Shown: positions 1-64,000 of the stretch, piece after piece
How the letters are laid out: the number at the start of each line of letters is the position of its first letter
How positions within the stretch are numbered: the stretch's first letter is position 1
DNA from: Nitrosomonadales bacterium
GTDB taxonomy: Bacteria > Pseudomonadota > Gammaproteobacteria > Burkholderiales > SG8-39
NCBI GenBank assembly: GCA_036676355.1
Contig: JAKFDA010000085.1
Coordinates: 14,027 to 78,026, forward strand
Reading direction: 5' to 3'
Length of the DNA stretch: 64,000 nt
The notes under the pieces: model-generated
Told to the model about the DNA's origin: nothing
Seen by the model: only the letters and a program-made list of their open reading frames with translations
Database searches by the model: none
Translations under genes and position numbers: made by a program

Positions 1-202
1 CCGACGGAATGCGGAACGGCTCGACAATGAACGAGCGCAGCACGAAAACGATCAGGATGACCGGGAAAAAGCTTTTCGGATATTCGATCCACCACGGCTC
101 TCTTGCACCGGCCGGACGCTGCCGGGCGAAATACAGCCGATCGGCAAGAACGACCGCCCCGGTAACGACCAGCAGCAAAAAGAGAATAAGCGCGAAGTTC
201 AT
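1..202 (-). CDS. lepB: Signal peptidase I, N-terminal part (gene runs off the window)
   Basis: Reverse-strand ATG at 202 gives MNFALILFLLLVVTGAVVLADRLYFARQRPAGAREPWWIEYPKSFFPVILIVFVLRSFIVEPFRIPS. This is the typical LepB TM1 plus the conserved SFxPVI..VF.LRSF..EPF.IPS segment. It lies downstream of lepA as in the classic lepAB operon. Not in the ORF track because it is partial. Confidence 0.8.
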   Translation of the reverse strand, partial: MNFALILFLLLVVTGAVVLADRLYFARQRPAGAREPWWIEYPKSFFPVILIVFVLRSFIVEPFRIPS

Positions 203-407
203 GCCGATACCGTTTTTCGGAACAGCCGACCAGGCGCATCGCAGCCTACGGCGCGGCCGCGGCGATTCGAGCGAGGGCGACGCATCAAAGCGTCCCGGCC
301 CGGTCGAATCTGACGCAGCCCATACGAAGCGACTTTAATCGGAGCTCCCTTTTGTTATTGGAGAAACGAAGACTAAACCTGCACGCAGCGCGCAGGGTGC
401 AATCGTT

Positions 408-2201
408 TCATTTTCCGTCCACTTGCAGAATGGCCAGGAATGCTTCCTGCGGAATTTCGACCGAACCCACCTGCTTCATCCGCTTTTTACCGGCCTTTTG
501 TTTCTCGAGCAGTTTCTTCTTGCGCGTGATATCGCCGCCGTAGCATTTCGCCAGCACGTTCTTGCGCATGGCCTTGACGGTTTCGCGCGCGATGATATGC
601 GCGCCGATCGCGGCCTGCACCGCGACATCGAACATCTGCCGCGGAATCAGCTCGCGCATCTTCGCCGCCAGTTCGCGACCGCGATACGGCGCGTTGGCAC
701 GGTGCACCATCAGAGACAGCGCATCGACCTTCTCGCCGTTAATGAGAATGTCGAGCTTGACCATGTCGGCTGCGCGATATTCCTTGAACTCGTAGTCGAG
801 CGAAGCATAGCCGCGGCTGGCCGATTTCAGCTTGTCGAAAAAATCGAGCACGACTTCGCTCAGAGGCATGTCGTAGGTGAGCATCACCTGCCGGCCGTGA
901 TACTGCATGTTGCGCTGGACGCCGCGCTTGCCGGTGCACAGCGTCATCACGGTGCCGACGTAATCCTGCGGTACGAATATCGTCGTCGTGATGATCGGTT
1001 CGCGAATCTCTTCGATTTTCGATGGATCAGGCATTTTGGCCGGGTTTTCGACCTGCAACACCGCGCCGTCGCGCATCAGCACTTCGTACACCACTGTCGG
1101 CGCAGTGGTGATGAGATCCATGTCGTATTCGCGCTCGAGCCGTTCCTGCACGATGTCCATGTGCAAGAGTCCGAGGAAGCCGCAGCGAAAGCCGAAGCCG
1201 AGCGCCTGCGAAACCTCCGGCTCGTACTGCAGAGAAGCATCGTTGAGTTTGAGCTTGTTCAATGCGTCGCGCAAAGCGTCGTACTGATTGGACTCGACCG
1301 GATAGAGTCCGGCAAACACCTGCGGCTTGATTTCCTTGAAACCGGGCAAGGCCGTGGCCGCCGGCCGATCAACCAGCGTAACCGTGTCACCCACGCGCGC
1401 CGCTTCGAGTTCCTTGATGCCGGAAATGATGAAACCGACCTCGCCGGCGGACAGGTGCGCGCGACTTTCCGACTTGGGCGTGAAAACGCCGACCTGTTCG
1501 CATAGATGAGTCGCACGCGTGGACATCATCAGCATGCGGTCTTTGGGCCGCAGCGTGCCTTCCATGACGCGCACGAGAATGACCACGCCGACATAGTTAT
1601 CGAACCACGAATCGATGATCAGCGCCTGCAGAGGCTTATCCGGATCGCCTTTGGGCGGCGGAATGCGCGCAATGACGGCTTCGAGGATGTCGTCGATGCC
1701 GAGGCCGGTCTTTGCGCTTGCCAGTATGGCGTCGTGCGCGTCGATGCCGATGACGTCTTCGATCTCCTGCATCGCGCTATCCGGATCGGCTGACGGCAAA
1801 TCGATCTTGTTCAGTACGGGCACTACTTCCACGCCCTGCTCGATCGCCGTGTAGCAGTTCGCCACAGTCTGTGCTTCGACACCCTGACTCGCGTCGACGA
1901 CCAGCAGCGCGCCTTCGCACGCCGCGAGCGAGCGCGAGACCTCGTAGGAGAAATCGACGTGCCCCGGCGTGTCGATGAGATTCAGGTTATAGATTTGCCC
2001 GTCGCGCGCCTTGTATTGCAACGCCGCTGTCTGCGCCTTGATGGTGATGCCCCGCTCGCGTTCGAGGTCCATCGAGTCGAGCACCTGCGACTCCATTTCG
2101 CGATCGGACAGGCCGCCGCAGCGATGAATGAAGCGGTCGGCGAGCGTCGATTTGCCGTGGTCGATATGGGCAATGATGGAGAAATTTCGGATGTGCTGCA
2201 T
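408..2201 (-). CDS. lepA: Elongation factor 4 (LepA)
   Basis: 597 aa. N-terminus [23 protein letters not shown] with GTPase G1-G4 motifs ([12 protein letters not shown]). Full-length LepA-like translation. Confidence 0.97.
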
Positions 2202-2218
2202 GTCTGGGGCGATGCTAC

Positions 2219-2246
2219 AAAAAAGGGTGCCGTTCGGAGCACCCTT
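2219..2246 (-). terminator. Rho-independent terminator after the glutaredoxin-like gene
   Basis: On the minus strand: GGGTGC-loop-GCACCC followed by TTTTTT (plus strand aaaaaagggtgccgttcggagcaccc). Confidence 0.5.
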
Positions 2247-2273
2247 GCTGCGCGTTGCGAGCCTGCGATTCTA

Positions 2274-2558
2274 TCAGGATGTGACGCTTCCCGGCGTGAT
2301 GCCGGAGAGTGAGGATAAGTAGCGCCGCACCGCCGAACGGTCGAGAAAGTAATGGCACAACTCGGTGTCGCCGTGCGTCAGGACGGGTATGCGCTCGCCG
2401 AACCGCGCTTCATGCGAGGGGCTGGAATCCACATCAATGACTTCCAGCGCGAAATTGAACTCTTCGCGCAGGGCGAGCAGCGCGGTTTCCATGTCTTCGC
2501 ACAGATGGCAATACCCGCGCCCGTACAGGGTTAACAGCGGTGCATGCTCGATAGCCAT
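2274..2558 (-). CDS. Glutaredoxin-like small protein (thioredoxin fold, DUF836-like)
   Basis: 94 aa with LTLYGRGYCHLCEDM (CxxC after a beta-strand) and IPVL..GD.EL, as in glutaredoxin-family proteins. Confidence 0.7.
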   Translation of the reverse strand: MAIEHAPLLTLYGRGYCHLCEDMETALLALREEFNFALEVIDVDSSPSHEARFGERIPVLTHGDTELCHYFLDRSAVRRYLSSLSGITPGSVTS

Positions 2559-2630
2559 GGGATTCGCCTCTTCAACGTCTCAAAAATAACGCAACCGTCG
2601 CGCCGAATCCGTGGCGCAGCACAGCGCCCT

Positions 2631-3605
2631 TCAGCGGGAAGGATGGTGCTCGACGGCATCGGCAATCCGGCGCACGCTACCGGCCGGCACTTCGCCGATG
2701 ACCGTCACCAGATGGTTGGCGATATTGCGCGTGTAGATGTTGAGCGCGCCCTGACGCGAGTGACCGATGACCGGCGAGCCGGATTTGGCGCCAAGTGGTT
2801 CGATAAACACCGATACGGCCGCCAGTCCGTCGGAAATGACGACATGGCCGACGTCGTAGGATTCACCCACGCGGCGCTTGAGCTCGGTGACCTTCTTGTA
2901 TCCGGGCGGCAGTTCGCTGAGCGTCCAGCCCAGCTTGCTCAGGTCGGTTTCGGTCATCGCCGAGCTCTCCACGCGCCATGTCTTGCCCTTGTCGGCATAC
3001 TGCGATTTGACTTGCTGTGGTTCGATCTTGCCGCCTATCTGTAACTGTGTGAAGGCGAACTGCTCGACCTGCCGATTTTTTTCGTCGAAAGTCTTCGCCT
3101 TCAACAGCAGCCCTGATTCCACTTCCGCCCAGAGACGATGCCCGTAACGCAGGTCGTCGCGCGGCTCGAGCGTGATAGATTGGGCTTCATGCCCCGCGAT
3201 GCGGCCGATACCGCTCTTGCGGACATCGTAATACCTGGTGATATCCTCGATGTGCTCGGCCCGCACGTGCGGGAACGGGCGAGTTTCGCGCCGGTTGTCG
3301 ATCTTGACGGTCATGCTGCGCGGCAGATAACACGTGACTTCGTCGTTATCGCGCACGATTTCGCGCGGAATGCCGTCCAGTGTTTCCAGCCGTTCGTGCA
3401 CTCCGCTCTGATCGACCAGCCTGGTAATGCGCGAGGTTTCGATCTGATCGCCGTGCTGATAAAGGAAGACGCCACTGTAGCTGAGACGCTTGCTGGCGCT
3501 ATACATTCGTTCCAGCCATTGCAATGCGTCGTATTCCTGCGCCTGAACGGTCGCGCCGTAAAACAACGATCCGGCTGCGAGGGCCGCAAACAACAACCGG
3601 CTCAT
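2631..3605 (-). CDS. rseB: Sigma-E regulatory protein RseB/MucB
   Basis: 324 aa with signal peptide. LQWLERMYSASKRLSYSGVFLYQHGDQIETSRI is the typical MucB/RseB N-domain. Position is immediately after the anti-sigma gene. Confidence 0.85.
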   Translation of the reverse strand: MSRLLFAALAAGSLFYGATVQAQEYDALQWLERMYSASKRLSYSGVFLYQHGDQIETSRITRLVDQSGVHERLETLDGIPREIVRDNDEVTCYLPRSMTVKIDNRRETRPFPHVRAEHIEDITRYYDVRKSGIGRIAGHEAQSITLEPRDDLRYGHRLWAEVESGLLLKAKTFDEKNRQVEQFAFTQLQIGGKIEPQQVKSQYADKGKTWRVESSAMTETDLSKLGWTLSELPPGYKKVTELKRRVGESYDVGHVVISDGLAAVSVFIEPLGAKSGSPVIGHSRQGALNIYTRNIANHLVTVIGEVPAGSVRRIADAVEHHPSR

Positions 3606-3608
3606 GGG

Positions 3609-4163
3609 TCAGCGCTTTTCGTAGTCCTGGGAAACCGAGCGCGCATAAGGCGCGACGCCGACCATCGCGGAAGTCGACGAGAATCGTTGATGCGCAATGA
3701 AATAGTCGCTCATGTCGCCGGCGATCGGGATGACATTGGTCACACCGCTCGAAGCCGGCTGTGTCGCCGGCGCGGAGCTCAGCATTTGTACCGGCTGCGC
3801 GACACGCATCGCGGATGGGGCGGCCGCCACTTGTGGCTGCGGCGCCGGGTCGAGCATCGGGACTGCCATCCAGCCGACGTAGGCGACCGCTGCGACGCTT
3901 GCCGCGGCAGAGAGCGCAAACCAGGCCGGATGGCGTTGCACGGCGCTGCGTCGCGGCGCGAGCACGGTGGGCTCCTCGGCCAGACGTTGCGTGAATGTGG
4001 AAGGCAGCGATCCTGCGATGTGCCCTCGCAGCGAATCGCCAATGAGGTGGTAGAGATCCCATGCTTCGCGCACTTCCGGATCGCCCTTGAGACGCTTGAT
4101 GCAGCCCTCGTATTCTGGCCCGTCAAGTTCACCGTCCATTAGCGCCGATACTTGTTCTTTCAT
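3609..4163 (-). CDS. rseA: Anti-sigma-E factor (RseA/MucA family)
   Basis: 184 aa. N-terminal MKEQVSALMDGELD...W..YHLIGD.LRG motif, a central TM segment, and location directly downstream of rpoE. Confidence 0.8.
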   Translation of the reverse strand: MKEQVSALMDGELDGPEYEGCIKRLKGDPEVREAWDLYHLIGDSLRGHIAGSLPSTFTQRLAEEPTVLAPRRSAVQRHPAWFALSAAASVAAVAYVGWMAVPMLDPAPQPQVAAAPSAMRVAQPVQMLSSAPATQPASSGVTNVIPIAGDMSDYFIAHQRFSSTSAMVGVAPYARSVSQDYEKR

Positions 4164-4167
4164 CGGT

Positions 4168-4767
4168 TCACCACCTTCTGTCTTTGCGTGTATCCAACAA
4201 CGGTCGCAGTTTCGCCGCGATCGCCTCGCGCGCCCTGAAAATGCGCGAGCGTACCGTTCCGATCGGACAGTTCATGATCGACGCGATCTCCTCATAGCTG
4301 AGGCCCTCGATCTCGCGCAGGCTGATGGCCGTGCGCAAATCCTCGGGCAACTCCTCCATGGCTTGATTGACTGTCGCGCCAATCTCCTTGGTCATCAACA
4401 TGCTCTCGGGCGTGTTGATATCCCGTAACTGCTCACCGTCCTCGAAGCTTTCGGCTTCTTCGGAATCGAATTCCGTAGTCGTTGGCGCACGTCGACCCAT
4501 CGCCACCAGATAGTTCTTGGCGGTGTTGATGCCGATTCGGTACAGCCAGGTGTAAAACGCGCTGTCGCCTCGAAACGATGGCAACGCGCGGTACGCCTTG
4601 ACGAACGCCTCCTGGGCCACGTCTTCCACTTCCGCGGAATCCCGGATGAAACGGGACAGCAGTCGGCCGAGCTTGCGCTGATACTTTGTTACGAGCAGAT
4701 CAAACGCTTGTTTGTCGCCCGCTTGCGCACGCTCGACCAATCGCTGGTCTATTTCCCGGTCATTCAT
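4168..4767 (-). CDS. rpoE: ECF sigma factor sigma-E (sigma-24)
   Basis: 199 aa. QRLVERAQAGDKQAFDLLVTKYQRKL (region 2) and LSYEEIASIMNCPIGTVRSRIFRAREAI (region 4) are RpoE/AlgU-like. Confidence 0.95.
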   Translation of the reverse strand: MNDREIDQRLVERAQAGDKQAFDLLVTKYQRKLGRLLSRFIRDSAEVEDVAQEAFVKAYRALPSFRGDSAFYTWLYRIGINTAKNYLVAMGRRAPTTTEFDSEEAESFEDGEQLRDINTPESMLMTKEIGATVNQAMEELPEDLRTAISLREIEGLSYEEIASIMNCPIGTVRSRIFRAREAIAAKLRPLLDTRKDRRW

Positions 4768-4876
4768 TCGCCGCCGCTTCCCCGTGCCTCACGCTTGCAT
4801 TGTTGTAAGGCGTTGCTGGTCAGGCGGCAGGAGTATACCGGACTACCCTCGGCGATTTGGCCACGACCTTGCAGCA

Positions 4877-4904
4877 AGAGACAGGTCCCTCAGGTGTAAG
4901 TTCA
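4877..4904 (-). promoter_or_regulatory. Candidate sigma-E-type (autoregulated) promoter for rpoE
   Basis: Minus strand reads tGAACTT-N16-TCTCT, about 105 nt upstream of the rpoE ATG. It resembles the GAACTT-N16/17-TCnnA RpoE/AlgU consensus. The -35 element overlaps the stop codon of the upstream ORF. Confidence 0.35.
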
Positions 4905-5339
4905 GTTCTGTGAGTCGGACTTGGCGACGCGATGCCAACGAAGCCACACTCGCAGGCGGCGGAAGGCATCGGCGCCGACACGATCCGGCGTAATGATCAG
5001 TGCTTCGCGATGGCCCCCTGCGTCGCGCGTCTGCACGATCGCCAGCCACGACGACGGCACCGCGCATCCGATCAACGCTGCGCGCCGTCCAACTGCCGCT
5101 CCTGCAAGCTCCAGACTACCGTCGTTGCGACAGATGAGTTCGCTGGCGTCCGCTGCGCGGCCACCGCGCAAACGTCGCCATTGCGCATGGCAGGACAACG
5201 CGATTCCGCACAGCACGAGCGCGAGCGGCACGCCCTGCAGCGTAGTCATGGCGCAGCCGAAGGCCAGCACGTGCATAAACGATACGGCCGCGCAGAGCGC
5301 GGCCGGTCGTTTTAGGGTGAGGTTCAGGTTGCCGGTCAA
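4902..5339 (-). CDS. YgfX/CptA-family inner-membrane protein (DUF1434-like), tentative
   Basis: 145 aa, apparent TTG start overlapping the fabF stop. Two N-terminal hydrophobic helices, then a segment ([12 protein letters not shown]...[38 protein letters not shown]) that aligns by eye with E. coli YgfX (EIRLLMDGRLRW...MMLRLRSDGGKRQHLWLAADSMDEAEWRDLRRIL). Confidence 0.5.
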
Positions 5340-6574
5340 AGCCGCTTGAAAATCAGCGTGCCGTTGGTGCCCCCGAATCCGAAGGAATTCGACAGCGCTG
5401 CGCGGATCGGCATTTCACGTGCGCTAAGCGGCGCGTAATCGAGATCGCAGGCCGGATCGATATCGACCAGATTGGCCGTGGGCGGTGCGACTTGATGATG
5501 CACCGCCAGCGCCGAGAAGACCGCTTCGATGCCGCCCGCGGCGCCGAGCAGATGGCCGGTCATGGACTTGGTCGAACTTACCACCAGTTTCTTGGCGTGA
5601 TCGCCGAAGCAGCGCTTGACCGCCATGGTCTCGGCCACATCGCCCAGCGGCGTGGATGTGCCGTGCGCGTTGATGTAGTCGATATCCTCGGGGTTCAGGT
5701 GGGCATTGCGCAGCGCATTGGCCATGCAGCGGTTCGCTCCGTCGCCGTCTTCGCACGGAGCGGTCATGTGATACGCATCGGCGCTCATACCGTATCCGGC
5801 CAATTCGGCGTAAATCTTCGCGCCGCGACGCTTGGCGTGTTCGTATTCTTCCAGCACCAGGACGCCGGCGCCCTCGCCCAGTACAAAACCGTCACGTCCC
5901 TTGTCCCAGGGGCGGCTGGCCGTCTCCGGGTCATCGTTGCGTGTCGACAACGCGCGCATTGCGGCGAAGCCGCCGACTCCCAACGGGCTGATCGTGGCTT
6001 CGGCGCCGCCGGCCACAACCATATCCACATCGCCGTATTCAATCAGCCGTCCGGCGTCACCGATACAGTGGTTGGAAGTGGTGCAGGCGGACACGAGCGC
6101 GTAGTTCGGTCCTTTGAAACCGAACATGATCGACAGGTTCCCCGCGATCATGTTGATAATGCTGCCGGGCACGAAAAAGGGCGAAATCTTGCGAGCGCCT
6201 CCCGCGGTCAGTGCGGCATGCGTGTCTTCGATCAGCGGCAAGCCGCCGATCCCCGAACCGATGACGCAACCGATCCGCTCGGCGTTTTCCGGTGTGACTT
6301 CGATGCCGGCATCCTTTACCGCCTGGATTGCGGCAGCCATGCCGTAATGGATAAAGGCATCCATTCGGCGCGCTTCTTTAGGCTGCACGTAATCCGCAAT
6401 ATCGAACCCCTTGACCTCACCCGCGATCTGACACGCGAAAGTGCTCGCGTCAAATTTGGTGATTCGGGTGATGCCGGATTTGGCGGCAGTGATATTTGAC
6501 CAAGCCTCGGCGATCGAGTTGCCGACGGGGCAAACGATACCGAGACCGGTGATAACTACTCGACGACGGGACAA
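5336..6574 (-). CDS. fabF: 3-oxoacyl-ACP synthase II
   Basis: 412 aa. Active-site context [24 protein letters not shown]-terminal SFGFGGTN. Confidence 0.95.
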
Positions 6575-6592
6575 AAGCGACCTCGTCTACCG

Positions 6593-6835
6593 TTAGGCTT
6601 TCTTGCCGTGCGCGTTGATGAAATCAACGGCTTGCTGCACGGTCGTGATCTTCTCGGCTTCCTCGTCGGGAATTTCCGTTTCGAACTCTTCTTCCAATGC
6701 CATCACGAGTTCAACGGTATCCAGCGAATCGGCACCCAGATCGTCAACGAACGACGACTCGTTCTTGATCTCGGCCTCGTTCACGCCCAGCTGTTCGGCC
6801 ACGATCTTCTTGACGCGCTGTTCGATGTTTTCCAT
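6593..6835 (-). CDS. acpP: Acyl carrier protein
   Basis: 80 aa with the [19 protein letters not shown] phosphopantetheine-attachment motif. Confidence 0.97.
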
Positions 6836-6925
6836 GGGGAATCCCTCTGTGTTGTGTTCTGGTAAATCAGAGCGGGGCGCATTGTAGCAGAACTACTTCG
6901 CGATTCCGCTCGGCTGGAACTGCAA

Positions 6926-7672
6926 TTAGCTCATGTACATGCCGCCATTGACGTGCAATGTTGTGCCCGTCACATATGCCGCGCCGGGTGAAGCGAGATA
7001 CACAACGGCGGCGGCGATATCTTCCGGGCGTCCAAGACGCCCAAGTGGAATCTGGGTCAGCAGCACATCGCGTTGGGCATCGGGCAGCGCTTTAGTCATA
7101 TCGGTATCGATGAATCCCGGTGCGACGCAATTGACGGTGATGCCGCGGCTGCCGATTTCGCGAGCGAGCGAGCGTGTCATCCCGGCCACGCCGGCCTTGG
7201 CGGCAGAGTAGTTGACCTGCCCGGGATTACCGCTGGCGCCCACCACCGAAGTGATATTGATGATGCGTCCGGCGCGCGCCTTCATCATGCCGCGCAGCAC
7301 GCCGCGGGAAAGGCGAAAGACCGACTTCAGATTGGTATCGATGACGGCGTCCCATTCCTCGTCCTTCATGCGCATGGCGAGGTTGTCCTGCGTGATACCG
7401 GCGTTGTTGACGAGGATGGATACCGCGCCGTGTTCGCTTTCGATCGCGGCGAGCAGTTGCGCAACCGCATCGGCGTCGTTCACGTTCAGCATGGCGCCGC
7501 GGCCTTTGATGTTCGCGGTTTTGAAGTATCCGCCGATTGCAGCGGCGCCGGCTTCGCTGGTCGCCGTACCGACGACAGTCGCCCCGGCTTCGCCCAATGC
7601 GGTGGCAACCGCCTTGCCGATGCCGCGCGAGGCGCCGGTCACGAGCGCGATCTGACCTTCAAGCATGCTCAT
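6926..7672 (-). CDS. fabG: 3-oxoacyl-ACP reductase
   Basis: 248 aa SDR. TGASRGIG, NNAG, YSAAKAG. Located within the fab cluster. ATGA overlap with the fabD stop. Confidence 0.95.
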   Translation of the reverse strand: MSMLEGQIALVTGASRGIGKAVATALGEAGATVVGTATSEAGAAAIGGYFKTANIKGRGAMLNVNDADAVAQLLAAIESEHGAVSILVNNAGITQDNLAMRMKDEEWDAVIDTNLKSVFRLSRGVLRGMMKARAGRIINITSVVGASGNPGQVNYSAAKAGVAGMTRSLAREIGSRGITVNCVAPGFIDTDMTKALPDAQRDVLLTQIPLGRLGRPEDIAAAVVYLASPGAAYVTGTTLHVNGGMYMS

Positions 7673-8604
7673 GCCTCCTTCGTCGCGCCGATGGCCTGCT
7701 CGATGCTCGCGCGATCGATCAGCGCATAACCCTGCATGCCCTCAACAATGCGTTTGGTCAGCGGCGCCAGCACTTTGCCGGGGCCGCATTCCGCGATCTG
7801 CGTGATGCCTTGCGCCGCAATCGCGCGGATGGTTTCCACCCAGCGCACCGCATGATCGGCCTGCTGCACGAGTGCGTTGCGAATCGCGCCGGCGCTGTCA
7901 TGCTGTTGCACGTCGAAATTGTGAATCACCGGAATGCGCGGCGCCTTGATGGCAACGCTCTCCAGATAATCCCGCAGCCGTGCGGCGGCCGGCGCCAGCA
8001 GCGAGGAATGGAACGGCGCGCTCACCGGCAGCGCGACCGCACGCTTGGCGCCCTTCTCGCGCGCCGCTTCCATGGCGCGATGGACCGCGCCGGCATGGCC
8101 GGCGATCACCACCTGCGATGGTGCGTTGAAGTTCACCGCCTCGACGATTTCGCCTTGTGCTGCGGCCGCGCAGGCCTCCTGTACCGCCGCGTCGTCGAGA
8201 CCCAGAATCGCGGCCATCGCGCCGGCGCCCTGCGGTACCGCTTCCTGCATCACCTGGGCGCGAAAGCGCACCAGCGGCAGCGCATCTTCGAACGCCAATG
8301 CGCCGGCGGCGACCAGCGCCGTGTATTCGCCCAGACTGTGGCCCGCGACCACGGCGGGCTCGCTTCCGCCGAGCGATTGCCACACCCGGTAGGCCGCATA
8401 ACCCGCAGTCACCATGACCGGCTGCGTATTGACCGTGCGACTCAGTTCTTCGGTCGGCCCTTCGGCGATCAGCTTGCCGATATCCTGCTGCAACACTTCG
8501 GACGCAATACCCAGCACTTCTTTGACTTCCGGCACATCGCCGTAAGCCGCGAGCATGCCCACCGACTGCGAGCCCTGCCCGGGAAAAACCATTGCGAACT
8601 TCAT
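7669..8604 (-). CDS. fabD: Malonyl-CoA:ACP transacylase
   Basis: Track ORF 7669..8790 trimmed to the ATG at 8604 (MKFAMVFPGQGSQSVGML). GHSLGEY nucleophile motif. 311 aa is the normal FabD size. Confidence 0.93.
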   Translation of the reverse strand: MKFAMVFPGQGSQSVGMLAAYGDVPEVKEVLGIASEVLQQDIGKLIAEGPTEELSRTVNTQPVMVTAGYAAYRVWQSLGGSEPAVVAGHSLGEYTALVAAGALAFEDALPLVRFRAQVMQEAVPQGAGAMAAILGLDDAAVQEACAAAAQGEIVEAVNFNAPSQVVIAGHAGAVHRAMEAAREKGAKRAVALPVSAPFHSSLLAPAAARLRDYLESVAIKAPRIPVIHNFDVQQHDSAGAIRNALVQQADHAVRWVETIRAIAAQGITQIAECGPGKVLAPLTKRIVEGMQGYALIDRASIEQAIGATKEA

Positions 8605-8650
8605 TTCCGCTCCTTGTACATCGGCGACGTCTTGCTGCGTCCGGCCGTTC

Positions 8651-9610
8651 TTACATCTGCACGAGCACGGCGCCCCAGGTAAAACCGCCGCCCACGCCTT
8701 CGAGGAGTACCCGCTGGCCCGGTTTGATGCGCCCGTCGCGCACGGCGACGTCGAGCGCAAGCGGAATCGATGCCCCCGAGGTATTGGCATGGCGATCCAC
8801 GGTCACGATGACGCGCTCCGCCGGGATATCGAGTTTTTTTGCCGTCGATTCCAGAATTCGAAGATTGGCCTGATGCGGAATCAGCCAGTCGATGTCGGAC
8901 AGGCTCAGGTTCGCCTTGTCGACCGTTTCGCGCGCGACCTCGTCAAGCACCTTGACGGCAAACTTGAACACCGCACGCCCGTCCATGGTTACAAAGGGAT
9001 TGCCGACGATCTTGCCGCCGCAGACATTGCTCGGCACGGCCAGAATGTCGGCGTAGCTGCCGTCGGCATGCAGGGCGCTGGCAAGAATGCCCGGCGTGTC
9101 ATCGGCACGCAATACGACGGCACCCGCGCCATCGCCGAACAGCACGCAGGTGGAGCGGTCGTTCCAGTCCAGAATGCGCGACAGCGTCTCCGACCCGATC
9201 ACAAGCGCGGTGCGAACCTGGCCCGCGCGGATGAAATTGTCGGCGATGGTCATCGCATATACAAAGCCGCTGCAGACCGCCTGCACATCGAATGCGATCG
9301 CGCCCTTGTTGCCGAGTTTGTTCTGCACCAGGCACGCCGTGCTCGGGAAAACCTGATCAGGCGTGGTCGTCGCCACGATGATGAGATCAATGTCTGCGGG
9401 TTGAATCCCCGCGGGTTCGAGCGCCTGTTTGCTCGCTTGCAATGCGAGATCGCTGGTCGTCTCTCCGTCCGCCGCCAGATAGCGCTGACGGATGCCGGTG
9501 CGGGTCGTGATCCATTCGTCGGAGGTGTCGACGGTCTGGGCAAGAACGTGGTTGGTAACAAGGCGAGCGGGTAGATAGCTGCCGGTACCGATTATGCGGG
9601 AGTAGGTCAC
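8651..9610 (-). CDS. fabH: 3-oxoacyl-ACP synthase III
   Basis: 319 aa. AVCSGFVYA active-site Cys, HQAN and GNTSGASIP motifs. Confidence 0.95.
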
Positions 9611-10623
9611 GTGGTCTCCGGAACTGCGAAGCGCTGAGTGACATGTGCCAGCGCCTCATTACGTACTTCTTCCGCAGCGCGCTCGAGTGCGCGCGCGAAC
9701 GCGATGGGATCGGCCGAGCCGTGGCTTTTGACGACGGTGCCGCGCAGGCCCAGCAAAGTGGCGCCATTGTAACGGCGATGGTCGACGCGCCTGCGAAACG
9801 CCGACAGCACCGGCCATGCCACCAGCGCGGCAAGGCGTGTCAGCGGGTTGCGGGTGAATTCCTCGCGCAGGAAGCGCGCGAGCATTTGCGCCAGTCCCTC
9901 TGAAGTCTTGAGGGCGACATTGCCGACGAAGCCGTCGCACACGATCACGTCGGCCGCACCCTTGTAAATGCCGTCGCCTTCGACGTTGCCGATGAAGTTG
10001 AGGTCCGAGTTACGCAGCAATTCCGCAGCGTGCTTGACGACGTCGTTGCCCTTGATGGCCTCCTCGCCGATGTTGAGCAGGCCTACGGTCGGATGCTCTT
10101 TGTGCTCGACCGCGGCATACAGCGATGAGCCCATCAGGCCGAATTGCAACAGGTGTTCCGGCCCGCAATCGACATTGGCACCGAGGTCGAGCATGTAGGT
10201 GCTGCCGCGCATGGTGGGCAATACGGAAACGATGGCTGGTCGATCGATGCCGGGCAGGGTCTTGAGGACGAAACGCGCGATGGCCATCAGTGCGCCGGTA
10301 TTGCCGGCACTGACACAGGCGTCTGCTTCGCCGTTCTTGACCAGGTCGATGGCGACGCGCATCGAACAATCTTTTTTGTTGCGCAGCGCGAGCGCCGGGG
10401 ACTCGTCCATCGCCACGACTTCGGTCGCGTGATGCACGCGCAATCGCTCGTTCGAAGTGGCTTTCTGTAATGCCAACTGCGCCTGAATGGCACCTTCCTG
10501 TCCGACCAGAATGGCCGAGACGGCGGGATGTGAGGTGAGGAATTGCAGAGCAGCCGGAACCGTCACGGAGGGCCCGTGATCCCCACCCATGCAGTCAATC
10601 GCCAGTCTGACGTTCTTACTCAT
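9607..10623 (-). CDS. plsX: Phosphate acyltransferase PlsX
   Basis: 338 aa. [13 protein letters not shown]-terminus and conserved position between rpmF and fabH. Confidence 0.95.
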
Positions 10624-10710
10624 GACGACGATCAGGGTTGCGCCCGGGCACCTGTGCCGAGCGTGCGGCTATCGCAAATCCCCTCCCCCACTTTGTCTGC
10701 CGCGCCGGCT

Positions 10711-10890
10711 TTAGTCGTTCTTTGTTTTGACGACTTTTTTGCCGCGGTAATAGCCGCTCGGGCTGATGTGGTGGCGCAGATGTGTTTCGCCGGTGGACGG
10801 TTCAACGGCCAGTGGCGGGTTGCTGAGAAAATCGTGGGCGCGATGCATGCCGCGCTTGGACGGCGATTTCTTGTTTTGTTGGACGGCCAT
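10711..10890 (-). CDS. rpmF: 50S ribosomal protein L32
   Basis: 59 aa, below the ORF-track cutoff. Read by hand: [59 protein letters not shown]. Confidence 0.9.
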
Positions 10891-10994
10891 TTGGCGGCTC
10901 CTTCAACTCGTGGTGCTCAATCTATACACAAGGAACTCCTTGTGCCGCTTTTCGAATCTCCCGTCGCCGTGATACGTACATACGGCGCCGGTGT

Positions 10995-11483
10995 TCAACT
11001 CTCGGGATTTCCCGTTTTCTTCAATGCCGCCAGCGCCGCAAACGGCGATGGCTTCTTTGTCTCCGTCGCATGGGCGCTGCCGCAGCTTTCGTGCATGGGC
11101 ACCATCGGCAGCACGAGAATCAACTCGTCTTCGACCAGCCCGACCGGATCCATGCTCCGCGTTGCCAGGACGCGATCGATATCGTCGTCGGCCGACTCGA
11201 TGAACTGTGGATCGGTTGCCAGCTCCAATTCGCTGCGCACTTCAACGACGTGCTCAACCGAACCGAGGCAACGCTGACAGACCAGTTCCAGCACGCCGTC
11301 GACATCGATGTACAGGCACGGGCGCTGTTCGGCATTCTGCCCACCTTCGATTACATAATCGGCGCGTGCGGCCCTGCAACCCATATCCGCCAGTCGAGGC
11401 AGCGAATCGAGCCTCAAAAGCCCGGAACACCGCGCACGATCGCGTGCGAACTGCAGTCCGTCAATCTGCCCTGCTTGCGACAT
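10995..11483 (-). CDS. yceD: YceD/DUF177 family protein (23S rRNA accumulation protein)
   Basis: 162 aa. Conserved position upstream of rpmF-plsX. CQRCL...acidic C-terminus pattern typical of DUF177. Confidence 0.8.
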   Translation of the reverse strand: MSQAGQIDGLQFARDRARCSGLLRLDSLPRLADMGCRAARADYVIEGGQNAEQRPCLYIDVDGVLELVCQRCLGSVEHVVEVRSELELATDPQFIESADDDIDRVLATRSMDPVGLVEDELILVLPMVPMHESCGSAHATETKKPSPFAALAALKKTGNPES

Positions 11484-11586
11484 AAGCGCGGGATGATATT
11501 ATTTTTGCCTCACAGTCGTCAAAAAAATCATAGAGGTAGCGCGCTTTTCGCGACACGGCGACGACCGCGGCCCTCGGCCCGCATCC

Positions 11587-12171
11587 ATGACTCCCGTCCG
11601 ACTCGTTCTTGCTTCGACCTCCCCCTATCGCCGCACCCTGCTCGAGCGGCTCCGGCTGCCCTTCACGGTGGCCCGACCCGAGGTCGACGAAACGCCGCGA
11701 CCCTGCGAGCAGCCGGCCGCGCTGGCTTTGCGCCTATCCGAAGAGAAGGCGCTTGCGGTGGCGGCCGCGTATCCGGATTCATTGCTGATCGGCTCCGATC
11801 AGGTCGCCGTTCTCGACGGAGTCCCGTTGTCCAAGCCGTTGAGCCATGCCAATGCCGTGGCGCAGTTGAAGGCCATGCGCGGCAAGGAAATCGAGTTCCT
11901 GACCGGACTGTCGGTTCATAGCACTGTCACCGGCCGGACGCGCAGTCGCCTAATGCGCTACGCGGTGCGCTTCCGCAACTATTCCGACGAGACGATCGAG
12001 CGTTATCTGCGCGCGGAAGAACCTTACGATTGCGCCGGCAGCGCGAAGGCCGAAGGACTCGGCATTGTTTTGATTGCCGGCATGGCCGGTGACGATCCGA
12101 ACGCATTGATCGGCCTGCCGCTTATCGCGCTGGTCGATCTACTGGCGGAACACGGCTTCGACGTTCTATGA
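11587..12171 (+). CDS. maf: Maf-like nucleoside triphosphate pyrophosphatase
   Basis: 194 aa. LVLASTSPYRRTLLERL N-terminus, GSDQV, KAEGLG motifs. Divergent from yceD as in many proteobacteria. Confidence 0.85.
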   Translation: MTPVRLVLASTSPYRRTLLERLRLPFTVARPEVDETPRPCEQPAALALRLSEEKALAVAAAYPDSLLIGSDQVAVLDGVPLSKPLSHANAVAQLKAMRGKEIEFLTGLSVHSTVTGRTRSRLMRYAVRFRNYSDETIERYLRAEEPYDCAGSAKAEGLGIVLIAGMAGDDPNALIGLPLIALVDLLAEHGFDVL

Positions 12172-12878
12172 GCAGCACGCTCTATCTCATTCCCGGTCCG
12201 ATGGGCGGCGACACGCTGGCCGACATCCTGCCAGCGGCGGTCATTGAGCGGTTGCGCGCGCTGGACTATTTCATCGCCGAACACCCCAAGAACGCCCGCG
12301 CCTTCATCAAGCTCGCCAATTCTCCTCGCGCCATTGCCTCGCTGAAAATCGAAAGTATTTCGTCCGACACAGCCGACGATGAACTCGAGCGGTTGTTGGC
12401 ACCGCTGCAGGCAGGACAGGATGCGGGGCTGGTTTCAGACGCCGGTGCGCCGGCCGTTGCCGATCCCGGCGCTCGGCTGGTGGCACGCGCACATGCGTTG
12501 GGGATTCGTGTGGCGCCGCTGGTGGGACCCTCGTCGATCCTGCTCGCCCTGATGGCCTCGGGCCTCGACGGCCAGCAATTCGCTTTTCACGGCTACTTGC
12601 CCGTCGATGAGCCGATGCTGGTCGAACGGCTGCGCGATCTGGAACGACAATCGCGCGCGGCGCATGCGACGCAACTCTTCATCGAAACCCCGTATCGCAA
12701 CGATCGCCTGATGCGCGTCCTGCTGGCGACTTGCGCACCGGGCACGCGAGTGTGCGTCGCGACGCATCTGACCCTGCCCGATGAAGCGGTAATGACAAAG
12801 ACCGTGCGTGAATGGCGCAAGGCGCCGCCGAATATCGGCAAGCGCCCGACCGTTTTTCTGTTGCTCGCCGGCGCCTGA
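12168..12878 (+). CDS. SAM-dependent methyltransferase, tetrapyrrole-methylase (TP_methylase) superfamily
   Basis: 236 aa. LYLIPGPMGG N-terminus, SDAGAPAVADPG and ETPYR motifs resembling RsmI-like/TP-methylase proteins. 4-nt overlap with maf. Confidence 0.65.
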   Translation: MSSTLYLIPGPMGGDTLADILPAAVIERLRALDYFIAEHPKNARAFIKLANSPRAIASLKIESISSDTADDELERLLAPLQAGQDAGLVSDAGAPAVADPGARLVARAHALGIRVAPLVGPSSILLALMASGLDGQQFAFHGYLPVDEPMLVERLRDLERQSRAAHATQLFIETPYRNDRLMRVLLATCAPGTRVCVATHLTLPDEAVMTKTVREWRKAPPNIGKRPTVFLLLAGA

Positions 12879-12884
12879 CCCGCC

Positions 12885-13820
12885 TTAGCGCAACGCGCCC
12901 TCGGTCAACATGGACTTGAAGCCCTTCGCCATGGTGGCGCCGAAACGTTTGGCGAAGCGCTGAGCCAACCCTTCGCGCTGCGTGAAGTCGGCCACCTGTT
13001 CCGCCTTGATGACGTCTCGCGCCACCGTGTTCACGTTTCCAAGGTCATCGGCCAGCCCCAATTCCACACTGCGCGCGCCGGTCCAGATCAGTCCGCTGAA
13101 AATGCCGGGCGCATCCTTCAGACGGGTGCCGCGCCCTTGCTTGACCGCGTCGATGAATTGCGTGTGTATTTCGTCCAGCATCACTTGCGCATGCTGCACA
13201 TGCTCGGGCTTGAGCGGCGAAAACGGATCGAGGAAGGCCTTGTTGTCGCCGGACGTCATGACGCGCCGTTCGACGCCGAGCTTGTCGATCACTTCGACGA
13301 AACCGAACTGATCCATGACCACGCCGATCGAGCCGACCAGGCTGGCTTTATCCACATAAATACGATCGGTCGCGGCGGCGATGTAATAGCCGCCGGAAGC
13401 GCAGACGTCCTCCACCACCGCATAGATCGGGATATCCGGGTGCGCACCGCGCAGGCGACGGATCTCGTCATAGATGATGCCGGCCTGGACCGGGCTGCCG
13501 CCCGGGCTGTTGATGCGCACAATGACGCCCTTGGTATTGCTGTCCTTGAAGGCGGCCTGCAGCGAAGTGGTGACGTTTTCTGCGCTGGCGTCGCCGTCCG
13601 TGTCGATCACGCCATCGATATCGACCAGTGCCGTATGGCCACCCGCAAGTTCGGTTGCCGGCACCCAGTCGAACAGCATCACCACCAGCACGGTGATATA
13701 GGCGAGTGTCGCGAGCTTGAAGAAGATGCCCCAACGCCGTGCGCGCCGCTGTTCCTTCAATGCGCCGAACGCCAGCCGTTCGAGTACGCTGCGCTCCCAG
13801 TTTCTGTCCTCGTCCGCCAT
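12885..13820 (-). CDS. sppA: Signal peptide peptidase SppA (S49 peptidase, 36K type)
   Basis: 311 aa. N-terminal TM, INSPGGSPVQAG, CASGGYYIA, SIGV motifs. Confidence 0.85.
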   Translation of the reverse strand: MADEDRNWERSVLERLAFGALKEQRRARRWGIFFKLATLAYITVLVVMLFDWVPATELAGGHTALVDIDGVIDTDGDASAENVTTSLQAAFKDSNTKGVIVRINSPGGSPVQAGIIYDEIRRLRGAHPDIPIYAVVEDVCASGGYYIAAATDRIYVDKASLVGSIGVVMDQFGFVEVIDKLGVERRVMTSGDNKAFLDPFSPLKPEHVQHAQVMLDEIHTQFIDAVKQGRGTRLKDAPGIFSGLIWTGARSVELGLADDLGNVNTVARDVIKAEQVADFTQREGLAQRFAKRFGATMAKGFKSMLTEGALR

Positions 13821-13830
13821 AACCGTTCCT

Positions 13831-14181
13831 TCAAGAATCCTGTTTCAATTCGATGCGGCCGTCGCGCTCTTCAACCGCGATCGGTATCAATCGTCCGCCA
13901 CGACAGGGGCCGCTCAGGCATACGCCCGACGCGGGATCGTACAGCGCGCCATGGGTGGCGCATATCAGCAAACCTGTTTCCGGATCGAAGAACCGGCCTT
14001 CCTGCCAATCCAGTTGCACACCGACATGCGCGCAGCGGTTGAGATACGCACGCACCTCGCCGGCGTGCCGGATGACAAACGCGGGGTTCTGTCCGCCTTC
14101 GCCGTCGACTTCGAAGCGCACGCCCGGCCCGTCGTCGATGAGCGCGGCGCTGGCGCAAATCACGCGTTCGTTCTGAGCCAT
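13831..14181 (-). CDS. Rieske [2Fe-2S] domain protein
   Basis: 116 aa. CAHVGVQLD ... CATHGALYD equals the CxH...CxxH Rieske ligands. Confidence 0.8.
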   Translation of the reverse strand: MAQNERVICASAALIDDGPGVRFEVDGEGGQNPAFVIRHAGEVRAYLNRCAHVGVQLDWQEGRFFDPETGLLICATHGALYDPASGVCLSGPCRGGRLIPIAVEERDGRIELKQDS

Positions 14182-14816
14182 TGATGCAGGTCGGTCATGG
14201 AATCGAGCATCGCAAGCGAATCCATGCGAATCAGCTCATCGGACGGATGCGCGCCGTAGGTCACCGCCACGGCCGACACGCCGGCGTTGGCGGCCATGCC
14301 GAGATCGTGCGTCGTATCGCCGATCATCAAAGTGCGTTCCCGATCGGCGCCCAGCTCCTCGATCAATTCAAGGAGCATGTCGGGTGCCGGCTTGGGCGTG
14401 CACTGATCGGCGCAGCGCGTGGCGACGAAGCGCTGCTCCAAGCCGGTGTTCTCCAGCGCGCGCGTCAGACCTGCCCGGCTTTTACCCGTGGCAACCGCTA
14501 GCAGATGGCCACGGTTTTCCAGTTCGGCCAGCATTTCGAGTGTGCCGGCGAACAGCGGCAGATCCGGATCGCGCTGAAACCAGTGGAAGCGATAGCGCTC
14601 GATCATCTTCGTGTAGTCGCTCGCCGGCAGTCCCGGGCAGGCGTAAGCCATGGCGTCGTGCAAGCCGAGTCCGATGACGTGACTGGCGCGCTGATCATCG
14701 GGCACCGGCAATTCCAGATCGCGGCAGGCGTTCTGAATCGAGGCGACGATGGCAGCCGCTGAATCCATCAGCGTGCCATCCCAATCGAAAACAACAAGAT
14801 CAAAGCGTTGCGGCAT
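14160..14816 (-). CDS. HAD-IA hydrolase (phosphoglycolate-phosphatase-like)
   Basis: 218 aa. VVFDWDGTL (DxDxT), ATGKSR, IGDTTHD motifs. Confidence 0.8.
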   Translation of the reverse strand: MPQRFDLVVFDWDGTLMDSAAAIVASIQNACRDLELPVPDDQRASHVIGLGLHDAMAYACPGLPASDYTKMIERYRFHWFQRDPDLPLFAGTLEMLAELENRGHLLAVATGKSRAGLTRALENTGLEQRFVATRCADQCTPKPAPDMLLELIEELGADRERTLMIGDTTHDLGMAANAGVSAVAVTYGAHPSDELIRMDSLAMLDSMTDLHQWLRTNA

Positions 14817-15798
14817 GTTCTACAGTATTCACTTCAAGAAAGGTGGCCAGATCGGCAGGCAGTGGCGCCTGCAGTTCCAGCGGCACCTCGGTCAGCGGAT
14901 GGATCATGCGCAATTCCGCGGCATGCAGGAACATCCGCTTCAATCCCGCTTTGGACAAAGCGCGATTCAATTCGAAATCGCCGTATTTATCATCGCCGAG
15001 GATGGGAAACCCCAGATGCGCGAGATGCACCCGTATCTGGTGCGTGCGGCCGGTATCGAGAATGGCGCGCAACAAAGTGTAGGGGCCGGCCGCCTGAACG
15101 AATTCGAAGCGTGTGCGGGCCGCGACGCCTTCCTTGTCTACGCTTACGCGCCGCTCTCCCTCTTTAGTCAGATACTTGCGTAAGGAAAGAGAGATATTAC
15201 GTGAGCTCTGCTCCCACATCCCTTTGACCATGGCGAAGTAGGCTTTGTGCACCTCGCCGTCGCGCATGGCGGTGTGCAGGCGGGTCAGCGCCGAGCGTTT
15301 CTTGGCCAGCATGAGCAGGCCGGAAGTTTCCTTGTCGAGCCGATGCACCAGCTCGAGAAAACGGCAATTCGGCCGCGCCGCGCGTAACTGCTCTATGACA
15401 CCGAAACTGATGCCGCTGCCGCCGTGGACGGCAACACCGGCCGGCTTGTTGATGACAAGCAGCGCATCATCCTCGTATACGACGGGAAAGCCCGGATCGG
15501 GACGAGCCTTCGGCGTTGCCTTGGGCGCCGCGGTCCGAACCGGCGGGATGCGGACCTTGTCGCCCACCTGCAGGCGGTAGGTCGCATCGATGCGACCGCT
15601 GTTGACCCGAACTTCCCCGGAGCGCAGCAGCCGGTAAATATGGCTGCGCGGCACGCCCTTCAATTCGCGCAGCAGGAAGTTGTCGATACGCTGATCGGCG
15701 CTCTGCTCGTCGACCGCCACGACCGACACCTGTGGCGCCGATCGGGAAGACGGCCGCGTGGGCGAAGATCGTTGCAATGCCTTTTTTAAATCCTTCAT
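14800..15798 (-). CDS. rluC: 23S rRNA pseudouridine synthase (RluC-like, RluA family)
   Basis: S4 domain (QRIDNFLLRELKGVPRSHIYRLLRSGEVRVN) plus the HRLDKETSGLL catalytic motif. Divergent from rne as in E. coli. Start placed at ATG 15798 (MKDLKK); the track start at 15852 is a TTG, so the start is uncertain. Confidence 0.85.
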   Translation of the reverse strand: MKDLKKALQRSSPTRPSSRSAPQVSVVAVDEQSADQRIDNFLLRELKGVPRSHIYRLLRSGEVRVNSGRIDATYRLQVGDKVRIPPVRTAAPKATPKARPDPGFPVVYEDDALLVINKPAGVAVHGGSGISFGVIEQLRAARPNCRFLELVHRLDKETSGLLMLAKKRSALTRLHTAMRDGEVHKAYFAMVKGMWEQSSRNISLSLRKYLTKEGERRVSVDKEGVAARTRFEFVQAAGPYTLLRAILDTGRTHQIRVHLAHLGFPILGDDKYGDFELNRALSKAGLKRMFLHAAELRMIHPLTEVPLELQAPLPADLATFLEVNTVEHAATL

Positions 15799-16403
15799 TC
15801 TGCTTATACTCGGACCGCTGCCTTCGATCGCGGGACAGCGGCCCAAAGGCAAGGAATGCCTGCGCCGCCAGCACGTCCCCGGCCATCGGGAGGTCTGCGA
15901 AACAGCGACATCGTGTTATGAGACAGCGAAGCCTGCGAGCGCCGGAGTGGCGCTAACGCTTTGTAAGGCATCGCATCGAGGAGAACATGGGTTGCTTCAT
16001 GCAGAGCTTCTTAATGCCGCGAAGTTGGGCTGGTCCACTGTTAGAAGCCCTTCAGCTGGTTAACTCGCTCACCAGAAGTAGCGATGGTAATTCATTTCAG
16101 CGCGACGGAATCACTACGGAAGTTCTGATCAATCGCTTTCGCATGTGGTGTCGCAGGTTATTGGCCGATTTGATGCGTTGCTCGACGATGTCGCCGCTCG
16201 CCCCGCCAAGCCCCTGTGCGATCTATGCACCGGTTCTACAGACTCTTCCTAGCCGATTCGCGCCGCCGACATACGGGCGGCGCATGAAGCACAGACAAAC
16301 CTCACTGACCAACGTACCCACTCAACCGTACACAAAGACGATGTAGATCACGTCCAAAACGTCAGCGGCGTTTAGTCCTGCCCGCGCGCAGGAGAAGAAC
16401 TAA
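15799..16403 (+). promoter_or_regulatory. rluC/rne divergent promoter region and long rne 5-prime leader
   Basis: About 600 nt without credible coding. It is visibly less GC-rich than its surroundings and lies directly upstream of rne. E. coli rne has a long structured autoregulatory leader. Confidence 0.4.
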
Positions 16404-19199
16404 ATGAAGCGCATGCTGTTCAATGCGACGCAAGCCGAGGAACTCCGCGTTGCGATCGTCGATGGTCAGAAACTGATCGACCTCGACATCGAATCGGCCA
16501 GTAAAGAGCAACGTAAGAGCAACATTTATAAAGGCGTCATCACCCGCGTAGAACCCAGTCTTGAAGCCGCGTTCGTCGATTACGGCACCGAACGTCACGG
16601 CTTTCTGCCCTTCAAGGAAATCGCTCGCGCGTACTTCAAGCGCGACGCCGATCCCGGCCGTGCCCGCATCCAGGACGTCATCGATGAGGGCACCGAACTC
16701 ATCGTGCAAGTCGAGAAGGACGAACGCGGCACCAAGGGTGCGGCGCTCACCACCTTCATCAGCCTCGCCGGTCGTTATCTCGTCCTGATGCCGAACAATC
16801 CGCGCGGCGGCGGCGTATCGCGTCGCGTGGAAGGCGAAGAGCGCAACGAACTGCGCGACATCATGGATCGCCTGCCCGTGCCGCAAGGCATGAGCATCAT
16901 CGGGCGTACCGCCGGCATCAGCCGCAGCTTCGAAGAGCTGGAGTGGGATCTCAACTACCTGCTCAAGCTGTGGGGCAAGATCGTCGAGGCCTCCGAGCCG
17001 CAGAAGGACGATCACAACAAGCTGATCAATCCCGCGCCCTACCTGATCTACCAGGAATCCAGCCTGGTGATCCGCGCCATCCGCGATTACTTCCAGCCCG
17101 ACATCGGCGAAATCCTCATCGATACCGACGCGATCTTTGAACAGACCGCGGCGTTCATGAGCAACGTCATGCCGGACAACATCAATCGCGTGAAGCGTTA
17201 TCAGGACGATATTCCGCTGTTCTCGCGTTTCCAGATCGAGCATCAGATCGAGACGGCCTACTCGCGTCAGGTTTCATTGCCGGCGGGCGGCGCGATCGTC
17301 ATCGATCACACCGAAGCGCTGGTGTCCGTGGACGTGAACTCGGCGCGCGCCACCAAAGGCGGCGACATCGAGGAGACGGCGTTCCGCACCAACCTCGAAG
17401 CGGCCGAGGAAATCGCCCGTCAGTTGCGCTTGCGCGACCTGGGCGGCCTGATCGTCATCGACTTCATCGACATGGAAAGCCAGCGCAATCAGCGCGAAGT
17501 CGAGAACCGGCTGCGTGAAGCGTTGCGTTTCGATCGCGCCCGCGTGCAGATGGGCAAGATCTCGCGCTTCGGCCTCATGGAACTGTCACGTCAGCGCCTG
17601 CGCCCGGCGCTCGGCGAAGGCAGCACCATGACCTGCCCGCGCTGTAACGGCACCGGTCATATCCGTGGCGTCGAATCCACCGCCCTGCACATCCTGCGCA
17701 TCATTCAGGAAGAGGCGATGAAGGAAAACAGCGCCGCCGTGCACGCTCAGGTCCCGGTCGATGTGGCGACTTTCCTGCTGAATGAAAAGCGCGGCGAGAT
17801 TCACTCGGTCGAGGCGCGCCTGAAAGTGAACGTTGTGCTTATCCCCAATGTTCATCTGGAAACACCCCACTACAGCATCGAGCGCCTGCGCCACGACGAC
17901 CTGAACCAGGAAGGCGTACTGCCGGCAAGTTACAACCTGGTCGACGTACCGGTCGAGGAGAAGGTCGCGGCGGTAAACGGAAAGGAAGATCGTCCGGCGC
18001 GCCCACAGGCTGCGGTGCGAGGCGTCACCCCCGAACAACCGGCGCCGATGGCGGCCCGCCCCGCTGCGTCGGCCACAACGGAAGACGCGCGATCGGGCAT
18101 TATCGACCGCATTTTCGGCTGGTTCCGCCGGGTCGAAAGCACTCCCGCACCGGCTGTCCCCGTCAAGGCGACCCCGACCGGCGGCCGAGGTCGCAGCGAG
18201 CCGCGGCGCGAACGTCCGGAACACAGTCGTGATCGCGGGCAGGAGCCGCGTCAGCGCGATCGTCAGCCGCGCGGTGAACGTCAAGCGCGCGGCCAGGAGC
18301 CCCAGCAGCGTCAACCACGCGAGCCGCGTCCGCCGCGTGAAGCGCGCGAGCCGCGCGAACAACGCGAGCAGAAACAGGAGTCGCGCACCCCGGAACGTCA
18401 ACGCGAGCCGCGCGAGCCGCGCGAACCGCGTGGCGAGGGGCAGCATTCGCATCAACAGCGACAGCGCCAACCCAAAGCCGAGCAGCAACAGGCTGTGCCG
18501 GCCGGTACCAACGGTCAGGCGGCACCGGTTGTTGCAGGAGAAGACGGCGAGCGCGACCGTCGTCGTCGCCGTGGCCGTCGCGGTCGCGGAGGCGATCGTG
18601 GCGAACGCCAAGCCGAACAACGGCCGCAAAGCGAGGTAACAGACTCGACCGAAGCGTTGGCCACGCCTGCCGCGCCGATCGCCGCCGTATCGCCAGCCAT
18701 TGAGCCGGCAGCGCAACTCGGCCATGCCGTGCCGGTGGAAGAAGCGCAATCCGAAGTGCAACGCGGCGTAACTGTCGGTGAACTCGGCGACGAGCTCATC
18801 GCTCGGCATGAAGAAGCGCCGGCGGTTCCACAGACGCGGATCGAGCCACAGGAAGCGGAAGAGCAAGTTCATTCGTACGCTGCCCCCGCCCTTGCGACGG
18901 AAGAGCAAGCAGCAGCGCCGGAAGTGCCGGCGCCTGTGGCACCCGCGCCGGTCGAAGTCTCACCGTCGACCGTTGAGGCCCCGGTGACACCGGTTACACC
19001 GCCACGCGTCAGCACCCCTCCGGCCAATCCGGATGAAGTGTTGAAAGACAGCGGTCTGGTGTTGATCGAGACCAAGGCGACCAGCGTGCAGCCGACAGCC
19101 GACCTCGAAGCGGTGCAACCGCAAGCCCCACGCCGGCGTCGTGAACGTCGGCCGCCGCCCCCCAGCGAGCCGCTGCAGCAAGTGGAAACGCACAAGTAA
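16404..19199 (+). CDS. rne: Ribonuclease E
   Basis: 931 aa. [31 protein letters not shown]...[23 protein letters not shown]1 and catalytic N-terminal half, CPRCNGTG Zn-link. C-terminal half is Arg/Pro/Glu-rich low complexity. Confidence 0.95.
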
Positions 19200-19219
19200 A
19201 AGCAAGAGTCGGAAACTGC

Positions 19220-19250
19220 AAAGCCGCCTGAGCGATCAGGCGGCTTTCTT
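19220..19250. terminator. Hairpin terminator between convergent rne and the lipoprotein gene
   Basis: aaagccgcctg-agcgat-caggcggcttt followed by ctt. Perfect 11-bp stem flanked by A-run and T-run. Confidence 0.55.
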
Positions 19251-19338
19251 ATGGGCCCGACCCCTTCTGCCCGAGGCGTCGACACCTTCTCCTGAGAAAA
19301 AGGTGAACCGACCTGCAAGCAGGCGCAGGCTTGTAGCG

Positions 19339-20037
19339 CTAACGAGGCGCGATAAACCGCGCCGCTTCAGCCGCGGAGCGCTGCGCCCATTGATCCATCA
19401 GCTTCTTCAACTGATCCACGGTGACCTGGCGTCCGGCGTTGCCCTGTTTGGTGACACGCTCGCCGCTGCCGCGACGCAGCCCGGAATAGAGCCGCTCATC
19501 GGTCATGCTGTCGCTCACCTTCGCCTCGACCTGGATCACTGCGTCCTCGGGGCGGCCGCCGGTCGCTGCCGCTTTCGCACCGGTGGCGACCAGTGCGATG
19601 GGGAGGTATTGATAGGGTTTCAGGTCTTCGGTCTCACTGCCCACCGCCGTAAGCGCGACATTGATGCGCGCCACGCCTTGCCCCGGTTGCGGCACGAGCG
19701 TGAAGCGCTTGCCGAACTCGCGTCGCAAGGCCTGATTCATGTAGTCGCGAATCGCTTCGAGCTGTTGCTGACTCACTTCTTCGCTCGGTCGCGGCTGCGG
19801 ATAAAATGTCACCGGTTCGAGCAGAACGGCCTGATAGCGGGTCGCCGTGAATTTCGGGTTCACGTAGCGGAAGATCGGCTCGCCCGCCGCAGTCTTGTCC
19901 TCACGTAGCTTGGAGTAGTCGCCGAGGTAGCCCGAATAGTGCTCGGGTTTTGCTCCCCCGGGCGAACTCGCGCACCCCGCGACCATCGCGGCGACGAAGA
20001 GGCCGAGACACGCTGCGTGGAATGATCCTCGTTTCAT
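19339..20037 (-). CDS. Lipoprotein, DUF3313-like
   Basis: 232 aa. Lipobox MVAGC. YSGYLGDYSKLRED...YVNPKF..TRYQAVLLEPVTFY matches my memory of the DUF3313 pattern. Confidence 0.6.
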   Translation of the reverse strand: MKRGSFHAACLGLFVAAMVAGCASSPGGAKPEHYSGYLGDYSKLREDKTAAGEPIFRYVNPKFTATRYQAVLLEPVTFYPQPRPSEEVSQQQLEAIRDYMNQALRREFGKRFTLVPQPGQGVARINVALTAVGSETEDLKPYQYLPIALVATGAKAAATGGRPEDAVIQVEAKVSDSMTDERLYSGLRRGSGERVTKQGNAGRQVTVDQLKKLMDQWAQRSAAEAARFIAPR

Positions 20038-20075
20038 GATGGTTCCTTTCGTTTACGTTTATCGATTGGCGGCGA

Positions 20076-20477
20076 TCACGGCGTCGTACACGCCCCGAAC
20101 ACCGCAAACACGCCGTTCGCGTTCGTCAACGTGGCCACCATGCGCCCATCCGTTTGATCGACGGTGATGGTCCAGGCATAGCCGAGTTCGGAACCTCGAA
20201 GGATCATCTGCTCTCCGTCGGTCTCCATGGATTGAATGGCCGATGTGCGCTTCTCTCCGAGCACGGTTTTATTCGCGAAGTCCAGGCGCATGAAAGGCGG
20301 CGCGCCGATGTCGGATGGCGTACCGGAAATGCACCTGCCTTCGACGCAGTCGACGGCGGTTACCGACGCACAAAGCAAAGGCTTCGAGGCATCGAAATCG
20401 GCTGCGTATGCGCTCGCGGCGCAAGCTGTCGCAAGCAGTGCGAAGGGAAGCTTGAATGGCATGCCGGCTCCTTTCAT
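20076..20477 (-). CDS. Small secreted protein of unknown function
   Basis: Track ORF 20076..20900 trimmed to MKGAGMPFKLPFALLATACAASAYA (signal peptide). The start ATG overlaps the upstream stop (ATGA at 20474-20477). Mature part has four Cys. Confidence 0.55.
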   Translation of the reverse strand: MKGAGMPFKLPFALLATACAASAYAADFDASKPLLCASVTAVDCVEGRCISGTPSDIGAPPFMRLDFANKTVLGEKRTSAIQSMETDGEQMILRGSELGYAWTITVDQTDGRMVATLTNANGVFAVFGACTTP

Positions 20478-20953
20478 TTCACCGTATAACCGCGACCTTC
20501 CATGCACGCGCCGAACGCGCGGTAATAAGTATTGAGTTGCTGCTGACGCACATCCGTTTGCTGCTGTTGCGCAGCCGCCGCGTTCTGTCTGGCATTTCGT
20601 CCACCGGCCATCGTTCCCGCGACGGCACCGATCCCGGCGCCCTGCCCGGTATCGCCTGCAATTGCGCCGATGGCGGCCCCGCCAAGCGCGCCTCGTGCCG
20701 CGCCGCGCATGCGTTCGCCGCCGCCGACGGAGGACGGCGCTTGGGGCGGTGGCGCCGCGGCGAGCGCCATCGGATCCACGCCGGTGCTTTGCTTCGCCCA
20801 ACTTGAGCACTCGCCCTGGTCGCGTTGCTGCTGTTGTGCCGACTGACCCTTCGCGGGATAGATGACGGGCTGCTGCGCATGGAGAACGGGGGCGGCGCAC
20901 AACAACAACATCATCACGAACCCGAGCACCTTCAATTCACTTCTGCGTTTCAT
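20474..20953 (-). CDS. Secreted glycine-zipper protein
   Basis: 159 aa. Signal peptide, Gln-rich linkers, GAARGALGGAAIGAIAGDTGQGAGIGAVAGTMAGG glycine-zipper segment. Confidence 0.6.
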   Translation of the reverse strand: MKRRSELKVLGFVMMLLLCAAPVLHAQQPVIYPAKGQSAQQQQRDQGECSSWAKQSTGVDPMALAAAPPPQAPSSVGGGERMRGAARGALGGAAIGAIAGDTGQGAGIGAVAGTMAGGRNARQNAAAAQQQQTDVRQQQLNTYYRAFGACMEGRGYTVK

Positions 20954-20980
20954 GGCTGTCCCCGCGTTGGCGCGATCCGC

Positions 20981-21769
20981 TCAGAACCTGATGTCCAGAC
21001 TGAGATACGGGCCGCTGAGCGCAATGTCGTACAGGAAGCGGCCGGCGCCGCCGCCATCGTCATAGTCGACCCTGAAATAGCGGTAGCCCAACTGCGCTTC
21101 GAGCACATCCGAAATGCGGTAGCCCACGCCGGCGATCGCCTGCCAGGTGAAATCCGCGCCGCCGGCGCCGACGTCGCCATGGAAAATCAGCGCCCAACGT
21201 TCCGTCAGCGGCGCGCGCAGACGCAGGCCGGCGAAACCGTCCACCCAATCCTTCGAGCGCGACCCGGATCGCGCCGCAAGCAATCCCGCGCCCAAGTCCA
21301 CTTCGGTCTTGGCATGCACGTAGCGAATGCCGGCAAGCAGATCGATCGGCGCACGTCCGTTGATGACTCGATACGTCCCGGCGAGCGAATAGAACTGATG
21401 CGTGACTTCGACGTCCACGTCGCCGAACGCAGGACCCGGCGTATCGGCGTCGGCGGACAGCTTCGCGTAGAAACCGTCGAACAGCAGGCCGTAGCGATCC
21501 CTGCGCGCTTCGAACATGCCCATGAGCGCGAAATCGAGCGTGTCCCACACATCGGAAAAACTCGCATCCACGTCCACATCCGGCAACCGTCCGATGCCGA
21601 CGTCGCCGTCGATGCCCACGGCCCAGAAATAAGGCGTCAGCGAGAAGGTCCACGCATCGGCCGCGCTCGCCTGAGATTGCGCGCCCGCCGTTGACGCGAA
21701 CAGCAGCCCGACCGCGACACCGGGAATTGCGAAGCGATAACGGTTGCGTTGCACGGCCGAGCGGAACAT
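20981..21769 (-). CDS. Outer-membrane beta-barrel protein
   Basis: Trimmed to MFRSAVQRNRYRFAIPGVAVGLLFASTAGAQS. Alternating amphipathic strands and a terminal ...YLSLDIRF (C-terminal Phe) typical of OMPs. Confidence 0.6.
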   Translation of the reverse strand: MFRSAVQRNRYRFAIPGVAVGLLFASTAGAQSQASAADAWTFSLTPYFWAVGIDGDVGIGRLPDVDVDASFSDVWDTLDFALMGMFEARRDRYGLLFDGFYAKLSADADTPGPAFGDVDVEVTHQFYSLAGTYRVINGRAPIDLLAGIRYVHAKTEVDLGAGLLAARSGSRSKDWVDGFAGLRLRAPLTERWALIFHGDVGAGGADFTWQAIAGVGYRISDVLEAQLGYRYFRVDYDDGGGAGRFLYDIALSGPYLSLDIRF

Positions 21770-21964
21770 TCCATCACCGTCGATACGACACGCGCGATCG
21801 CACTGCCGCGCATTGGCAAGCACCATAACGCGCGCAACCTGGCGTTCACATTGCCCTTTAGCCCCAACAGGGATCAAGCCGGCGCACCCGCATATCAGTG
21901 TTCAGGACAGTTCGGGTACGGCGCATGCACGCGCCTTTAGTTCCATTGTGTCGAGTGACGACGC

Positions 21965-24247
21965 ATGCCAGTATCGGTGTACCCCAATACCAGTGCGACG
22001 AGCGTGCGAGCGCGACATCAACAGCGAGCACCTATTGGCGCGGTGTGCCGATACCTTGCGCCCGCGCTCCTCGCATTGCTCACGCTCTGCGCGGCCCGTG
22101 CGGCCACCGCGGCGGAGATGCCCACGCACGAGGGACCGCGTATCGGTCTGGCTTTGTCAGGCGGCGGTGCGCGCGGCGCAGCCCATATCGGCGTACTGAA
22201 AGTCCTGGAAGATCTGCGCATCCCGGTGCATTGCATTGCCGGGACGAGCATGGGCTCGATTGTCGGCGGCGCCTATGCGTCCGGCCTGACGCCGAAGCAG
22301 ATGGAAGAACTGATCGTCGGCACCAACTGGAGCGAAGTTTTTACGGATCGTCCACCGCGCGCCGAGATCTCCATCCGCCGCAAGGCCGACGACTACAAGA
22401 ATCTCTATGCGCCAGAGTTCGGCGTCAGCGAAGGTGTCACCGTTCCCAAAGGATTGATCGCCGGCGTATCGGTGGAGAGCTTTCTGCGCGAAGTCACGCA
22501 ATCGGCGGCGCAGATCACCGACTTCTCGCTGTTGCCTATTCCCTTTCGCGCCGTCGCCGCCGACATCGCCACGGGCGAGGAAGTCGTGATGTCCGAAGGC
22601 AGCCTGGCCGAAGCCTTGCGCGCGAGCATGTCGCTGCCCGGTGTGGTGCCGCCGGTGGAACGCGACGGACGACTGCTGGTCGACGGCGGCATCGCCAACA
22701 ACCTGCCCATCGATGTCGTACGCAATCTATGCGCGGATATCGTGATCGCGGTGGACATCGGCACGCCACCGATGAAGCGCGAGGAGATCGGCTCGGCGCT
22801 CACTGTCGTCGGACAGCTCATCAATCTGCTCGGTCAGTACACCGTCAACGAACAGAAGCGCTCGCTGAAGCAAGGCGACATCCTCATTTCGCCGGAGCTC
22901 GGAGACATCGCTTCCACTAGTTTCGAGCGTCAGGCGGAAGCAGTACGGATCGGCGAAGCGGCCGCACGGGCGGCGGCGGACGAGTTGCGCCGCTACAGCA
23001 TTCCGGAAGCGCGATATGCCGAGTTGCGGCGGACACAACAACCGACCGAGTACCAGCTGGGCGTGGTCGATGAAATCCGCTTCGAGGGATTGGAGCGCAC
23101 CAATGCCGCCGTGCTGCGCGGACTCGTGCAATCGCAGCCCGGACAACCGTTGACCGAGGACGAAATCGCGGGCGATCTGCGGCGCATCTACGGGCGCGGC
23201 GATTTCGAAGGCGTCAACTACCGCATCGTGGAAGATGACGGCCGTCGAGCGCTAGTGTTCCTGCCGCACGAGAAATCATGGGGGCCGGATTATCTGCGTT
23301 TCGGCGTAGCCCTCGCCTCGGACTTCGACAGCGAGCACTATTTCAATGCGCTGATCAACTACAAGAAGACCTGGCTGAACCGCTTGGGTGCCGAGTGGAG
23401 TACCGATCTGCAAATCGGCCGCGACCGTTCCTTGCTGACCGAGCTTTATCAGCCCTTGAACGAAGCGAACGATCTGTTCGTTTCGGGCTACGGCTATCTC
23501 GCACGCTCCGTACGGGGTGTGTTCGTCGATGACGACCGCGTCGCCGAATACGACACTCGCGAACAGCGGCTCGGGCTGGATCTCGGCCTCAACTTCTCGA
23601 CATGGGGCACGGCTCGCACCGGTTTGATGTGGCGGGACGTGAGGGCCGATGTGGACACTGGTGCACCGACATTGCCGGAGGGTGACATGCGCGCCTCCGG
23701 CTTCCACGTAGCCTTTGTCACGGATCAGCTCGATGCACCTTATCTCTCTCGCAGCGGGTATTACCTCGAAGCGCGCGGCTTGTTTCCGCGCTCAGGTCTG
23801 GGCGCCGATCGCTCGTACGACCGCATGCTCCTTCGCGCCACAGGCGTGAAGAGTTTCGGCGCCCATACTTTCAATCTGGCGACGTTCTACGGCACGGACT
23901 TCCACTCCGATATGGAGCCATTCGATGCGTTCGTGCTGGGCGGCCCTTTGCGGTTGTCCGCATATCCGATCGATCGTTTCGCCGGACGCGAATACGCCTT
24001 CGGACGCCTGATGTATTACAACCAGGCGATCAAACTTCCCAGCCCCCTCGGTACGGGACTCTATCTCGGCGCGTCGCTGGAAGCCGCGGAAGTCAAACGG
24101 CAGTTCACCGAGTCCGGCAGCTCCGGCGGCCTGTGGTCGGCATCGGTGTTTCTCGCGGCCGACACATTCCTGGGGCCGATCTACTTCGGTTACGGACGCG
24201 GCAAAGGCGGCGAAGACAGCGTGTTCTTCTTTATCGGCGTGCCCTGA
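21965..24247 (+). CDS. Patatin-like phospholipase fused to POTRA/Omp85 barrel (PlpD-like, type Vd secretion)
   Basis: 760 aa. GLALSGGGARGAAHIGVL, GTSMGS (GxSxG), VDGG (Asp dyad). The C-terminal about 350 aa are beta-barrel-like, ending VFFFIGVP. Confidence 0.85.
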   Translation: MPVSVYPNTSATSVRARHQQRAPIGAVCRYLAPALLALLTLCAARAATAAEMPTHEGPRIGLALSGGGARGAAHIGVLKVLEDLRIPVHCIAGTSMGSIVGGAYASGLTPKQMEELIVGTNWSEVFTDRPPRAEISIRRKADDYKNLYAPEFGVSEGVTVPKGLIAGVSVESFLREVTQSAAQITDFSLLPIPFRAVAADIATGEEVVMSEGSLAEALRASMSLPGVVPPVERDGRLLVDGGIANNLPIDVVRNLCADIVIAVDIGTPPMKREEIGSALTVVGQLINLLGQYTVNEQKRSLKQGDILISPELGDIASTSFERQAEAVRIGEAAARAAADELRRYSIPEARYAELRRTQQPTEYQLGVVDEIRFEGLERTNAAVLRGLVQSQPGQPLTEDEIAGDLRRIYGRGDFEGVNYRIVEDDGRRALVFLPHEKSWGPDYLRFGVALASDFDSEHYFNALINYKKTWLNRLGAEWSTDLQIGRDRSLLTELYQPLNEANDLFVSGYGYLARSVRGVFVDDDRVAEYDTREQRLGLDLGLNFSTWGTARTGLMWRDVRADVDTGAPTLPEGDMRASGFHVAFVTDQLDAPYLSRSGYYLEARGLFPRSGLGADRSYDRMLLRATGVKSFGAHTFNLATFYGTDFHSDMEPFDAFVLGGPLRLSAYPIDRFAGREYAFGRLMYYNQAIKLPSPLGTGLYLGASLEAAEVKRQFTESGSSGGLWSASVFLAADTFLGPIYFGYGRGKGGEDSVFFFIGVP

Positions 24248-24316
24248 TCCGATGCCGTTTGTGCCGGTGTCATGCTGCGGCCGGCACCGCGAGCGATTCC
24301 GGACGGTCCGACCACC

Positions 24317-24880
24317 TCAGCGAGGCGTGTACGAAAACTTCTGCCCGCCTACGCTCGCCTCGTACATCAATCCGCCTTTCGCGACGGTGAACGTCGCCAT
24401 GCCGTTCTGGTATTTGCCGATCGTTTCCGCATCGTGTTTGCCGCCGCTGGCTCCTGCCGATGCGCCTGCGGTGCCGGCCTTCGCACTCGTGCCCGCGGTG
24501 ATCGCCACGGCGGAAGCGTCCGCCCCGAATTCGAAGTTACCGCCGGTGAATTCCTTGAACGCGCGATCGTTCTCGAAAAAAATGATCTGGCTATAGGCCT
24601 GGCCACCGAGTTGCAGACCGACCGAAACCTGCGTCACCGACGTATCGCCCACGTACTCACCTTTGCGGTACACGCGGCCTTTGCCGTATGCGCCGCCGAT
24701 ACCGATGCCGCCTTTGCCAATGGTGGGGAACACCGCATAGCCGTAAGCGTTGTTGAAGAAACGTTTGCTCTCCCCGGCTTCCTTGAACACCTTGATCGTT
24801 TCCGCATACTCATCTGCCAGGGCGGGCGCCGGTAACGCAACCGTGGCGACAAGCAATATCCAAAGTAAACGCCTGAACAT
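24317..24880 (-). CDS. SYLF (Ysc84/DUF500) lipid-binding domain protein, secreted
   Basis: 187 aa. Signal peptide. AYGYAVFPTIGKGGIGIGGAYGKG...QVSVGLQLGGQAYSQIIFF is SYLF-like. Confidence 0.65.
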   Translation of the reverse strand: MFRRLLWILLVATVALPAPALADEYAETIKVFKEAGESKRFFNNAYGYAVFPTIGKGGIGIGGAYGKGRVYRKGEYVGDTSVTQVSVGLQLGGQAYSQIIFFENDRAFKEFTGGNFEFGADASAVAITAGTSAKAGTAGASAGASGGKHDAETIGKYQNGMATFTVAKGGLMYEASVGGQKFSYTPR

Positions 24881-25072
24881 GATCGCTCCTTCACAAATCG
24901 CATCACTCCCCTTCTTTGGCCAGACTGGCCCACGACGCTATGCGAACCAAACGCATGCGGCGCAACGACAGTTTTGCCGTTCTGCGGCGAATTGCCGATA
25001 GGACCAAGGACCAATGTTCAGACCGGAGGACGCCGCCTATCGTTTTCGCGGTCATCCAACGAGGGGAACGGC

Positions 25073-25648
25073 ATGAAAGCGCTGTGGACACTCTTACTCC
25101 TGATCCTGGTGTCCGTCGCGCAGCATGCGGCGGCGCAGTCTTCCGCGAATGAGGACGCAAAGGGCGCCGGCGCCATGCAGGCAGTGCACCTCACCGCCAC
25201 CGTCGAAGCGGTGGATCAGGAGAATCGAATCGTGACGCTAAAAGGGCCGCAAGGCGACATCACGGCGGTCCGCGTCGGCGACGATGTCCGCAATCTGGAT
25301 CGGCTTGCGGCCGGCGACACCGTCGAAATCGATTACTACGAAGCGGTGGCGCTCGACATCAAGAACACCGACGCGGCGCCGACGGCGACCCAGACAACAT
25401 CAGTCAAGCGCGCCAAACCCGGGGAGAAACCGGGCGGCATGGTCCAACGCAAAGTGCGTGTCGTCACCGAAGTGATGGGCGTCAATCCGGAGTCGCAGAC
25501 TCTGCTGGTGCGCGGCCCGCTCGGGAATCTCACGCGCATCAAAGTAAAAGATCCCGCGCGCCTTGCCGAATTTAAGGTCGGCGCCAAAGTCGATGTCACC
25601 TATATCGAAAGCCTCGCCATCGCGATCCGGGAGACGCCGCGAAAATAA
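25073..25648 (+). CDS. Secreted protein with two internal ~55-aa beta-rich repeats
   Basis: Trimmed to ATG 25073 (GAGGGG RBS). Signal peptide MKALWTLLLLILVSVAQHAAAQ. Repeat 1 is LTATVEAVDQENRIVTLKGPQGDITAVRVGDDVRNLDRLAAGDTVEIDYYEAVALDI. Repeat 2 is VRVVTEVMGVNPESQTLLVRGPLGNLTRIKVKDPARLAEFKVGAKVDVTYIESLAIAI. Confidence 0.55.
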   Translation: MKALWTLLLLILVSVAQHAAAQSSANEDAKGAGAMQAVHLTATVEAVDQENRIVTLKGPQGDITAVRVGDDVRNLDRLAAGDTVEIDYYEAVALDIKNTDAAPTATQTTSVKRAKPGEKPGGMVQRKVRVVTEVMGVNPESQTLLVRGPLGNLTRIKVKDPARLAEFKVGAKVDVTYIESLAIAIRETPRK

Positions 25649-25702
25649 CCCGGCGCGCGTTTCGAGGCTGGCGGCAGAGCCGTATCCCGTGGATCGCTTG
25701 AT

Positions 25703-26800
25703 ATGGATTTGCTCATTCACGAGATACGGCGCAATCCTCTGCTCTGGCTACTCGTCTCCGTACCGTTCGTGCTGATGACGGATCGTTTCAAACCGGATTC
25801 GCCAATATTGCTCTTCTTGCTTTCCATCGTGGCGATCGTTCCGCTCGCCGCGCTGCTGAGTCATGCCACCGAATCGGTTGCCGCGAGAACCGGCGATGCG
25901 GTCGGCGGCCTGCTGAATGCGACGCTCGGCAATCTGACCGAACTGGTCATCGCGCTCTCCGCACTTCGGGCCGGTGAATACCTCCTGGTGAAAGCGACCA
26001 TCGCCGGCGCTATCGTGACGAATGCGCTGTTCATGCTCGGTGCGTCCTTTCTGCTTGGCGGGCTGAAACATCATGTGCAGGAATTCAATCGCACCGGCGT
26101 GCGCCTGCAGGCCGGCATGCTGTTCCTCGCCACCATTTGTCTGCTGCTGCCTTCGGCAGTCGGCGCCATGGCTTCCGGGCAGGCCACCGCCTTCGCCGAA
26201 CAATTGAGCGTGTCGTTGGCTTTGGTGCTGATTGCGACCTACTGCTTGGGCCTTTATTTCTCCCTGGGCACGCATCGTGAATTCTTCAAGGCGCAGAACG
26301 AGCAAGCGGAGAGCGAAACCCACGTGTGGCCCATGCGATTGGCACTGAGCACTCTTGCCGGCGTGACCGTGCTCGTCGCGCTCGTGGCCGAGGTCTTTAT
26401 CGAGTCGGTGCAAGGCGCGGCCGAGACGATGGGAACGAGCAAGGCCTTCGTCGGCTTCATCATCGTTGCGCTGGTCAGCGGCGCGGGCGAAATGGCTGCG
26501 GCGTTCGCCGGAGCGCGCCGCAACCGCCTGGATCTCAGCGTGGGCATCGCATTGGGAAGTGCGACCCAGATCGCCCTTTTCGTCGCGCCGGCGCTCGTGC
26601 TGGCGAGCTATGCGTTGGGTCCATTCCCCATGACGCTGGAGTTCTGGCCCGCCGCGGTGCAAATGGTGCTGGTCGCCACGCTGATCGCCGCGCTCGTATC
26701 CGGAACGGGCCGCGCCGTCTGGTTCACGGGGGTGCTCATCCTCGCGGTCTATGTGGCGTTCGCAATCGCGCTCTACCTGCTTCCGCCTCAACCTTCATGA
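25703..26800 (+). CDS. Ca2+/H+ antiporter (CaCA family, ChaA/CAX-like)
   Basis: 365 aa, about 11 TM. Alpha-repeat motifs GNLTELVIAL and SGAGEMAAAF. Confidence 0.85.
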   Translation: MDLLIHEIRRNPLLWLLVSVPFVLMTDRFKPDSPILLFLLSIVAIVPLAALLSHATESVAARTGDAVGGLLNATLGNLTELVIALSALRAGEYLLVKATIAGAIVTNALFMLGASFLLGGLKHHVQEFNRTGVRLQAGMLFLATICLLLPSAVGAMASGQATAFAEQLSVSLALVLIATYCLGLYFSLGTHREFFKAQNEQAESETHVWPMRLALSTLAGVTVLVALVAEVFIESVQGAAETMGTSKAFVGFIIVALVSGAGEMAAAFAGARRNRLDLSVGIALGSATQIALFVAPALVLASYALGPFPMTLEFWPAAVQMVLVATLIAALVSGTGRAVWFTGVLILAVYVAFAIALYLLPPQPS

Positions 26801-27498
26801 GCACGCGACGGATCGACGAGCTCTTTACATCAGCGTATTCCTTCCTGCCGGCGTACGAACGCCGGCCGGTGCTCGATCCGTTGGCGCGCGCGGCAGAAGT
26901 TATCTTCGGCCTGCTTATGGCGATGTCGTTCTCCGGCTCGCTCAGCGTGGCCACAGCGGGGCAGCAGGAGATTCGCACGATGATGTACGCGGCGCTCGGC
27001 TGCAATCTCGCCTGGGGCATCGTGGATGCGGTTATGTATCTGATCATCACGCTCACCGTTCGGGCGCGCAACATGGCCTTGCTGCGTCGCGTGCGCGGCA
27101 CCACTGACCGCAAGGCCGCGCACGAAAGCATCAGCGAAGCGATGCCCGGTCGGCTGGGAGAGGCGCTCGGCGAAGACGTGCTAGAGGTGCTGCGTCAACG
27201 GCTGGTCGCCATATCAAATCCGCCGACCTACGCGCAATTGCGGCTCGACGATCTGCGCGGCGCGATCGGCGTGTTCTTCCTCGTGGTGCTCGCCACCTTT
27301 CCGATCGTCGTGCCGTTCATGTTCATTCCCGATGCGGCGCTTGCGCTGCGCGTCTCGAACTCGATCGGGCTGGTTATTCTGTTCGCCGCCGGGTACTGCC
27401 TCGGCCGCTATGTCGAAGCCAGCCCATGGCGTCCGGCGCTCGCGCTCGCCGCTGTGGGAGCGGCGCTGTTCTTCGCGATCATCGCGCTGGGCGGATGA
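26797..27498 (+). CDS. VIT1/CCC1-family (Fe/Mn) transporter-like membrane protein
   Basis: Track ORF 26326..27498 trimmed to the ATG at 26797, which overlaps the CaCA stop (ATGA). 233 aa. TM segments at both ends around a soluble helical insert, as in VIT1-family proteins. Confidence 0.65.
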   Translation: MSTRRIDELFTSAYSFLPAYERRPVLDPLARAAEVIFGLLMAMSFSGSLSVATAGQQEIRTMMYAALGCNLAWGIVDAVMYLIITLTVRARNMALLRRVRGTTDRKAAHESISEAMPGRLGEALGEDVLEVLRQRLVAISNPPTYAQLRLDDLRGAIGVFFLVVLATFPIVVPFMFIPDAALALRVSNSIGLVILFAAGYCLGRYVEASPWRPALALAAVGAALFFAIIALGG

Positions 27499-27664
27499 GG
27501 GCGTCCACGATACGCACAATCGTGAACTGGGCAGGGCATCGCCATACCAGGCCGATGATCGAAGGCGAACTGCGGCGCTTGATGCATCGGCTCCGGCGCG
27601 CAGCCGGCGAAGAGAAGCGGCGGTAGCACCGACTAAAGGATGCGAAGCAGTCTGTCGTTCCGCC

Positions 27665-28045
27665 TCAGGCTTGCTCGTCCGGCACCCCGGTCGGCAATCG
27701 ATATGGCGTCGCGCAAATGGGCTCGCTCAGAGCCGCCACACCGCCCTGTGGCCGGCAGATGCGTGCGGCCATGCAGGCATACTCGAACAGCTCGTCGGCG
27801 CGTTCTTCCGGCACAAGCAGTTGCACGAGCCGCACGAACACGGACTCCGGCAGATCGTCGGGATTGCGTGTCTTCGCTGCCCTGATGATGGCTACTCCGC
27901 GGCACGACACGCTATCGGCAACAGTCACGCCGCGCTCCTTCATCGCGCGAATCAACGCCAAATCGGCGCCGTCGTCCGGCAACACGCACACAATGAGCCG
28001 CGTGCGCTCCCAGGCGGTGGAAGTCGCCTGCGACTCCGGACTCAT
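27665..28045 (-). CDS. PII-like (ferredoxin-fold signal-transduction) protein, divergent copy
   Basis: 126 aa. Start overlaps the stop of the preceding PII-like gene (ATGA). RLIVCVLPDDGADLALIRAMKERGV... has a beta-alpha-beta pattern. Assignment is weaker than for the first copy. Confidence 0.45.
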   Translation of the reverse strand: MSPESQATSTAWERTRLIVCVLPDDGADLALIRAMKERGVTVADSVSCRGVAIIRAAKTRNPDDLPESVFVRLVQLLVPEERADELFEYACMAARICRPQGGVAALSEPICATPYRLPTGVPDEQA

Positions 28046-28413
28046 GTCCGCCTCTCCTGCACCAGCCTTTCGCGAACGGCCTCCGGGACATAGGTTGCCA
28101 CCTTGTCGAGCGGGATTGCGTAGATCAGCCCCGCCCCTGGGCGGTCCAGTCCAAGCCGTGCGTAGAGACTGCGCATCACGACATCGCGGTGCTCCGCGGC
28201 GCCGATCATGCTGACCACTTCCTTCTCCGCCTCCACGGCGATGCCTAGAAGGCCGAGACGCTCCCGCACGCCGACGCCGCGCGCGTGGTAAACGACCGCG
28301 CCTGCGACGCCCACGTCGCGGGCGGCCTTGATGACTTCGTCCGCCCGGCCGAGCGGAACGATGCAGTTGATCAGTACCGCGTCGGTGAGATAAGTGAGTC
28401 CGTTGTCGTTCAT
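28042..28413 (-). CDS. PII-like nitrogen-regulatory-family protein
   Basis: 123 aa. VLINCIVPLGRADEVIKAARDVGVAGAVVYHARGVGVRERLG...EKEVVSMI resembles the PII-like proteins that accompany DUF1538 genes. ATGA overlap with the DUF1538 stop. Confidence 0.6.
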   Translation of the reverse strand: MNDNGLTYLTDAVLINCIVPLGRADEVIKAARDVGVAGAVVYHARGVGVRERLGLLGIAVEAEKEVVSMIGAAEHRDVVMRSLYARLGLDRPGAGLIYAIPLDKVATYVPEAVRERLVQERRT

Positions 28414-30248
28414 ATCAATTCCTGGACGGGAGCGAGTGGCTCATCGGATGCGCTGCGCGCCGCGGCGCGCGCTTCACGTTCGCTCTTGTAACGCGACCAC
28501 AACCCGGATATCAGCACGGAGATGATCGGGCCGACCGAGGCCAGGGACAGAATGCCGAAGCCCTCGATCGCGCCGCTCGCATTGGCGAAGCCAAGCCCGA
28601 GCGCGAGCACGAGCGGTACGGTGACGGGACCGGTCGTGACGCCGGCGCTATCCCAGGCGACATTGACGAAGGCTTCGCTGGAAACCAAAGTCAGCACTGC
28701 GGCGACGGCATAGCCGCCGAGCAGCAGCCATACCAATGGCAGATCGAAGACGAGTTTGGCGATGCCGAGTGCGATGCCGAACGCGACGCCGATCGACACT
28801 GCCAGAATCAAGCTCTTCTTCTTGAACACGCCGTTGGTCAGTTCCTCTGCCGTGATGCCGAGCGCCGACAACGCGGGTTCCGCGATCGTTGCGCCGAAGC
28901 CGAGAAACCATACGAACGCGAGTGCGAGGATCAGGCCGGTGATGAAGCCGTAGAGCGGCGAGTCCGCCGCACCGGAGACTTGCATGAATGCGGTCGGCAC
29001 GAGGTTGCCCGATCCGCTTCCCAACGTCGAGAGTCCGTAGGTCAGCCCGAGGTTGAACATGCACATGCCGGCAATGGTGAGTGCAATGCCGAGAAAAATT
29101 TCTGCACGATTGGCGAGGCGTTCGCGCAGCACGAACGTCAGCACCACAAACAAGAACACCACCAGGGGCAGGATTGCTCGGATGCCGGCGACGATTTCCG
29201 CCAACGGGCTGCGCGCGTACCACGGCGGTTGGGCCGCTTGCGCAACGAGCGCCGCCTGACGCGCGCCCTCGACGATCTCGGCCGGCGATACGGTCGAAGC
29301 GACATACATCGCGAGAAGCAGCACACCCGCGACGGGAAACAGCGAGGCGAGCGTCACGATACCGAAGCCCGAGAGGCCGCCGCTCCCCTTGCCGGCCGCG
29401 ACGGAGATTCCCACTCCAAGTGCGAGTACTAGCGGCACGGTAACGGGGCCGGTCGTCACGGCGCCCGTGTCCCAGGCGAGTCCGAGCGCCGTGACGAGAT
29501 CCGGATCGCGCGCCATGTAGAGCGTCGGCGCGAAAGCCAATACCAGCGAGATGAGAATCAGCGGCTTGAGACTCCAACCGTAGAGAAACCGCAATGTGCC
29601 GACGACGGCAGCGAGCCCCACCGACGCACCGACCACCAGCACCAACGCGTCGGACCACTCGTTGAGCAACGCATAAAGATACGGCGCGCGCTCCACCGAA
29701 ACGATCTGGCCGGCGATCTTCAACGCGCCGATGGCTGGCTCCGCGAAAGTCACGCCGATACCCAGCAGCAACGTGAACAACAGCACCAGCGGCAGGGAAA
29801 GTTTGCGCGGCAACTGGCTGCCGATGATCGTGCCGAAGGGCATGAGGCCGATCTTCAGCCCCTCCATGAACAACATCAGCCCGACGATCACCGCCAGCAT
29901 CCCGGCAGTTATGACGAGCGGCCCTTCGATGTGCTCGCGCAGGATAAGAATCTGGAACAGCGCCAGATAGAGCGCTAAAGGAACGACGGCGCGAGCCTGA
30001 TCGTTGAAGCGGTAAGAGATGTAGGGCCGCAGCAGTCTCGACACTTCGTCCGGCCGCAAGCGAAGTTCAGCGGCCTTGGCGGGTAGCGGCTGTCCATCAA
30101 GGCCGTATTCGATGACGGGAGCCAGCGCGTTGTAGCTAATCTGCCGTGCGCCGCTTCCCATTGCACGTAGATAGTCACCGTAACGTACGCATCGCTCGAC
30201 AGCCGATGTCGAGCGATGCGCGTCGGCCATCCCGACCTCCGCAGTCAT
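28410..30248 (-). CDS. Polytopic membrane protein with two DUF1538-like repeats
   Basis: Track ORF trimmed to ATG 30248 (GGAGG 5 nt upstream), giving 612 aa. Internal duplication is visible: WDTGAVTTGPVTVPLVLALGVGIS and WDSAGVTTGPVTVPLVLALGLGFA, each preceded by ...TFAEPAIGAL / TIAEPALSAL. Confidence 0.7.
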   Translation of the reverse strand: MTAEVGMADAHRSTSAVERCVRYGDYLRAMGSGARQISYNALAPVIEYGLDGQPLPAKAAELRLRPDEVSRLLRPYISYRFNDQARAVVPLALYLALFQILILREHIEGPLVITAGMLAVIVGLMLFMEGLKIGLMPFGTIIGSQLPRKLSLPLVLLFTLLLGIGVTFAEPAIGALKIAGQIVSVERAPYLYALLNEWSDALVLVVGASVGLAAVVGTLRFLYGWSLKPLILISLVLAFAPTLYMARDPDLVTALGLAWDTGAVTTGPVTVPLVLALGVGISVAAGKGSGGLSGFGIVTLASLFPVAGVLLLAMYVASTVSPAEIVEGARQAALVAQAAQPPWYARSPLAEIVAGIRAILPLVVFLFVVLTFVLRERLANRAEIFLGIALTIAGMCMFNLGLTYGLSTLGSGSGNLVPTAFMQVSGAADSPLYGFITGLILALAFVWFLGFGATIAEPALSALGITAEELTNGVFKKKSLILAVSIGVAFGIALGIAKLVFDLPLVWLLLGGYAVAAVLTLVSSEAFVNVAWDSAGVTTGPVTVPLVLALGLGFANASGAIEGFGILSLASVGPIISVLISGLWSRYKSEREARAAARSASDEPLAPVQELI

Positions 30249-30313
30249 CGTGCCTCCATGTATCGCGCGGCGCTCCGGTTTTTCATTGTCGAATAGGCGC
30301 GTGAACGCCGGCG

Positions 30314-31321
30314 TCACCAGGCCTTCAGATAAGCTTCCGCCGCGCTGAAGCGCAGCAGGACACCGATGACCGCATCGAGGAAGCCGAGGAAGTGGATCGG
30401 CTTTTCCGCGGCGATCCATACCGCGCCGGTCGCGCCGACCGGAATGTTGATGCCCGGCGGCTCATTGAATTCCAGGACCACCAGACGTCCAACCGCCATG
30501 CTGCCGACGGCAACGCGTTCTCCAACGCCCTGCGGAATGCCGCCGAACAGGATTCCCTGCGCCTCGCCTGTCGATCCGCCCACGCTATGCACGCGGGCGC
30601 GAAAGATCTTGCCCGGATAGGCGTTGACGTAGAACTCCGCGAAGGCCTTCGGCTTGATATAGCCGTACACCTGATCCGGAATGCGCACTTCGATGAACTT
30701 CTTGTTGGTGAACATCTGGATCGATGCCGGTCGCAGTTCGGGAAAGTACTGGCCTTCCGCGGTGTACTGGATCGTCACCTGTCCGTCCGTGGGGGCGACG
30801 ATCACCGCGCGATCGACTTTCCACTGCAGATCGGCGATCGCCTGCTGCGCCTTCACCACCATGTCGCGTTGTCCGCGGATCTCCGCCTCCTTCGCGTCGT
30901 ATTCCGCTTCCGAGACGATGTCGCCGCGTAACTGCTTCAAGCGGGCGAGATCTCTTTCGAGCTTCGCAAGCTGTGTCTGCAGCCGCGCCCGCTCGGCAAT
31001 CTGCGACTTCATTTCGATCTCATAGCGATCGGTCTTGTAGCGGTAGATCGGGTCGCCCGCTTTGACGATCTGATTGTGCGTGACGTAGATCTTCTCGATC
31101 TCGCCGCCTGCGGGCGTGTTGAGTATGACGTGCGGCGCTCGGACCATCGCGGAATGCGTGAGATCGAGGAACGCCAGATAGCGCGTCAGCGTCAGCACCA
31201 TGAACACGAGGAACAGGCCGCCGAGGCCCATGGCGATCATGTTGCCGAGCGTCTTGTTGATGACCTTGAATTTGACCAGCAGCCAGCAGATGAGGATGTA
31301 TCCGCCCAGGATGATTTTCAT
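30314..31321 (-). CDS. HlyD-family periplasmic adaptor (AaeA/YibH-like)
   Basis: 335 aa. N-terminal TM, lipoyl-like hairpin (GEIEKIYVTHNQIVKAGDPIY ... APTDGQVT) flanking a coiled coil. Confidence 0.8.
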   Translation of the reverse strand: MKIILGGYILICWLLVKFKVINKTLGNMIAMGLGGLFLVFMVLTLTRYLAFLDLTHSAMVRAPHVILNTPAGGEIEKIYVTHNQIVKAGDPIYRYKTDRYEIEMKSQIAERARLQTQLAKLERDLARLKQLRGDIVSEAEYDAKEAEIRGQRDMVVKAQQAIADLQWKVDRAVIVAPTDGQVTIQYTAEGQYFPELRPASIQMFTNKKFIEVRIPDQVYGYIKPKAFAEFYVNAYPGKIFRARVHSVGGSTGEAQGILFGGIPQGVGERVAVGSMAVGRLVVLEFNEPPGINIPVGATGAVWIAAEKPIHFLGFLDAVIGVLLRFSAAEAYLKAW

Positions 31322-31800
31322 AACCGTTCCTCCCGCTCGAAGTCCCGGTTCGGTGTGTGGATGGTATGCACGACGCCTGGCGATTCGCGTGTGGGCTCGG
31401 GATGTGTTTCTTCGGGCGCGCTCATCGTCGCAGGCGGTTCATCGGTCTGCGGCGGCAATCCCCGGCCGCGCCTGAAAACGCGCACCAGTGTCTCTTCCGC
31501 CTGCTCCCAATCGAGATAGGCGATGAACAACGCGATCGCCCACACCCAGTGCTGGAACAGTCCGAGCAGCGTCAGGGCGCTCACGAGTTCAGCCTGGCGC
31601 AGCTTCTTATGCTCGGCGCGATGCTTCGGAATCTCATGCAAACGCCACCCCACCATCAGCGCGATGATGATGATGATCAATAACAGCGGCAGCAGGATGT
31701 ACATCACCCAGTCCGCGTCGAGAATGGCGCGATAGAGACCGAACGGTTCGTTCGCGTAGTACCCGTCCGGGACGTCTTCCTTGTAGACATGGAAGAGCAT
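31318..31800 (-). CDS. DUF3302-like small membrane protein (YibI/YiaW-like)
   Basis: 160 aa. Two TM helices (ILLPLLLIIIIIALMVGW; LLGLFQHWVWAIALFIAYL) with HEIPKHRAEH between them. ATGA overlaps at both ends. Confidence 0.55.
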   Translation of the reverse strand: MLFHVYKEDVPDGYYANEPFGLYRAILDADWVMYILLPLLLIIIIIALMVGWRLHEIPKHRAEHKKLRQAELVSALTLLGLFQHWVWAIALFIAYLDWEQAEETLVRVFRRGRGLPPQTDEPPATMSAPEETHPEPTRESPGVVHTIHTPNRDFEREERL

Positions 31801-33161
31801 CAGAACCCTCCTCCCAGCGCCTTGTAATACTGGCTGCGCGCCACGAGTTGGTTCAGTCGCGCATCCGCCAGCGTCAATTCCGCGTTCAGCACCCGGATCG
31901 TTTGGGCGAGCACTTCGTATTTGCTGGTGCGGCCGACCAGATAACTTTTCTCGTCCAGGGCGAGCGCTTCCCTGCGGGCCGCGACTGCTTCCGCGGTCGC
32001 CACCGCTTGCCGATCTCCCGTATCGACGAGCACGAGCGCTTCATATGCCTCGCGGAACGCAGACGACACCACATACCGGTAGTGCGCGATGGCCTTTTGC
32101 CGCCGCGCCTCGGCGCCGGCGACTTTCCAGTCGATGGCGCCGGCATCGAATATCGGCCCGGCCAGACCCGCGGCCGCCTGCCAGAAGAACGGCATGCCGG
32201 TGACGAGCGCGGAGGACGACCCGATCCAGCCCGCAGCCAGCGAAATCGTCAGGCGCGGGTAGTACTCGGCGCGGATGCTGTCCAGGTCGGCGTGCGCCGC
32301 GCGCAGCAACTGTTCGGCTGAAGCCACGTCGGGACGGCGCAACAGCAGATCCGAATCGATTTCTCGCGGCGTGTCGGGAATACGCACCGCGGCCTGTTGC
32401 GTACGCGGCAATGCTTCAGCGATGTCGCGAGGGCTGCGACCGATCAGCAATGCCAGCGCGAGTTCCGTGCGTGCGATCGCCGCCTCCATCACTGGAATCT
32501 GCGCCGCGACCGTGGCGACTTCGGCAAGGCTCTGGCGATACGCCAGCGCGGTGCCGACCTGTGCCTTCCAGCGGCGGAATTCGAAATCCGCCACGGCCCT
32601 GAGGTTGTCATGCGTATCCCGGGTGATGGCGAGCTTGTTCTCCAAGTTAAGCAGCTGGAAATAAGTCTCGGCGACCGCTTGCGATATGGACAACTGCGTC
32701 GCGTCGCGCACATGTTCCGATGCGGACAACTGCGCGAGCGCCGCTTCGTTCAGGTTTTCGATACGGTCCCACAGATCGACCTCCCAGTTCAGCAGCGCGC
32801 CGATGCTCGTGACGGAGACGCGCTTGTCGAACTCCTCCTCCTGACCCAGCACCAACTGACGCCGGGACAACGTCGACTTGACCTGCCCGTCCACGCGGGG
32901 AAACAGCATCGCATGGGCAACGCCCGCGTTGGCGCGCGCTTCGGCGACGTTGGCCGCCGCCTTCGCCAGATCGTAGTTGTTGCGCAGCGCTTCCTCGATG
33001 AACCGATCGAGCACAGGATCACCGAAGGTTTGCCACCACCGCGAGTCGATGAGGATGCGTGCGCGCTCCGGCGGGAGGTCGAGTTGCGGGCGCACGTATG
33101 CGGTCGGCGTCGGCCCGCACCCCGCGCAAGCGGCCGCAGCCAGCCCCGCGATGACGCGCAT
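31800..33161 (-). CDS. Outer-membrane efflux lipoprotein (OMF, NodT family)
   Basis: Trimmed to MRVIAGLAAAACAGCGP (lipobox). WWQTFGDPVLDRFIEEALRNNYDLAKAAANVAEARA and the duplicated OEP repeats are classic NodT/OprM-family features. Confidence 0.85.
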   Translation of the reverse strand: MRVIAGLAAAACAGCGPTPTAYVRPQLDLPPERARILIDSRWWQTFGDPVLDRFIEEALRNNYDLAKAAANVAEARANAGVAHAMLFPRVDGQVKSTLSRRQLVLGQEEEFDKRVSVTSIGALLNWEVDLWDRIENLNEAALAQLSASEHVRDATQLSISQAVAETYFQLLNLENKLAITRDTHDNLRAVADFEFRRWKAQVGTALAYRQSLAEVATVAAQIPVMEAAIARTELALALLIGRSPRDIAEALPRTQQAAVRIPDTPREIDSDLLLRRPDVASAEQLLRAAHADLDSIRAEYYPRLTISLAAGWIGSSSALVTGMPFFWQAAAGLAGPIFDAGAIDWKVAGAEARRQKAIAHYRYVVSSAFREAYEALVLVDTGDRQAVATAEAVAARREALALDEKSYLVGRTSKYEVLAQTIRVLNAELTLADARLNQLVARSQYYKALGGGF

Positions 33162-33527
33162 CGCGATGCGGCACGAGTAGTTCTGCAGCGAACGCGAGGG
33201 CCGCCGATACGTCGATGCACCAGTTCGCACGAGTGAGGTTCCCGGGTTTGCGATGCGACATGCGTCGCTTCGCATCTGCCGCGCGCGTTCAGGGTAGTGC
33301 CGGCTTGCGGCCGCAACAATGAGACCTTCGTCCCATGAAGCGCGCCGCCGAAGGCGTGCGCGGGCCGAGGCATGCCCCGTTGCATTGGGACCAAGGCCCT
33401 ATGGCGATCGTTTTGGCGCACTCCTAGCATTCCGTACGCGCCGCCGATCCGACGTCAGCGCTCCACGGCGTGATCGGCGGGCGGATGCTGGGGACATGCG
33501 GTTGTGTGCGCCGCGGAGGGGGAAAGC

Positions 33528-34904
33528 ATGAATCGACGTGTACTTTATATGGCCATCGCTTGCGCACTAAGCGGCAATGCCGCCGCGCAAACCTCTGAGG
33601 ACATCAAATCCCAGCTCGATGATGCAATGCGTGTCATTCGCGAATTGCAGGAGCGCGTCAAGGCGCTCGAGCAGCAAGAGCATGCGCCCGTACCGGCCCC
33701 TTCATCGCCGACTGCCGCGCCCAGAGACCCCGCCACGCATGCCGAGAAAGAGGCGCCGGGCGTGAAAGGCGCGCGCGTGATCGCGCCGCAAAGCGCCCCG
33801 GAAGAAGGTGCTTGGGGCGGCGAAGCGCGACTGGAAATCAGCGGCAAGGTCCAGCTCGATTTCATCTACGACTTCGATCGCGTCGATCCGGATTGGAACG
33901 CAACCTTGCGGCCGTCCACCATCCCGGTGAACTGTCCGGGCGATCCGGGCTGCGGGGAGGACGGCGAGACCGTCTTCAGCGTGCGTCAGACTTCGCTCGG
34001 CTTCAAGGCGTTCGTCCCCACGACCGCGGGCGAGTTGAAAGCGGAGGTGAGTTTCGATCTGTTCTCCACAGGCGGCGGGCAAACATCGGCACGGCTGCTG
34101 AATGCATGGGGCGCCCTGGGCAACCGGATCGGGCTCGGACAGTACTACACCTTGTTCATGAATCAGGACGCGTTTCCCAATGTCGTCGATTACTGGGGAC
34201 CGAACGGCATGGTGTTCGTCCGCAATCCGCAGATCCGCTATCTCGCCTATGAAAAGGAGGGGCTGAAGCTCGCCTTCTCGCTCGAAGCGCCCAATGCGGC
34301 GATCGATACCGGCAAAGTAGCGGACATCGATCCGGCCTTGAACGTGCGCAGTCATACGCAATGGCCGGACGCCGTCGGCAAGCTGAGTTGGGATCAGGAC
34401 TGGGGGCACTTCCAGGTCGCCGGCGTTCTGCGCTCCGTGGGCTTCGAAACATTGGGCGACGACGTCGATTCAGACGAAGAACTGGGCTGGGGCGTGAACG
34501 TGAGCGGGTGGTTGAAGGTCGGAGCAAAGAATCGCCTCATCGGGCAAGTGGTATACGGCGAGGGGATCGCCAGTTACATGAACGACGGCGGCGTCGACCT
34601 CGCACCGAGTTCCAGCCTGAAGGCCGAGACCGTGAAGACGCTCGGTGCGTTCGTCTATTACGACCATTACTGGAACGACAAGTGGAGCAGTTCCGTCGGG
34701 GCGAGCATCCATCGCCAGGACAACACCGGCGGACAGCTTCCCACCGCATACAAGGAAGGCCTGTACGCGTCGGCCAACATCCTCTGGTATCCGGCGAAGA
34801 ACGTGCTGACCGGTGTTGAATTCCTCTGGGGTCGTCTGGAACAGAACGACGGCGAGTCCGGCGACGATTTTCGCGTGCAGTTCAGCGGCCAGTACAAGTA
34901 CTAA
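33528..34904 (+). CDS. DcaP-like outer-membrane porin (N-terminal coiled coil plus beta-barrel)
   Basis: Trimmed to ATG 33528 (GGAGGGGG RBS). Signal peptide, coiled coil IKSQLDDAMRVIRELQERVKALEQQ, Pro-rich linker, barrel ending FSGQYKY. Confidence 0.6.
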   Translation: MNRRVLYMAIACALSGNAAAQTSEDIKSQLDDAMRVIRELQERVKALEQQEHAPVPAPSSPTAAPRDPATHAEKEAPGVKGARVIAPQSAPEEGAWGGEARLEISGKVQLDFIYDFDRVDPDWNATLRPSTIPVNCPGDPGCGEDGETVFSVRQTSLGFKAFVPTTAGELKAEVSFDLFSTGGGQTSARLLNAWGALGNRIGLGQYYTLFMNQDAFPNVVDYWGPNGMVFVRNPQIRYLAYEKEGLKLAFSLEAPNAAIDTGKVADIDPALNVRSHTQWPDAVGKLSWDQDWGHFQVAGVLRSVGFETLGDDVDSDEELGWGVNVSGWLKVGAKNRLIGQVVYGEGIASYMNDGGVDLAPSSSLKAETVKTLGAFVYYDHYWNDKWSSSVGASIHRQDNTGGQLPTAYKEGLYASANILWYPAKNVLTGVEFLWGRLEQNDGESGDDFRVQFSGQYKY

Positions 34905-34932
34905 CGCCTCACCTCTTTGATCGGAGTCGCCT

Positions 34933-37194
34933 GTGTCCTTCACTCAAGCATTCCCGGTCGCCATCATCGATGAAGATTTCGAAGGCAAGCATGCGGCCGG
35001 TCGCGGCATGCGCCAGCTCGCAGCCGCCATCGAGAGCGAGGGCTTCCGCGTCGTGAGCGGCGTGAGCTATGCGGATGCGCAGCGGCTGGTCGATGTCATC
35101 AATACCGAGTCGTGCTGGCTCGTCTCCGTGGACGGCATCGAAGAAACCGAGGGCCAATGGAATCTGTTGGAAGAAGTGCTTGCCAAGAAGCGGCGACGGA
35201 ACAACCGCCTGCCGATTTTCCTGTTCGGCGATCAGCGCACCGCGGAGATGGTGCCGGCGAACGTGCTCAGGCACGCCAACGCTTTCATGGCCCTGTTCGA
35301 AGATCCGCCGGAGTTTCTGGCACGCACCATCTGCCGGGCGGCGCATATCTATCTCGAACGCCTTCCGCCGCCGATGTTCAAGGCGCTGATGGATTACACG
35401 TTGCATGGCGGGTATTCCTGGCACACCCCGGGTCATGGCGGCGGCGCAGGCTTTCGCAAAAGCCCGGTGGGGCAGCTCTTCTATCACTTCTTCGGTGAAA
35501 ACACGCTGCGCTCCGACATCTCCGTCTCGGTCGGTGCGCTCGGCTCCCTGCTCGACCACACGGGGCCGATTGCCGAAGGCGAACGCAATGCCGCGCGCAT
35601 TTTCGGCACCGACGAGACGCTTTTCGTGGTGGGCGGCACATCGACCGCGAACAAGATCGTGTGGCACGGCATGGTCGGCCGCAACGACCTGGTGCTGTGC
35701 GACCGCAACTGTCACAAGTCGATCCTGCATTCACTCATCATGACGGGCGCGACGCCGATCTACCTGATCCCGTCGCGCAACGGACTCGGCATCATCGGAC
35801 CCATTTCGCGCGACCAGTTCAGCGCGGAGTCGATCCGCATGAAGGTCGATGCCAGTCCGTTCGCCAAGGACACCACCGGCAACGTGCGGTTGATGGTGAT
35901 GACCAATTCCACCTATGACGGACTCTGCTACAACATCGACGCGATCAAGCAGTTGATCGGCGATTCGGTCGAGGTGCTGCACTTCGACGAGGCGTGGTAT
36001 GCCTACGCCAACTTCCACGAGTTCTACGACGGCTATCACGCCATTTCGTCGAACGACCCGGCGCGCGCGAAGAACGCGGTGACCTTCGCTACGCAATCGA
36101 CGCACAAGCTGCTGGCAGCGCTGTCGCAGGCGTCGATGATCCACATCCAGAACGCCGAGACGAAGCAACTGGACATGACGCGCTTCAACGACGCCTTCAT
36201 GATGCATACCTCCACCTCGCCGCAGTACGGGATCATCGCGTCCTGCGATGTGGCGGCGGCCATGATGGAACAGCCGGGCGGCCGCGCCCTCGTGCAGGAG
36301 ACCATCGACGAGGCGCTGAGCTTCCGCCGCGCCATGACGGCGGTGAAAGCGCAGATTCCGGAGACGACGTGGTGGTTCGACGTCTGGCAGCCGGAGGCGA
36401 TCGCGCAACAGCCCGTCGTCGACAGGGCAGCCTGGGTTTTGAAACCCGGCGATGCATGGCACGGTTTCACCGATCTTGCCGAGAACCACGTACTCGTCGA
36501 CCCCATCAAGGTGACCATTCTTTCGCCCGGCATGTCCGCGGACGGGACGATGCAGGAGCAAGGCATTCCCGCCGCCGTGATCACCAAGTTCCTCTCCTCG
36601 CGACGCATCGAGATCGAGAAAACCGGCTTGTATTCGTTCCTGGTGCTGTTCTCCTTCGGCATCACCAAAGGCAAGTGGAGCACGCTCCTCACCGAGTTGA
36701 TGAACTTCAAGGATCTCTACGACGCCAACGCCCCGCTCCGGCGCGCGCTGCCCGCATGGACGACGCTGCACGCGGACATCTACGGAAAGATGGGACTGAA
36801 GGATCTGTGCGACCACATCCATCAGGTGTACCGGGAAGATAACGTGCCGGAGGCGCAGAAGAACATGTACACCGTGCTGCCCGAAATGGCGATGCGTCCG
36901 GCCGATGCTTATGATCATCTCGTGCGCGGGCGCGTCGAAAGCGTCGAGATCGACCATCTGATGGGGCGGACGCTCGCGGTGATGATCGTGCCCTACCCGC
37001 CTGGCATTCCGCTGATCATGCCCGGCGAGCGCATCACGACCGCGACCAGGTCGATCCAGGACTACCTCCTCTACGCACGCGATTTTGACCGCAAATACCC
37101 CGGCTTCGAAACCGATATCCACGGCTTGCGCTTCGAGCACACATCCGAAGGGCGTCGTTACATGATCGACTGCATCGAGGAAGGAAGCGGGTGA
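34933..37194 (+). CDS. Wing-domain (AAT-fold) Orn/Lys/Arg decarboxylase, lysine-decarboxylase-like (CadA/LdcC/LdcA clade)
   Basis: 753 aa, GTG start with GGAG upstream. PLP-Lys context ATQSTHKLLAALSQASMIH...FMMHTSTSPQYGIIAS and C-terminus YPGFETDIHG resemble CadA/LdcC. Substrate was not determinable by eye. Confidence 0.85.
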   Translation: MSFTQAFPVAIIDEDFEGKHAAGRGMRQLAAAIESEGFRVVSGVSYADAQRLVDVINTESCWLVSVDGIEETEGQWNLLEEVLAKKRRRNNRLPIFLFGDQRTAEMVPANVLRHANAFMALFEDPPEFLARTICRAAHIYLERLPPPMFKALMDYTLHGGYSWHTPGHGGGAGFRKSPVGQLFYHFFGENTLRSDISVSVGALGSLLDHTGPIAEGERNAARIFGTDETLFVVGGTSTANKIVWHGMVGRNDLVLCDRNCHKSILHSLIMTGATPIYLIPSRNGLGIIGPISRDQFSAESIRMKVDASPFAKDTTGNVRLMVMTNSTYDGLCYNIDAIKQLIGDSVEVLHFDEAWYAYANFHEFYDGYHAISSNDPARAKNAVTFATQSTHKLLAALSQASMIHIQNAETKQLDMTRFNDAFMMHTSTSPQYGIIASCDVAAAMMEQPGGRALVQETIDEALSFRRAMTAVKAQIPETTWWFDVWQPEAIAQQPVVDRAAWVLKPGDAWHGFTDLAENHVLVDPIKVTILSPGMSADGTMQEQGIPAAVITKFLSSRRIEIEKTGLYSFLVLFSFGITKGKWSTLLTELMNFKDLYDANAPLRRALPAWTTLHADIYGKMGLKDLCDHIHQVYREDNVPEAQKNMYTVLPEMAMRPADAYDHLVRGRVESVEIDHLMGRTLAVMIVPYPPGIPLIMPGERITTATRSIQDYLLYARDFDRKYPGFETDIHGLRFEHTSEGRRYMIDCIEEGSG

Positions 37195-39542
37195 TGGATC
37201 CGCCGACCATTCCCGTTCCCTTTCATCGTCTGCTGAAGATTGTCGCGATCGCCGATCGCGAAGATCAGCAGGTGAAGGAATTGATCGAACACATCCGCGC
37301 CGAGAACTACCAGGTTGAGGTGACAGACAGCCTGGAACGCGACGTGTCCGAAGACGCCGCGATCGGCGCGTACATCATCCAGGTCGACGGGCAACGGCTG
37401 GAACCCGCGCGCGCACTCGCGCGTTCGGTGCGCGGCATCGGTTTCCGTACGCCGCTCTGGGCGCTTGCCGATTCGCATGGCATCTCCGACATCGCCGTGC
37501 TGGGCGGTCTCGGCGAAGTCGAAGGCTTCGTCTATCTGGGTCAGCAGACACCCGCCTTCTATGCCAAGCAGATCATCGTCAGCCTGGTGAAGTACGGAAG
37601 CAGCCTGCTGCCTCCCTTCTTCGGCGGTTTGGTGAGATACGACGCGGATGCGACCATCGCATTCGATTGTCCGGGACACCAGGGCGGGCAGTTCTATCGC
37701 AAATCGCCGCCCGGACAACTGTTCTTCAAGCACTTCGGCGAAAATATTTTCCGTAACGATCTGTGCAATGCCGACGTGGCTCTGGGCGACATGCTGATCC
37801 ACGAAGGCGCGGTGCTGGACGCGGAGTGTCACGCCGCGGAAGTATTCGGCGCTGATCAGACCTACTTCGTCCTCAACGGTACCAGCACATCGAACAAGAT
37901 CGTGACCGGCGCGGTGCTGCGTCAGGGCGATCTCGTGCTGTTCGACCGAAACAATCACAAGTCGCTGCACCAGGGCGCGCTGGTGCAGGCCGGCGCCATT
38001 CCCATCTTCCTACCGACTGCGCGCAACCCTTTCGGCATGATCGGCGCGGTGGATTGGGACGCGTGGGATGAAGACGCCCTGCGCCAGCGCATTCGCGACA
38101 ATCCGCTGATCGAGGATCAGGATCGCCACAGGGCCGAACGCCCCTTCCGCCTTGCGTGCATTCAGCTTGCGACGTACGACGGCACGATCTACAACGTGCG
38201 CAAGGTGCTGGAAAAGATCGGCCACCTCTGCGACTACGTGCTATGGGACGAGGCCTGGATCGGCTACAACGCCTTTCATCCGCTGTTCGACGACCACAGC
38301 CCGATGCGTCTCAAGGATCTGCCGCCCGAGATGCCGGGGCTGTTCTCGACCCAGTCGGTACACAAGCAGGGTGCGGGCTTCTCGCAAGCCTCACAAATTC
38401 ACAAGCGCGACGAGCATATCCATGGTCAGAAACGCTACATCGAACACAAGCGCTTCAACGAGTCGTTTCTGATCCACGCCTCCACCTCACCCTTCTATCC
38501 GCTGTTCGCGTCGCTGGACGTCAACGCAAAAGTGCATGAAGGCAAGGCGGGCGAGATGCTATGGGATCGCTGCATCGAACTGGGCATCGAGGCGCGCAAG
38601 AAATTGCGTCAGTTCGGCCGTCACTACGCGAAGAACGGCCGCGGGGCGGCCGAGCAGTGGTTCTTCGATCCTTTCGTGCCGGATGTCGTAACGATCCATG
38701 CGTCGAAATTCACCGACGACGCCATGAACGTTCACTGGGAAGACCTGCCGACAAAGGTGATCAAACGCGAACAGCAGTGCTGGCGCTTCGATCCCAAAGC
38801 GACCTGGCACGGCTATGCGGGCTACGCCGACGACTACGCCATGGTCGACCCCAACAAGCTGATGCTGCTCACGCCCGGAATCGATCGCCGGACGGGCGAA
38901 TACCTCGATTTCGGCGTTCCCGCAACGGTTGTCGCGAATCACCTGCGCGAGCAGCGCGTCGTGCCGGAGAAATGCGATCTGAACAGCATTCTCTTTCTAA
39001 TGACGCCTGCGGAGGACGAAAGCAAGCTGAATACGCTCATCGCCAAGCTGGTGAAGTTCAAGAACGCCTGGGACGAGGACATGAAGCTGGAATTGGTGCT
39101 GCCCACCATCTGTGGCAAGCATCCCGAGCGCTACGCGGGCTATACGCTTCGTCAGATCTGCAATGAGATGCACGCCTTCTACGCGAAGGCCAACATCAAG
39201 GAGTTGCAGCGCCTGTGCTTCCGCGCGACGAGCTTTCCGGAAATGGCGCGCCTGCCGCACGAGGCCTACCGCGCGCTGGTAGGCAACGATGTGGATTACG
39301 TGCCGCTCGATCAGACGAAAGGCCGCATCGCCGCGACACTCGCCCTGATCTACCCGCCCGGGATCGGCGTCATAGCGCCCGGCGAGCGTTGGGACGAACG
39401 GGCGAAACCGATGCTCGATTACTTCTTTGCCTTCGAGGAGTCCTTCAACCGCTTCCCCGGCTTCAACTACGAGGTACAGGGCGTCTATCAGGAGCACATC
39501 GACGGTCGCATCAGGTTCCACACCTACGTGGTGCGTGAGTAG
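37194..39542 (+). CDS. Wing-domain ornithine decarboxylase (SpeC/SpeF-like)
   Basis: About 782 aa. ATG 37194 overlaps the upstream TGA by 1 nt (alternative GTG at 37191). STQSVHKQGAGFSQASQIHKRDEHIHGQKRY...STSPFYPLFASLDVNA and DLNSILFLMTPAE closely track E. coli SpeF/SpeC as I remember them. Confidence 0.88.
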   Translation: MDPPTIPVPFHRLLKIVAIADREDQQVKELIEHIRAENYQVEVTDSLERDVSEDAAIGAYIIQVDGQRLEPARALARSVRGIGFRTPLWALADSHGISDIAVLGGLGEVEGFVYLGQQTPAFYAKQIIVSLVKYGSSLLPPFFGGLVRYDADATIAFDCPGHQGGQFYRKSPPGQLFFKHFGENIFRNDLCNADVALGDMLIHEGAVLDAECHAAEVFGADQTYFVLNGTSTSNKIVTGAVLRQGDLVLFDRNNHKSLHQGALVQAGAIPIFLPTARNPFGMIGAVDWDAWDEDALRQRIRDNPLIEDQDRHRAERPFRLACIQLATYDGTIYNVRKVLEKIGHLCDYVLWDEAWIGYNAFHPLFDDHSPMRLKDLPPEMPGLFSTQSVHKQGAGFSQASQIHKRDEHIHGQKRYIEHKRFNESFLIHASTSPFYPLFASLDVNAKVHEGKAGEMLWDRCIELGIEARKKLRQFGRHYAKNGRGAAEQWFFDPFVPDVVTIHASKFTDDAMNVHWEDLPTKVIKREQQCWRFDPKATWHGYAGYADDYAMVDPNKLMLLTPGIDRRTGEYLDFGVPATVVANHLREQRVVPEKCDLNSILFLMTPAEDESKLNTLIAKLVKFKNAWDEDMKLELVLPTICGKHPERYAGYTLRQICNEMHAFYAKANIKELQRLCFRATSFPEMARLPHEAYRALVGNDVDYVPLDQTKGRIAATLALIYPPGIGVIAPGERWDERAKPMLDYFFAFEESFNRFPGFNYEVQGVYQEHIDGRIRFHTYVVRE

Positions 39543-39574
39543 CGCCGTCACGTCACACAGCAGAGGTTCGCATC

Positions 39575-41878
39575 ATGCTCAATCCCGTAACCGGCCCGCT
39601 TCGCCACCGCGTTCTGATCGTGGACGATGATCTGGCGGAACTCGACACGGCGCTCGGTCGCGCGTCGGAAAGCCTGGCGCAGGCGCTCGAAGCGCGCAAT
39701 CTCGAAGTGGTGCGCGCGCTTTCGTGCGAGGATGGCCTGGCGGTAGTGGGTTCGGACGCATCGCTGCGCGCTGTGCTGCTCGACTGGAATGTGGGCGGCG
39801 CATCGGAGAACGCGCACGGCAAAGCGACCGCCCTGCTCTACAAGCTGCGCGAACGGCATCCGAAGGCACCCGTCTTTCTGCTGTCGGACCGCGAACAGGC
39901 GAAGGGAACGATCACGATCGAAGTCGCCGAGATGATCGACGAGTTCGTCTGGTTACTGGAAGACACTTCGGAGTTCGTGGCGGGACGGGTAATGGCGGCG
40001 ATACGCCGCTACGTGTCGCAGGTGCTGCCGCCGTTCGCGCGCGCACTGGCCGACTACGCAATGCTGCGCGAGCACTCGTGGTCTGCGCCCGGTCACCAGG
40101 GCGGCATCGCCTTTACCAAACTTCCCGTCGGGCGCGCGTTCTTCGACTTTCTGGGCGAAAACGTGTTCCGTGTCGACATGGGCATCGAACGTGGGGCGCT
40201 CGGGTCGCTGCTCGATCACACCGGGCCGGTTGCCGGCAGCGAAGCCTACGCGGCACGCGTCTTCGGCGCGCATCGCAGCTACTCGGGCATCGTCGGCACG
40301 TCGGGATCGAACCGCAGCATCATGCAGGCGTGCATGAAGGAAGGCGATCTCGTCATCCTCGATCGCAATTGCCACAAGTCCATCGAACAGGGCCTCATGC
40401 TGACCGGCGCGCGGCCGGTGTACATGGTGCCGCGACGTAATCGCTACGGCATCATCGGGCCCATCGCGCCTTCCGAGATGGTGCCTGAGACCCTTCGCGC
40501 GAAAGCGGAAGCCGGCGCCCTGACGAAGCAGATCGCCGATCAGAAACCTGTTTACGCGGTACTGACAAACAGCACGTACGACGGTCTCTGCTACAACGCG
40601 GTACGTGCACAGGCATTGCTCGAACAGTCGTGCGACCGCATTCATTTCGATGAAGCGTGGTACGGCTACGCGCGCTTCAACCCGATGTACGAAAACCACT
40701 ACGCCATGCGCGGCGATCCGGCGACGCACACCGGCCCCACGATATTCGCCACGCATTCCACGCACAAACTGCTCGCGGCGCTGTCGCAAGCGTCCTACAT
40801 CCATGTGCGCGACGGACGGGGCGCCATCGATCATCACCGCTTCAATCAGGCGTACATGATGCACACGAGCACCTCGCCGCTTTACGCCATCATCGCCTCG
40901 AACGACATCGCTTCCGCGATGATGGACGGCAGTGGCGGCCGGTCGTTGACGCAGGAGGCGATCCGGGAGGCCGTCGATTTCCGCCAAGTCCTGACGCGCG
41001 TGCTGCGCACGTTCAACGACAAGAACGACTGGTTCTTCAAACCGTGGAACGTCGAGACGGTGAGGGATCCGTCCGGCGGGCGCGAAGTGTCGTTCGCGGA
41101 TGCGCCTGCCGAACTGCTATGTGACAGTCAGGAGCCGTGGAAGCTGCGCTCCGGCGACACATGGCACGGATTCAGCGACATCGCCAACGACTGGTGCATG
41201 CTCGATCCGATCAAGGTCAGCATCCTGACGCCCGGCATGGGCGAGGATGGCGAACTGGAACGGACCGGCGTACCGGCGGCGCTCGTCAACGCCTACTTCA
41301 ACCGCTTCGGCATTGTGCCGACACGCGTCACCGACTTCCAGGTGATGTTCCTGTTCTCGATCGGCATCACCAAAGGCAAGTGGGGCACGCTGCTGACCAA
41401 TCTGCTCGCCTTCAAGCGCCACTACGACGGCAACTCGCCAGTCGCCGAAGTGCTGCCCGAGATCGCCACGCTCTATCCCGAGCGTTATCGCGACACCGGT
41501 CTGCACGATCTGGGCGATCAGCTGTTCGAGTATCTGCGCGAGAACCGTCCCGACCGATTACTGAATGCGGCCTACGAAACCATCCCGCACGCCGACATGA
41601 CGCCGCGACACGCATACGAGCGTCTCGTCGCCGGCGACGCGGAGCCGGTGCCGATCGAGGCGCTGATGAATCGCACAGCGGCCAACGCCGTCATGCCCTA
41701 CCCGCCCGGCATCCCGATGCTGATGTCCGGAGAAAACTTCGGCGGCTCCGATTCGCCACAGATTGGCTACCTCGCCGGCCTGCAGGACCGTGAACAGCGC
41801 TTTCCCGGCTTTGCGCATGTCACCGAAGGCATCGAAATGATCAACGGAACATACCACGTGCTGTGCGTGCAGAAATGA
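39575..41878 (+). CDS. adiA: Biodegradative-type arginine decarboxylase
   Basis: 767 aa. ATHSTHKLLAALSQASYIHVRDGRGAIDHHRFNQAYMMHTSTSPLYAIIASND, WFFKPWN, DPIKVSILTPGMGEDGELERTGVPAALV, PYPPGIPMLMSGENFG and C-terminal YHVLCVQK parallel E. coli AdiA almost motif for motif. Confidence 0.9.
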   Translation: MLNPVTGPLRHRVLIVDDDLAELDTALGRASESLAQALEARNLEVVRALSCEDGLAVVGSDASLRAVLLDWNVGGASENAHGKATALLYKLRERHPKAPVFLLSDREQAKGTITIEVAEMIDEFVWLLEDTSEFVAGRVMAAIRRYVSQVLPPFARALADYAMLREHSWSAPGHQGGIAFTKLPVGRAFFDFLGENVFRVDMGIERGALGSLLDHTGPVAGSEAYAARVFGAHRSYSGIVGTSGSNRSIMQACMKEGDLVILDRNCHKSIEQGLMLTGARPVYMVPRRNRYGIIGPIAPSEMVPETLRAKAEAGALTKQIADQKPVYAVLTNSTYDGLCYNAVRAQALLEQSCDRIHFDEAWYGYARFNPMYENHYAMRGDPATHTGPTIFATHSTHKLLAALSQASYIHVRDGRGAIDHHRFNQAYMMHTSTSPLYAIIASNDIASAMMDGSGGRSLTQEAIREAVDFRQVLTRVLRTFNDKNDWFFKPWNVETVRDPSGGREVSFADAPAELLCDSQEPWKLRSGDTWHGFSDIANDWCMLDPIKVSILTPGMGEDGELERTGVPAALVNAYFNRFGIVPTRVTDFQVMFLFSIGITKGKWGTLLTNLLAFKRHYDGNSPVAEVLPEIATLYPERYRDTGLHDLGDQLFEYLRENRPDRLLNAAYETIPHADMTPRHAYERLVAGDAEPVPIEALMNRTAANAVMPYPPGIPMLMSGENFGGSDSPQIGYLAGLQDREQRFPGFAHVTEGIEMINGTYHVLCVQK

Positions 41879-41917
41879 TCCCGCGCACCTAGCCATAACG
41901 CCGCGACGAGGCTCCTC

Positions 41918-43300
41918 ATGGAAACCCGCAAAAAGATGAACCTGATGCAGCTCACCGTACTGGTGGCTGTGAACATGATGGGCTCGGGCATCATCATGCT
42001 GCCGACGAACATGGCACAGGTCGGCGCGATCTCGCTGTTGTCGTGGATCGTCACGGCACTGGGCTCCATGGCGATCGCCTACGGCTTCGCGCAGGCGGGA
42101 CTGTTCAATCCTCGCCCGGGCGGCATGGCGGCATACGCCGAGGACGCCTACGGCAAACCGGGCTACTTCATCGTCTTCCTGCTGTATTTCTTTTCGCTGG
42201 CCATCGGCAACGTCGCCATCGCCATTTCGGCGGTGGGCTACCTCGCGACGTTCATGCCGTGGCTGTCTTCCACGCCAATCGCCACTTGCGTCGGCGTCAT
42301 CGTGCTGATCTGGCTGACGACCGTCGCGAACTTCGGCGGCCCTTCCATCACCGGGCGCATCGGTCAGGTCACGGTATGGGGCGTGATCATTCCGGTAGCC
42401 GGCCTGTCGATCATCGGCTGGTTCTGGTTCAGCGGCGAAACCTTCTCGCAGGCGTGGAATCCGCACAACAAGAGTGTACTCGAGGGCATGGGTTCGAGCA
42501 TCGCCCTGACGTTGTGGGCGTTCCTCGGCATGGAATCGGCGGCGCAGAACTCCGACGCGGTGGAAAATCCAAAACGCAATGTGCCGCTCGCCTGCATGCT
42601 GGGCACGCTCGGCGCGGCGGTGATCTACGTGTTGTCGACTACCGTGATCCAGGGGATTGTGCCGAACGCCGAGCTGGCTAATTCGACGGGCCCCTTCGGG
42701 CTCGCGTACGCGAAAATGTTCAACCCCGCGATCGGCTCCATCATCATGGCACTGGCGATCCTCGCATGCCTCGGCTCGCTGCTCGGCTGGCAGTTCACCA
42801 TTTCGCAGACAGCGAAAACCGCCGCCGGCGAACGCATGTTCCCCGCGTTCTTCGCCAAGGAGAACAGCATGGGCGCGCCGATCATGGGCCTGACGGTGAT
42901 GGGCGTGGTGCAGACGGTGATGGCGCTGACCACGATCTCGCCGACTCTGAGCGAGCAGTTCGGCGCGCTCGTCAGTCTGGCCGTGGTGACTAACGTGCTG
43001 CCCTACATCATCGCGCTGTCCGCGCTCGCCGTGATGATGCGAACGGTCGGGGTCGCGCAGAACGTGTACAACCGCAACATCGCCGTCGCGATCGTCGCGA
43101 TGCTTTACTCCACATATGCCATTTACGCGTCCGGCAAGGACGCGGTTCTCGGCGGCATGATCGTGCTGGCGATCGCGTTCATCATCTACGGATTCCTCGC
43201 CCCCAGATTTGTATCGGCCACGCCCGTGCGCGGGGCCGCCCCTGCACCGAAGGAGACACAATGGACGCCCTATCCTACCGACACAGCCGGTCAGCATTAG
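41918..43300 (+). CDS. potE: APC-family basic amino acid/polyamine antiporter, PotE-like
   Basis: 460 aa. MNLMQLTVLVAVNMMGSGIIMLPTNMAQVGAISLLSWIVTALGSMA, FGGPSITGRIGQVTVWGVIIPVAGLSIIGWFWFS and ENPKRNVPLA are much closer to my memory of PotE than of AdiC or CadB. Confidence 0.85.
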   Translation: METRKKMNLMQLTVLVAVNMMGSGIIMLPTNMAQVGAISLLSWIVTALGSMAIAYGFAQAGLFNPRPGGMAAYAEDAYGKPGYFIVFLLYFFSLAIGNVAIAISAVGYLATFMPWLSSTPIATCVGVIVLIWLTTVANFGGPSITGRIGQVTVWGVIIPVAGLSIIGWFWFSGETFSQAWNPHNKSVLEGMGSSIALTLWAFLGMESAAQNSDAVENPKRNVPLACMLGTLGAAVIYVLSTTVIQGIVPNAELANSTGPFGLAYAKMFNPAIGSIIMALAILACLGSLLGWQFTISQTAKTAAGERMFPAFFAKENSMGAPIMGLTVMGVVQTVMALTTISPTLSEQFGALVSLAVVTNVLPYIIALSALAVMMRTVGVAQNVYNRNIAVAIVAMLYSTYAIYASGKDAVLGGMIVLAIAFIIYGFLAPRFVSATPVRGAAPAPKETQWTPYPTDTAGQH

Positions 43301-44199
43301 GACGCGTGGCCGCAGGCGTGATCGCGGCATCACTAGCGTTGCTCGCCGCGCTGCCGGCGTCCGCGCAGACAATCGATCGCATCAAGCAGTCCGGCAAGAT
43401 GACGCTCGGCTACAGCGTCCAGGCGCGACCCTTTTCCTATAACGACGCGGCCGGCAATCCCATCGGCTACACCATCGAGCTGTGCCAGAAAATCGTGGAC
43501 GCCGCGCGAGCGGACCTCGGCGTGCAGCAACTGGCCGTCACGTTCGTTCCGGTCACGCTGGCCAATGCGTTGAGCGCAGTGCAACAAGGCCAGGTCGACC
43601 TGCTCTGCGACCCGCACATTGCAACCGTGGCGTCGCGTAAGCAGGTTTCGTATTCGATCTCGGTCTTTCCCAGCGGCGTCGGCGTGCTGGTGCATCGGAA
43701 CGCCTCGGCCCGGCTTACGGAGGTCCTATCCGGGCGCGAGCCGCCCCGGCGGCCGCAATGGCGGGCAAGCGCCTATCAGACGCTGCAGCAGAGCACCCTC
43801 GCCGTGGTGAGCGGTTCGCCGACCGAACGCCTCGTGAACGAACGGATGAAGGAGCTTCAACTGAACGCGAAGGTGGTCCCGGTGATCGATTTCGTCAACG
43901 GCGTCGCACAGGTCGCGGACCGGCGCGTCGATGCGTTCTTCGGCGACAAGGCACTGCTGCTCGATACGGCCAAGCGCAGCAAGGCGGCTGCGGATCTGCT
44001 GGTGCTGGACCGCTACTTTTCCTATCAGGCGGGTGCATTGGCGCTGGCGCGTGACGACAACGACTTCCGTCTTTTAGTCGATCGTGCATTGAGCCATCTG
44101 TTCTTTTCCGGCGAGTGGGGCGATATCTACTCCAAGTGGTTCGGCCCGCCCAACGAAGGCACGCTGAACTTTTTCCAACTGAACGTATTGCGCGAGTGA
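43261..44199 (+). CDS. Periplasmic amino-acid-binding protein (SBP_bac_3 family), no cognate permease or ATPase nearby
   Basis: 312 aa. Signal peptide ...LLAALPASAQ, IDRIKQSGKMTLGY, typical type-3 SBP. ATG 43261 overlaps potE by 40 nt. An in-frame GTG at 43306 is an alternative start. Confidence 0.75.
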   Translation: MDALSYRHSRSALGRVAAGVIAASLALLAALPASAQTIDRIKQSGKMTLGYSVQARPFSYNDAAGNPIGYTIELCQKIVDAARADLGVQQLAVTFVPVTLANALSAVQQGQVDLLCDPHIATVASRKQVSYSISVFPSGVGVLVHRNASARLTEVLSGREPPRRPQWRASAYQTLQQSTLAVVSGSPTERLVNERMKELQLNAKVVPVIDFVNGVAQVADRRVDAFFGDKALLLDTAKRSKAAADLLVLDRYFSYQAGALALARDDNDFRLLVDRALSHLFFSGEWGDIYSKWFGPPNEGTLNFFQLNVLRE

Positions 44200-44229
44200 A
44201 GTCGACCCACGCTTGAGAGGCCGCCCATC

Positions 44230-45558
44230 ATGTCCGCCGCGATAATTCATTGCCTGCGCGCATGGGTCTGCATTTTTGCGCTGTGCTGGATCGGGACAGC
44301 CGCCGCGCAGGAGACGCCGCCCGCTTTTACGCAGGCACAGATCGATCAACTCGTCGCGCCCATTGCGCTCTATCCCGACACCCTGCTCTCGCAGGTGCTC
44401 ATGGCGGCGACCTATCCCGCGGACGTCGCCACGGCCGCGAAATGGGTGAAGGCGCATCCCGATCAGAAGGGCGACCAGGCGGTGCGCGCCGCCGAGAACG
44501 AGTCATGGGATCCAAGCGTGAAAGCGCTGGTCGCGTTTCCGCAGGTGCTGCACATGATGGGCGAGCAGCCCGAGTGGGTGCAGCAACTCGGCGACGCTTT
44601 TCTCGCTTCGTCAAGGCAGGTACTGGACTCGGCGCAGCGGCTGCGCGCGCAGGCGCAGGAAGCCGGCAATCTGAAGAGCACCGAGCAGCAGAAGGTGGTC
44701 GTCGAAGCGTCGCCGCAGGCGCCCGCCACGCAGGTCATCAAGATCGAGCCCGCGGACCCGCAAGTGGTCTACGTGCCGACCTACAACCCGACCGTGGTGT
44801 ACGGCACGTGGCCCTATCCGGCTTATCCGCCCTACTACTATCCCCCGCCGCCGGCCTACTACCCGGGCTACGCGCTGGCATCGGGTCTCGCGTTCGGAGT
44901 GGGCGTGGGCATCACCGCCGCGTTGTGGAGCGATTGCGACTGGGGCGGCGGCGATGTCGATATCGACGTCAACCGCTACAACGAAATCAATCGCAACGCA
45001 CAGATCGACCGCAGCAAGACCAAGTTCGAGCACAACGCCCAGAACAGGCGCGGCGTGCCCTACCGCGACGCCAAGAGCCGCGAGCAATACGGCAAGAGCA
45101 TCGGCGGCGCGACGGAGCGCGCAAGTTACCGCGGGCATGATCCGGCGCGCGAATCACAGCGGCAGCGTGCGCAGGCCTCGCTGCAAGAGCGCGGCATGGA
45201 TCCGGCAGCTCAGCGAGAGCAACTGCGCAGCGACCCGCAGGCACGCGAACGCGCGCAAACCGCCGCACGCAGCGGCGGCGAACGCGCGCGCGCGAGCGGA
45301 ACGAACGGGCTGCAGCAGTCGGCGCGCGCGGACTTCGACCGCAGCGGCGCGGCCGACACCCGCCAGTCTTCCTATGCGCGAGGCAGCGGCGATAGCGCAT
45401 TGCGCGACGCGGGCAGCGGCCGCGAGGCGCGACAGCAATTCGATCGCGGTGCGTCCAGCCGCCAGACCATAGCTTCGCGCGACGGAGGCGGCAGCTTCTC
45501 CGGCCGCGCGGGTGGCGGCGGGCGTGCCGGCGGTGGCGGCCGGGGTGGCCGCCGTTGA
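44230..45558 (+). CDS. DUF3300-like secreted protein
   Basis: 442 aa. QIDQLVAPIALYPDTLLSQVLMAATYPADVATAAKW plus a second similar repeat (ALVAFPQVLHMM). Tyr/Pro-rich segment, long Arg/Gln/Gly-rich tail ending GGGRAGGGGRGGRR. Confidence 0.7.
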   Translation: MSAAIIHCLRAWVCIFALCWIGTAAAQETPPAFTQAQIDQLVAPIALYPDTLLSQVLMAATYPADVATAAKWVKAHPDQKGDQAVRAAENESWDPSVKALVAFPQVLHMMGEQPEWVQQLGDAFLASSRQVLDSAQRLRAQAQEAGNLKSTEQQKVVVEASPQAPATQVIKIEPADPQVVYVPTYNPTVVYGTWPYPAYPPYYYPPPPAYYPGYALASGLAFGVGVGITAALWSDCDWGGGDVDIDVNRYNEINRNAQIDRSKTKFEHNAQNRRGVPYRDAKSREQYGKSIGGATERASYRGHDPARESQRQRAQASLQERGMDPAAQREQLRSDPQARERAQTAARSGGERARASGTNGLQQSARADFDRSGAADTRQSSYARGSGDSALRDAGSGREARQQFDRGASSRQTIASRDGGGSFSGRAGGGGRAGGGGRGGRR

Positions 45559-45570
45559 GGAGGCAATGAG

Positions 45571-46479
45571 ATGAGCCCGATGCGGTGTTCACGCTCGCTG
45601 GTCGTCGTGCTCTGCGCGATGCTGCTGCCTGGCGCGGCTGCCGCGCAGAAGGCTTACCCCACTGCGGAGGCGGCGGCCGATGCGTTCGTCGACAGCATCG
45701 CCACATCCGACGACGCCGCGCTGCGCGAAGTACTGGGCGTCGACTGGAAGCGCTTCATTCCCACCGACGAACTGCATCGCGAGGACATTTACAAGTTCCT
45801 CGCCGCCTGGGCGGCTGCGCACCGGGTGGAAAGCGGGCGCGAGAATCGGACGCATCTGATCGTCGGCAAAGAGGACTGGACACTGCCCATCCCGATCGTC
45901 AGGCAGGCGAACGGCTGGCGCTTCGACACGCGCGCGGGCGCCGACGAGATGCGCACGCGACGCATCGGGCGCAACGAACTCGCTGCGATGCAGGCCGTCC
46001 TCGCGTACTACGATGCGCAGAAGGATTACGCGAGCGTGGATCGCGTGGGCGGCGGCGTATTGCAGTATGCGCAGAAATTCATGAGTGCCCCCGGCAAGCG
46101 CGACGGTCTGTATTGGGCTGCGGAAACCGGCGAGCCGCCAAGCCCGCTCGGTTCGCTGTTCGCCGATCTGAAACCCGGCGAGGGTTACCACGGCTACCGC
46201 TACAAGATCCTCAAGGCGCAGGGCAAGGGTGCACCCGGAGGCGCTTACGACTATGTGATCAAGGGACGCATGACCGGCGGCTTTGCGCTCGTGGCATGGC
46301 CGATCCGCTACGGCGACACCGGCGTGACGAGCTTCATGCTCAGTCACGACGGCGAACTGTACGAGAAAGACCTGGGTGAGAATTCGGCGCTCATCGCGAG
46401 CGCAATGAAGCGCTTCGATCCAGATGCAAGCTGGCGGAGCGTGGAAATGCCCCAACCGAGCGCGGGCGCCAGCAAGTGA
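45571..46479 (+). CDS. DUF2950-like secreted protein
   Basis: 302 aa. Signal peptide. Usual partner of DUF3300 genes. ...GYHGYRYKILKAQGKGAPGGAYDY...GGFALVAWPIRYGDTGVTSFMLSHDG pattern. Confidence 0.65.
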   Translation: MSPMRCSRSLVVVLCAMLLPGAAAAQKAYPTAEAAADAFVDSIATSDDAALREVLGVDWKRFIPTDELHREDIYKFLAAWAAAHRVESGRENRTHLIVGKEDWTLPIPIVRQANGWRFDTRAGADEMRTRRIGRNELAAMQAVLAYYDAQKDYASVDRVGGGVLQYAQKFMSAPGKRDGLYWAAETGEPPSPLGSLFADLKPGEGYHGYRYKILKAQGKGAPGGAYDYVIKGRMTGGFALVAWPIRYGDTGVTSFMLSHDGELYEKDLGENSALIASAMKRFDPDASWRSVEMPQPSAGASK

Positions 46480-46529
46480 TGCGCTGCGCTACGTGCGCAT
46501 TCGGCGCGCGCTCGGTCGAGACTCATGAT

Positions 46530-46919
46530 TCAATCGTTCGGCGCCTCGCATCCTCCAAGAATCCATGAGATGGCATCGAGCAGCGCCTGATCGTCAACCG
46601 GTTTACGCAGAAAGAACATAGCGCCCTGAGCGCGCGCGCGATCGCGTATCTCGTCGTCGTCGCGCGCGGACAAGGCAATGACCGGAAGACGAAGACCGCG
46701 CGCGTTTATCATGGCTTGCACTTCAAGGCCGTTAAGGCGCGGCAGCGTCATGTCGAGCAATACGCAGCCTCTCGAATGGATTGTCACGTCATCGAGAAAG
46801 CTCTGCGCATCCGAATAGGCCTGCGCCGGCAGTTCGGCCGCGCGCATCAGGCGCATCAACCCGTTACGGACCGATTGATCGTCTTCGATGATGTAGATCA
46901 GGGGTTGGGAGGCGCTCAC
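46530..46919 (-). CDS. Single-domain response regulator (receiver only)
   Basis: 129 aa. IYIIEDD...VLLDMTLP...ALSA...FLRKP is the CheY-like residue set. Confidence 0.8.
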   Translation of the reverse strand: MSASQPLIYIIEDDQSVRNGLMRLMRAAELPAQAYSDAQSFLDDVTIHSRGCVLLDMTLPRLNGLEVQAMINARGLRLPVIALSARDDDEIRDRARAQGAMFFLRKPVDDQALLDAISWILGGCEAPND

Positions 46920-46988
46920 GATGGAACCTGAAGCGGTGTGCGGTTAACGCTACGCGCTTCGGCTCACCATCAATATTGGACTATGGTC

Positions 46989-47702
46989 CTAGGCGCTGTG
47001 GCGCCTGGCCATCCGCTCGACGTCGCCGTTTCGCATGTAGCCCGATGCCCTCGGAAAGGCGTTTGTCGTGGAGGCGCCGGCGTCGGCGCAGATCAGCACC
47101 AGGCCGGCGACGGTGGAGGCTTCAGTCTTTTCCATGACGCGGCTGCGATGCGCCTTCACGGTCTTCTCGGCAATGCCGAGATCCGCCGCGATCTGCTTGT
47201 TGAGCTTGCCAAGCAGGACGCCATGCAGCACATCCCGCTCCCTGCGCGAAAGCGTTGCAAGTTTGCGCTGCGCCGATGCTTTCGATTCTTCCGCGCCCCT
47301 CGTTTCGCGATAACGCGCAATCGCAGCACGTATGGTTCGCAGCAACAGGTCGTCATCGACGGGTTTGAGCAGAAAATCGACCGCCCCATGTTTCATCGCA
47401 TCGACACTGCTCGGCACGTCGCCGAATCCGGTGAGGAACACGACCGGCAGGCGGCATTGCCGCTCGCGCATGCGTGCGAATGCGCACAATCCGTTCACGC
47501 CGGCCATCTGCAGATCGAGGAGCACACATCCGATGTCGTCGGGCCGTATGGCGTCAAGAAAATCCTCGGCGGACGCGTAGCTTTGCGCCGTCCATCCTGC
47601 GGAACGCATCAGCCGTTCGAGGCTCGCGCGCACGCTCTCGTCGTCGTCAACGATGAAAACGGTTTCCGTATCAATCGGCTTTCGTAGCGGATCCGTCGAC
47701 AT
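46989..47702 (-). CDS. FixJ/NarL-family response regulator (REC plus LuxR HTH)
   Basis: Track ORF trimmed to ATG 47702 (MSTDPLRKPIDTETVFIVDDDESVR). LLDLQMAGVNG. HTH LSRRERDVLHGVLLGKLNKQIAADLGIAEKTVKAHRSRVMEK. Confidence 0.85.
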   Translation of the reverse strand: MSTDPLRKPIDTETVFIVDDDESVRASLERLMRSAGWTAQSYASAEDFLDAIRPDDIGCVLLDLQMAGVNGLCAFARMRERQCRLPVVFLTGFGDVPSSVDAMKHGAVDFLLKPVDDDLLLRTIRAAIARYRETRGAEESKASAQRKLATLSRRERDVLHGVLLGKLNKQIAADLGIAEKTVKAHRSRVMEKTEASTVAGLVLICADAGASTTNAFPRASGYMRNGDVERMARRHSA

Positions 47703-48981
47703 GGGGAGTCTCCTTCGGCAGATTGAAACGGAAGATCGCGCCGCCTTGCGGATCGATCTCGGCCCAGATGGCGCCATGATGAGCGTCGATGATGGAGCGG
47801 CATACCGGAAGGCCCAATCCCATCCCTTGCGTTTTAGTCGTCCAGAACGGCTCGAATATTTTTTCCAACCTTTCCGGCGTGAGCTGGTTGCCGGAGTCGT
47901 GCACCGAGCAATGAAACGACGCGTCGCTGCGCACTTCCACAAACAATCGTCTGTCTTCCTCACCCGTGCCTTGCATCGCTTCCAGCGCGTTGATGATCAG
48001 GTTGATGAGCACCTGCTGCATTTGCGCCCTGTCGACATGCACCAGGCAGCCCGGCTCGAGCGCGGCCCGCACGTCCACGCGCTGCGCCTGGGTATTCATG
48101 TTCAGCATGGCGAGAACCTCCTGCACAAGCTGAGACATGTCCACCCATTCACGCTCGCTCTGGCGCTTGCGCATCATGGCGCGCAATCCGCTGATAATCG
48201 CCCCGGCGCGCTTATCGTCGCGCACGATATCCTGCAGGATGGCTGCGATGTCGTTGCCGGCATCCTGTTGCCGCGCGAGGAAGCGCAATCCGGCCTGCGC
48301 ATTCGCGAGTATCGCGGCCAACGGTTGGGTCAGCTCATGCGCCAGCGAGGCAGCAAGCTCGCCCGCCACGCCGATGCGCGCCAGGCGCATGAGTTGTTCC
48401 TGCATGCACTGCTGCATCAGCCAGCTCTCCTGCCGTGCGAGAGCACTGGCCAGTATGCTGCCGAACAACTGCATGCGGGTAATGACTTCGTAGGACCATG
48501 TGCGCGGCGCACGGACCGTGGAAACGGAGAACGCCCCGATCACGGTGCCATCCGCGATCAGCGGCACGGATAACAGCGATCGCACGCCCAACCGCTCGTA
48601 GTCCGCATGATCCGCGGCGGCGGCGTCAGGCAGGTCTTCGAGCGAGTCGAATATGACCGGACTGCCGTGTCGCAGCATGGCGTAACTCCAGGGGAACACG
48701 CCCTCATAGCCTTTGCGGTGGATCTCCTTGCGCCCGGGCCTCGCCCATGTGTGCGAGACAAAGAACTCGGTCTTGTTGAGAATTTTGACGACTGAACTGC
48801 GGTCGGCGCCGAGATGCAGCACCAGTCGGCTCAACCAGTGCTCGATTTCGCTATCCACGTCGGCAGGTGATACGCGTACGAAGGCCTGGGCGAATTCCGC
48901 GACGAAATGCTCCGAGCTTAGCGGGGGATTACCGGTGTCGTCCTGAATAACGGCAGCCGGCTTGATCGAGTGTGATCGCAT
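47671..48981 (-). CDS. Cytoplasmic GAF-domain sensor histidine kinase
   Basis: 436 aa, no TM. GAF-like N-half (...SLLSVPLIADGTVIGAFSV), H-box LAHELTQPL, N box NLIINALEA, G boxes DSGNQL / GMGLGL. 32-nt overlap with the regulator gene. Confidence 0.85.
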   Translation of the reverse strand: MRSHSIKPAAVIQDDTGNPPLSSEHFVAEFAQAFVRVSPADVDSEIEHWLSRLVLHLGADRSSVVKILNKTEFFVSHTWARPGRKEIHRKGYEGVFPWSYAMLRHGSPVIFDSLEDLPDAAAADHADYERLGVRSLLSVPLIADGTVIGAFSVSTVRAPRTWSYEVITRMQLFGSILASALARQESWLMQQCMQEQLMRLARIGVAGELAASLAHELTQPLAAILANAQAGLRFLARQQDAGNDIAAILQDIVRDDKRAGAIISGLRAMMRKRQSEREWVDMSQLVQEVLAMLNMNTQAQRVDVRAALEPGCLVHVDRAQMQQVLINLIINALEAMQGTGEEDRRLFVEVRSDASFHCSVHDSGNQLTPERLEKIFEPFWTTKTQGMGLGLPVCRSIIDAHHGAIWAEIDPQGGAIFRFNLPKETPHVDGSATKAD

Positions 48982-49324
48982 GGTGGCAACTTATATGCGT
49001 ACACCCGCAATGGATGATGTGGCGGCGCAATGAGGCAGTGCCCGGCAATATTGACGCCCCGGCATCGCGATCTTCCGTCCCATCACACGAGTCCTGCCAT
49101 ATGCGCCTTGCGCGCGGTTTGCAGGAACGTGCAAATCTTGTTCCGTTCAGTTGGTTATGCGGCACGCTCTGGGGTTCTACAAACAACCTACTGTTCAAGA
49201 CACTGCGGTTTGTTGCTGGCTTGGGGCACCGTTTGACACGCCGGCCGCGTCGACGGCTTGTGGTTGAAGCACGGCGCGGCACGTCTATGATTCCGATCGC
49301 CTCGAAACTTACGACATGTGCCGA

Positions 49325-49573
49325 TCAATGACCTCTGATGGTTTGCACCAACAGCGCCCGCTGTTTCCACTGCATGCCATTCAGACGCATCGACACGGTT
49401 TCGAGCGATCCCAACGGAGCGTCCGCGAATTCCAGCATGGCAGCCGGGCGCGAGCCGTCTCCATCAACTCGCTGTATGTGAGTGCATTCGAGGCCTGGGG
49501 CGTATCTCTTGACGAACGCCCGTAATTCATCGTCCGAAGTACCCGGCGCGATGTTAGCGACCCATAGCTTCAT
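49325..49573 (-). CDS. Small RRM-like (RNA-recognition-motif) protein
   Basis: 82 aa. KLWVANIAPGTSDDELRAFV (RNP2-like) ... AMLEF (RNP1-like). GGAG RBS. Overlaps the 3-prime remnant of the pta-like pseudogene. Confidence 0.55.
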   Translation of the reverse strand: MKLWVANIAPGTSDDELRAFVKRYAPGLECTHIQRVDGDGSRPAAMLEFADAPLGSLETVSMRLNGMQWKQRALLVQTIRGH

Positions 49574-50272
49574 GACGGGCTCCTATGCTTTCAATACGGC
49601 GCGGGTGTGCCGCGCTGTCGAGCGCGAGCGGCCCGTCAAGAATGCCGCCGGTGATCTGTCCGCGGTCGGCCATCTTGCACAGTGCCGCTGCATCGACGGT
49701 CGAAGGTACATTCGGATTCACCGTTTCCATTGCTGACAGGATCGCCACGCGCACTTCCTTTGCACCGAGGGCCTGGGCGAGATCGATGGCGTTCTGCACG
49801 ATATCGAACTTCGCCTTGAGCGAGGGCGCAATATTCACGGCCGCATCCGAAATCAGCAGCGGCTCCGGGCGGTCAGGGCACGTCCATGACGAAGCAATGG
49901 CTGATGTGGCGCGCAGTGCGCAAACCCGTATCGCGCTTCACGACCGCACTCATCAGTTCGTCGGTATGCAGGCTGGCCTTTCATCAAGGCCTCCGCCCTG
50001 CCCGCCCGCACCAGTTCGACCGCCGCCGCCGCGGCAGCCTCGCTGTACGGCGCGTCGACCAGTTCGAAACCCGAGATATCGAGATTGAACTGCTTGGCCG
50101 TCGCTTCGATCCTCGCTTTAGGGCCGACGAGTATCGGACGGATCAGGCCGAGCTTCGCGGCATCGGTGGCGCCCGACAGCGAGCTTTCATCGCATGGGTG
50201 CGCAACCGCCGTCGGCACCGCTTCAAACGCCTTCGCCCTGGCGATCAGACGCTCGTATTTCCCGTGGCTCAT
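49554..50272 (-). pseudogene. Phosphate acetyl/butyryl-transferase (Pta/Ptb-like) pseudogene
   Basis: Homology continues across three reading frames. Frame 1: MSHGKYERLIARAKAFEAVPTAVAHPCDES...ALMKG. Frame 2: LHTDELMSAVVKRDTGLRTARHISHCFVMDVP. Frame 3: PEPLLISDAAVNIAPSLKAKFDIVQNAIDLAQALG...GGILDGPLALD. Frameshifts lie near 49970-49976 and 49872-49882. The C-terminal ~70 aa of the family are missing. Confidence 0.7.
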
Positions 50273-50532
50273 ACGGTTCGCTCCGAAGGCGACGCAAATC
50301 ATCGGCAGGCGCCTACCCCGGCCCGGCAATGCTTCCGCCGATTCCACACAGCGCAAACAAGCTTACTGCCACGTCATCGAAGTCAGACATAGGGCTATGG
50401 TCGCATTGCTCCGCGTTTCGCAGGTCACTAGGCTGCGCTAGTAGCCGTTCGAGCGACGGCTGCAGGGAACTCAATGGCCGCAGGAGACCGCGATGGCAAG
50501 CGTTCCGAAACAAACGACTAAGCAACGGGAGC

Positions 50533-50961
50533 ATGCATGGCGCGGCTTCGCACCGGGCTCTTGACCGTTTCACCGACGAGGACGTGCAACTCATCGATCT
50601 GCATCTGCTGGATATCAAGTCCGGTGACCCCGCCATTTACGAAAGGGTGACGAACCATCCGCTGCAACCGACGCTCGACTACGCGCGCCGGCTATCCGAT
50701 CTCGGACGTCCGATGTGGATTCGCTATGTACTCGTCCCCGGCTTGACGGACGGTGTCGACAACGAGCAGCGCGTCGCCGATTTCGTTGCGGAGCTGAAGA
50801 GCGTGGAGCGGGCCGAGATCCTGCGCTTCCACCAGATGGGCGCAAGCAAGTGGCAGAAACTGGGCCTCGACTACAAGCTCGCGCACGTCGAGCCGCCGAG
50901 TGCTGAACTGACCGAACGCGTGCGCGAGCAGTTTCGCGGGCGTGGATTGACGGTTTACTGA
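50533..50961 (+). pseudogene. pflA: Pyruvate formate-lyase activating enzyme (PflA), C-terminal fragment only
   Basis: ...VQLIDLHLLDIKSGDPAIYERVTNHPLQPTLDYARRLSDLGRPMWIRYVLVPGLTDGVDNEQRVADFVAELKSVERAEILRFHQMGASKWQKLGLDYKLAHVEPP aligns with E. coli PflA residues ~100-246. The radical-SAM CxxxCxxC N-terminus is absent and no pflB is present. Confidence 0.75.
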
Positions 50962-50976
50962 GTAGAGGACCAGCTC

Positions 50977-51706
50977 ATGGAAGTCATCCGGATAATGCTC
51001 GAGCAGCAACCGATGATGGCGCTCTTTCTCACCATCGCTATCGGTTATCTCATCGGCGAGATCAACATCAAGGGTTTCTCGCTTGGCGTCGGGGCGGTCC
51101 TATTCGTCGCGCTCGGCATGGGATGGTTCGCGCCGAAGTCGGCTCCCGCGCCGATGGTCGGCACCTTGGGCCTGGCGCTCTTTCTCTACGGCGTAGGCGT
51201 GCAGTACGGCAAGCAGTTCTTCACCGGGCTGGCGAGCGTGAACGGACGCAAAGCGAATCTGCTCGCGTTGATCGGCGTACTCGCGGCCTGGCTCCTCGGC
51301 TATCTGCGGCGCACCGGCCCCTTGAACTGGACTATCCCGATTTCCGCGAACCTGGTGATGCGTAATCTAAGCCTGACGCTCTTCCTCGCCCAGGTCGGCA
51401 TGGCGTCCGGACCCAAGTTCGCGGCAACGGTAGCCGATACCGGACTGCTCATGCTGGGCTTGGGTGGGCTCGTATTGCTGGCGCTCGTGCTGCCGATCAT
51501 GCTCTTCGGCCTGTTCCTGTTCCGCAGGTCGTATGACGAAGTAGTGGGGGATCGTCGCCGGGGCGTGCGGCAATCCGGCGATCCTTGCTTATGGCAACAA
51601 GCTCACCCCCACCCAGCGGCCGGACATCGGCTACGCGATGATTTTCCCCGGCATGACGATTATCAAAATCCTTTTCGTCGATATCGTTCCAGCCCTGCTG
51701 CGATGA
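50977..51706 (+). pseudogene. AAE-family (YidE/YbjL/AspT-like) transporter, frameshifted and apparently internally deleted
   Basis: N-terminal Asp-Al_Ex motifs (FLTIAIGYLIGEINIKGFSLGVGAVLFVALGMG; LGLALFLYGVGVQYGKQFF) run into C-half motifs (WTIPISANLVMRNLSLTLFLAQVGMASGPKF). After a G5 run at 51546-51550 the family sequence continues in the +1 frame (IVAGACGNPAILAYGNKLTPTQRPDIGYAMIFPGMTIIKILFVDIVPALLR, stop at 51704-51706). No RCK_C/TrkA_C pair is present. Confidence 0.6.
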
Positions 51707-51765
51707 TCCGGGCGCTCCAGCGGCATATCGAAACCTCGTAGCCGATTATTTGCGCAGAGGCGCTT

Positions 51766-53439
51766 GTGTGGCCATCGCATGTCATGCCGTCCATCGTGTG
51801 GATGAGGGAGTATCGATCCCCATGGTTGCGCCCCGATCTGACTGCCGGCCTCACCGCCGCCACGATCGTCATTCCCAAAGCCATGGCCTACGCCACCATT
51901 GCGGGCCTTCCGCTGCAGGTAGGTCTGTACACGGCCATCGTGCCGATGCTGGTCTATGCGCTATTCGGCGCCTCGCGCGTATTGAGTGTCAGCACGACGA
52001 CGACGATTGCCATTCTCACTGCCGCGGAGCTGGGCCGTGCAGCCCCCGGCGGCGATGCGAGCACGCTCCTGACTGCCGCCGCGACCCTGGCCGTGCTCAC
52101 CGGCGCCATACTGTTGATCGCTTATCTCCTCAGGCTGGGCTTCGTCGCAAACTTCATCTCCGAGCCGGTGCTGACGGGATTCAAATCCGGCATCGGATTG
52201 GTCATCGTCGTGGATCAGTTGCCCAAGCTGTTCGGCATCCATATCGAGAAAACCGGCTTCTTCCGCGACATTGCCGCAATCGTTCAAGCGCTGCCCTCCA
52301 GCTCCATACCTACTTTTACGCTCGCCGCGCTATTGCTCTTGCTTATTTTCGGACTCGAACGTTATCTGCCGAAGTCGCCTGTCCCGCTCATCGCGATCGC
52401 GCTGGCCATCCTGGCGTCGGCATTGGGGCTGCGCGACATGAACGTGGAAATCGTTGGAAGCGTCCCCTCGGATCTACCCTCCTTTGTGCCGCCAGATCTC
52501 GGCCTCTTTGCTGAAATGTGGCCCGCCGCTGCCGGTATCGCGCTGATGAGCTTCACCGAAACGATCGCGGCGGCGCGCGCATTCGCCGCGCGCGGCGAAC
52601 CGCGGCCAGACCCGAATCAGGAATTGTTCGCCATCGGGTTGGCGAATGTCGCCGGCGGATCGATGGGGGCCATGCCGGCGGGCGGCGGCACTTCCCAAAC
52701 CGCGTTGAACCGCAGAGTGGGCGCGCGAACGCAGGTGGCCGCACTCATCACCGCCGGCACTGCCGTGGCCACCCTGCTCTTTCTTTCACCGCTCATTGCA
52801 CTGATGCCGCAAGCGGCGCTGGCGGCGGTGGTCATCGCTTATTCCCTCGAATTGATCAAGCCGGCGGAATTCCGCACGATCCGCCGCGTACGGCGTATCG
52901 AGTTTCGTTGGGCAGTGATCGCATTCGCGGGCGTCGTTTTCCTGGGGACCCTGCAGGGAATTCTGGTCGCTGTCGTCGCTTCGCTGTTCTCGCTGGCGCA
53001 GCAGGCTTACAACCCGCCTGTTTACGTGATGGGCCGCAAACGCGGCACGTCGGTATTCCGGCGTCTGTCGCCCGATCATCCCGACGACGAAGTGTGGCCG
53101 GGACTGCTGATTCTGCGTATCGAAGGCCGACTGTTTTTTGCCAACGCGCAGCAGGTCGCCGAAGCGATGCTGTCCTTCATCGCGCAAGCGAAGCCTAGCA
53201 TCGTGGTGCTCGATTGCAGCTCGGTGATCGACATCGAGTTCACCGCGGTCAGTTTGCTCGCGGAAACGGAGGAAGCGCTGCGCAGCGAAGGCATCACGCT
53301 ATGGCTTGCGGCCTTGAACCCTTCGGCTCTCGAGGTTGTGCGGCGTTCCAAACTGGGCGAGGCACTCGGTCGCGAACGTACATTCTTCAACCTGGATACC
53401 GCGGTGGCTCGATTCACCGCCGAAAGGATGAGCACATGA
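51766..53439 (+). CDS. SulP-family anion transporter with C-terminal STAS domain
   Basis: 557 aa (GTG start; alternative ATG at 51784). LRPDLTAGLTAATIVIPKAMAYATIAGLP, SEPVLTGFKSGIG. STAS-like tail (LILRIEGRLFFANA...VVLDCSSVIDIEFTAV). Confidence 0.88.
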   Translation: MWPSHVMPSIVWMREYRSPWLRPDLTAGLTAATIVIPKAMAYATIAGLPLQVGLYTAIVPMLVYALFGASRVLSVSTTTTIAILTAAELGRAAPGGDASTLLTAAATLAVLTGAILLIAYLLRLGFVANFISEPVLTGFKSGIGLVIVVDQLPKLFGIHIEKTGFFRDIAAIVQALPSSSIPTFTLAALLLLLIFGLERYLPKSPVPLIAIALAILASALGLRDMNVEIVGSVPSDLPSFVPPDLGLFAEMWPAAAGIALMSFTETIAAARAFAARGEPRPDPNQELFAIGLANVAGGSMGAMPAGGGTSQTALNRRVGARTQVAALITAGTAVATLLFLSPLIALMPQAALAAVVIAYSLELIKPAEFRTIRRVRRIEFRWAVIAFAGVVFLGTLQGILVAVVASLFSLAQQAYNPPVYVMGRKRGTSVFRRLSPDHPDDEVWPGLLILRIEGRLFFANAQQVAEAMLSFIAQAKPSIVVLDCSSVIDIEFTAVSLLAETEEALRSEGITLWLAALNPSALEVVRRSKLGEALGRERTFFNLDTAVARFTAERMST

Positions 53440-54260
53440 AAGCGAAAAAAAAGAATGCCAAGCGATCGGACGCCGCAGCGCCCCGGGAGCGATTGCCACG
53501 TCGGGCTTATGAAGAGGAACTCAGGAAACTGCATGTGGAGTTGGTCAAACTGCAGGAATGGGTCAAACACAAGGGCCTTAAGGTCTGCGTCGTTTTCGAG
53601 GGCCGCGACGGCGCCGGCAAGGGCGGAACGATCAAGGCGATCACCGATCGCGTGAGTCCGCGCATTTTTCGAGTGATCGCGCTGCCCGCGCCGACCGAAC
53701 GCGAGAAAAGCCAGATGTATGTACAGCGCTATCTGGGTCATCTGCCGGCCGCAGGCGAAGTGGTGATCTTCGATCGCAGTTGGTACAACCGTGCAGGCGT
53801 AGAGCGCGTGATGGGATTTGCGACTGAAGCGCAGGTCGAAAAATTCCTCACCTCCGTCTCCTGGGTCGAAAAAGCGATTGTGGAGTCCGGCATCATCCTC
53901 GTGAAATACTGGCTGGAAGTCAGTATGGACGAACAAACCCGGCGGCTTCAGGCGCGTATCGAGGACGGCCGCAAGATCTGGAAGCTCTCGCCTATGGATT
54001 TGAAGTCTTACAGCCGGTGGTACGACTACTCTCGGGCGCGCGACGCCATGTTCGGCGCAAGCGATACGGAGTTCGCCCCGTGGCATGTGGCGCAGACGGA
54101 CGACAAGCGGCGCGGCCGGCTGAATATCATCGCCCACCTCCTCGCACAGATCCCATATGAAGAAGTGCCGCGGCAAAAGGTGAAGCTGCCGGAGCGACAA
54201 GCGCGTGGCGACTATCACGATCCTGACTATCCGTATAAGTACGTCGAGGAGCGGTTTTAG
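53436..54260 (+). CDS. ppk2: Polyphosphate kinase 2
   Basis: Track ORF trimmed to ATG 53436, which overlaps the SulP stop (ATGA). 274 aa. FEGRDGAGKGGTIK Walker A, FDRSWYNRAGVERVMGF, lid motif. Confidence 0.9.
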   Translation: MKAKKKNAKRSDAAAPRERLPRRAYEEELRKLHVELVKLQEWVKHKGLKVCVVFEGRDGAGKGGTIKAITDRVSPRIFRVIALPAPTEREKSQMYVQRYLGHLPAAGEVVIFDRSWYNRAGVERVMGFATEAQVEKFLTSVSWVEKAIVESGIILVKYWLEVSMDEQTRRLQARIEDGRKIWKLSPMDLKSYSRWYDYSRARDAMFGASDTEFAPWHVAQTDDKRRGRLNIIAHLLAQIPYEEVPRQKVKLPERQARGDYHDPDYPYKYVEERF

Positions 54261-54361
54261 CGCGACCGGGTTTGTGGATATTTGACGACGCTATTGCGAT
54301 GGCCTGACGAGAGTCTGGCCAAGTACCGAAAGCGGGCCCGGCGCGACGCCCCAGGTGCGCT

Positions 54362-54859
54362 TCAGCGGGTTGCTTCGAGCTCCTCGCGTACATCCGCCAA
54401 CAGCCCCTCACAACTGTCTTCCAGCAGATCGAGGACCAGTTCGAAGCCGTCTGGACCGCCGTAGTAAGGGTCGGGCACGATGGTATGGGTCGAACGGCGG
54501 GCATAGACCATCATCGGCTTGATTTTGTGGGCCTCGGCTTCTGCCGCCATCCGCGCCATGATGCGGTAGTGATCATCGTCCATCGCGAGCAGCAGATCGA
54601 AGCGCTCGAAATCGCTGCGATCGAGTTTGCGCGCTCGCAATCTCGACAAGTCGTAACCACGGCTGCGCGCAGCGGCAACGGTGCGAGGATCGGGCGGATC
54701 GCCGATGTGGTACCCGTGCGTGCCGGCCGAGTCGATTTTTACGAGATGACCGAGCCCGGCGTCATTGGCCAGTTTACGGAACACGCCCTCGGCGGTTACG
54801 GAGCGGCAAATGTTGCCGGTGCAGACGAAAAGGATAGCAAGGCGATTCAGCGAAGTCAT
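54362..54859 (-). CDS. Low-molecular-weight protein-tyrosine phosphatase
   Basis: Trimmed to MTSLNRLAILFVCTGNICRSVTAEG (CX5R(S/T) P-loop), with DP at ...VPDPYYG. 165 aa. Confidence 0.85.
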   Translation of the reverse strand: MTSLNRLAILFVCTGNICRSVTAEGVFRKLANDAGLGHLVKIDSAGTHGYHIGDPPDPRTVAAARSRGYDLSRLRARKLDRSDFERFDLLLAMDDDHYRIMARMAAEAEAHKIKPMMVYARRSTHTIVPDPYYGGPDGFELVLDLLEDSCEGLLADVREELEATR

Positions 54860-54972
54860 GCGTCCGCAGTGTACCGAGTCTGCCGTGAAAATCCCGGCAG
54901 GCGCGCTGCAAAAACGATTCCAGCCATCGTGCGATGGCTGGAATGAGCGATGTTCGGTAATAGCGAAGGCGG

Positions 54973-55467
54973 CTAACGCTCCCAACGGACCTTCAAATTA
55001 CCCTGCTGGTCGTACCCGAAATGGAGCGCGCCACCATAAGCCTCGCGCAACGCCTCACCGATATCACGCGCCAGATAAACGTCGGTCGTCGTAGCGCGCA
55101 GTCCGCGCGGGGTGTCCTCGATGCGCATGATGCGCTGAAGCGGGTGGCGGGCGCGCTGGCTGGCTTCCCGTTGTCGGGCAACCCGCTTCATTTCCTCGCG
55201 ATGAGATGCGACGGACGCTCCTTCAAGCGTAAGCCAGGCGGCCGGCTTGTTGTTGCGCAATCGCTCGCATGCCGGGCAGCGCACTTCGTGCGCGCTCAGC
55301 GGCACCGAACCCCAGCGCCAACGTCCCTCGTAATACACGGCATCGCAGTCGGAACACTGCGCCGGCTCCGGAACGGCACCTTTTTTCGGTTCCGCATACC
55401 CGCCCACCGATCCGGGCAGCGGCGCATCCAGCCGCGCTCCTTTTGGCACGTGCACTTCGAAGTTCAT
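54973..55467 (-). CDS. Conserved hypothetical Cys4 zinc-ribbon protein
   Basis: 164 aa. CSDCDAVYYEGRWRW...VRCPACERL gives CxxC...CxxC. Basic and helical middle. No family assignment I can defend. Confidence 0.5.
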   Translation of the reverse strand: MNFEVHVPKGARLDAPLPGSVGGYAEPKKGAVPEPAQCSDCDAVYYEGRWRWGSVPLSAHEVRCPACERLRNNKPAAWLTLEGASVASHREEMKRVARQREASQRARHPLQRIMRIEDTPRGLRATTTDVYLARDIGEALREAYGGALHFGYDQQGNLKVRWER

Positions 55468-55613
55468 GATCTCGCCCTCGTCCGTTTATCGCCTGATGGC
55501 TTCCGGCAATCGAATTGAAGCAACGATCGCTCCGAAGGACGATAGCGCTGCGATGATTTCGCCTATTGAGCTTTATCAAGAGAACTGATCGCGCTGTCGG
55601 CAAAGCTGGAGCC

Positions 55614-57665
<2,052 letters not shown>

Positions 57666-57708
57666 GAGTAAAATCGCGGGCTGGTCCAACGAGCCCCAGT
57701 CTATCACG

Positions 57709-58926
57709 ATGAGTTCAGCCCCCTCCGCCCTCTTTGCCCACGTCGAAATGGCGCCCCGCGATCCCATTCTCGGCATTACCGAAGCCTACAAGGCCGACAA
57801 GAACCCGAACAAAGTGAACCTCGGCGTCGGCGTCTACTATGACGACGACGGCAAATTGCCGCTGCTCGAGTGCGTCAAACGCGCCGAGCGGGAAATGACC
57901 GAGAAGGCATCGCCGCGGGGCTATCTGCCCATCGACGGCCTCGCCGCTTACGACACGGCCGTGCAAGGACTGGTGTTCGGCGCGGACAGCGCCGCGGTCA
58001 AGGAAAAGCGCATCATAACCGTGCAATCGCTCGGCGGCACCGGCGGCCTGAAAGTCGGCGCCGACTTCATCCGTCGCGTGAATCCGAACGCGGAATTGTG
58101 GATCAGCGACCCGAGTTGGGAAAACCACCGTGCGGTGTTCGAGGCCGCCGGTTTCAAGGTCCACACCTACCCCTACTACGATGCGGCGACGCACGGCGTG
58201 AAGTTCGACGCCATGATCGAAGCACTGAGCAAGCTGCCTGCCGGTTCGGTCGTCGTGCTGCACGCCTGCTGTCACAACCCCACCGGCGTGGATCTCACCA
58301 CCGATCAGTGGACCGCAGTCATCAAGACCGTCAACGAGCATGGCCTGGTGCCGTTCCTCGACATCGCCTACCAAGGCTTTGGCGACGGTCTGGACGCCGA
58401 CGGCGAGGTCATCCGTCGCTTCGCAGAAGCGGGTGGCCCGGTTTTCGTGTCCAACTCGTTCTCGAAATCAGTCTCGCTTTACGGCGAACGTGTCGGCGCT
58501 TTGAGCATCGTCGCCACCAGCGCGGAAGAAGCCGCGCGCGTGCTCTCGCAAGTGAAGCGTGTCGTGCGGACCAACTACTCCAATCCGCCCACCCACGGCG
58601 GCCAGATTGTTGCCACCGTGCTGAGCAGCCCGGAACTGCGCGAAATCTGGGAAAAGGAACTTGCGCAAATGCGCGACCGCATCAAGACGATGCGTGCGCA
58701 ACTGGTCGATAAGCTCAAGGCCGCCGCGCCGAACACCGATTACAGCTTTGTCGCCAAGCAGCGCGGCATGTTCTCCTACTCGGGTCTCACCAAGGAGCAG
58801 GTGCGCAGGCTGCGAGAGGACTACGGCATCTATGCGGTCGATAGCGGGCGCATCTGCGTCGCAGCGTTGAACTCGAAGAACATCGACTACGTCGCCAACG
58901 CGATCGCCAAAGTGATCGCCGCCTGA
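57709..58926 (+). CDS. Aspartate/aromatic amino acid aminotransferase (AspC/TyrB class I)
   Basis: Trimmed to [64 protein letters not shown]-lysine motif. 405 aa. Confidence 0.9.
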
Positions 58927-58968
58927 GCCTCGATACCTCCTGCGCGTTCAAAGCGCCGGCAGGCAGAT

Positions 58969-59008
58969 AAAACCGCGCACCTGGTGCAAATCAGGCGCGC
59001 GGTTTTCT
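58969..59008. terminator. Bidirectional hairpin terminator between the convergent aminotransferase gene and cysI
   Basis: aaaaccgcgcacctg-gtgcaaat-caggcgcgcggtttt. Long GC stem flanked by an A-run and a T-run. Confidence 0.55.
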
Positions 59009-59010
59009 TA

Positions 59011-60750
59011 TCAGTCGTTGGAATCCTTGCCGTGCAGCACCGGCCGCACGTAGCCGGCACGGATGACGAAGTCGCCGAAAGGCTCGGCATCCAGGCGTTC
59101 CTTGGCGAAATGCGCAAACAGCTTGTCGAGCTCCTGCAGGATGCGCTCTTCGCCGATGTTTTCCAGATACAGCCGATTCAAGCGCTGGCCGTGGTGGCCG
59201 CCACCCAGATACATGTTGTACTTGCCGAGCGCCTTGCCCGTGAAGCCGATCTCGGAAATATACGGTCGCGCGCAGCCATTGGGGCAGCCCGTCATGCGCA
59301 GGGTGATCGGTTCATCGGCCAAACCATAACGCGCCAGTATCGGTTCGATTTTCGTAATCAGGCCGGGCAGATAGCGTTCGCTTTCCGCCATCGCCAGTCC
59401 GCAGGTCGGCAGACCGACGCAGGACATCGAGTTCAGGCGCAAGGTGCTGGCGCGATTGTTCCGACCGAGACCGTGCCGCTCGAGCACTTCGACGATGCAC
59501 GCCTTATCCTTTGCTGCAACGTTGGCGATGATCACATTCTGGTTCGGCGTCACGCGGAACTCGCCATCATGAATACGAGCGATTTCCTGCAACCCCGTCA
59601 TCAGCCGAAGGTTTTCGTGGTCAATCACGCGGCCGTTCTCGACGAATAAGGTGTAGTGCCAACGGCCGTCGGAACCCTGCACCCAGCCGTATTGATCGCC
59701 GTTGGTAACGAACACCGCTTCGCACGGCGCCTCCAGCGGGAAACCGAGACGGCGCTCCAATTCTCCGCGCAACCATGGCAGACCCTTGTCATCCACCGTG
59801 TACTTGAAACGTGCACGCGCGCGGTTGGCGCGGTTGCCGTAGTCGCGCTGGATCGTGACGATCGTCTGCGCGAAATGGAGCAACTGCTCCTTCGGGATGT
59901 AGCCGATCAAATCGCCCAGGCGCGGATAGGTCTCCGGCGTGCGATCGGTGCGCCCCATTCCGCCGCCGACGGTGATATTGAATCCAAGCAGTTTTTCGCC
60001 ATCGGCAATCGCGATCAGACCGACATCCTGGCTGTATACGTCGATGTCGTTCAGCGGCGGAATGGCGAAACCGAACTTGAATTTGCGCGGCAGATAAGTC
60101 GCGCCGTATACCGGCTCTTCCGGCTCCGACGAAATCTTCTTTTCGCCATCGAGCCAGATTTCGTAATAACCGCGCATGCGGGGAATCACGTGGTTCGAAG
60201 TCGCCCGCGCCAGTTCCAGCACTTCGCGATGCACCGTCGAAAGATGCGGATTGACCGATGACATCACGCCACGCGTATCGTCGCCGCAGGCAGCGATGGT
60301 ATCCAGCAGGACCGAATCGAGCCCCTGAATGATGTTTTTTACGTCGTGCTTCAACACCCCGTGAAACTGGAATGTCTGGCGCGTGGTCAGGCGCAGCGAA
60401 GGCGTGCCGTAGGCAAGCGCGAGTTCGGACAACTTCAGCCACTGCGCCGGCGTGCAGACACCGCCAGCCAGCCGTACGCGAATCATGAACTGATAGGCCG
60501 GCTCGAGTTTCTGGCGCCGACGTTCATCGCGCAGGTCGCGATCATCCTGCTGATAGATGCCGTGAAACTTCATCAGCTTGGTGTCGTCGGCGACAACCGA
60601 GCCGGTCAAGCCGTTGGCAAGACTGGTGCTGATCGTGCCGCGCAACTGATTGCTGCCCGCCTTCAGGCGCTCGTCGGCGCTCAGCTTTTCCAGCGGTTGA
60701 GACAGATCGGCGCTGCGGTCGACTTCCAGGGTGGAGCTTTCGCTATTCAC
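59011..60750 (-). CDS. cysI: Assimilatory sulfite reductase (NADPH) hemoprotein beta subunit
   Basis: 579 aa. KFHGIYQQDDRD, SMSCVGLPTCGLAMAESERY and MTGCPNGCARP (siroheme/4Fe-4S Cys cluster). Confidence 0.93.
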   Translation of the reverse strand: MNSESSTLEVDRSADLSQPLEKLSADERLKAGSNQLRGTISTSLANGLTGSVVADDTKLMKFHGIYQQDDRDLRDERRRQKLEPAYQFMIRVRLAGGVCTPAQWLKLSELALAYGTPSLRLTTRQTFQFHGVLKHDVKNIIQGLDSVLLDTIAACGDDTRGVMSSVNPHLSTVHREVLELARATSNHVIPRMRGYYEIWLDGEKKISSEPEEPVYGATYLPRKFKFGFAIPPLNDIDVYSQDVGLIAIADGEKLLGFNITVGGGMGRTDRTPETYPRLGDLIGYIPKEQLLHFAQTIVTIQRDYGNRANRARARFKYTVDDKGLPWLRGELERRLGFPLEAPCEAVFVTNGDQYGWVQGSDGRWHYTLFVENGRVIDHENLRLMTGLQEIARIHDGEFRVTPNQNVIIANVAAKDKACIVEVLERHGLGRNNRASTLRLNSMSCVGLPTCGLAMAESERYLPGLITKIEPILARYGLADEPITLRMTGCPNGCARPYISEIGFTGKALGKYNMYLGGGHHGQRLNRLYLENIGEERILQELDKLFAHFAKERLDAEPFGDFVIRAGYVRPVLHGKDSND

Positions 60751-60758
60751 GTTGAGCC

Positions 60759-62609
60759 TCAGTACACATCTTTTTGATAACGGCCGCTCGCCTGCATTGC
60801 CAGCAGCAGTCCACGTGCCTCGTCGCGGCGCCGGCCGCTGCCCTGCTCGATCACCGATAGCAGCGCCTCATGCACATCCGCCGCCATATGTTCGGCGTCG
60901 CCGCATACGTAGACATGCGCGCCGTCGCCGATCCAGCGATATAGCTCTTCGCTTTGCTGCAGCAGCCGATGCTGGATGTAAATCTTCTCGTTCTGATCAC
61001 GCGAAAACGCCACATCGGCGCGCGACAGAAAGCCGTCGTGCAGCCACGTCTGCCATTCGATCTGATACAGAAAATCAGTACGGAAATTCCGCTCGCCGAA
61101 GAACAGCCAGCTCCCGCCGTCGATGCCGAGCGCTTCGCGCTGCTGCATGAATGCGCGGTACGGTGCGACGCCGGTGCCGGCGCCGATCATGATGATCGGC
61201 GTGGTCGGATCGGCAGGCAGCCGGAAATGATCGTTGCGCTGCACGTATACGGGAATGCTATCGCCGGCTTGCAATCGATCCGCCACATGTGTGGAGGCGA
61301 CGCCGTTGCGGGTCCGGTCGTGCAGGCGGTAACGCACGGGTGCCACGCAGACATGCACTTCCTCCGGCGTCATTTCTATGCTCGATGCAATCGAGTACAG
61401 CCGCGGCTGCAGGCCGCGCAACGCCTGTACGAAATCCTGCGGCGCAACACCGTGCGCCGGATGCGATTTCATCAGGTCGACAATCTGCGTGGTCGCCATG
61501 AATTTCGCGCGCTCGGAGGCTTCCTGTTGCGCCAACTGCCTCGCACCCGACCACTCGGCCCACTTGTCAATGAAGCGCGGCGTAAGCGCGGTAATCTCGA
61601 GTTCGGATTGCAGCGCCTGGTGCAATTCCGTTTCGCCATTGCGGCCTGTGACCGGCTCCGCGCCGGACCAGCCGGCGAGTTCGATCAATTCCGCCACCAG
61701 CGCCGGATCGTTTTGCGGCACCACCCCCAATGCGTCGCCCGGGAGATAGCTCAACCCGGAGCCTTCCAGGCTCAACTCGACATGGCGGGTGTCCTTGGAA
61801 GAACCGCGTCCGGTGATGCGCAGACTTTCCGTGATCTGCGCCGGAAACGGGTTGCTTTTGCTGTAGACCGACCGCGACTCCATTGCCGCTGAAGCCGACG
61901 CTGCGAATGCGGCCGTCGCGGCGGACAAGCCTGCCCCGCCGCCACCTGCGGTCGCCTGCAGCTTGCCGAGTACCGCATCGATCCAGCGTCCGGCGTCGAT
62001 TTCATAATCGACGTCGCAATCGATACGCTCATGCAGACGCGTGGCGCCCAACTGCTCCAGCCGCTGGTCCAGCGTCTTCCCCGCTTCGCAATACAGCGTG
62101 TAGGTGGAATCACCCAGCCCCAGAACCGCGAACTGCACGTGCTTCAGGTTCGGTGCCTTGCGGCCGGCGAGAAATTCAAAGAACGGCAAAGCAGGCTCCG
62201 GCGGCTCGCCCTCGCCATGCGTGCTGGATACAAACAGCAGCGTCTGCTCGTTTTTCAGTTCGCGTGTCTTGTAGCGCGCCAGATCTTCGACCGATGCGGC
62301 CAACCCCACCTGTTGAGCGCGGTGCGCGATCTCGCGCGCAAGCTCCTCAGCATTGCCGGTTTCACTGGCGTAGAGAATCTTGATCTTCGCGGATGCCGCG
62401 GAAACAGGAGCGGCGGCGGTCGCGCCGGACGTAATCGCGAGTGGTGTAGCTGTCTCGGCAAAACCGCTACGCGCTTCAGCGACGCCGGCAAAAAAACCGC
62501 TGACCCAAAGTGCCTGCTCGGCGCTCAACGAGCGCCCGAGCGCCCGCAACAACTCACGCTCGGCACCATCGACGCTGGTGCCGGGCAGCGGTGGGGGCAT
62601 CATATCCAT
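60759..62609 (-). CDS. cysJ: Assimilatory sulfite reductase (NADPH) flavoprotein alpha subunit
   Basis: Trimmed to MDMMPPPLPG at 62609. Flavodoxin domain (ILYASETGNAEE), RLYSIASS FAD motif, GTGVAPYRAF NADPH motif, C-terminal YQKDVY. Confidence 0.9.
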   Translation of the reverse strand: MDMMPPPLPGTSVDGAERELLRALGRSLSAEQALWVSGFFAGVAEARSGFAETATPLAITSGATAAAPVSAASAKIKILYASETGNAEELAREIAHRAQQVGLAASVEDLARYKTRELKNEQTLLFVSSTHGEGEPPEPALPFFEFLAGRKAPNLKHVQFAVLGLGDSTYTLYCEAGKTLDQRLEQLGATRLHERIDCDVDYEIDAGRWIDAVLGKLQATAGGGGAGLSAATAAFAASASAAMESRSVYSKSNPFPAQITESLRITGRGSSKDTRHVELSLEGSGLSYLPGDALGVVPQNDPALVAELIELAGWSGAEPVTGRNGETELHQALQSELEITALTPRFIDKWAEWSGARQLAQQEASERAKFMATTQIVDLMKSHPAHGVAPQDFVQALRGLQPRLYSIASSIEMTPEEVHVCVAPVRYRLHDRTRNGVASTHVADRLQAGDSIPVYVQRNDHFRLPADPTTPIIMIGAGTGVAPYRAFMQQREALGIDGGSWLFFGERNFRTDFLYQIEWQTWLHDGFLSRADVAFSRDQNEKIYIQHRLLQQSEELYRWIGDGAHVYVCGDAEHMAADVHEALLSVIEQGSGRRRDEARGLLLAMQASGRYQKDVY

Positions 62610-63014
62610 ATAAGAGTTCTTCCCTTGGCTCCAAACCGCGCGCCACGCAAGCATGCTGGTCTCTAGGCGCGAAACAACGGTCTGGGAAAGAGCGAAACTT
62701 TAAGAGCGCCACCCAGGAAACCAAACGATTTATTCGTTCTTTCCTTATGCTCGATCCGCGGGGTCATGCACGGCGCATTTGGCAAAACCAGAATCCAATG
62801 CGCTCGCTCGTCAAAGAAGGAGGCCGAGGGCAACGCGGAGCCTTTTGTGCTCCTTGGCTCCCTGGCCAGGACCCGAAACTCGGAAGTGCGGATTACACGT
62901 CGAGAAACGCAGAACAACACGGCTTGACCCTGCCGGTTCGAAGCCGGTGCGCAAAATCTGCTCAAACTTTTTGCGCCCGTGCAGTCATTGAGGCTAGACG
63001 CGGAGCAGTGTCGT

Positions 63015-63161
63015 CTACTTCGGACGGTCTTCGAAGGAGATCGCGATAGGATCGCTGGCCGGGAAAGTATCCTGGAGTGCTTCGTCGAGAAGCGCGTCAA
63101 GGCGATCAAACTCGGCTGGCATTTCGTCTTGCGGCTCGGGGTGTTCTCTTTCAGGCGCCAT
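63015..63161 (-). CDS. Small acidic ORF (48 aa) with DTFPASDP motif
   Basis: Hand-translated: MAPEREHPEPQDEMPAEFDRLDALLDEALQDTFPASDPIAISFEDRPK. Below the ORF-track cutoff. A (D/G)(T/S)FPASDP core recurs in small proteobacterial proteins as far as I recall. Confidence 0.4.
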   Translation of the reverse strand: MAPEREHPEPQDEMPAEFDRLDALLDEALQDTFPASDPIAISFEDRPK

Positions 63162-63568
63162 CTTCGTCTCTTCCGATAGTCAAATCCGCGCGAGCCCGCC
63201 TATTCGAGTGTGTTCTGCTCCGGTTCACGGGATGATGGTAGACCCCCTGGCCTTCACACGGTTTCATTGTTCCGCACTGGATCGGAATAGCCAAGCTCGC
63301 CTACGCCCTTCATCAGCCACACTTATATAGTGTTTCGACGACCGGCTCCGACAACAGGATCTGGCCACGGTTCTGCACCATCAGGGGGCGTCCTCGCCGA
63401 CTCATTCCGAAAGCGCACCTGCGCACTACGTATAAACAAACTGCTTGAATGAGATTTGATGCAGAGAATATTGAATACGCCGGCGCTACATTTAAGCGGC
63501 ATCGTCGGGCGTTTCTATTTTTGCGACCGTCTTCGGATCAGGTGACACATCGATCCGAAGAAGTGTTT

Positions 63569-63644
63569 TGGCTCCCCGACCAGGGCTCGAACCTGGGACC
63601 TGCGGATTAACAGTCCGTCGCTCTACCGACTGAGCTATCGGGGA
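63569..63644 (-). tRNA. tRNA-Asn (anticodon GTT)
   Basis: Reverse complement TCCCCGATAGCTCAGTCGGTAGAGCGACGGACTGTTAATCCGCAGGTCCCAGGTTCGAGCCCTGGTCGGGGAGCCA folds as a cloverleaf. 7-bp acceptor stem, GCTC/GAGC D stem, CCAGG/CCTGG T stem with TTCGAGC loop, anticodon loop CTGTTAA, encoded CCA. Confidence 0.95.
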
Positions 63645-63854
63645 TTTGAGAAGAGCGCGATTTTAGCTGGGCAATCGAACCCGGTCAAACCAAACTCGCC
63701 CTGTTACTCGCTTCTTTCGATCGATTCAGCGGCAGGAACGACGGGGATCAACGTAAGGCCACTCGCGCTCACCCTCTAAATGCCAAGTCGGCAGCTGCAC
63801 GACTGAGAGGCACCCTCAACCACCGGCTGTGGGTTTTCGTTGAAAGAGGCTGAG

Positions 63855-64000
63855 TTACGGGTAAAAGCTGAACACGAGGCGAGCATCAAGCCTGCCGGAG
63901 TCCTGATCGGGCACGACTTTGTCGAACGGCACGCCGTAGGAAACATCGAAACTCCAGCGCCGGCCGTGACGATAGCTGACGCCCACGCCCGCGCCGGTGA
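63855..64000 (-). CDS. C-terminal end of a probable outer-membrane beta-barrel protein (partial, runs off the window)
   Basis: Reverse frame reads ...TGAGVGVSYRHGRRWSFDVSYGVPFDKVVPDQDSGRLDARLVFSFYP-stop. Alternating pattern and aromatic terminus resemble OMP or TpsB-type barrels. Too short for a family call. Confidence 0.3.
   Translation of the reverse strand, partial: TGAGVGVSYRHGRRWSFDVSYGVPFDKVVPDQDSGRLDARLVFSFYP

Follow-up and report, generated by a model that had tools for sequence, protein, structure and literature searches.

Tripartite exporters such as AcrAB-TolC, MacAB-TolC, EmrAB-TolC and AaeAB/MdtNOP resemble the locus described here in that an outer-membrane factor (OMF) and a membrane-fusion adaptor are encoded in one operon, but the operon analysed here contains no RND, ABC, MFS or PET/FUSC pump gene. 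In genuine tripartite systems, to our knowledge, the pump gene is nearly always linked to that of the adaptor. E. coli also carries two pairs, YibI-YibH and YiaW-YiaV, in which the gene for a small DUF3302-type protein with two predicted transmembrane (TM) segments lies directly 5' of an adaptor gene and no pump gene adjoins; our literature search brought up no work on the function of DUF3302, YibH or YiaV. A second group of described systems pairs a transporter with a small regulatory protein. GlnK is the PII-type plug of the transporter AmtB. SbtB plays the same part for the transporter SbtA, and the PII-plugged transporters established so far carry ammonium and bicarbonate (PMC8352866). Lastly, the DUF1538 family includes UmpAB of Halomonas zhaodongensis, a two-component Na+(Li+,K+)/H+ antiporter (PMC5484666). 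A clone with umpA and umpB only gives E. coli KNabc Na+ and Li+ tolerance and antiport activity, showing that UmpAB functions alone in E. coli, with neither adaptor nor channel; the clone ended at umpB, and the paper makes no mention of PII proteins (PMC5484666). Our search of the literature on DUF1538 yielded nothing beyond UmpAB.

The locus lies at positions 27665-33161 of the window (the whole 64,000-nt stretch of DNA that was analysed), where all six predicted open reading frames were found on the minus strand. The first three genes encode a NodT-type OMF, a small DUF3302-like protein and a YibH-like adaptor (module 1), and the last three encode a fused double-DUF1538 protein and two PII-like proteins (module 2). 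We think it likely that the two sets of three genes are independent modules, each conserved separately, that stand head to tail in this lineage. The original prediction had instead suggested that DUF1538 could be the PII-gated inner-membrane pump of an envelope-spanning exporter, with the chance adjacency of two unrelated modules as its alternative.

Reading the junctions directly, we found the expected ATGA overlaps between the small-protein and adaptor genes (31318-31321), between the DUF1538 gene and the first PII-like gene (28410-28413), and between the two PII-like genes (28042-28045). The fourth proposed ATGA overlap, between the OMF and small-protein genes at 31800, reads TGATG and is a 1-nt overlap. 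The sole gap in the run is the 65-nt junction between the modules (30249..30313, minus strand). The DUF1538 gene has its ribosome-binding site in the 3' half of this gap, with GGAGG 4 nt ahead of the ATG at 30248. As predicted, no terminator was found in this gap: consensus scans gave no terminator-like or σ70-like site, a pattern search gave no σ54 match, the gap RNA folded no better than shuffled sequences (z = 0.46), and no Rfam element was present. An internal promoter or terminator, which would have spoken for separate transcripts, was not detected by any of these searches. The junction is also kept in two near-identical contigs (L085 and L086). Given the 65-nt spacing, the lack of a terminator and the conserved junction, co-expression of both modules is probable, and the six genes are probably one transcript in this lineage, as had been proposed. 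However, the absence of a terminator or promoter in the gap is no proof of co-transcription. Past the last gene, the terminator scan marked a weak terminator-like hairpin on the minus strand (27618..27631).

Module 1 opens with the OMF lipoprotein (453 aa; 31800..33161, minus strand), which scores 260.9 bits against TIGR01845 outer_NodT (cutoff 210) and matches Pfam OEP at 6.6e-37. Its start is the ATG at 33161, although the open frame reaches 33275, and the N-terminal sequence MRVIAGLAAAACAGC looks like a lipoprotein signal. The third gene encodes a membrane-fusion adaptor of the HlyD family (335 aa; 30314..31321, minus strand) with matches to HlyD_3 (34.3 bits, cutoff 22.2) and Biotin_lipoyl_2 (32 bits, cutoff 29.8), so that the OMF and adaptor assignments both stand above their family cutoffs. 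The adaptor aligns with E. coli YibH end to end (residues 3-332 with 4-374; 22% identity, E = 6e-15), and its family profile matches MacA, EmrA and AcrA in the PDB. Hydrophobic segments lie at residues 2-22, 24-55 and 309-327. A low-confidence structural model (pLDDT 54, pTM 0.31), too poor for a fold search and used for secondary structure only, suggests that two TM helices at the N-terminus are followed by a short coiled-coil hairpin and, at the C-terminus, by a hydrophobic helix. Both the TM helices and the C-terminal helix are shared with YibH and YiaV; YibH is longer (378 aa), and the hairpin of the window adaptor is shorter.

Between these two genes lies the gene for a protein of 160 aa for which two TM segments are predicted (31318..31800, minus strand) and which appears to be a remote relative of the DUF3302 proteins YibI and YiaW. 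The DUF3302 assignment was borne out in part. The protein itself scores 17.7 bits against PF11742, under the Pfam cutoff of 32, but a 31-sequence alignment shows six invariant positions that it has in common with E. coli YiaW and YibI (H55, P58, A62, L81, W87 and L91). The best-matching family for this alignment is PF11742, with 11 of the 31 sequences matched, YiaW and YibI themselves included. The hydrophobic segments fall at 24-58 and 75-96, and the position and overlap of the gene are those of YibIH/YiaWV-type pairs. The similarity to YibI and YiaW is nevertheless remote, and the window protein is longer, with a proline/glutamate-rich tail. The E. coli yibIH and yiaWV loci also differ from module 1 in having no channel gene, while module 1 always opens with a NodT-type one.

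The first gene of module 2 encodes a 612-aa protein (28410..30248, minus strand), the putative transporter of the module. The predicted duplication is well supported: PF07556 matches in two stretches with 336 bits, both copies of VTTGPVTVPLVLALG are present, and the repeat is visible in the DNA itself (28572-28660 against 29391-29479, 73% identity). The N-terminal half is UmpA-like (NF041627, 200.2 bits, residues 81-313) and the C-terminal half UmpB-like (NF041628, 174.5 bits, residues 354-592), neither reaching its equivalog cutoff (490 and 500, respectively). By these profile matches, the protein belongs to the same family as UmpAB but is not an equivalog, and because both scores are far under the NCBIfam equivalog cutoffs, its substrate is uncertain. 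One statement of the original prediction is superseded here: the family does have a characterised member, the antiporter UmpAB (PMC5484666; NF041627/NF041628). The 612-aa protein falls in that antiporter family, an outcome that counts against the predicted exporter. Like UmpAB, it contains an A and a B unit of DUF1538, in that order, which are homologous to each other and have several predicted TM segments each and conserved motifs, and it would be an inner-membrane protein that needs neither adaptor nor channel. Unlike UmpAB, it is a single fused chain, extended at the N-terminus by about 80 aa. More than 7,600 DUF1538 homologues were found, and all 120 among the matches listed are 586-617 aa long. 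The sequence profile had no match in the PDB. An AlphaFold2 model of mediocre quality, built from a shallow 12-sequence alignment (pLDDT 63, pTM 0.65), had no meaningful Foldseek match there (best E = 0.04, TM at most 0.16).

Downstream lie genes for two divergent PII-like proteins, protein 1 (123 aa; 28042..28413, minus strand) and its paralogue, protein 2 (126 aa; 27665..28045, minus strand). Neither passes the Pfam P-II cutoff: protein 1 scores 18.5 bits against PF00543 (cutoff 25), and protein 2 has no Pfam match. Family profiles do tie both to PII, and to that extent the predicted assignment holds. The family profile of protein 1 matches solved PII proteins in the PDB over nearly the full length (E = 2.9e-5). 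The family of protein 2 is homologous to that of protein 1 (hhalign 97.3%, E = 1.7e-11), and its C-terminal part weakly matches PII proteins in the PDB. At the motif level, the pair keeps a T-loop-like RERLG segment and B-loop-like PG.G and GRPGGG segments. The arrangement recalls GlnK-AmtB and SbtB-SbtA, where a small PII-superfamily gene is likewise strictly linked to a transporter gene and both types of loop segment are conserved. It differs in that those systems have one regulator, while here there are two divergent paralogues, and the putative transporter is pseudo-two-fold (a fused A-B pair) with a fold that is apparently unrelated to those of Amt and SbtA.

We compared about 135 related loci, 80 centred on DUF1538 and 55 on the adaptor; the closest relatives were beta- and gammaproteobacterial. 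The 80 species-representative loci with fused DUF1538 relatives (61-82% identity) come from gamma- and betaproteobacteria, Nitrospira, Desulfobulbia and Sulfurovum. Both PII-like genes follow DUF1538 in the same order and on the same strand in every locus with sufficient downstream DNA (76/76), a constant feature of the fused form that sets it apart from UmpAB. The gene 5' of DUF1538, on the other hand, differs nearly everywhere. Module 1 is conserved in the same manner: OMF, small protein and adaptor are colinear in all 31 adaptor-relative loci with sufficient upstream DNA, and the next gene varies (response regulator, beta-lactamase, patatin-like, SulP and others; in three annotated contexts, a response regulator, a hypothetical protein or a beta-lactamase). 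No RND, ABC, MFS or PET/FUSC pump gene was found conserved near the 55 adaptor-relative loci. The observation that no canonical pump is encoded in the window operon was correct, its only polytopic product being DUF1538.

The two modules are, in contrast, hardly ever found together. DUF1538 lies 3' of the adaptor in one of the 27 adaptor-relative loci with at least 1 kb of downstream DNA, and that locus (L085) belongs to a 98%-identical strain. No relative of the window adaptor was found 5' of DUF1538 in the 68 informative DUF1538 loci. An adaptor of a different subfamily lies directly 5' in three of these (L044, L056 and L068, all Chromatiaceae; same strand, 28-63 nt). A first tblastn census was blind to these distant, c11-type adaptors, which were found by a family-HMM census. 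This YibH-like subfamily, with its own small partner, occurs within 10 kb of DUF1538 in 12 of the 80 loci, with 13 genes in 1.16 Mb of DUF1538-centred DNA compared to none in 0.41 Mb of adaptor-centred control. The neighbourhood census gives a split answer, with no relative of the window's own adaptor directly 5' of DUF1538 and enrichment of a distant subfamily near it.

Synteny points in the same direction. In L081, the nearest syntenic relative, whose adaptor is 83% identical, the OMF, small protein and adaptor genes are followed by a response regulator and then by a VIT-like and a CaCA gene in convergent orientation. Both anchors recur in the window on the plus strand, as a CaCA gene (25703-26800; Pfam Na_Ca_ex) and a VIT1-like gene (26797-27498; weak VIT1 match), 75% and 61% identical to those of L081, respectively. 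Since the two loci share backbone and anchors and the response regulator stands in place of the trio, the DUF1538 trio appears from gene order to be an insertion or replacement at this locus; no convincing flanking repeats or target-site duplications were seen around it.

These comparisons, together with the activity of UmpAB on its own, speak against the predicted exporter, and the linkage of adaptor and DUF1538 that it relied on is not conserved. Judged on comparative grounds, the locus does not represent a new kind of envelope-spanning pump. The alternative of two modules adjacent by chance fits the separate conservation of the trios and their joint occurrence in one lineage. On this two-module reading, module 2 would be an ion transporter of the UmpAB type, complete in itself and located in the inner membrane. 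We infer that its substrate is a cation, cation/proton antiport being the only activity shown for the family. By analogy with GlnK-AmtB and SbtB-SbtA, the two PII-like proteins would most likely gate the activity of DUF1538 on its cytoplasmic face, and the gating signal could be adenine nucleotides or another metabolite. Conserved in several phyla, the trio is a clear candidate for a new transporter under PII control, one that would carry the "valve plug" idea past ammonium and bicarbonate. Module 1 would be a separate envelope-spanning assembly of the YibIH/YiaWV type that always has its own outer-membrane channel gene and never a conserved pump gene. Its pump-less trio bears on the role of the orphan E. 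coli pairs YibIH and YiaWV.

A functional rather than physical link between the modules is possible, although we hold it only tentatively. Both modules reside in one shuffled gene neighbourhood (SulP, PPK2, DUF3313, patatin), and in many taxa a common set of families surrounds each of them, with the order varying: SulP/STAS, PPK2, Ppx/GppA, AI-2E, DUF2092, DUF900, DUF3313, patatin, a CusF-like periplasmic protein, Ysc84 and σ54 activators. The window itself carries many of them (DUF3313, patatin, Ysc84, the CusF-like protein, SulP and PPK2), in addition to the CaCA and VIT-like genes. Directly 3' of adaptor-trio relatives lie a patatin-like gene in L093 and a SulP gene in L102. The modules might then be co-regulated, with no complex formed, in a loosely conserved and reshuffled stress or ion-homeostasis neighbourhood, and their tasks might conceivably be related, for instance in dealing with cations, polyphosphate or the envelope. 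However, consensus and σ54 searches found no common regulator or promoter motif, many DUF1538 loci have none of these neighbours, and the theme is drawn from family names alone.

It is also conceivable, but rather doubtful, that module 2 is a PII-controlled uptake or export system for another solute (an anion or inorganic carbon), with the antiport assayed for UmpAB a side activity. The UmpA and UmpB scores well below the equivalog cutoffs would agree with this, as would the occurrence of the fused form mostly in autotrophs that oxidise sulfur or nitrite, the SulP gene in 21 of the 80 DUF1538 loci, and the solutes of the known PII-plugged transporters (PMC8352866). Against it, Na+(Li+,K+)/H+ antiport is the sole experimental result for the family (PMC5484666), and no carboxysome, RuBisCO, carbonic-anhydrase or DAB genes were seen among the recurrent neighbours examined. 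The neighbours of DUF1538 in Halothiobacillus-like loci were considered as DAB pumps, but Pfam identified them as glycogen phosphorylase, Ppx/GppA and ATP synthase, and a link to inorganic-carbon uptake was dropped for this reason.

Lineage-specific coupling of adaptor and DUF1538 is unlikely. It would mean that a pump-less YibH/DUF3302 pair captured DUF1538 here, and independently in some Chromatiaceae, to form a PII-controlled envelope-spanning exporter of cations or metabolites. In its favour, module 1 has no other pump gene in the window or in any of its relatives, and its inner-membrane partner could conceivably have been recruited; co-transcription of the modules is probable, and the same-strand adjacencies in the window lineage and in the three Chromatiaceae involve two adaptor subfamilies and are apparently independent. 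We nevertheless judge such a capture highly improbable: 64 of the 68 informative DUF1538 loci have no adjoining adaptor, 26 of the 27 informative relatives of the window adaptor have no DUF1538, UmpAB alone suffices in E. coli (PMC5484666), synteny marks the trio as an insertion, the Chromatiaceae pairs next to DUF1538 have no OMF gene nearby, and three further Chromatiaceae genomes carry the adaptor pair with no DUF1538 within 8 kb. If the model were true, DUF1538 would be a fifth class of inner-membrane engine for tripartite exporters and a new target of PII signalling, a prospect that the comparative evidence makes unlikely. The corresponding architecture, an adaptor pair with its own channel here and a DUF1538 engine switched by two PII-like proteins, would be undescribed, and we give it very little credence. 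As the enrichment of the distant adaptor subfamily near DUF1538 is nonzero, a small probability for coupling remains.

Six consecutive minus-strand genes occupy positions 27665-33161, as the original prediction stated and the ORF listing bears out. An outer membrane factor (OMF) gene (31800-33161; 453 aa from the ATG originally chosen) is followed by genes for a small protein (31318-31800) and an adaptor (30314-31321). Downstream lie the genes for a DUF1538 protein (28410-30248), PII-like 1 (28042-28413) and PII-like 2 (27665-28045). Direct reading of the junctions confirmed the proposed ATGA overlaps at 31318-31321, 28410-28413 and 28042-28045, while the one proposed at 31800 is instead TGATG, a one-base overlap. 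The single gap in the cluster, at 30249-30313, is free of any terminator-like hairpin, as had been described. Neither terminator-like nor sigma-70-like sites were found in it, nor a sigma-54 match or Rfam element, and its RNA is no more stably folded than that of shuffled controls (z = 0.46). GGAGG lies four bases 5' of the DUF1538 ATG at 30248. Because the gap shows no sign of a transcription break, co-transcription of the six genes is plausible. A weak terminator-like hairpin is located 3' of the last gene (27631-27618).

The family assignments made for these products proved right by profile scores, alignments and family profiles. The OMF is of the NodT type (TIGR01845, 260.9 bits vs a cutoff of 210) and also has a Pfam OEP match. 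The adaptor belongs to the HlyD family (HlyD_3 and Biotin_lipoyl_2, both above cutoff) and can be aligned over its whole length to YibH and YiaV of E. coli (22% identity, E = 6e-15). It also has their layout, with a pair of hydrophobic helices at the N-terminus, a hairpin and beta domains, and one more hydrophobic helix at the C-terminus. Among solved structures its family profile retrieves MacA, EmrA and AcrA; the predicted adaptor structure was too poor for a fold search. The small protein has two predicted TM segments and scores 17.7 bits for DUF3302, below the Pfam cutoff of 32. In an alignment of 31 small-protein sequences, E. coli YiaW and YibI among them, residues H55, P58, A62, L81, W87 and L91 are invariant, and PF11742 is the family matched most often (11/31, two of these being YiaW and YibI themselves). 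We therefore treat the small protein as a probable remote DUF3302 relative. Together, these three proteins resemble a tripartite exporter reduced to its channel and adaptor, with no pump. The inner-membrane part may consist of the small protein together with the adaptor's three hydrophobic helices, or else a pump may be encoded elsewhere. The trio is related to the orphan E. coli pairs YibIH and YiaWV, on which no functional literature was found.

The 612-aa protein contains two DUF1538 domains (336 bits), and its internal repeat is recognisable even at the DNA level. NCBIfam models for UmpA and UmpB match the N-terminal and C-terminal halves, respectively, both far below their equivalog cutoffs. 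The view that DUF1538 lacks an experimentally assigned substrate is outdated, as UmpAB from Halomonas zhaodongensis acts as a Na+(Li+,K+)/H+ antiporter in E. coli KNabc complementation and in vesicle assays, with umpA and umpB the sole genes present (PMC5484666). Both halves of the window's protein conserve acidic residues in F-A-E-P-A and W-D-x-G-x-V-T-T-G-P-V-T-V-P motifs, which could plausibly be ion-binding, broken-helix elements. The structural model is mediocre (pLDDT 63, pTM 0.65). Neither the model nor the sequence profile had a meaningful match among solved structures; by sequence, therefore, the protein is not a disguised RND, ABC, MFS or PET pump.

The last two products are divergent PII-like proteins. 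The PII-like 1 family profile matches solved PII proteins over nearly its full length (E = 3e-5). PII-like 2 has no Pfam match and is homologous to PII-like 1 (hhalign 97.3%, E = 1.7e-11); the pair has a conserved T-loop-like RERLG segment and glycine-rich B-loop-like segments. The best explanation for the DUF1538 protein and its two PII-like partners is a self-contained UmpAB-type ion transporter. By analogy with known PII-plugged transporters, the PII-like proteins would most likely be nucleotide binders that block or free the DUF1538 transporter from the cytoplasmic side. GlnK plugs AmtB. SbtB likewise plugs SbtA (PMC8352866).

The original prediction went further, proposing that DUF1538 could be the inner-membrane pump of a new envelope-spanning architecture with the adaptor and OMF. 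The window's adaptor is a member of a tight family (334-335 aa, 63-83% identity), for which 55 loci were assembled from exact look-ups and from metagenome contigs that were not de-replicated and often short. In every locus with 2 kb or more of upstream DNA (31/31), the OMF and small protein are colinear with the adaptor (e.g. L083, 8077-11005, and L084, 8094-11005). DUF1538 lies downstream in one of the 27 loci with at least 1 kb on that side, and that locus, L085, is 98% identical to the window. The junction in L085 and in a further locus, L086 (DUF1538 95% identical), is the same as in the window; both therefore belong to the same shallow lineage. The gene downstream of the adaptor trio varies by locus, and no conserved transporter cluster was found near the trio in related loci. 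Furthermore, no conserved pump gene was present within up to 10 kb of the trio in the adaptor-centred set (L081-L136).

From the DUF1538 side, scanning each GTDB species through a single genome yielded 406 relatives. The best 80 of the 406 were kept; all are of the fused form, with identities of 61-82%, and their sources include gamma- and betaproteobacteria, Nitrospira, Desulfobulbia and Sulfurovum. Genes in the loci were called by a simple longest-ORF heuristic. In 76/76 loci with at least 0.8 kb downstream, DUF1538 is followed on its own strand by PII-like 1 and then PII-like 2. Upstream DNA of 1.1 kb or more was available in 68 loci, and in none of them was DUF1538 preceded by a relative of the adaptor, the small protein or the OMF from the window; the upstream gene varies almost everywhere among these best 80. 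It should also be noted that, judged by the record titles of L013-L080, hosts of the fused, ~600-aa DUF1538 are mainly autotrophic sulfur oxidisers, purple sulfur bacteria and nitrite oxidisers (Thiobacillus, Halothiobacillus, Thiogranum, Chromatiaceae, Sulfurovum and Nitrospira); no carbon-fixation genes were found among its recurrent neighbours.

In the locus with the closest non-identical adaptor (L081, 83%), the OMF gene is followed by those for the small protein, the adaptor and a response regulator, after which come VIT-like and CaCA genes in convergent orientation. The window's VIT-like (26797-27498) and CaCA (25703-26800) genes are 61% and 75% identical to that pair and share its convergent orientation. 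With these anchors in common, the DUF1538 trio stands where L081 has its response-regulator gene, on a backbone common to the two loci. This gene order is the mark of an insertion or replacement rather than of an ancestral six-gene operon. The window's CaCA (Na_Ca_ex) and VIT1-like genes (25703-27498, plus strand) are themselves joined by an ATGA overlap (26797-26800) and run towards the end of the six-gene cluster from the opposite side.

A second, distant YibH-like adaptor subfamily (~409 aa) also emerged from ORF clustering and from family HMMs; it has its own ~145-aa small partner, and both are homologous to the window's pair. This second adaptor was found within 10 kb of DUF1538 in 12/80 loci. 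In three Chromatiaceae (L044, L056, L068) its gene is directly upstream of DUF1538 on the same strand, at a distance of 28-63 nt, and in Thiocapsa (L076, L077) one gene separates the two. In L042 and L006 the adaptor lies 2.4-5 kb downstream of DUF1538 and has an OMF gene as its partner. Thirteen such adaptor genes occur in 1.16 Mb of DUF1538-centred DNA vs none in 0.41 Mb of adaptor-centred control; E. coli K-12 has two YibH-like adaptors per 4.6 Mb. By these raw counts the second subfamily is enriched near DUF1538, and the enrichment is phylogenetically clustered: seven of the 12 loci are Chromatiaceae-like, and three further Chromatiaceae genomes carry the second adaptor pair with no DUF1538 within 8 kb. 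Because of this enrichment, recruitment of DUF1538 by an adaptor in particular lineages retains a slim chance of being correct. Given that adjacency is restricted to one shallow lineage, that each module is strictly conserved alone, that the synteny indicates insertion and that the activity assigned to the DUF1538 family needs no adaptor, our data do not support a new architecture. The two modules represent kinds already known and poorly understood. What remains of interest is the strictly conserved DUF1538 and two-PII trio, and the pump-less channel-adaptor trio.

Several families recur around both modules in an ever-changing order: SulP/STAS, PPK2, Ppx/GppA, AI-2E, DUF2092, DUF900, DUF3313, patatin (patatin-Omp85), Ysc84, a CusF-like periplasmic protein and sigma-54 activators. 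DUF3313, patatin, Ysc84, the CusF-like protein, SulP and PPK2 are all present in the window. Read most simply, both modules belong to one neighbourhood that keeps being reshuffled, which makes occasional adjacency more likely and does not imply a complex. This set spans many taxa (L001-L080, L138-L140, and window positions 19339-24880 and 51766-54260), and its polyphosphate enzymes beside ion transporters are striking. A 760-aa protein (21965-24247, plus strand) combines patatin-like phospholipase, POTRA and Omp85 domains; in other loci its relatives accompany both modules, as in L093, where one immediately follows the adaptor gene.

Divergent from the six-gene cluster, a DcaP-like porin gene (33504-34904, plus strand) precedes three tandem paralogous Orn/Lys/Arg decarboxylase genes (34933-41878, plus strand; 753, 783 and 767 aa). 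All three enzymes have the N-terminal wing domain typical of acid-stress-inducible decarboxylases, and no amino-acid/polyamine antiporter gene was seen beside them. The only Rfam match at gathering score across the whole window is a lone tRNA gene (63572-63644, minus strand).

Follow-up and report, generated by a model that had tools for sequence, protein, structure and literature searches.

How can three different basic amino acid decarboxylases share one operon in which only a single antiporter is available to exchange their substrates and products? Decarboxylase/antiporter acid resistance is known almost wholly from enterobacteria and lactic acid bacteria, as systems that each combine a single enzyme with a single antiporter and a single regulator. 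In line with this, the E. coli cadBA, speF-potE and adiA-adiY-adiC modules were confirmed to occupy three distinct loci, with a dedicated antiporter and regulator for each. The locus analyzed here lies within a 64-kb stretch of DNA (64,000 nucleotides, hereafter the window) from a soil betaproteobacterium, which encodes a porin, three decarboxylases, one antiporter and a binding protein in one operon (Table 1).

Table 1. Coordinates of the operon genes, operator-like sites and neighboring genes in the window.
Feature	Position	Strand	Evidence or context
Palindrome copy	24998..25015	.	upstream of orf224 and a Ca2+/H+-exchanger-like gene (25703-26800)
Palindromic operator-like site 1, ATGAGACCTTCGTCCCAT	33319..33336	.	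OEP/porin divergent intergenic region
Palindromic operator-like site 2, TTGGGACCAAGGCCCTAT	33385..33402	.	ends 125 nt before porin ATG
DcaP-family outer-membrane porin	33528..34904	+	signal peptide; N-terminal helical (coiled-coil-like) segment
LdcA-related wing-domain PLP decarboxylase (clade LdcA2)	34933..37194	+	best structure match P. aeruginosa LdcA
Ornithine decarboxylase (ODC), SpeC/SpeF-type long form	37194..39542	+	NF010092; alternative GTG start 37191
AdiA-type (biodegradative) arginine decarboxylase orthologue	39575..41878	+	NF011603 equivalog
PotE-clade APC basic amino acid/polyamine antiporter	41918..43300	+	~25-residue C-terminal tail
Periplasmic family-3 solute-binding protein (SBP)	43261-44199	+	Pfam SBP_bac_3 8.1e-21; signal peptide
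DUF3300 secreted protein	44230..45558	+	Pfam PF11737 4.8e-89; 30 nt past SBP gene
DUF2950 protein	45571..46479	+	Pfam PF11453 4.3e-111; 12 nt past DUF3300
Single-domain response-regulator receiver	46530..46919	-	Pfam Response_reg 9.9e-21
Palindrome copy	46975-46992	.	56 nt upstream of single-domain receiver gene start
REC + GerE/LuxR-type response regulator	46989..47660	-	Pfam Response_reg 5.3e-25, GerE 2.3e-16
Cytoplasmic GAF-HisKA-HATPase sensor kinase	47671..48981	-	FixL-like kinase core
Palindrome copy	50389..50406	.	near Asp-Al_Ex / SulP-STAS / PPK2 gene group

Re-deriving the ORF coordinates returned the layout proposed in an earlier sequence-only reading of this DNA, namely five co-directional genes at 33528-43300, all on the + strand, and their identities (porin, Ldc-like, ODC-like, AdiA-like, PotE-like) held against Pfam, NCBIfam, structure matches and pairwise identities. 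From porin to antiporter the genes are separated by 28, -4/-1, 32 and 39 nt, a close spacing consistent with the single transcription unit that had been claimed. The count of five did not stand, since at least six genes are present with the SBP gene that follows potE. This sixth co-directional gene, missed in the earlier reading, overlaps the 3' end of potE by 40 nt, and a ribosome-binding site of its own (AAGGAG) lies upstream of the ATG. Internal promoters and terminators, named beforehand as signs against a single unit, were not apparent: no sigma-70-like promoter site was found within the operon region, and its nine terminator-like sites represent no excess over the 8.9 expected from shuffles. 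The unit most likely spans 33528-44199 and possibly extends to 46479, in which case the DUF3300 gene would be co-transcribed and the DUF2950 gene would be the last of the unit. A DUF3300 gene occupies the equivalent position in two related loci (L001 and L091), and 16 loci have a homologue of it no more than 10 kb from the cluster; DUF2950 homologues were found near the cluster in 11.

In all three decarboxylases the gathering score was exceeded by PF03709, PF01276 and PF03711, which correspond to the wing, major PLP and C-terminal domains of OKR_DC_1. The PLP-lysine contexts quoted for them earlier were found verbatim in the translations, each including the S-x-H-K motif (QSTHK, QSVHK and HSTHK). 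This common three-domain architecture would fit simple paralogy, with three duplicate enzymes acting on one substrate, but their pairwise identities are 31-40% and a neighbor-joining tree placed each with a different reference subfamily, in separate clades with 100/100 bootstraps. The phylogeny thus bears out the claim of three distinct LAOdc subfamilies as opposed to recent paralogues, and largely refutes duplication, which we regard as hardly credible.

The first decarboxylase matched LdcA far above any other solved structure (6q6i, 965 bits; next match 594), with 58% identity to LdcA and 38-42% to AdiA, CadA and LdcC, and it scored below every NCBIfam cutoff. It belongs to a clade without a characterised member (LdcA2) that is sister to the P. 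aeruginosa LdcA clade (100/100; 55% identity between the clades), and the joint clade excludes LdcI/C, Adc and Odc, matching the LdcA subfamily of Carriel et al. 2018. By this placement, the enzyme is a probable lysine decarboxylase. Its Sinorhizobium (S.) meliloti counterpart SMa0682 carries no more specific description than "Arg/Lys/Orn decarboxylase" (PMC10385936), and substrate shifts are known in the family: the Ldc of Burkholderia sp. AIU 395 is nested in the Adc cluster (PMC6257575), and Rv2531c decarboxylates glutamate (PMC13506015). The second enzyme belongs to the ODC subfamily NF010092 (901 vs cutoff 794) and is sister to SpeC/SpeF (100/100), with 53% identity to SpeF and 52% to SpeC. 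On the SpeF-specific TIGR04301 it scored 880 against a cutoff of 1310 and so is not specifically SpeF or SpeC. With a speC-annotated ODC gene adjoining potE on S. meliloti megaplasmids it shares 76% identity; S. meliloti Odc1, encoded beside a putative Put/Orn antiporter on pSymA, is reportedly ornithine-specific (PMC10385936). The third enzyme exceeded the NF011603 cutoff (1206.5 vs 1167), matched PDB 5xx1/2vyc with 1082/1076 bits and grouped in one clade with E. coli AdiA (60% identity; 100/100), and as an orthologue would be an AdiA-type arginine decarboxylase.

The antiporter contains an AA_permease_2 domain (Pfam) and scored well above the cutoff of the PotE equivalog NF007938 (665.8 vs 409), falling just under that of the stricter TIGR04299 (554.7 vs 560). 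At 54% identity, the protein is closer to E. coli PotE than to AdiC (36%) or CadB (35%), in agreement with the earlier description of the only exchanger as PotE-like. The residues that we take, after Kashiwagi et al. 2000, to form the PotE substrate site (Glu77, Trp201, Glu207, Trp292, Tyr425) are all kept; Val stands in place of Glu433. Residues diagnostic of PotE versus AdiC are in the PotE state (Ser/Leu at AdiC 96/97, Leu205, Ala357). The pocket residues are the same as in E. coli PotE and do not vary among loci with one, two or three decarboxylases, so nothing points to adaptation to arginine/agmatine, and the idea that one exchanger serves three substrate/product pairs is therefore kept as a conjecture here.

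For the SBP, the closest solved structure was the Glu/Asp-binding protein 2ia4 (E 5e-25). Using ArgT positions presumed to contact the ligand (Arg77, alpha-carboxylate; Asp161, alpha-ammonium) as a reference, a conserved Arg was found one position off Arg77 and an Asp aligned with Asp161; the canonical Ser/Thr alpha-carboxylate contacts are not conserved, the residues that bind the side chain differ as well, and the protein has a conserved insert (~19 residues). All related loci with available sequence carry an SBP gene, intact or frameshifted, next to PotE or fused to it, including loci that first seemed to have none, where the gene is present and frameshifted. Of 63 loci, 19 (from several lineages) have PotE and SBP joined in a single open frame through a hydrophobic linker, and among the 120 PotE homologues ranked nearest, 38 are fusions of this kind; a 13th hydrophobic segment was seen in one fused protein (P0270). 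Those fused proteins (~750 residues) with a source name are annotated only as "putrescine-ornithine antiporter", a systematic annotation gap in which PotE-SBP proteins are labelled as antiporter alone.

Genetic coupling, often fusion, of an SBP to a membrane transporter also characterizes TRAP and TTT systems and SBP-fused ABC importers (GlnPQ, OpuA). In contrast to these, the membrane partner here is an APC-superfamily precursor/product antiporter. Membership of TRAP/TTT was rejected as this partner is an APC permease and not DctQM or TctAB, although the systems may work similarly. A full-text literature search that covered APC transporters and fusions of binding proteins found no description of an SBP-APC antiporter pairing. 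We tentatively propose, as a possibility we would not yet favor, that the PotE-clade antiporter and its SBP, either free or fused through a 13th transmembrane segment (about one-third of homologues), constitute the first SBP-dependent APC precursor/product exchanger and act as a shared hub for plugged-in Lys/Orn/Arg decarboxylases, within a ~30-kb pH/ion-homeostasis regulon marked by an 18-bp palindrome. If the SBP feeds the antiporter, the pair would add a new class to the SBP-dependent secondary transporters and would explain how such systems could function at the low amino acid concentrations of soil.

The porin matched PF19577 DcaP (7.7e-16; 58.6 bits vs cutoff 27) and Porin_2 (1.6e-7). 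Its ATG is preceded by GGAGGGGG, with an alternative GTG start at 33504. The N-terminal segment SEDIKSQLDDAMRVIRELQERVKALEQQ, judged coiled-coil-like from the sequence itself, is kept among orthologues, which have a conserved N-terminal QSNEELK..LDQALKTIEDLQ.RV segment in common and lie 5' of the first decarboxylase gene in ~18 Burkholderiales loci.

The locus had been viewed as a consolidated super-operon. It is no isolated case and represents the largest version of a widespread gene module, itself unstudied, for which ~85 related loci were identified. Their core is ODC-PotE-SBP, and the decarboxylases and porin are variable additions; the core is kept in Burkholderiales, Rhizobiaceae, Acidobacteriota, Gemmatimonadota and other lineages, and the six-gene order of the window recurs in four other contigs (L001, L047, L053, L091). 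Together, these loci represent a different, modular design in soil and rhizosphere bacteria (Burkholderiales, rhizobia, Acidobacteriota and Gemmatimonadota among them). Related clusters are present in cultured strains that can be used for experiments, among them Variovorax sp. dw_308, Paraburkholderia phymatum, P. caribensis and S. meliloti.

Taken as a whole, we think it fairly probable that one transcription unit, with the extent given above, serves envelope-spanning, proton-consuming decarboxylation and antiport of basic amino acids. Basic amino acids would enter through the outer membrane by way of the DcaP-type porin, and the family-3 SBP would act physically with the PotE-clade antiporter, most likely by capturing substrate and handing it over. 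The antiporter would then take up external amino acid in exchange for internal diamine, with direction and stoichiometry as predicted for precursor/product exchange, and the three cytoplasmic decarboxylases would each use one proton per turnover, converting Lys to cadaverine (probably, by the LdcA-related enzyme), Orn to putrescine (ODC) and Arg to agmatine (AdiA orthologue). ODC-PotE-SBP would be the fixed core of this arrangement, and the extra decarboxylases and porin interchangeable parts. Its components belong to the same families as those of the E. coli modules (53% identity to SpeF, 60% to AdiA, 54% to PotE) and share the principle of proton-consuming decarboxylation with precursor/product antiport. 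In contrast to E. coli, they are united in one operon with one antiporter, the lysine-type enzyme is LdcA-like and not CadA-like, a porin and SBP are added, and tblastn with CadC, AdiY and SpeFL found no match in the window better than E = 1.

Would a single antiporter really carry all three pairs? Co-regulation of the enzymes does not demand shared transport: the genes may be clustered through a common signal, the antiporter, with its SBP, may handle Orn/Put only, and Lys/Cad and Arg/Agm could pass through other exchangers with genes elsewhere, or these amines may not be exported. We find this rather doubtful, though it accords with the strictly PotE-like pocket. Other architectures pair X8 enzymes with dedicated AdiC-like antiporters; one of these, X9-ODC-PotE-SBP-X8, likewise has three decarboxylases and gains an AdiC-like second antiporter along with its extra enzyme, so that evolution often does provide a dedicated exchanger. 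An extra distant APC permease lies just upstream of the LdcA2 gene in rhizobial and L089 loci, and one occurs 2.3 kb downstream in L047. However, no second APC antiporter was found in the 64-kb window, the only part of the genome searched, and in L089 the PotE-clade antiporter and SBP occur with LdcA2 and a convergent AdiA in the absence of ODC, which argues that the antiporter is not bound to ornithine alone. E. coli PotE vesicles, too, are said, in 1992 work by Kashiwagi, to be loadable with ornithine or lysine. The closest precedent for shared transport is Lactobacillus saerimneri 30a, where one antiporter serves ornithine and lysine decarboxylases and both Orn/Put and Lys/Cad exchange were shown (Romano et al. 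2013, as cited in PMC6257575 and PMC8928434). Both loci cluster more than one wing-domain LAOdc of different substrates with a single PotE-family antiporter; the window differs in having three enzymes including an AdiA orthologue, a Gram-negative host, and a porin and SBP. Its design makes it possible to ask directly whether a single APA antiporter can handle three substrate/product pairs.

The purpose of the system may also be other than the acid resistance we prefer. Polyamine production, export or recycling under micro-oxia, oxidative or envelope stress, or symbiosis, with proton use incidental, is suggested by S. meliloti, whose pSymA cluster SMa0682-SMa0680(odc1)-potE is a two-decarboxylase version of the locus (LdcA2-type, ODC at 76% identity, PotE, SBP), in contrast lacking AdiA and porin and residing on a megaplasmid; in strain RCAM1115 its SBP gene appears frameshifted. 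SMa0680 and SMa0682 are listed as FixJ-activated (PMC13327599) and show induction in a tolC mutant (PMC2912261), mutation of odc1 left growth at pH 5.5 normal (PMC10385936), and the kinase neighboring the window operon has a FixL-like core and is accompanied by FixJ-like regulators. A review has already named the pSymA cluster a putative acid-resistance locus (PMC10385936). AdiA orthologues and the pairing of decarboxylase with antiporter are marks of biodegradative, acid-linked systems, and the recurrent neighbors (cation/proton exchanger, SulP transporter and PPK2, with carbonic anhydrase in L089) fit pH/ion homeostasis, so we consider a non-acid role unlikely. More improbable still is a catabolic route in which cadaverine, putrescine and agmatine feed C/N catabolism and the porin, SBP and transporter provide net uptake. 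An SBP does usually signal high-affinity uptake, and P. aeruginosa LdcA, the closest characterised relative of the first decarboxylase, is ArgR-controlled, catabolic and not acid-induced (PMC6257575). Its locus, ldcA-ldcB (PA1818-PA1819), likewise has a decarboxylase followed by an APA-family antiporter, but there the partner is CadB-like and the enzyme single, and the window enzyme is in the sister clade. Moreover, no agmatinase, transaminase or gamma-glutamylation genes were among the window genes scanned against Pfam, and the transporter belongs to a precursor/product antiporter clade.

For the proton-consuming system, control of expression, presumably including acid induction, would probably be exerted from the 18-bp palindrome upstream of the porin. 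The pattern ATNGGACYWWRGTCCNAT, allowing up to 3 mismatches, matched five times in the 64-kb window (0.87 expected; none of 100 shuffles reached five), and two of the five matches lie inside the 252-nt region upstream of the porin, where a -10-like TAGCAT follows site 2 by ~25 nt. This region also holds a 70-codon ORF, which makes the statement that there is no room for a leader ORF not strictly correct, though the ORF is not conserved; no Rfam elements were found in the operon region. The related claim that no regulator is present stood for the operon itself and is doubtful for its surroundings, given the conserved palindrome upstream and the GAF kinase, REC-GerE regulator and REC-only protein encoded 2.3-4.8 kb downstream. 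This GAF-kinase/LuxR-type two-component system is a candidate regulator of the operon. The REC-GerE ORF is open to 47963, with the true start probably just below the kinase stop, and homologues of this regulator occur near the cluster in 11 loci. In L036, L070, L074 and L075, a homologous kinase is the immediate divergent neighbor on the upstream side of the porin, and L001 carries the same kinase type divergent from the porin as a shortened fragment. The palindrome is missing from three of the four loci where this two-component system adjoins the porin. It was found upstream of the first cluster gene in nine loci (L001, L034, L053, L046, L020, L026, L030, L038, L058), and in L038 a site is also located 5' of a cax homologue.

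The window (GC ~62%) is chromosomal, with lepA, plsX-fab genes, rne, uvrB and cysIJ-type genes around the region. The sequence-only reading had described a five-gene operon with three distinct PLP-lysine contexts; five plus-strand ORFs were indeed found there, with gaps of 28, -4/-1, 32 and 39 nt from porin to antiporter, all three quoted contexts occurred verbatim in the translations, and the first product was assigned to DcaP by Pfam. Consensus scans of the operon region found no sigma-70-like promoter sites and nine terminator-like sites (8.9 expected from shuffles), so that candidate internal promoters and terminators were no more numerous than in shuffled sequence. The five-gene boundary had to be moved, as a sixth gene encoding a family-3 periplasmic solute-binding protein (SBP) overlaps the 3' end of potE by 40 nt, an overlap that is identical in two related loci (L001, the closest relative, and L091). 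Its start codon, an ATG at 43261, has AAGGAG in front of it, and the 312-residue product carries an SBP_bac_3 domain as well as a signal peptide. Overall, the earlier description stood, while its interpretation was only partly supported.

Features of the decarboxylase cluster, its surroundings and the 18-bp palindrome copies in the window
Feature	Position	Strand	Remark
Palindrome copy	24998-25015		precedes cax-like cation/proton exchanger gene group
Na_Ca_ex (cax) exchanger	25703-26800		
Efflux-like gene set	28410-33275	-	divergent from porin
Palindrome copies	33319-33336, 33385-33402		252-nt region between divergent efflux-type (OEP/HlyD) operon and porin
70-codon ORF	33319-33531		
Porin	33528-34904	+	ORF
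Decarboxylase 1	34933-37194	+	ORF
Decarboxylase 2	37191/37194-39542	+	ORF; two start positions
Decarboxylase 3	39575-41878	+	ORF
Antiporter	41918-43300	+	ORF
SBP	43261-44199		
DUF3300/DUF2950 pair	44230-46479		
REC-only protein	46530-46919	-	
Palindrome copy	46975-46992		precedes REC-only gene
REC-GerE regulator	~46989-47660	-	
GAF-HisKA-HATPase kinase	47671-48981	-	
Two adjoining ORFs	50194-51741		second with Asp-Al_Ex domain
Palindrome copy	50389-50406		precedes Asp-Al_Ex/SulP/PPK2 gene group
SulP-STAS transporter	51766-53439		
PPK2	53214-54260		

All three decarboxylases showed the full wing/major/C-terminal architecture of the wing-domain Lys/Arg/Orn decarboxylases (LAOdc) in Pfam, and they share only 31-40% identity with one another. 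A neighbour-joining tree was built from 172 sequences, among them E. coli CadA, LdcC, AdiA, SpeC and SpeF and P. aeruginosa LdcA as references, with 100 bootstraps on a representative subset; it placed the three enzymes in three different subfamilies, as the sequence-only reading had proposed. Decarboxylase 3 grouped with E. coli AdiA (100/100; 60% identity) and passed the NCBIfam AdiA equivalog (1206.5 against a cutoff of 1167). Decarboxylase 2 was sister to SpeC/SpeF (100/100; 52% and 53% identity, respectively), passing the NCBIfam ODC subfamily model (901 against 794) and failing the SpeF-specific one. No curated NCBIfam model was passed by decarboxylase 1, whose best solved relative was P. 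aeruginosa LdcA (6q6i, 58% identity, 965 bits vs 594 for the next); it fell into a clade, LdcA2, that is sister to the P. aeruginosa LdcA clade with joint support of 100/100 and 55% identity between the two. These separate clades, together with the low mutual identity, therefore largely exclude simple paralogy. We infer the substrates of the three enzymes from these relationships, within a family known for shifts in substrate (PMC6257575, PMC13506015).

The tree also contained two uncharacterised clades that group with AdiA: X9, its sister, and X8, which branches outside the X9 and AdiA pair; this observation concerns the Paraburkholderia loci L005, L007, L009, L014, L015 and L019. The 'Ldc' of Burkholderia sp. 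AIU 395, which is reported to fall within the Adc cluster (PMC6257575), may be a member of X8, in which case the Paraburkholderia clusters with ODC, a fused PotE~SBP and X8 would be ornithine plus lysine systems.

Scanning one genome per species with the ODC gave 80 loci, to which look-ups of LdcA2 homologues added three, and architectures were obtained by mapping window proteins onto these loci. They form a modular family in which ODC-PotE-SBP is the recurrent core and the additions differ by lineage. The layout of the window, Porin-LdcA2-ODC-AdiA-PotE-SBP, recurred in L001, L047, L053 and L091, and ODC-AdiA-PotE-SBP-X8 was found in an isolate, Variovorax sp. dw_308 (L018), on a contig that begins at ODC. 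Other states were Porin-LdcA-ODC-PotE-SBP in Comamonadaceae-like Burkholderiales, LdcA2-ODC-PotE-SBP with a distant APC permease in front in Rhizobium and Sinorhizobium (the SMa0682-odc1-potE locus), ODC-PotE~SBP-X8 in Paraburkholderia, X9-ODC-PotE-SBP-X8 with an AdiC-like second antiporter in Gemmatimonadota and gammaproteobacterial MAGs, and, in L089, LdcA2-PotE-SBP with a convergent AdiA and no ODC. Cultured carriers of such clusters include, besides Variovorax sp. dw_308, Paraburkholderia phymatum and Crenobacter oryzisoli. The ODC was 74-86% identical across L001-L080, MAGs and genomes that carry the labels Burkholderiales, Rhizobiaceae, Acidobacteriota, Gemmatimonadota, Myxococcota and even Actinomycetes. 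Identity this high is unusual over these taxonomic distances and suggests horizontal module transfer, strong constraint or the mis-binning of some contigs.

Wherever sequence exists, an SBP gene comes after the gene of the PotE-clade antiporter or is fused with it, even where frameshifts split the SBP gene. A single open frame spans potE and the SBP gene in 19 of 63 loci, with a hydrophobic linker between the two parts; such fusions occur, among others, in Paraburkholderia, Crenobacter, Variovorax, two Rhizobium species, and MAGs of Cellvibrio and Spongiibacteraceae. Of the 120 database homologues closest to the window antiporter, 38 also carried PF00497, 37 of them 728-762 residues long and one a 558-residue partial; fused homologues with a source name were annotated only as 'putrescine-ornithine antiporter'. 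Repeated fusion is classic evidence of joint function, and because it recurs in several lineages, the antiporter and SBP would be expected to act together. In the fused homologue P0270 the linker constitutes a 13th hydrophobic segment (residues 441-474), an arrangement that would give the SBP domain a periplasmic location. The model that AlphaFold2 produced for a fused homologue from a 37-sequence alignment (mean pLDDT 65, pTM 0.41) was confident for the SBP domain and poor for transporter and linker, and carried no information on docking. No description of an SBP-APC pairing or fusion was found in the full-text literature searched for fused binding proteins and APC transporters.

The closest solved structure to the SBP was a Glu/Asp-binding protein (2ia4), a distant match (E 5e-25). 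When 102 family members were aligned with E. coli ArgT, HisJ and GltI, the family showed a conserved Arg beside the position of the alpha-carboxylate-binding Arg, an Asp at the alpha-ammonium position and a conserved insert of ~19 residues; the Ser/Thr and side-chain contacts were absent from it. Downstream of potE on plasmid p_1 of S. meliloti RCAM1115 (L092, 11861-12695), the SBP gene is frameshift-split and unannotated in that record, and it is likewise split in L024, L028, L037 and L017; either pseudogenes or errors in long-read assembly could account for this.

The single antiporter raised the possibility that one exchanger handles all three amino acid/amine pairs, and no second APC antiporter is encoded within the 64-kb window. 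An exact-sequence look-up of decarboxylase 1 gave no match, the AdiA protein turned up on two short Logan contigs alone, and the window proteins as a group traced to no more than an 82-kb contig and short Logan contigs. The antiporter passed the PotE equivalog NF007938 (NCBIfam), shares 54% identity with PotE against 36% with AdiC and 35% with CadB, and resembles PotE at positions where PotE differs from AdiC and CadB (Glu77, Ser/Leu at AdiC 96/97, Leu205 and Ala357). This PotE-like pocket, the identity of these positions to those in antiporters of ODC-only clusters, and the dedicated AdiC-like exchanger often supplied by X8-containing clusters all count against exchange of three pairs. In its favour, the same PotE-clade/SBP pair occurs with many decarboxylase sets, including the L089 set without ODC, and dual Orn/Lys specificity is documented for the PotE-family antiporter of the L. 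saerimneri 30a three-component system (PMC6257575). Shared ornithine/putrescine and lysine/cadaverine exchange is likely, and arginine/agmatine exchange may occur.

The earlier claim that regulation is missing held inside the operon, which contains no regulator gene, and has to be corrected for its surroundings. CadC, AdiY and SpeFL, the E. coli controllers, have no homologues in the window, and Rfam at gathering thresholds returned no riboswitch or RNA leader there, only a tRNA. An Arg-rich 70-codon ORF (20 arginines) fills the region upstream of the porin and meets its start in an ATGA overlap; considered as a possible sensory leader, it has no counterpart in L001 and is for that reason probably a chance ORF of GC-rich DNA. 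Beyond DUF3300 and DUF2950, on the opposite strand, lies a three-gene signalling set, whose kinase and regulator homologues adjoin the porin on its upstream side, in divergent orientation, in L036, L070, L074 and L075; in L001 a truncated N-terminal kinase fragment is divergent from the porin.

Comparison of upstream regions yielded an 18-bp palindrome, ATnGGACYWWRGTCCnAT, with two 7-bp arms 2 bp apart, a layout typical of NarL/GerE-type regulators. Five matches were present in the window against 0.87 expected (five were reached by 0 of 100 shuffles), all near a gene start, which suggests a putative regulon of ~30 kb. With up to two mismatches the palindrome was found upstream of the first cluster gene in 8 of 79 related-locus regions, against 0.045 in shuffles, and in two further loci at corrected start coordinates. 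Only this extended form was significant: a first version, GGGACCNNGGTCCC, was not enriched across the window (3 vs 2.83 expected), and the matches it gave immediately ahead of ODC in five Paraburkholderia loci were simply the start-codon region GTGACCATGGTCCC. The GAF-kinase/LuxR two-component system was considered as the binder, and L001 supports this link. The palindrome is absent, however, from three of four loci where the system abuts the porin (sites are lacking in L036, L070 and L075), and the system is therefore not established as its binder. The palindrome itself is best regarded as a conserved candidate operator.

Every protein family of the cluster is already known, Lactobacillus offers a characterised precedent for several decarboxylases with one antiporter, and the rhizobial version with two decarboxylases has been pointed out in a review as a putative acid-resistance locus (PMC10385936). 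What is new is the combination of three enzymes and a single antiporter with a leading porin, its recognition as one form of a modular family that is widespread, the obligatory, often fused SBP, and the conserved putative operator.

Flanking genes were compared across loci by tblastn of window genes; greedy longest-ORF clustering was confounded by the long shadow ORFs of GC-rich DNA. Genes homologous to cax, SulP-STAS, PPK2, DUF3300 and DUF2950 lay no more than 10 kb from the cluster in 10-16 loci of distant lineages, S. meliloti pSymA (cax, ppk2) among them, which hints at a larger pH/ion-homeostasis gene set. The efflux-like set, which shares its intergenic region with the porin and two palindromes, comprises an OEP/NodT outer-membrane factor, a 160-residue protein without Pfam match, an HlyD-type adaptor and a large DUF1538 membrane protein, and S. 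meliloti and L089 also have HlyD-type adaptor genes next to the cluster. In L089 a beta-carbonic anhydrase gene (Pro_CA, 4467-5138) and a DUF3300 gene adjoin the LdcA2-PotE-SBP/AdiA cluster; this Pro_CA and the SulP transporters hint that CO2/bicarbonate handling may be tied to decarboxylation. The two adjoining window ORFs of ~255 residues each may represent a single gene in two halves or a split gene, and Asp-Al_Ex, the aspartate:alanine exchanger family, is another decarboxylation-coupled exchanger family.
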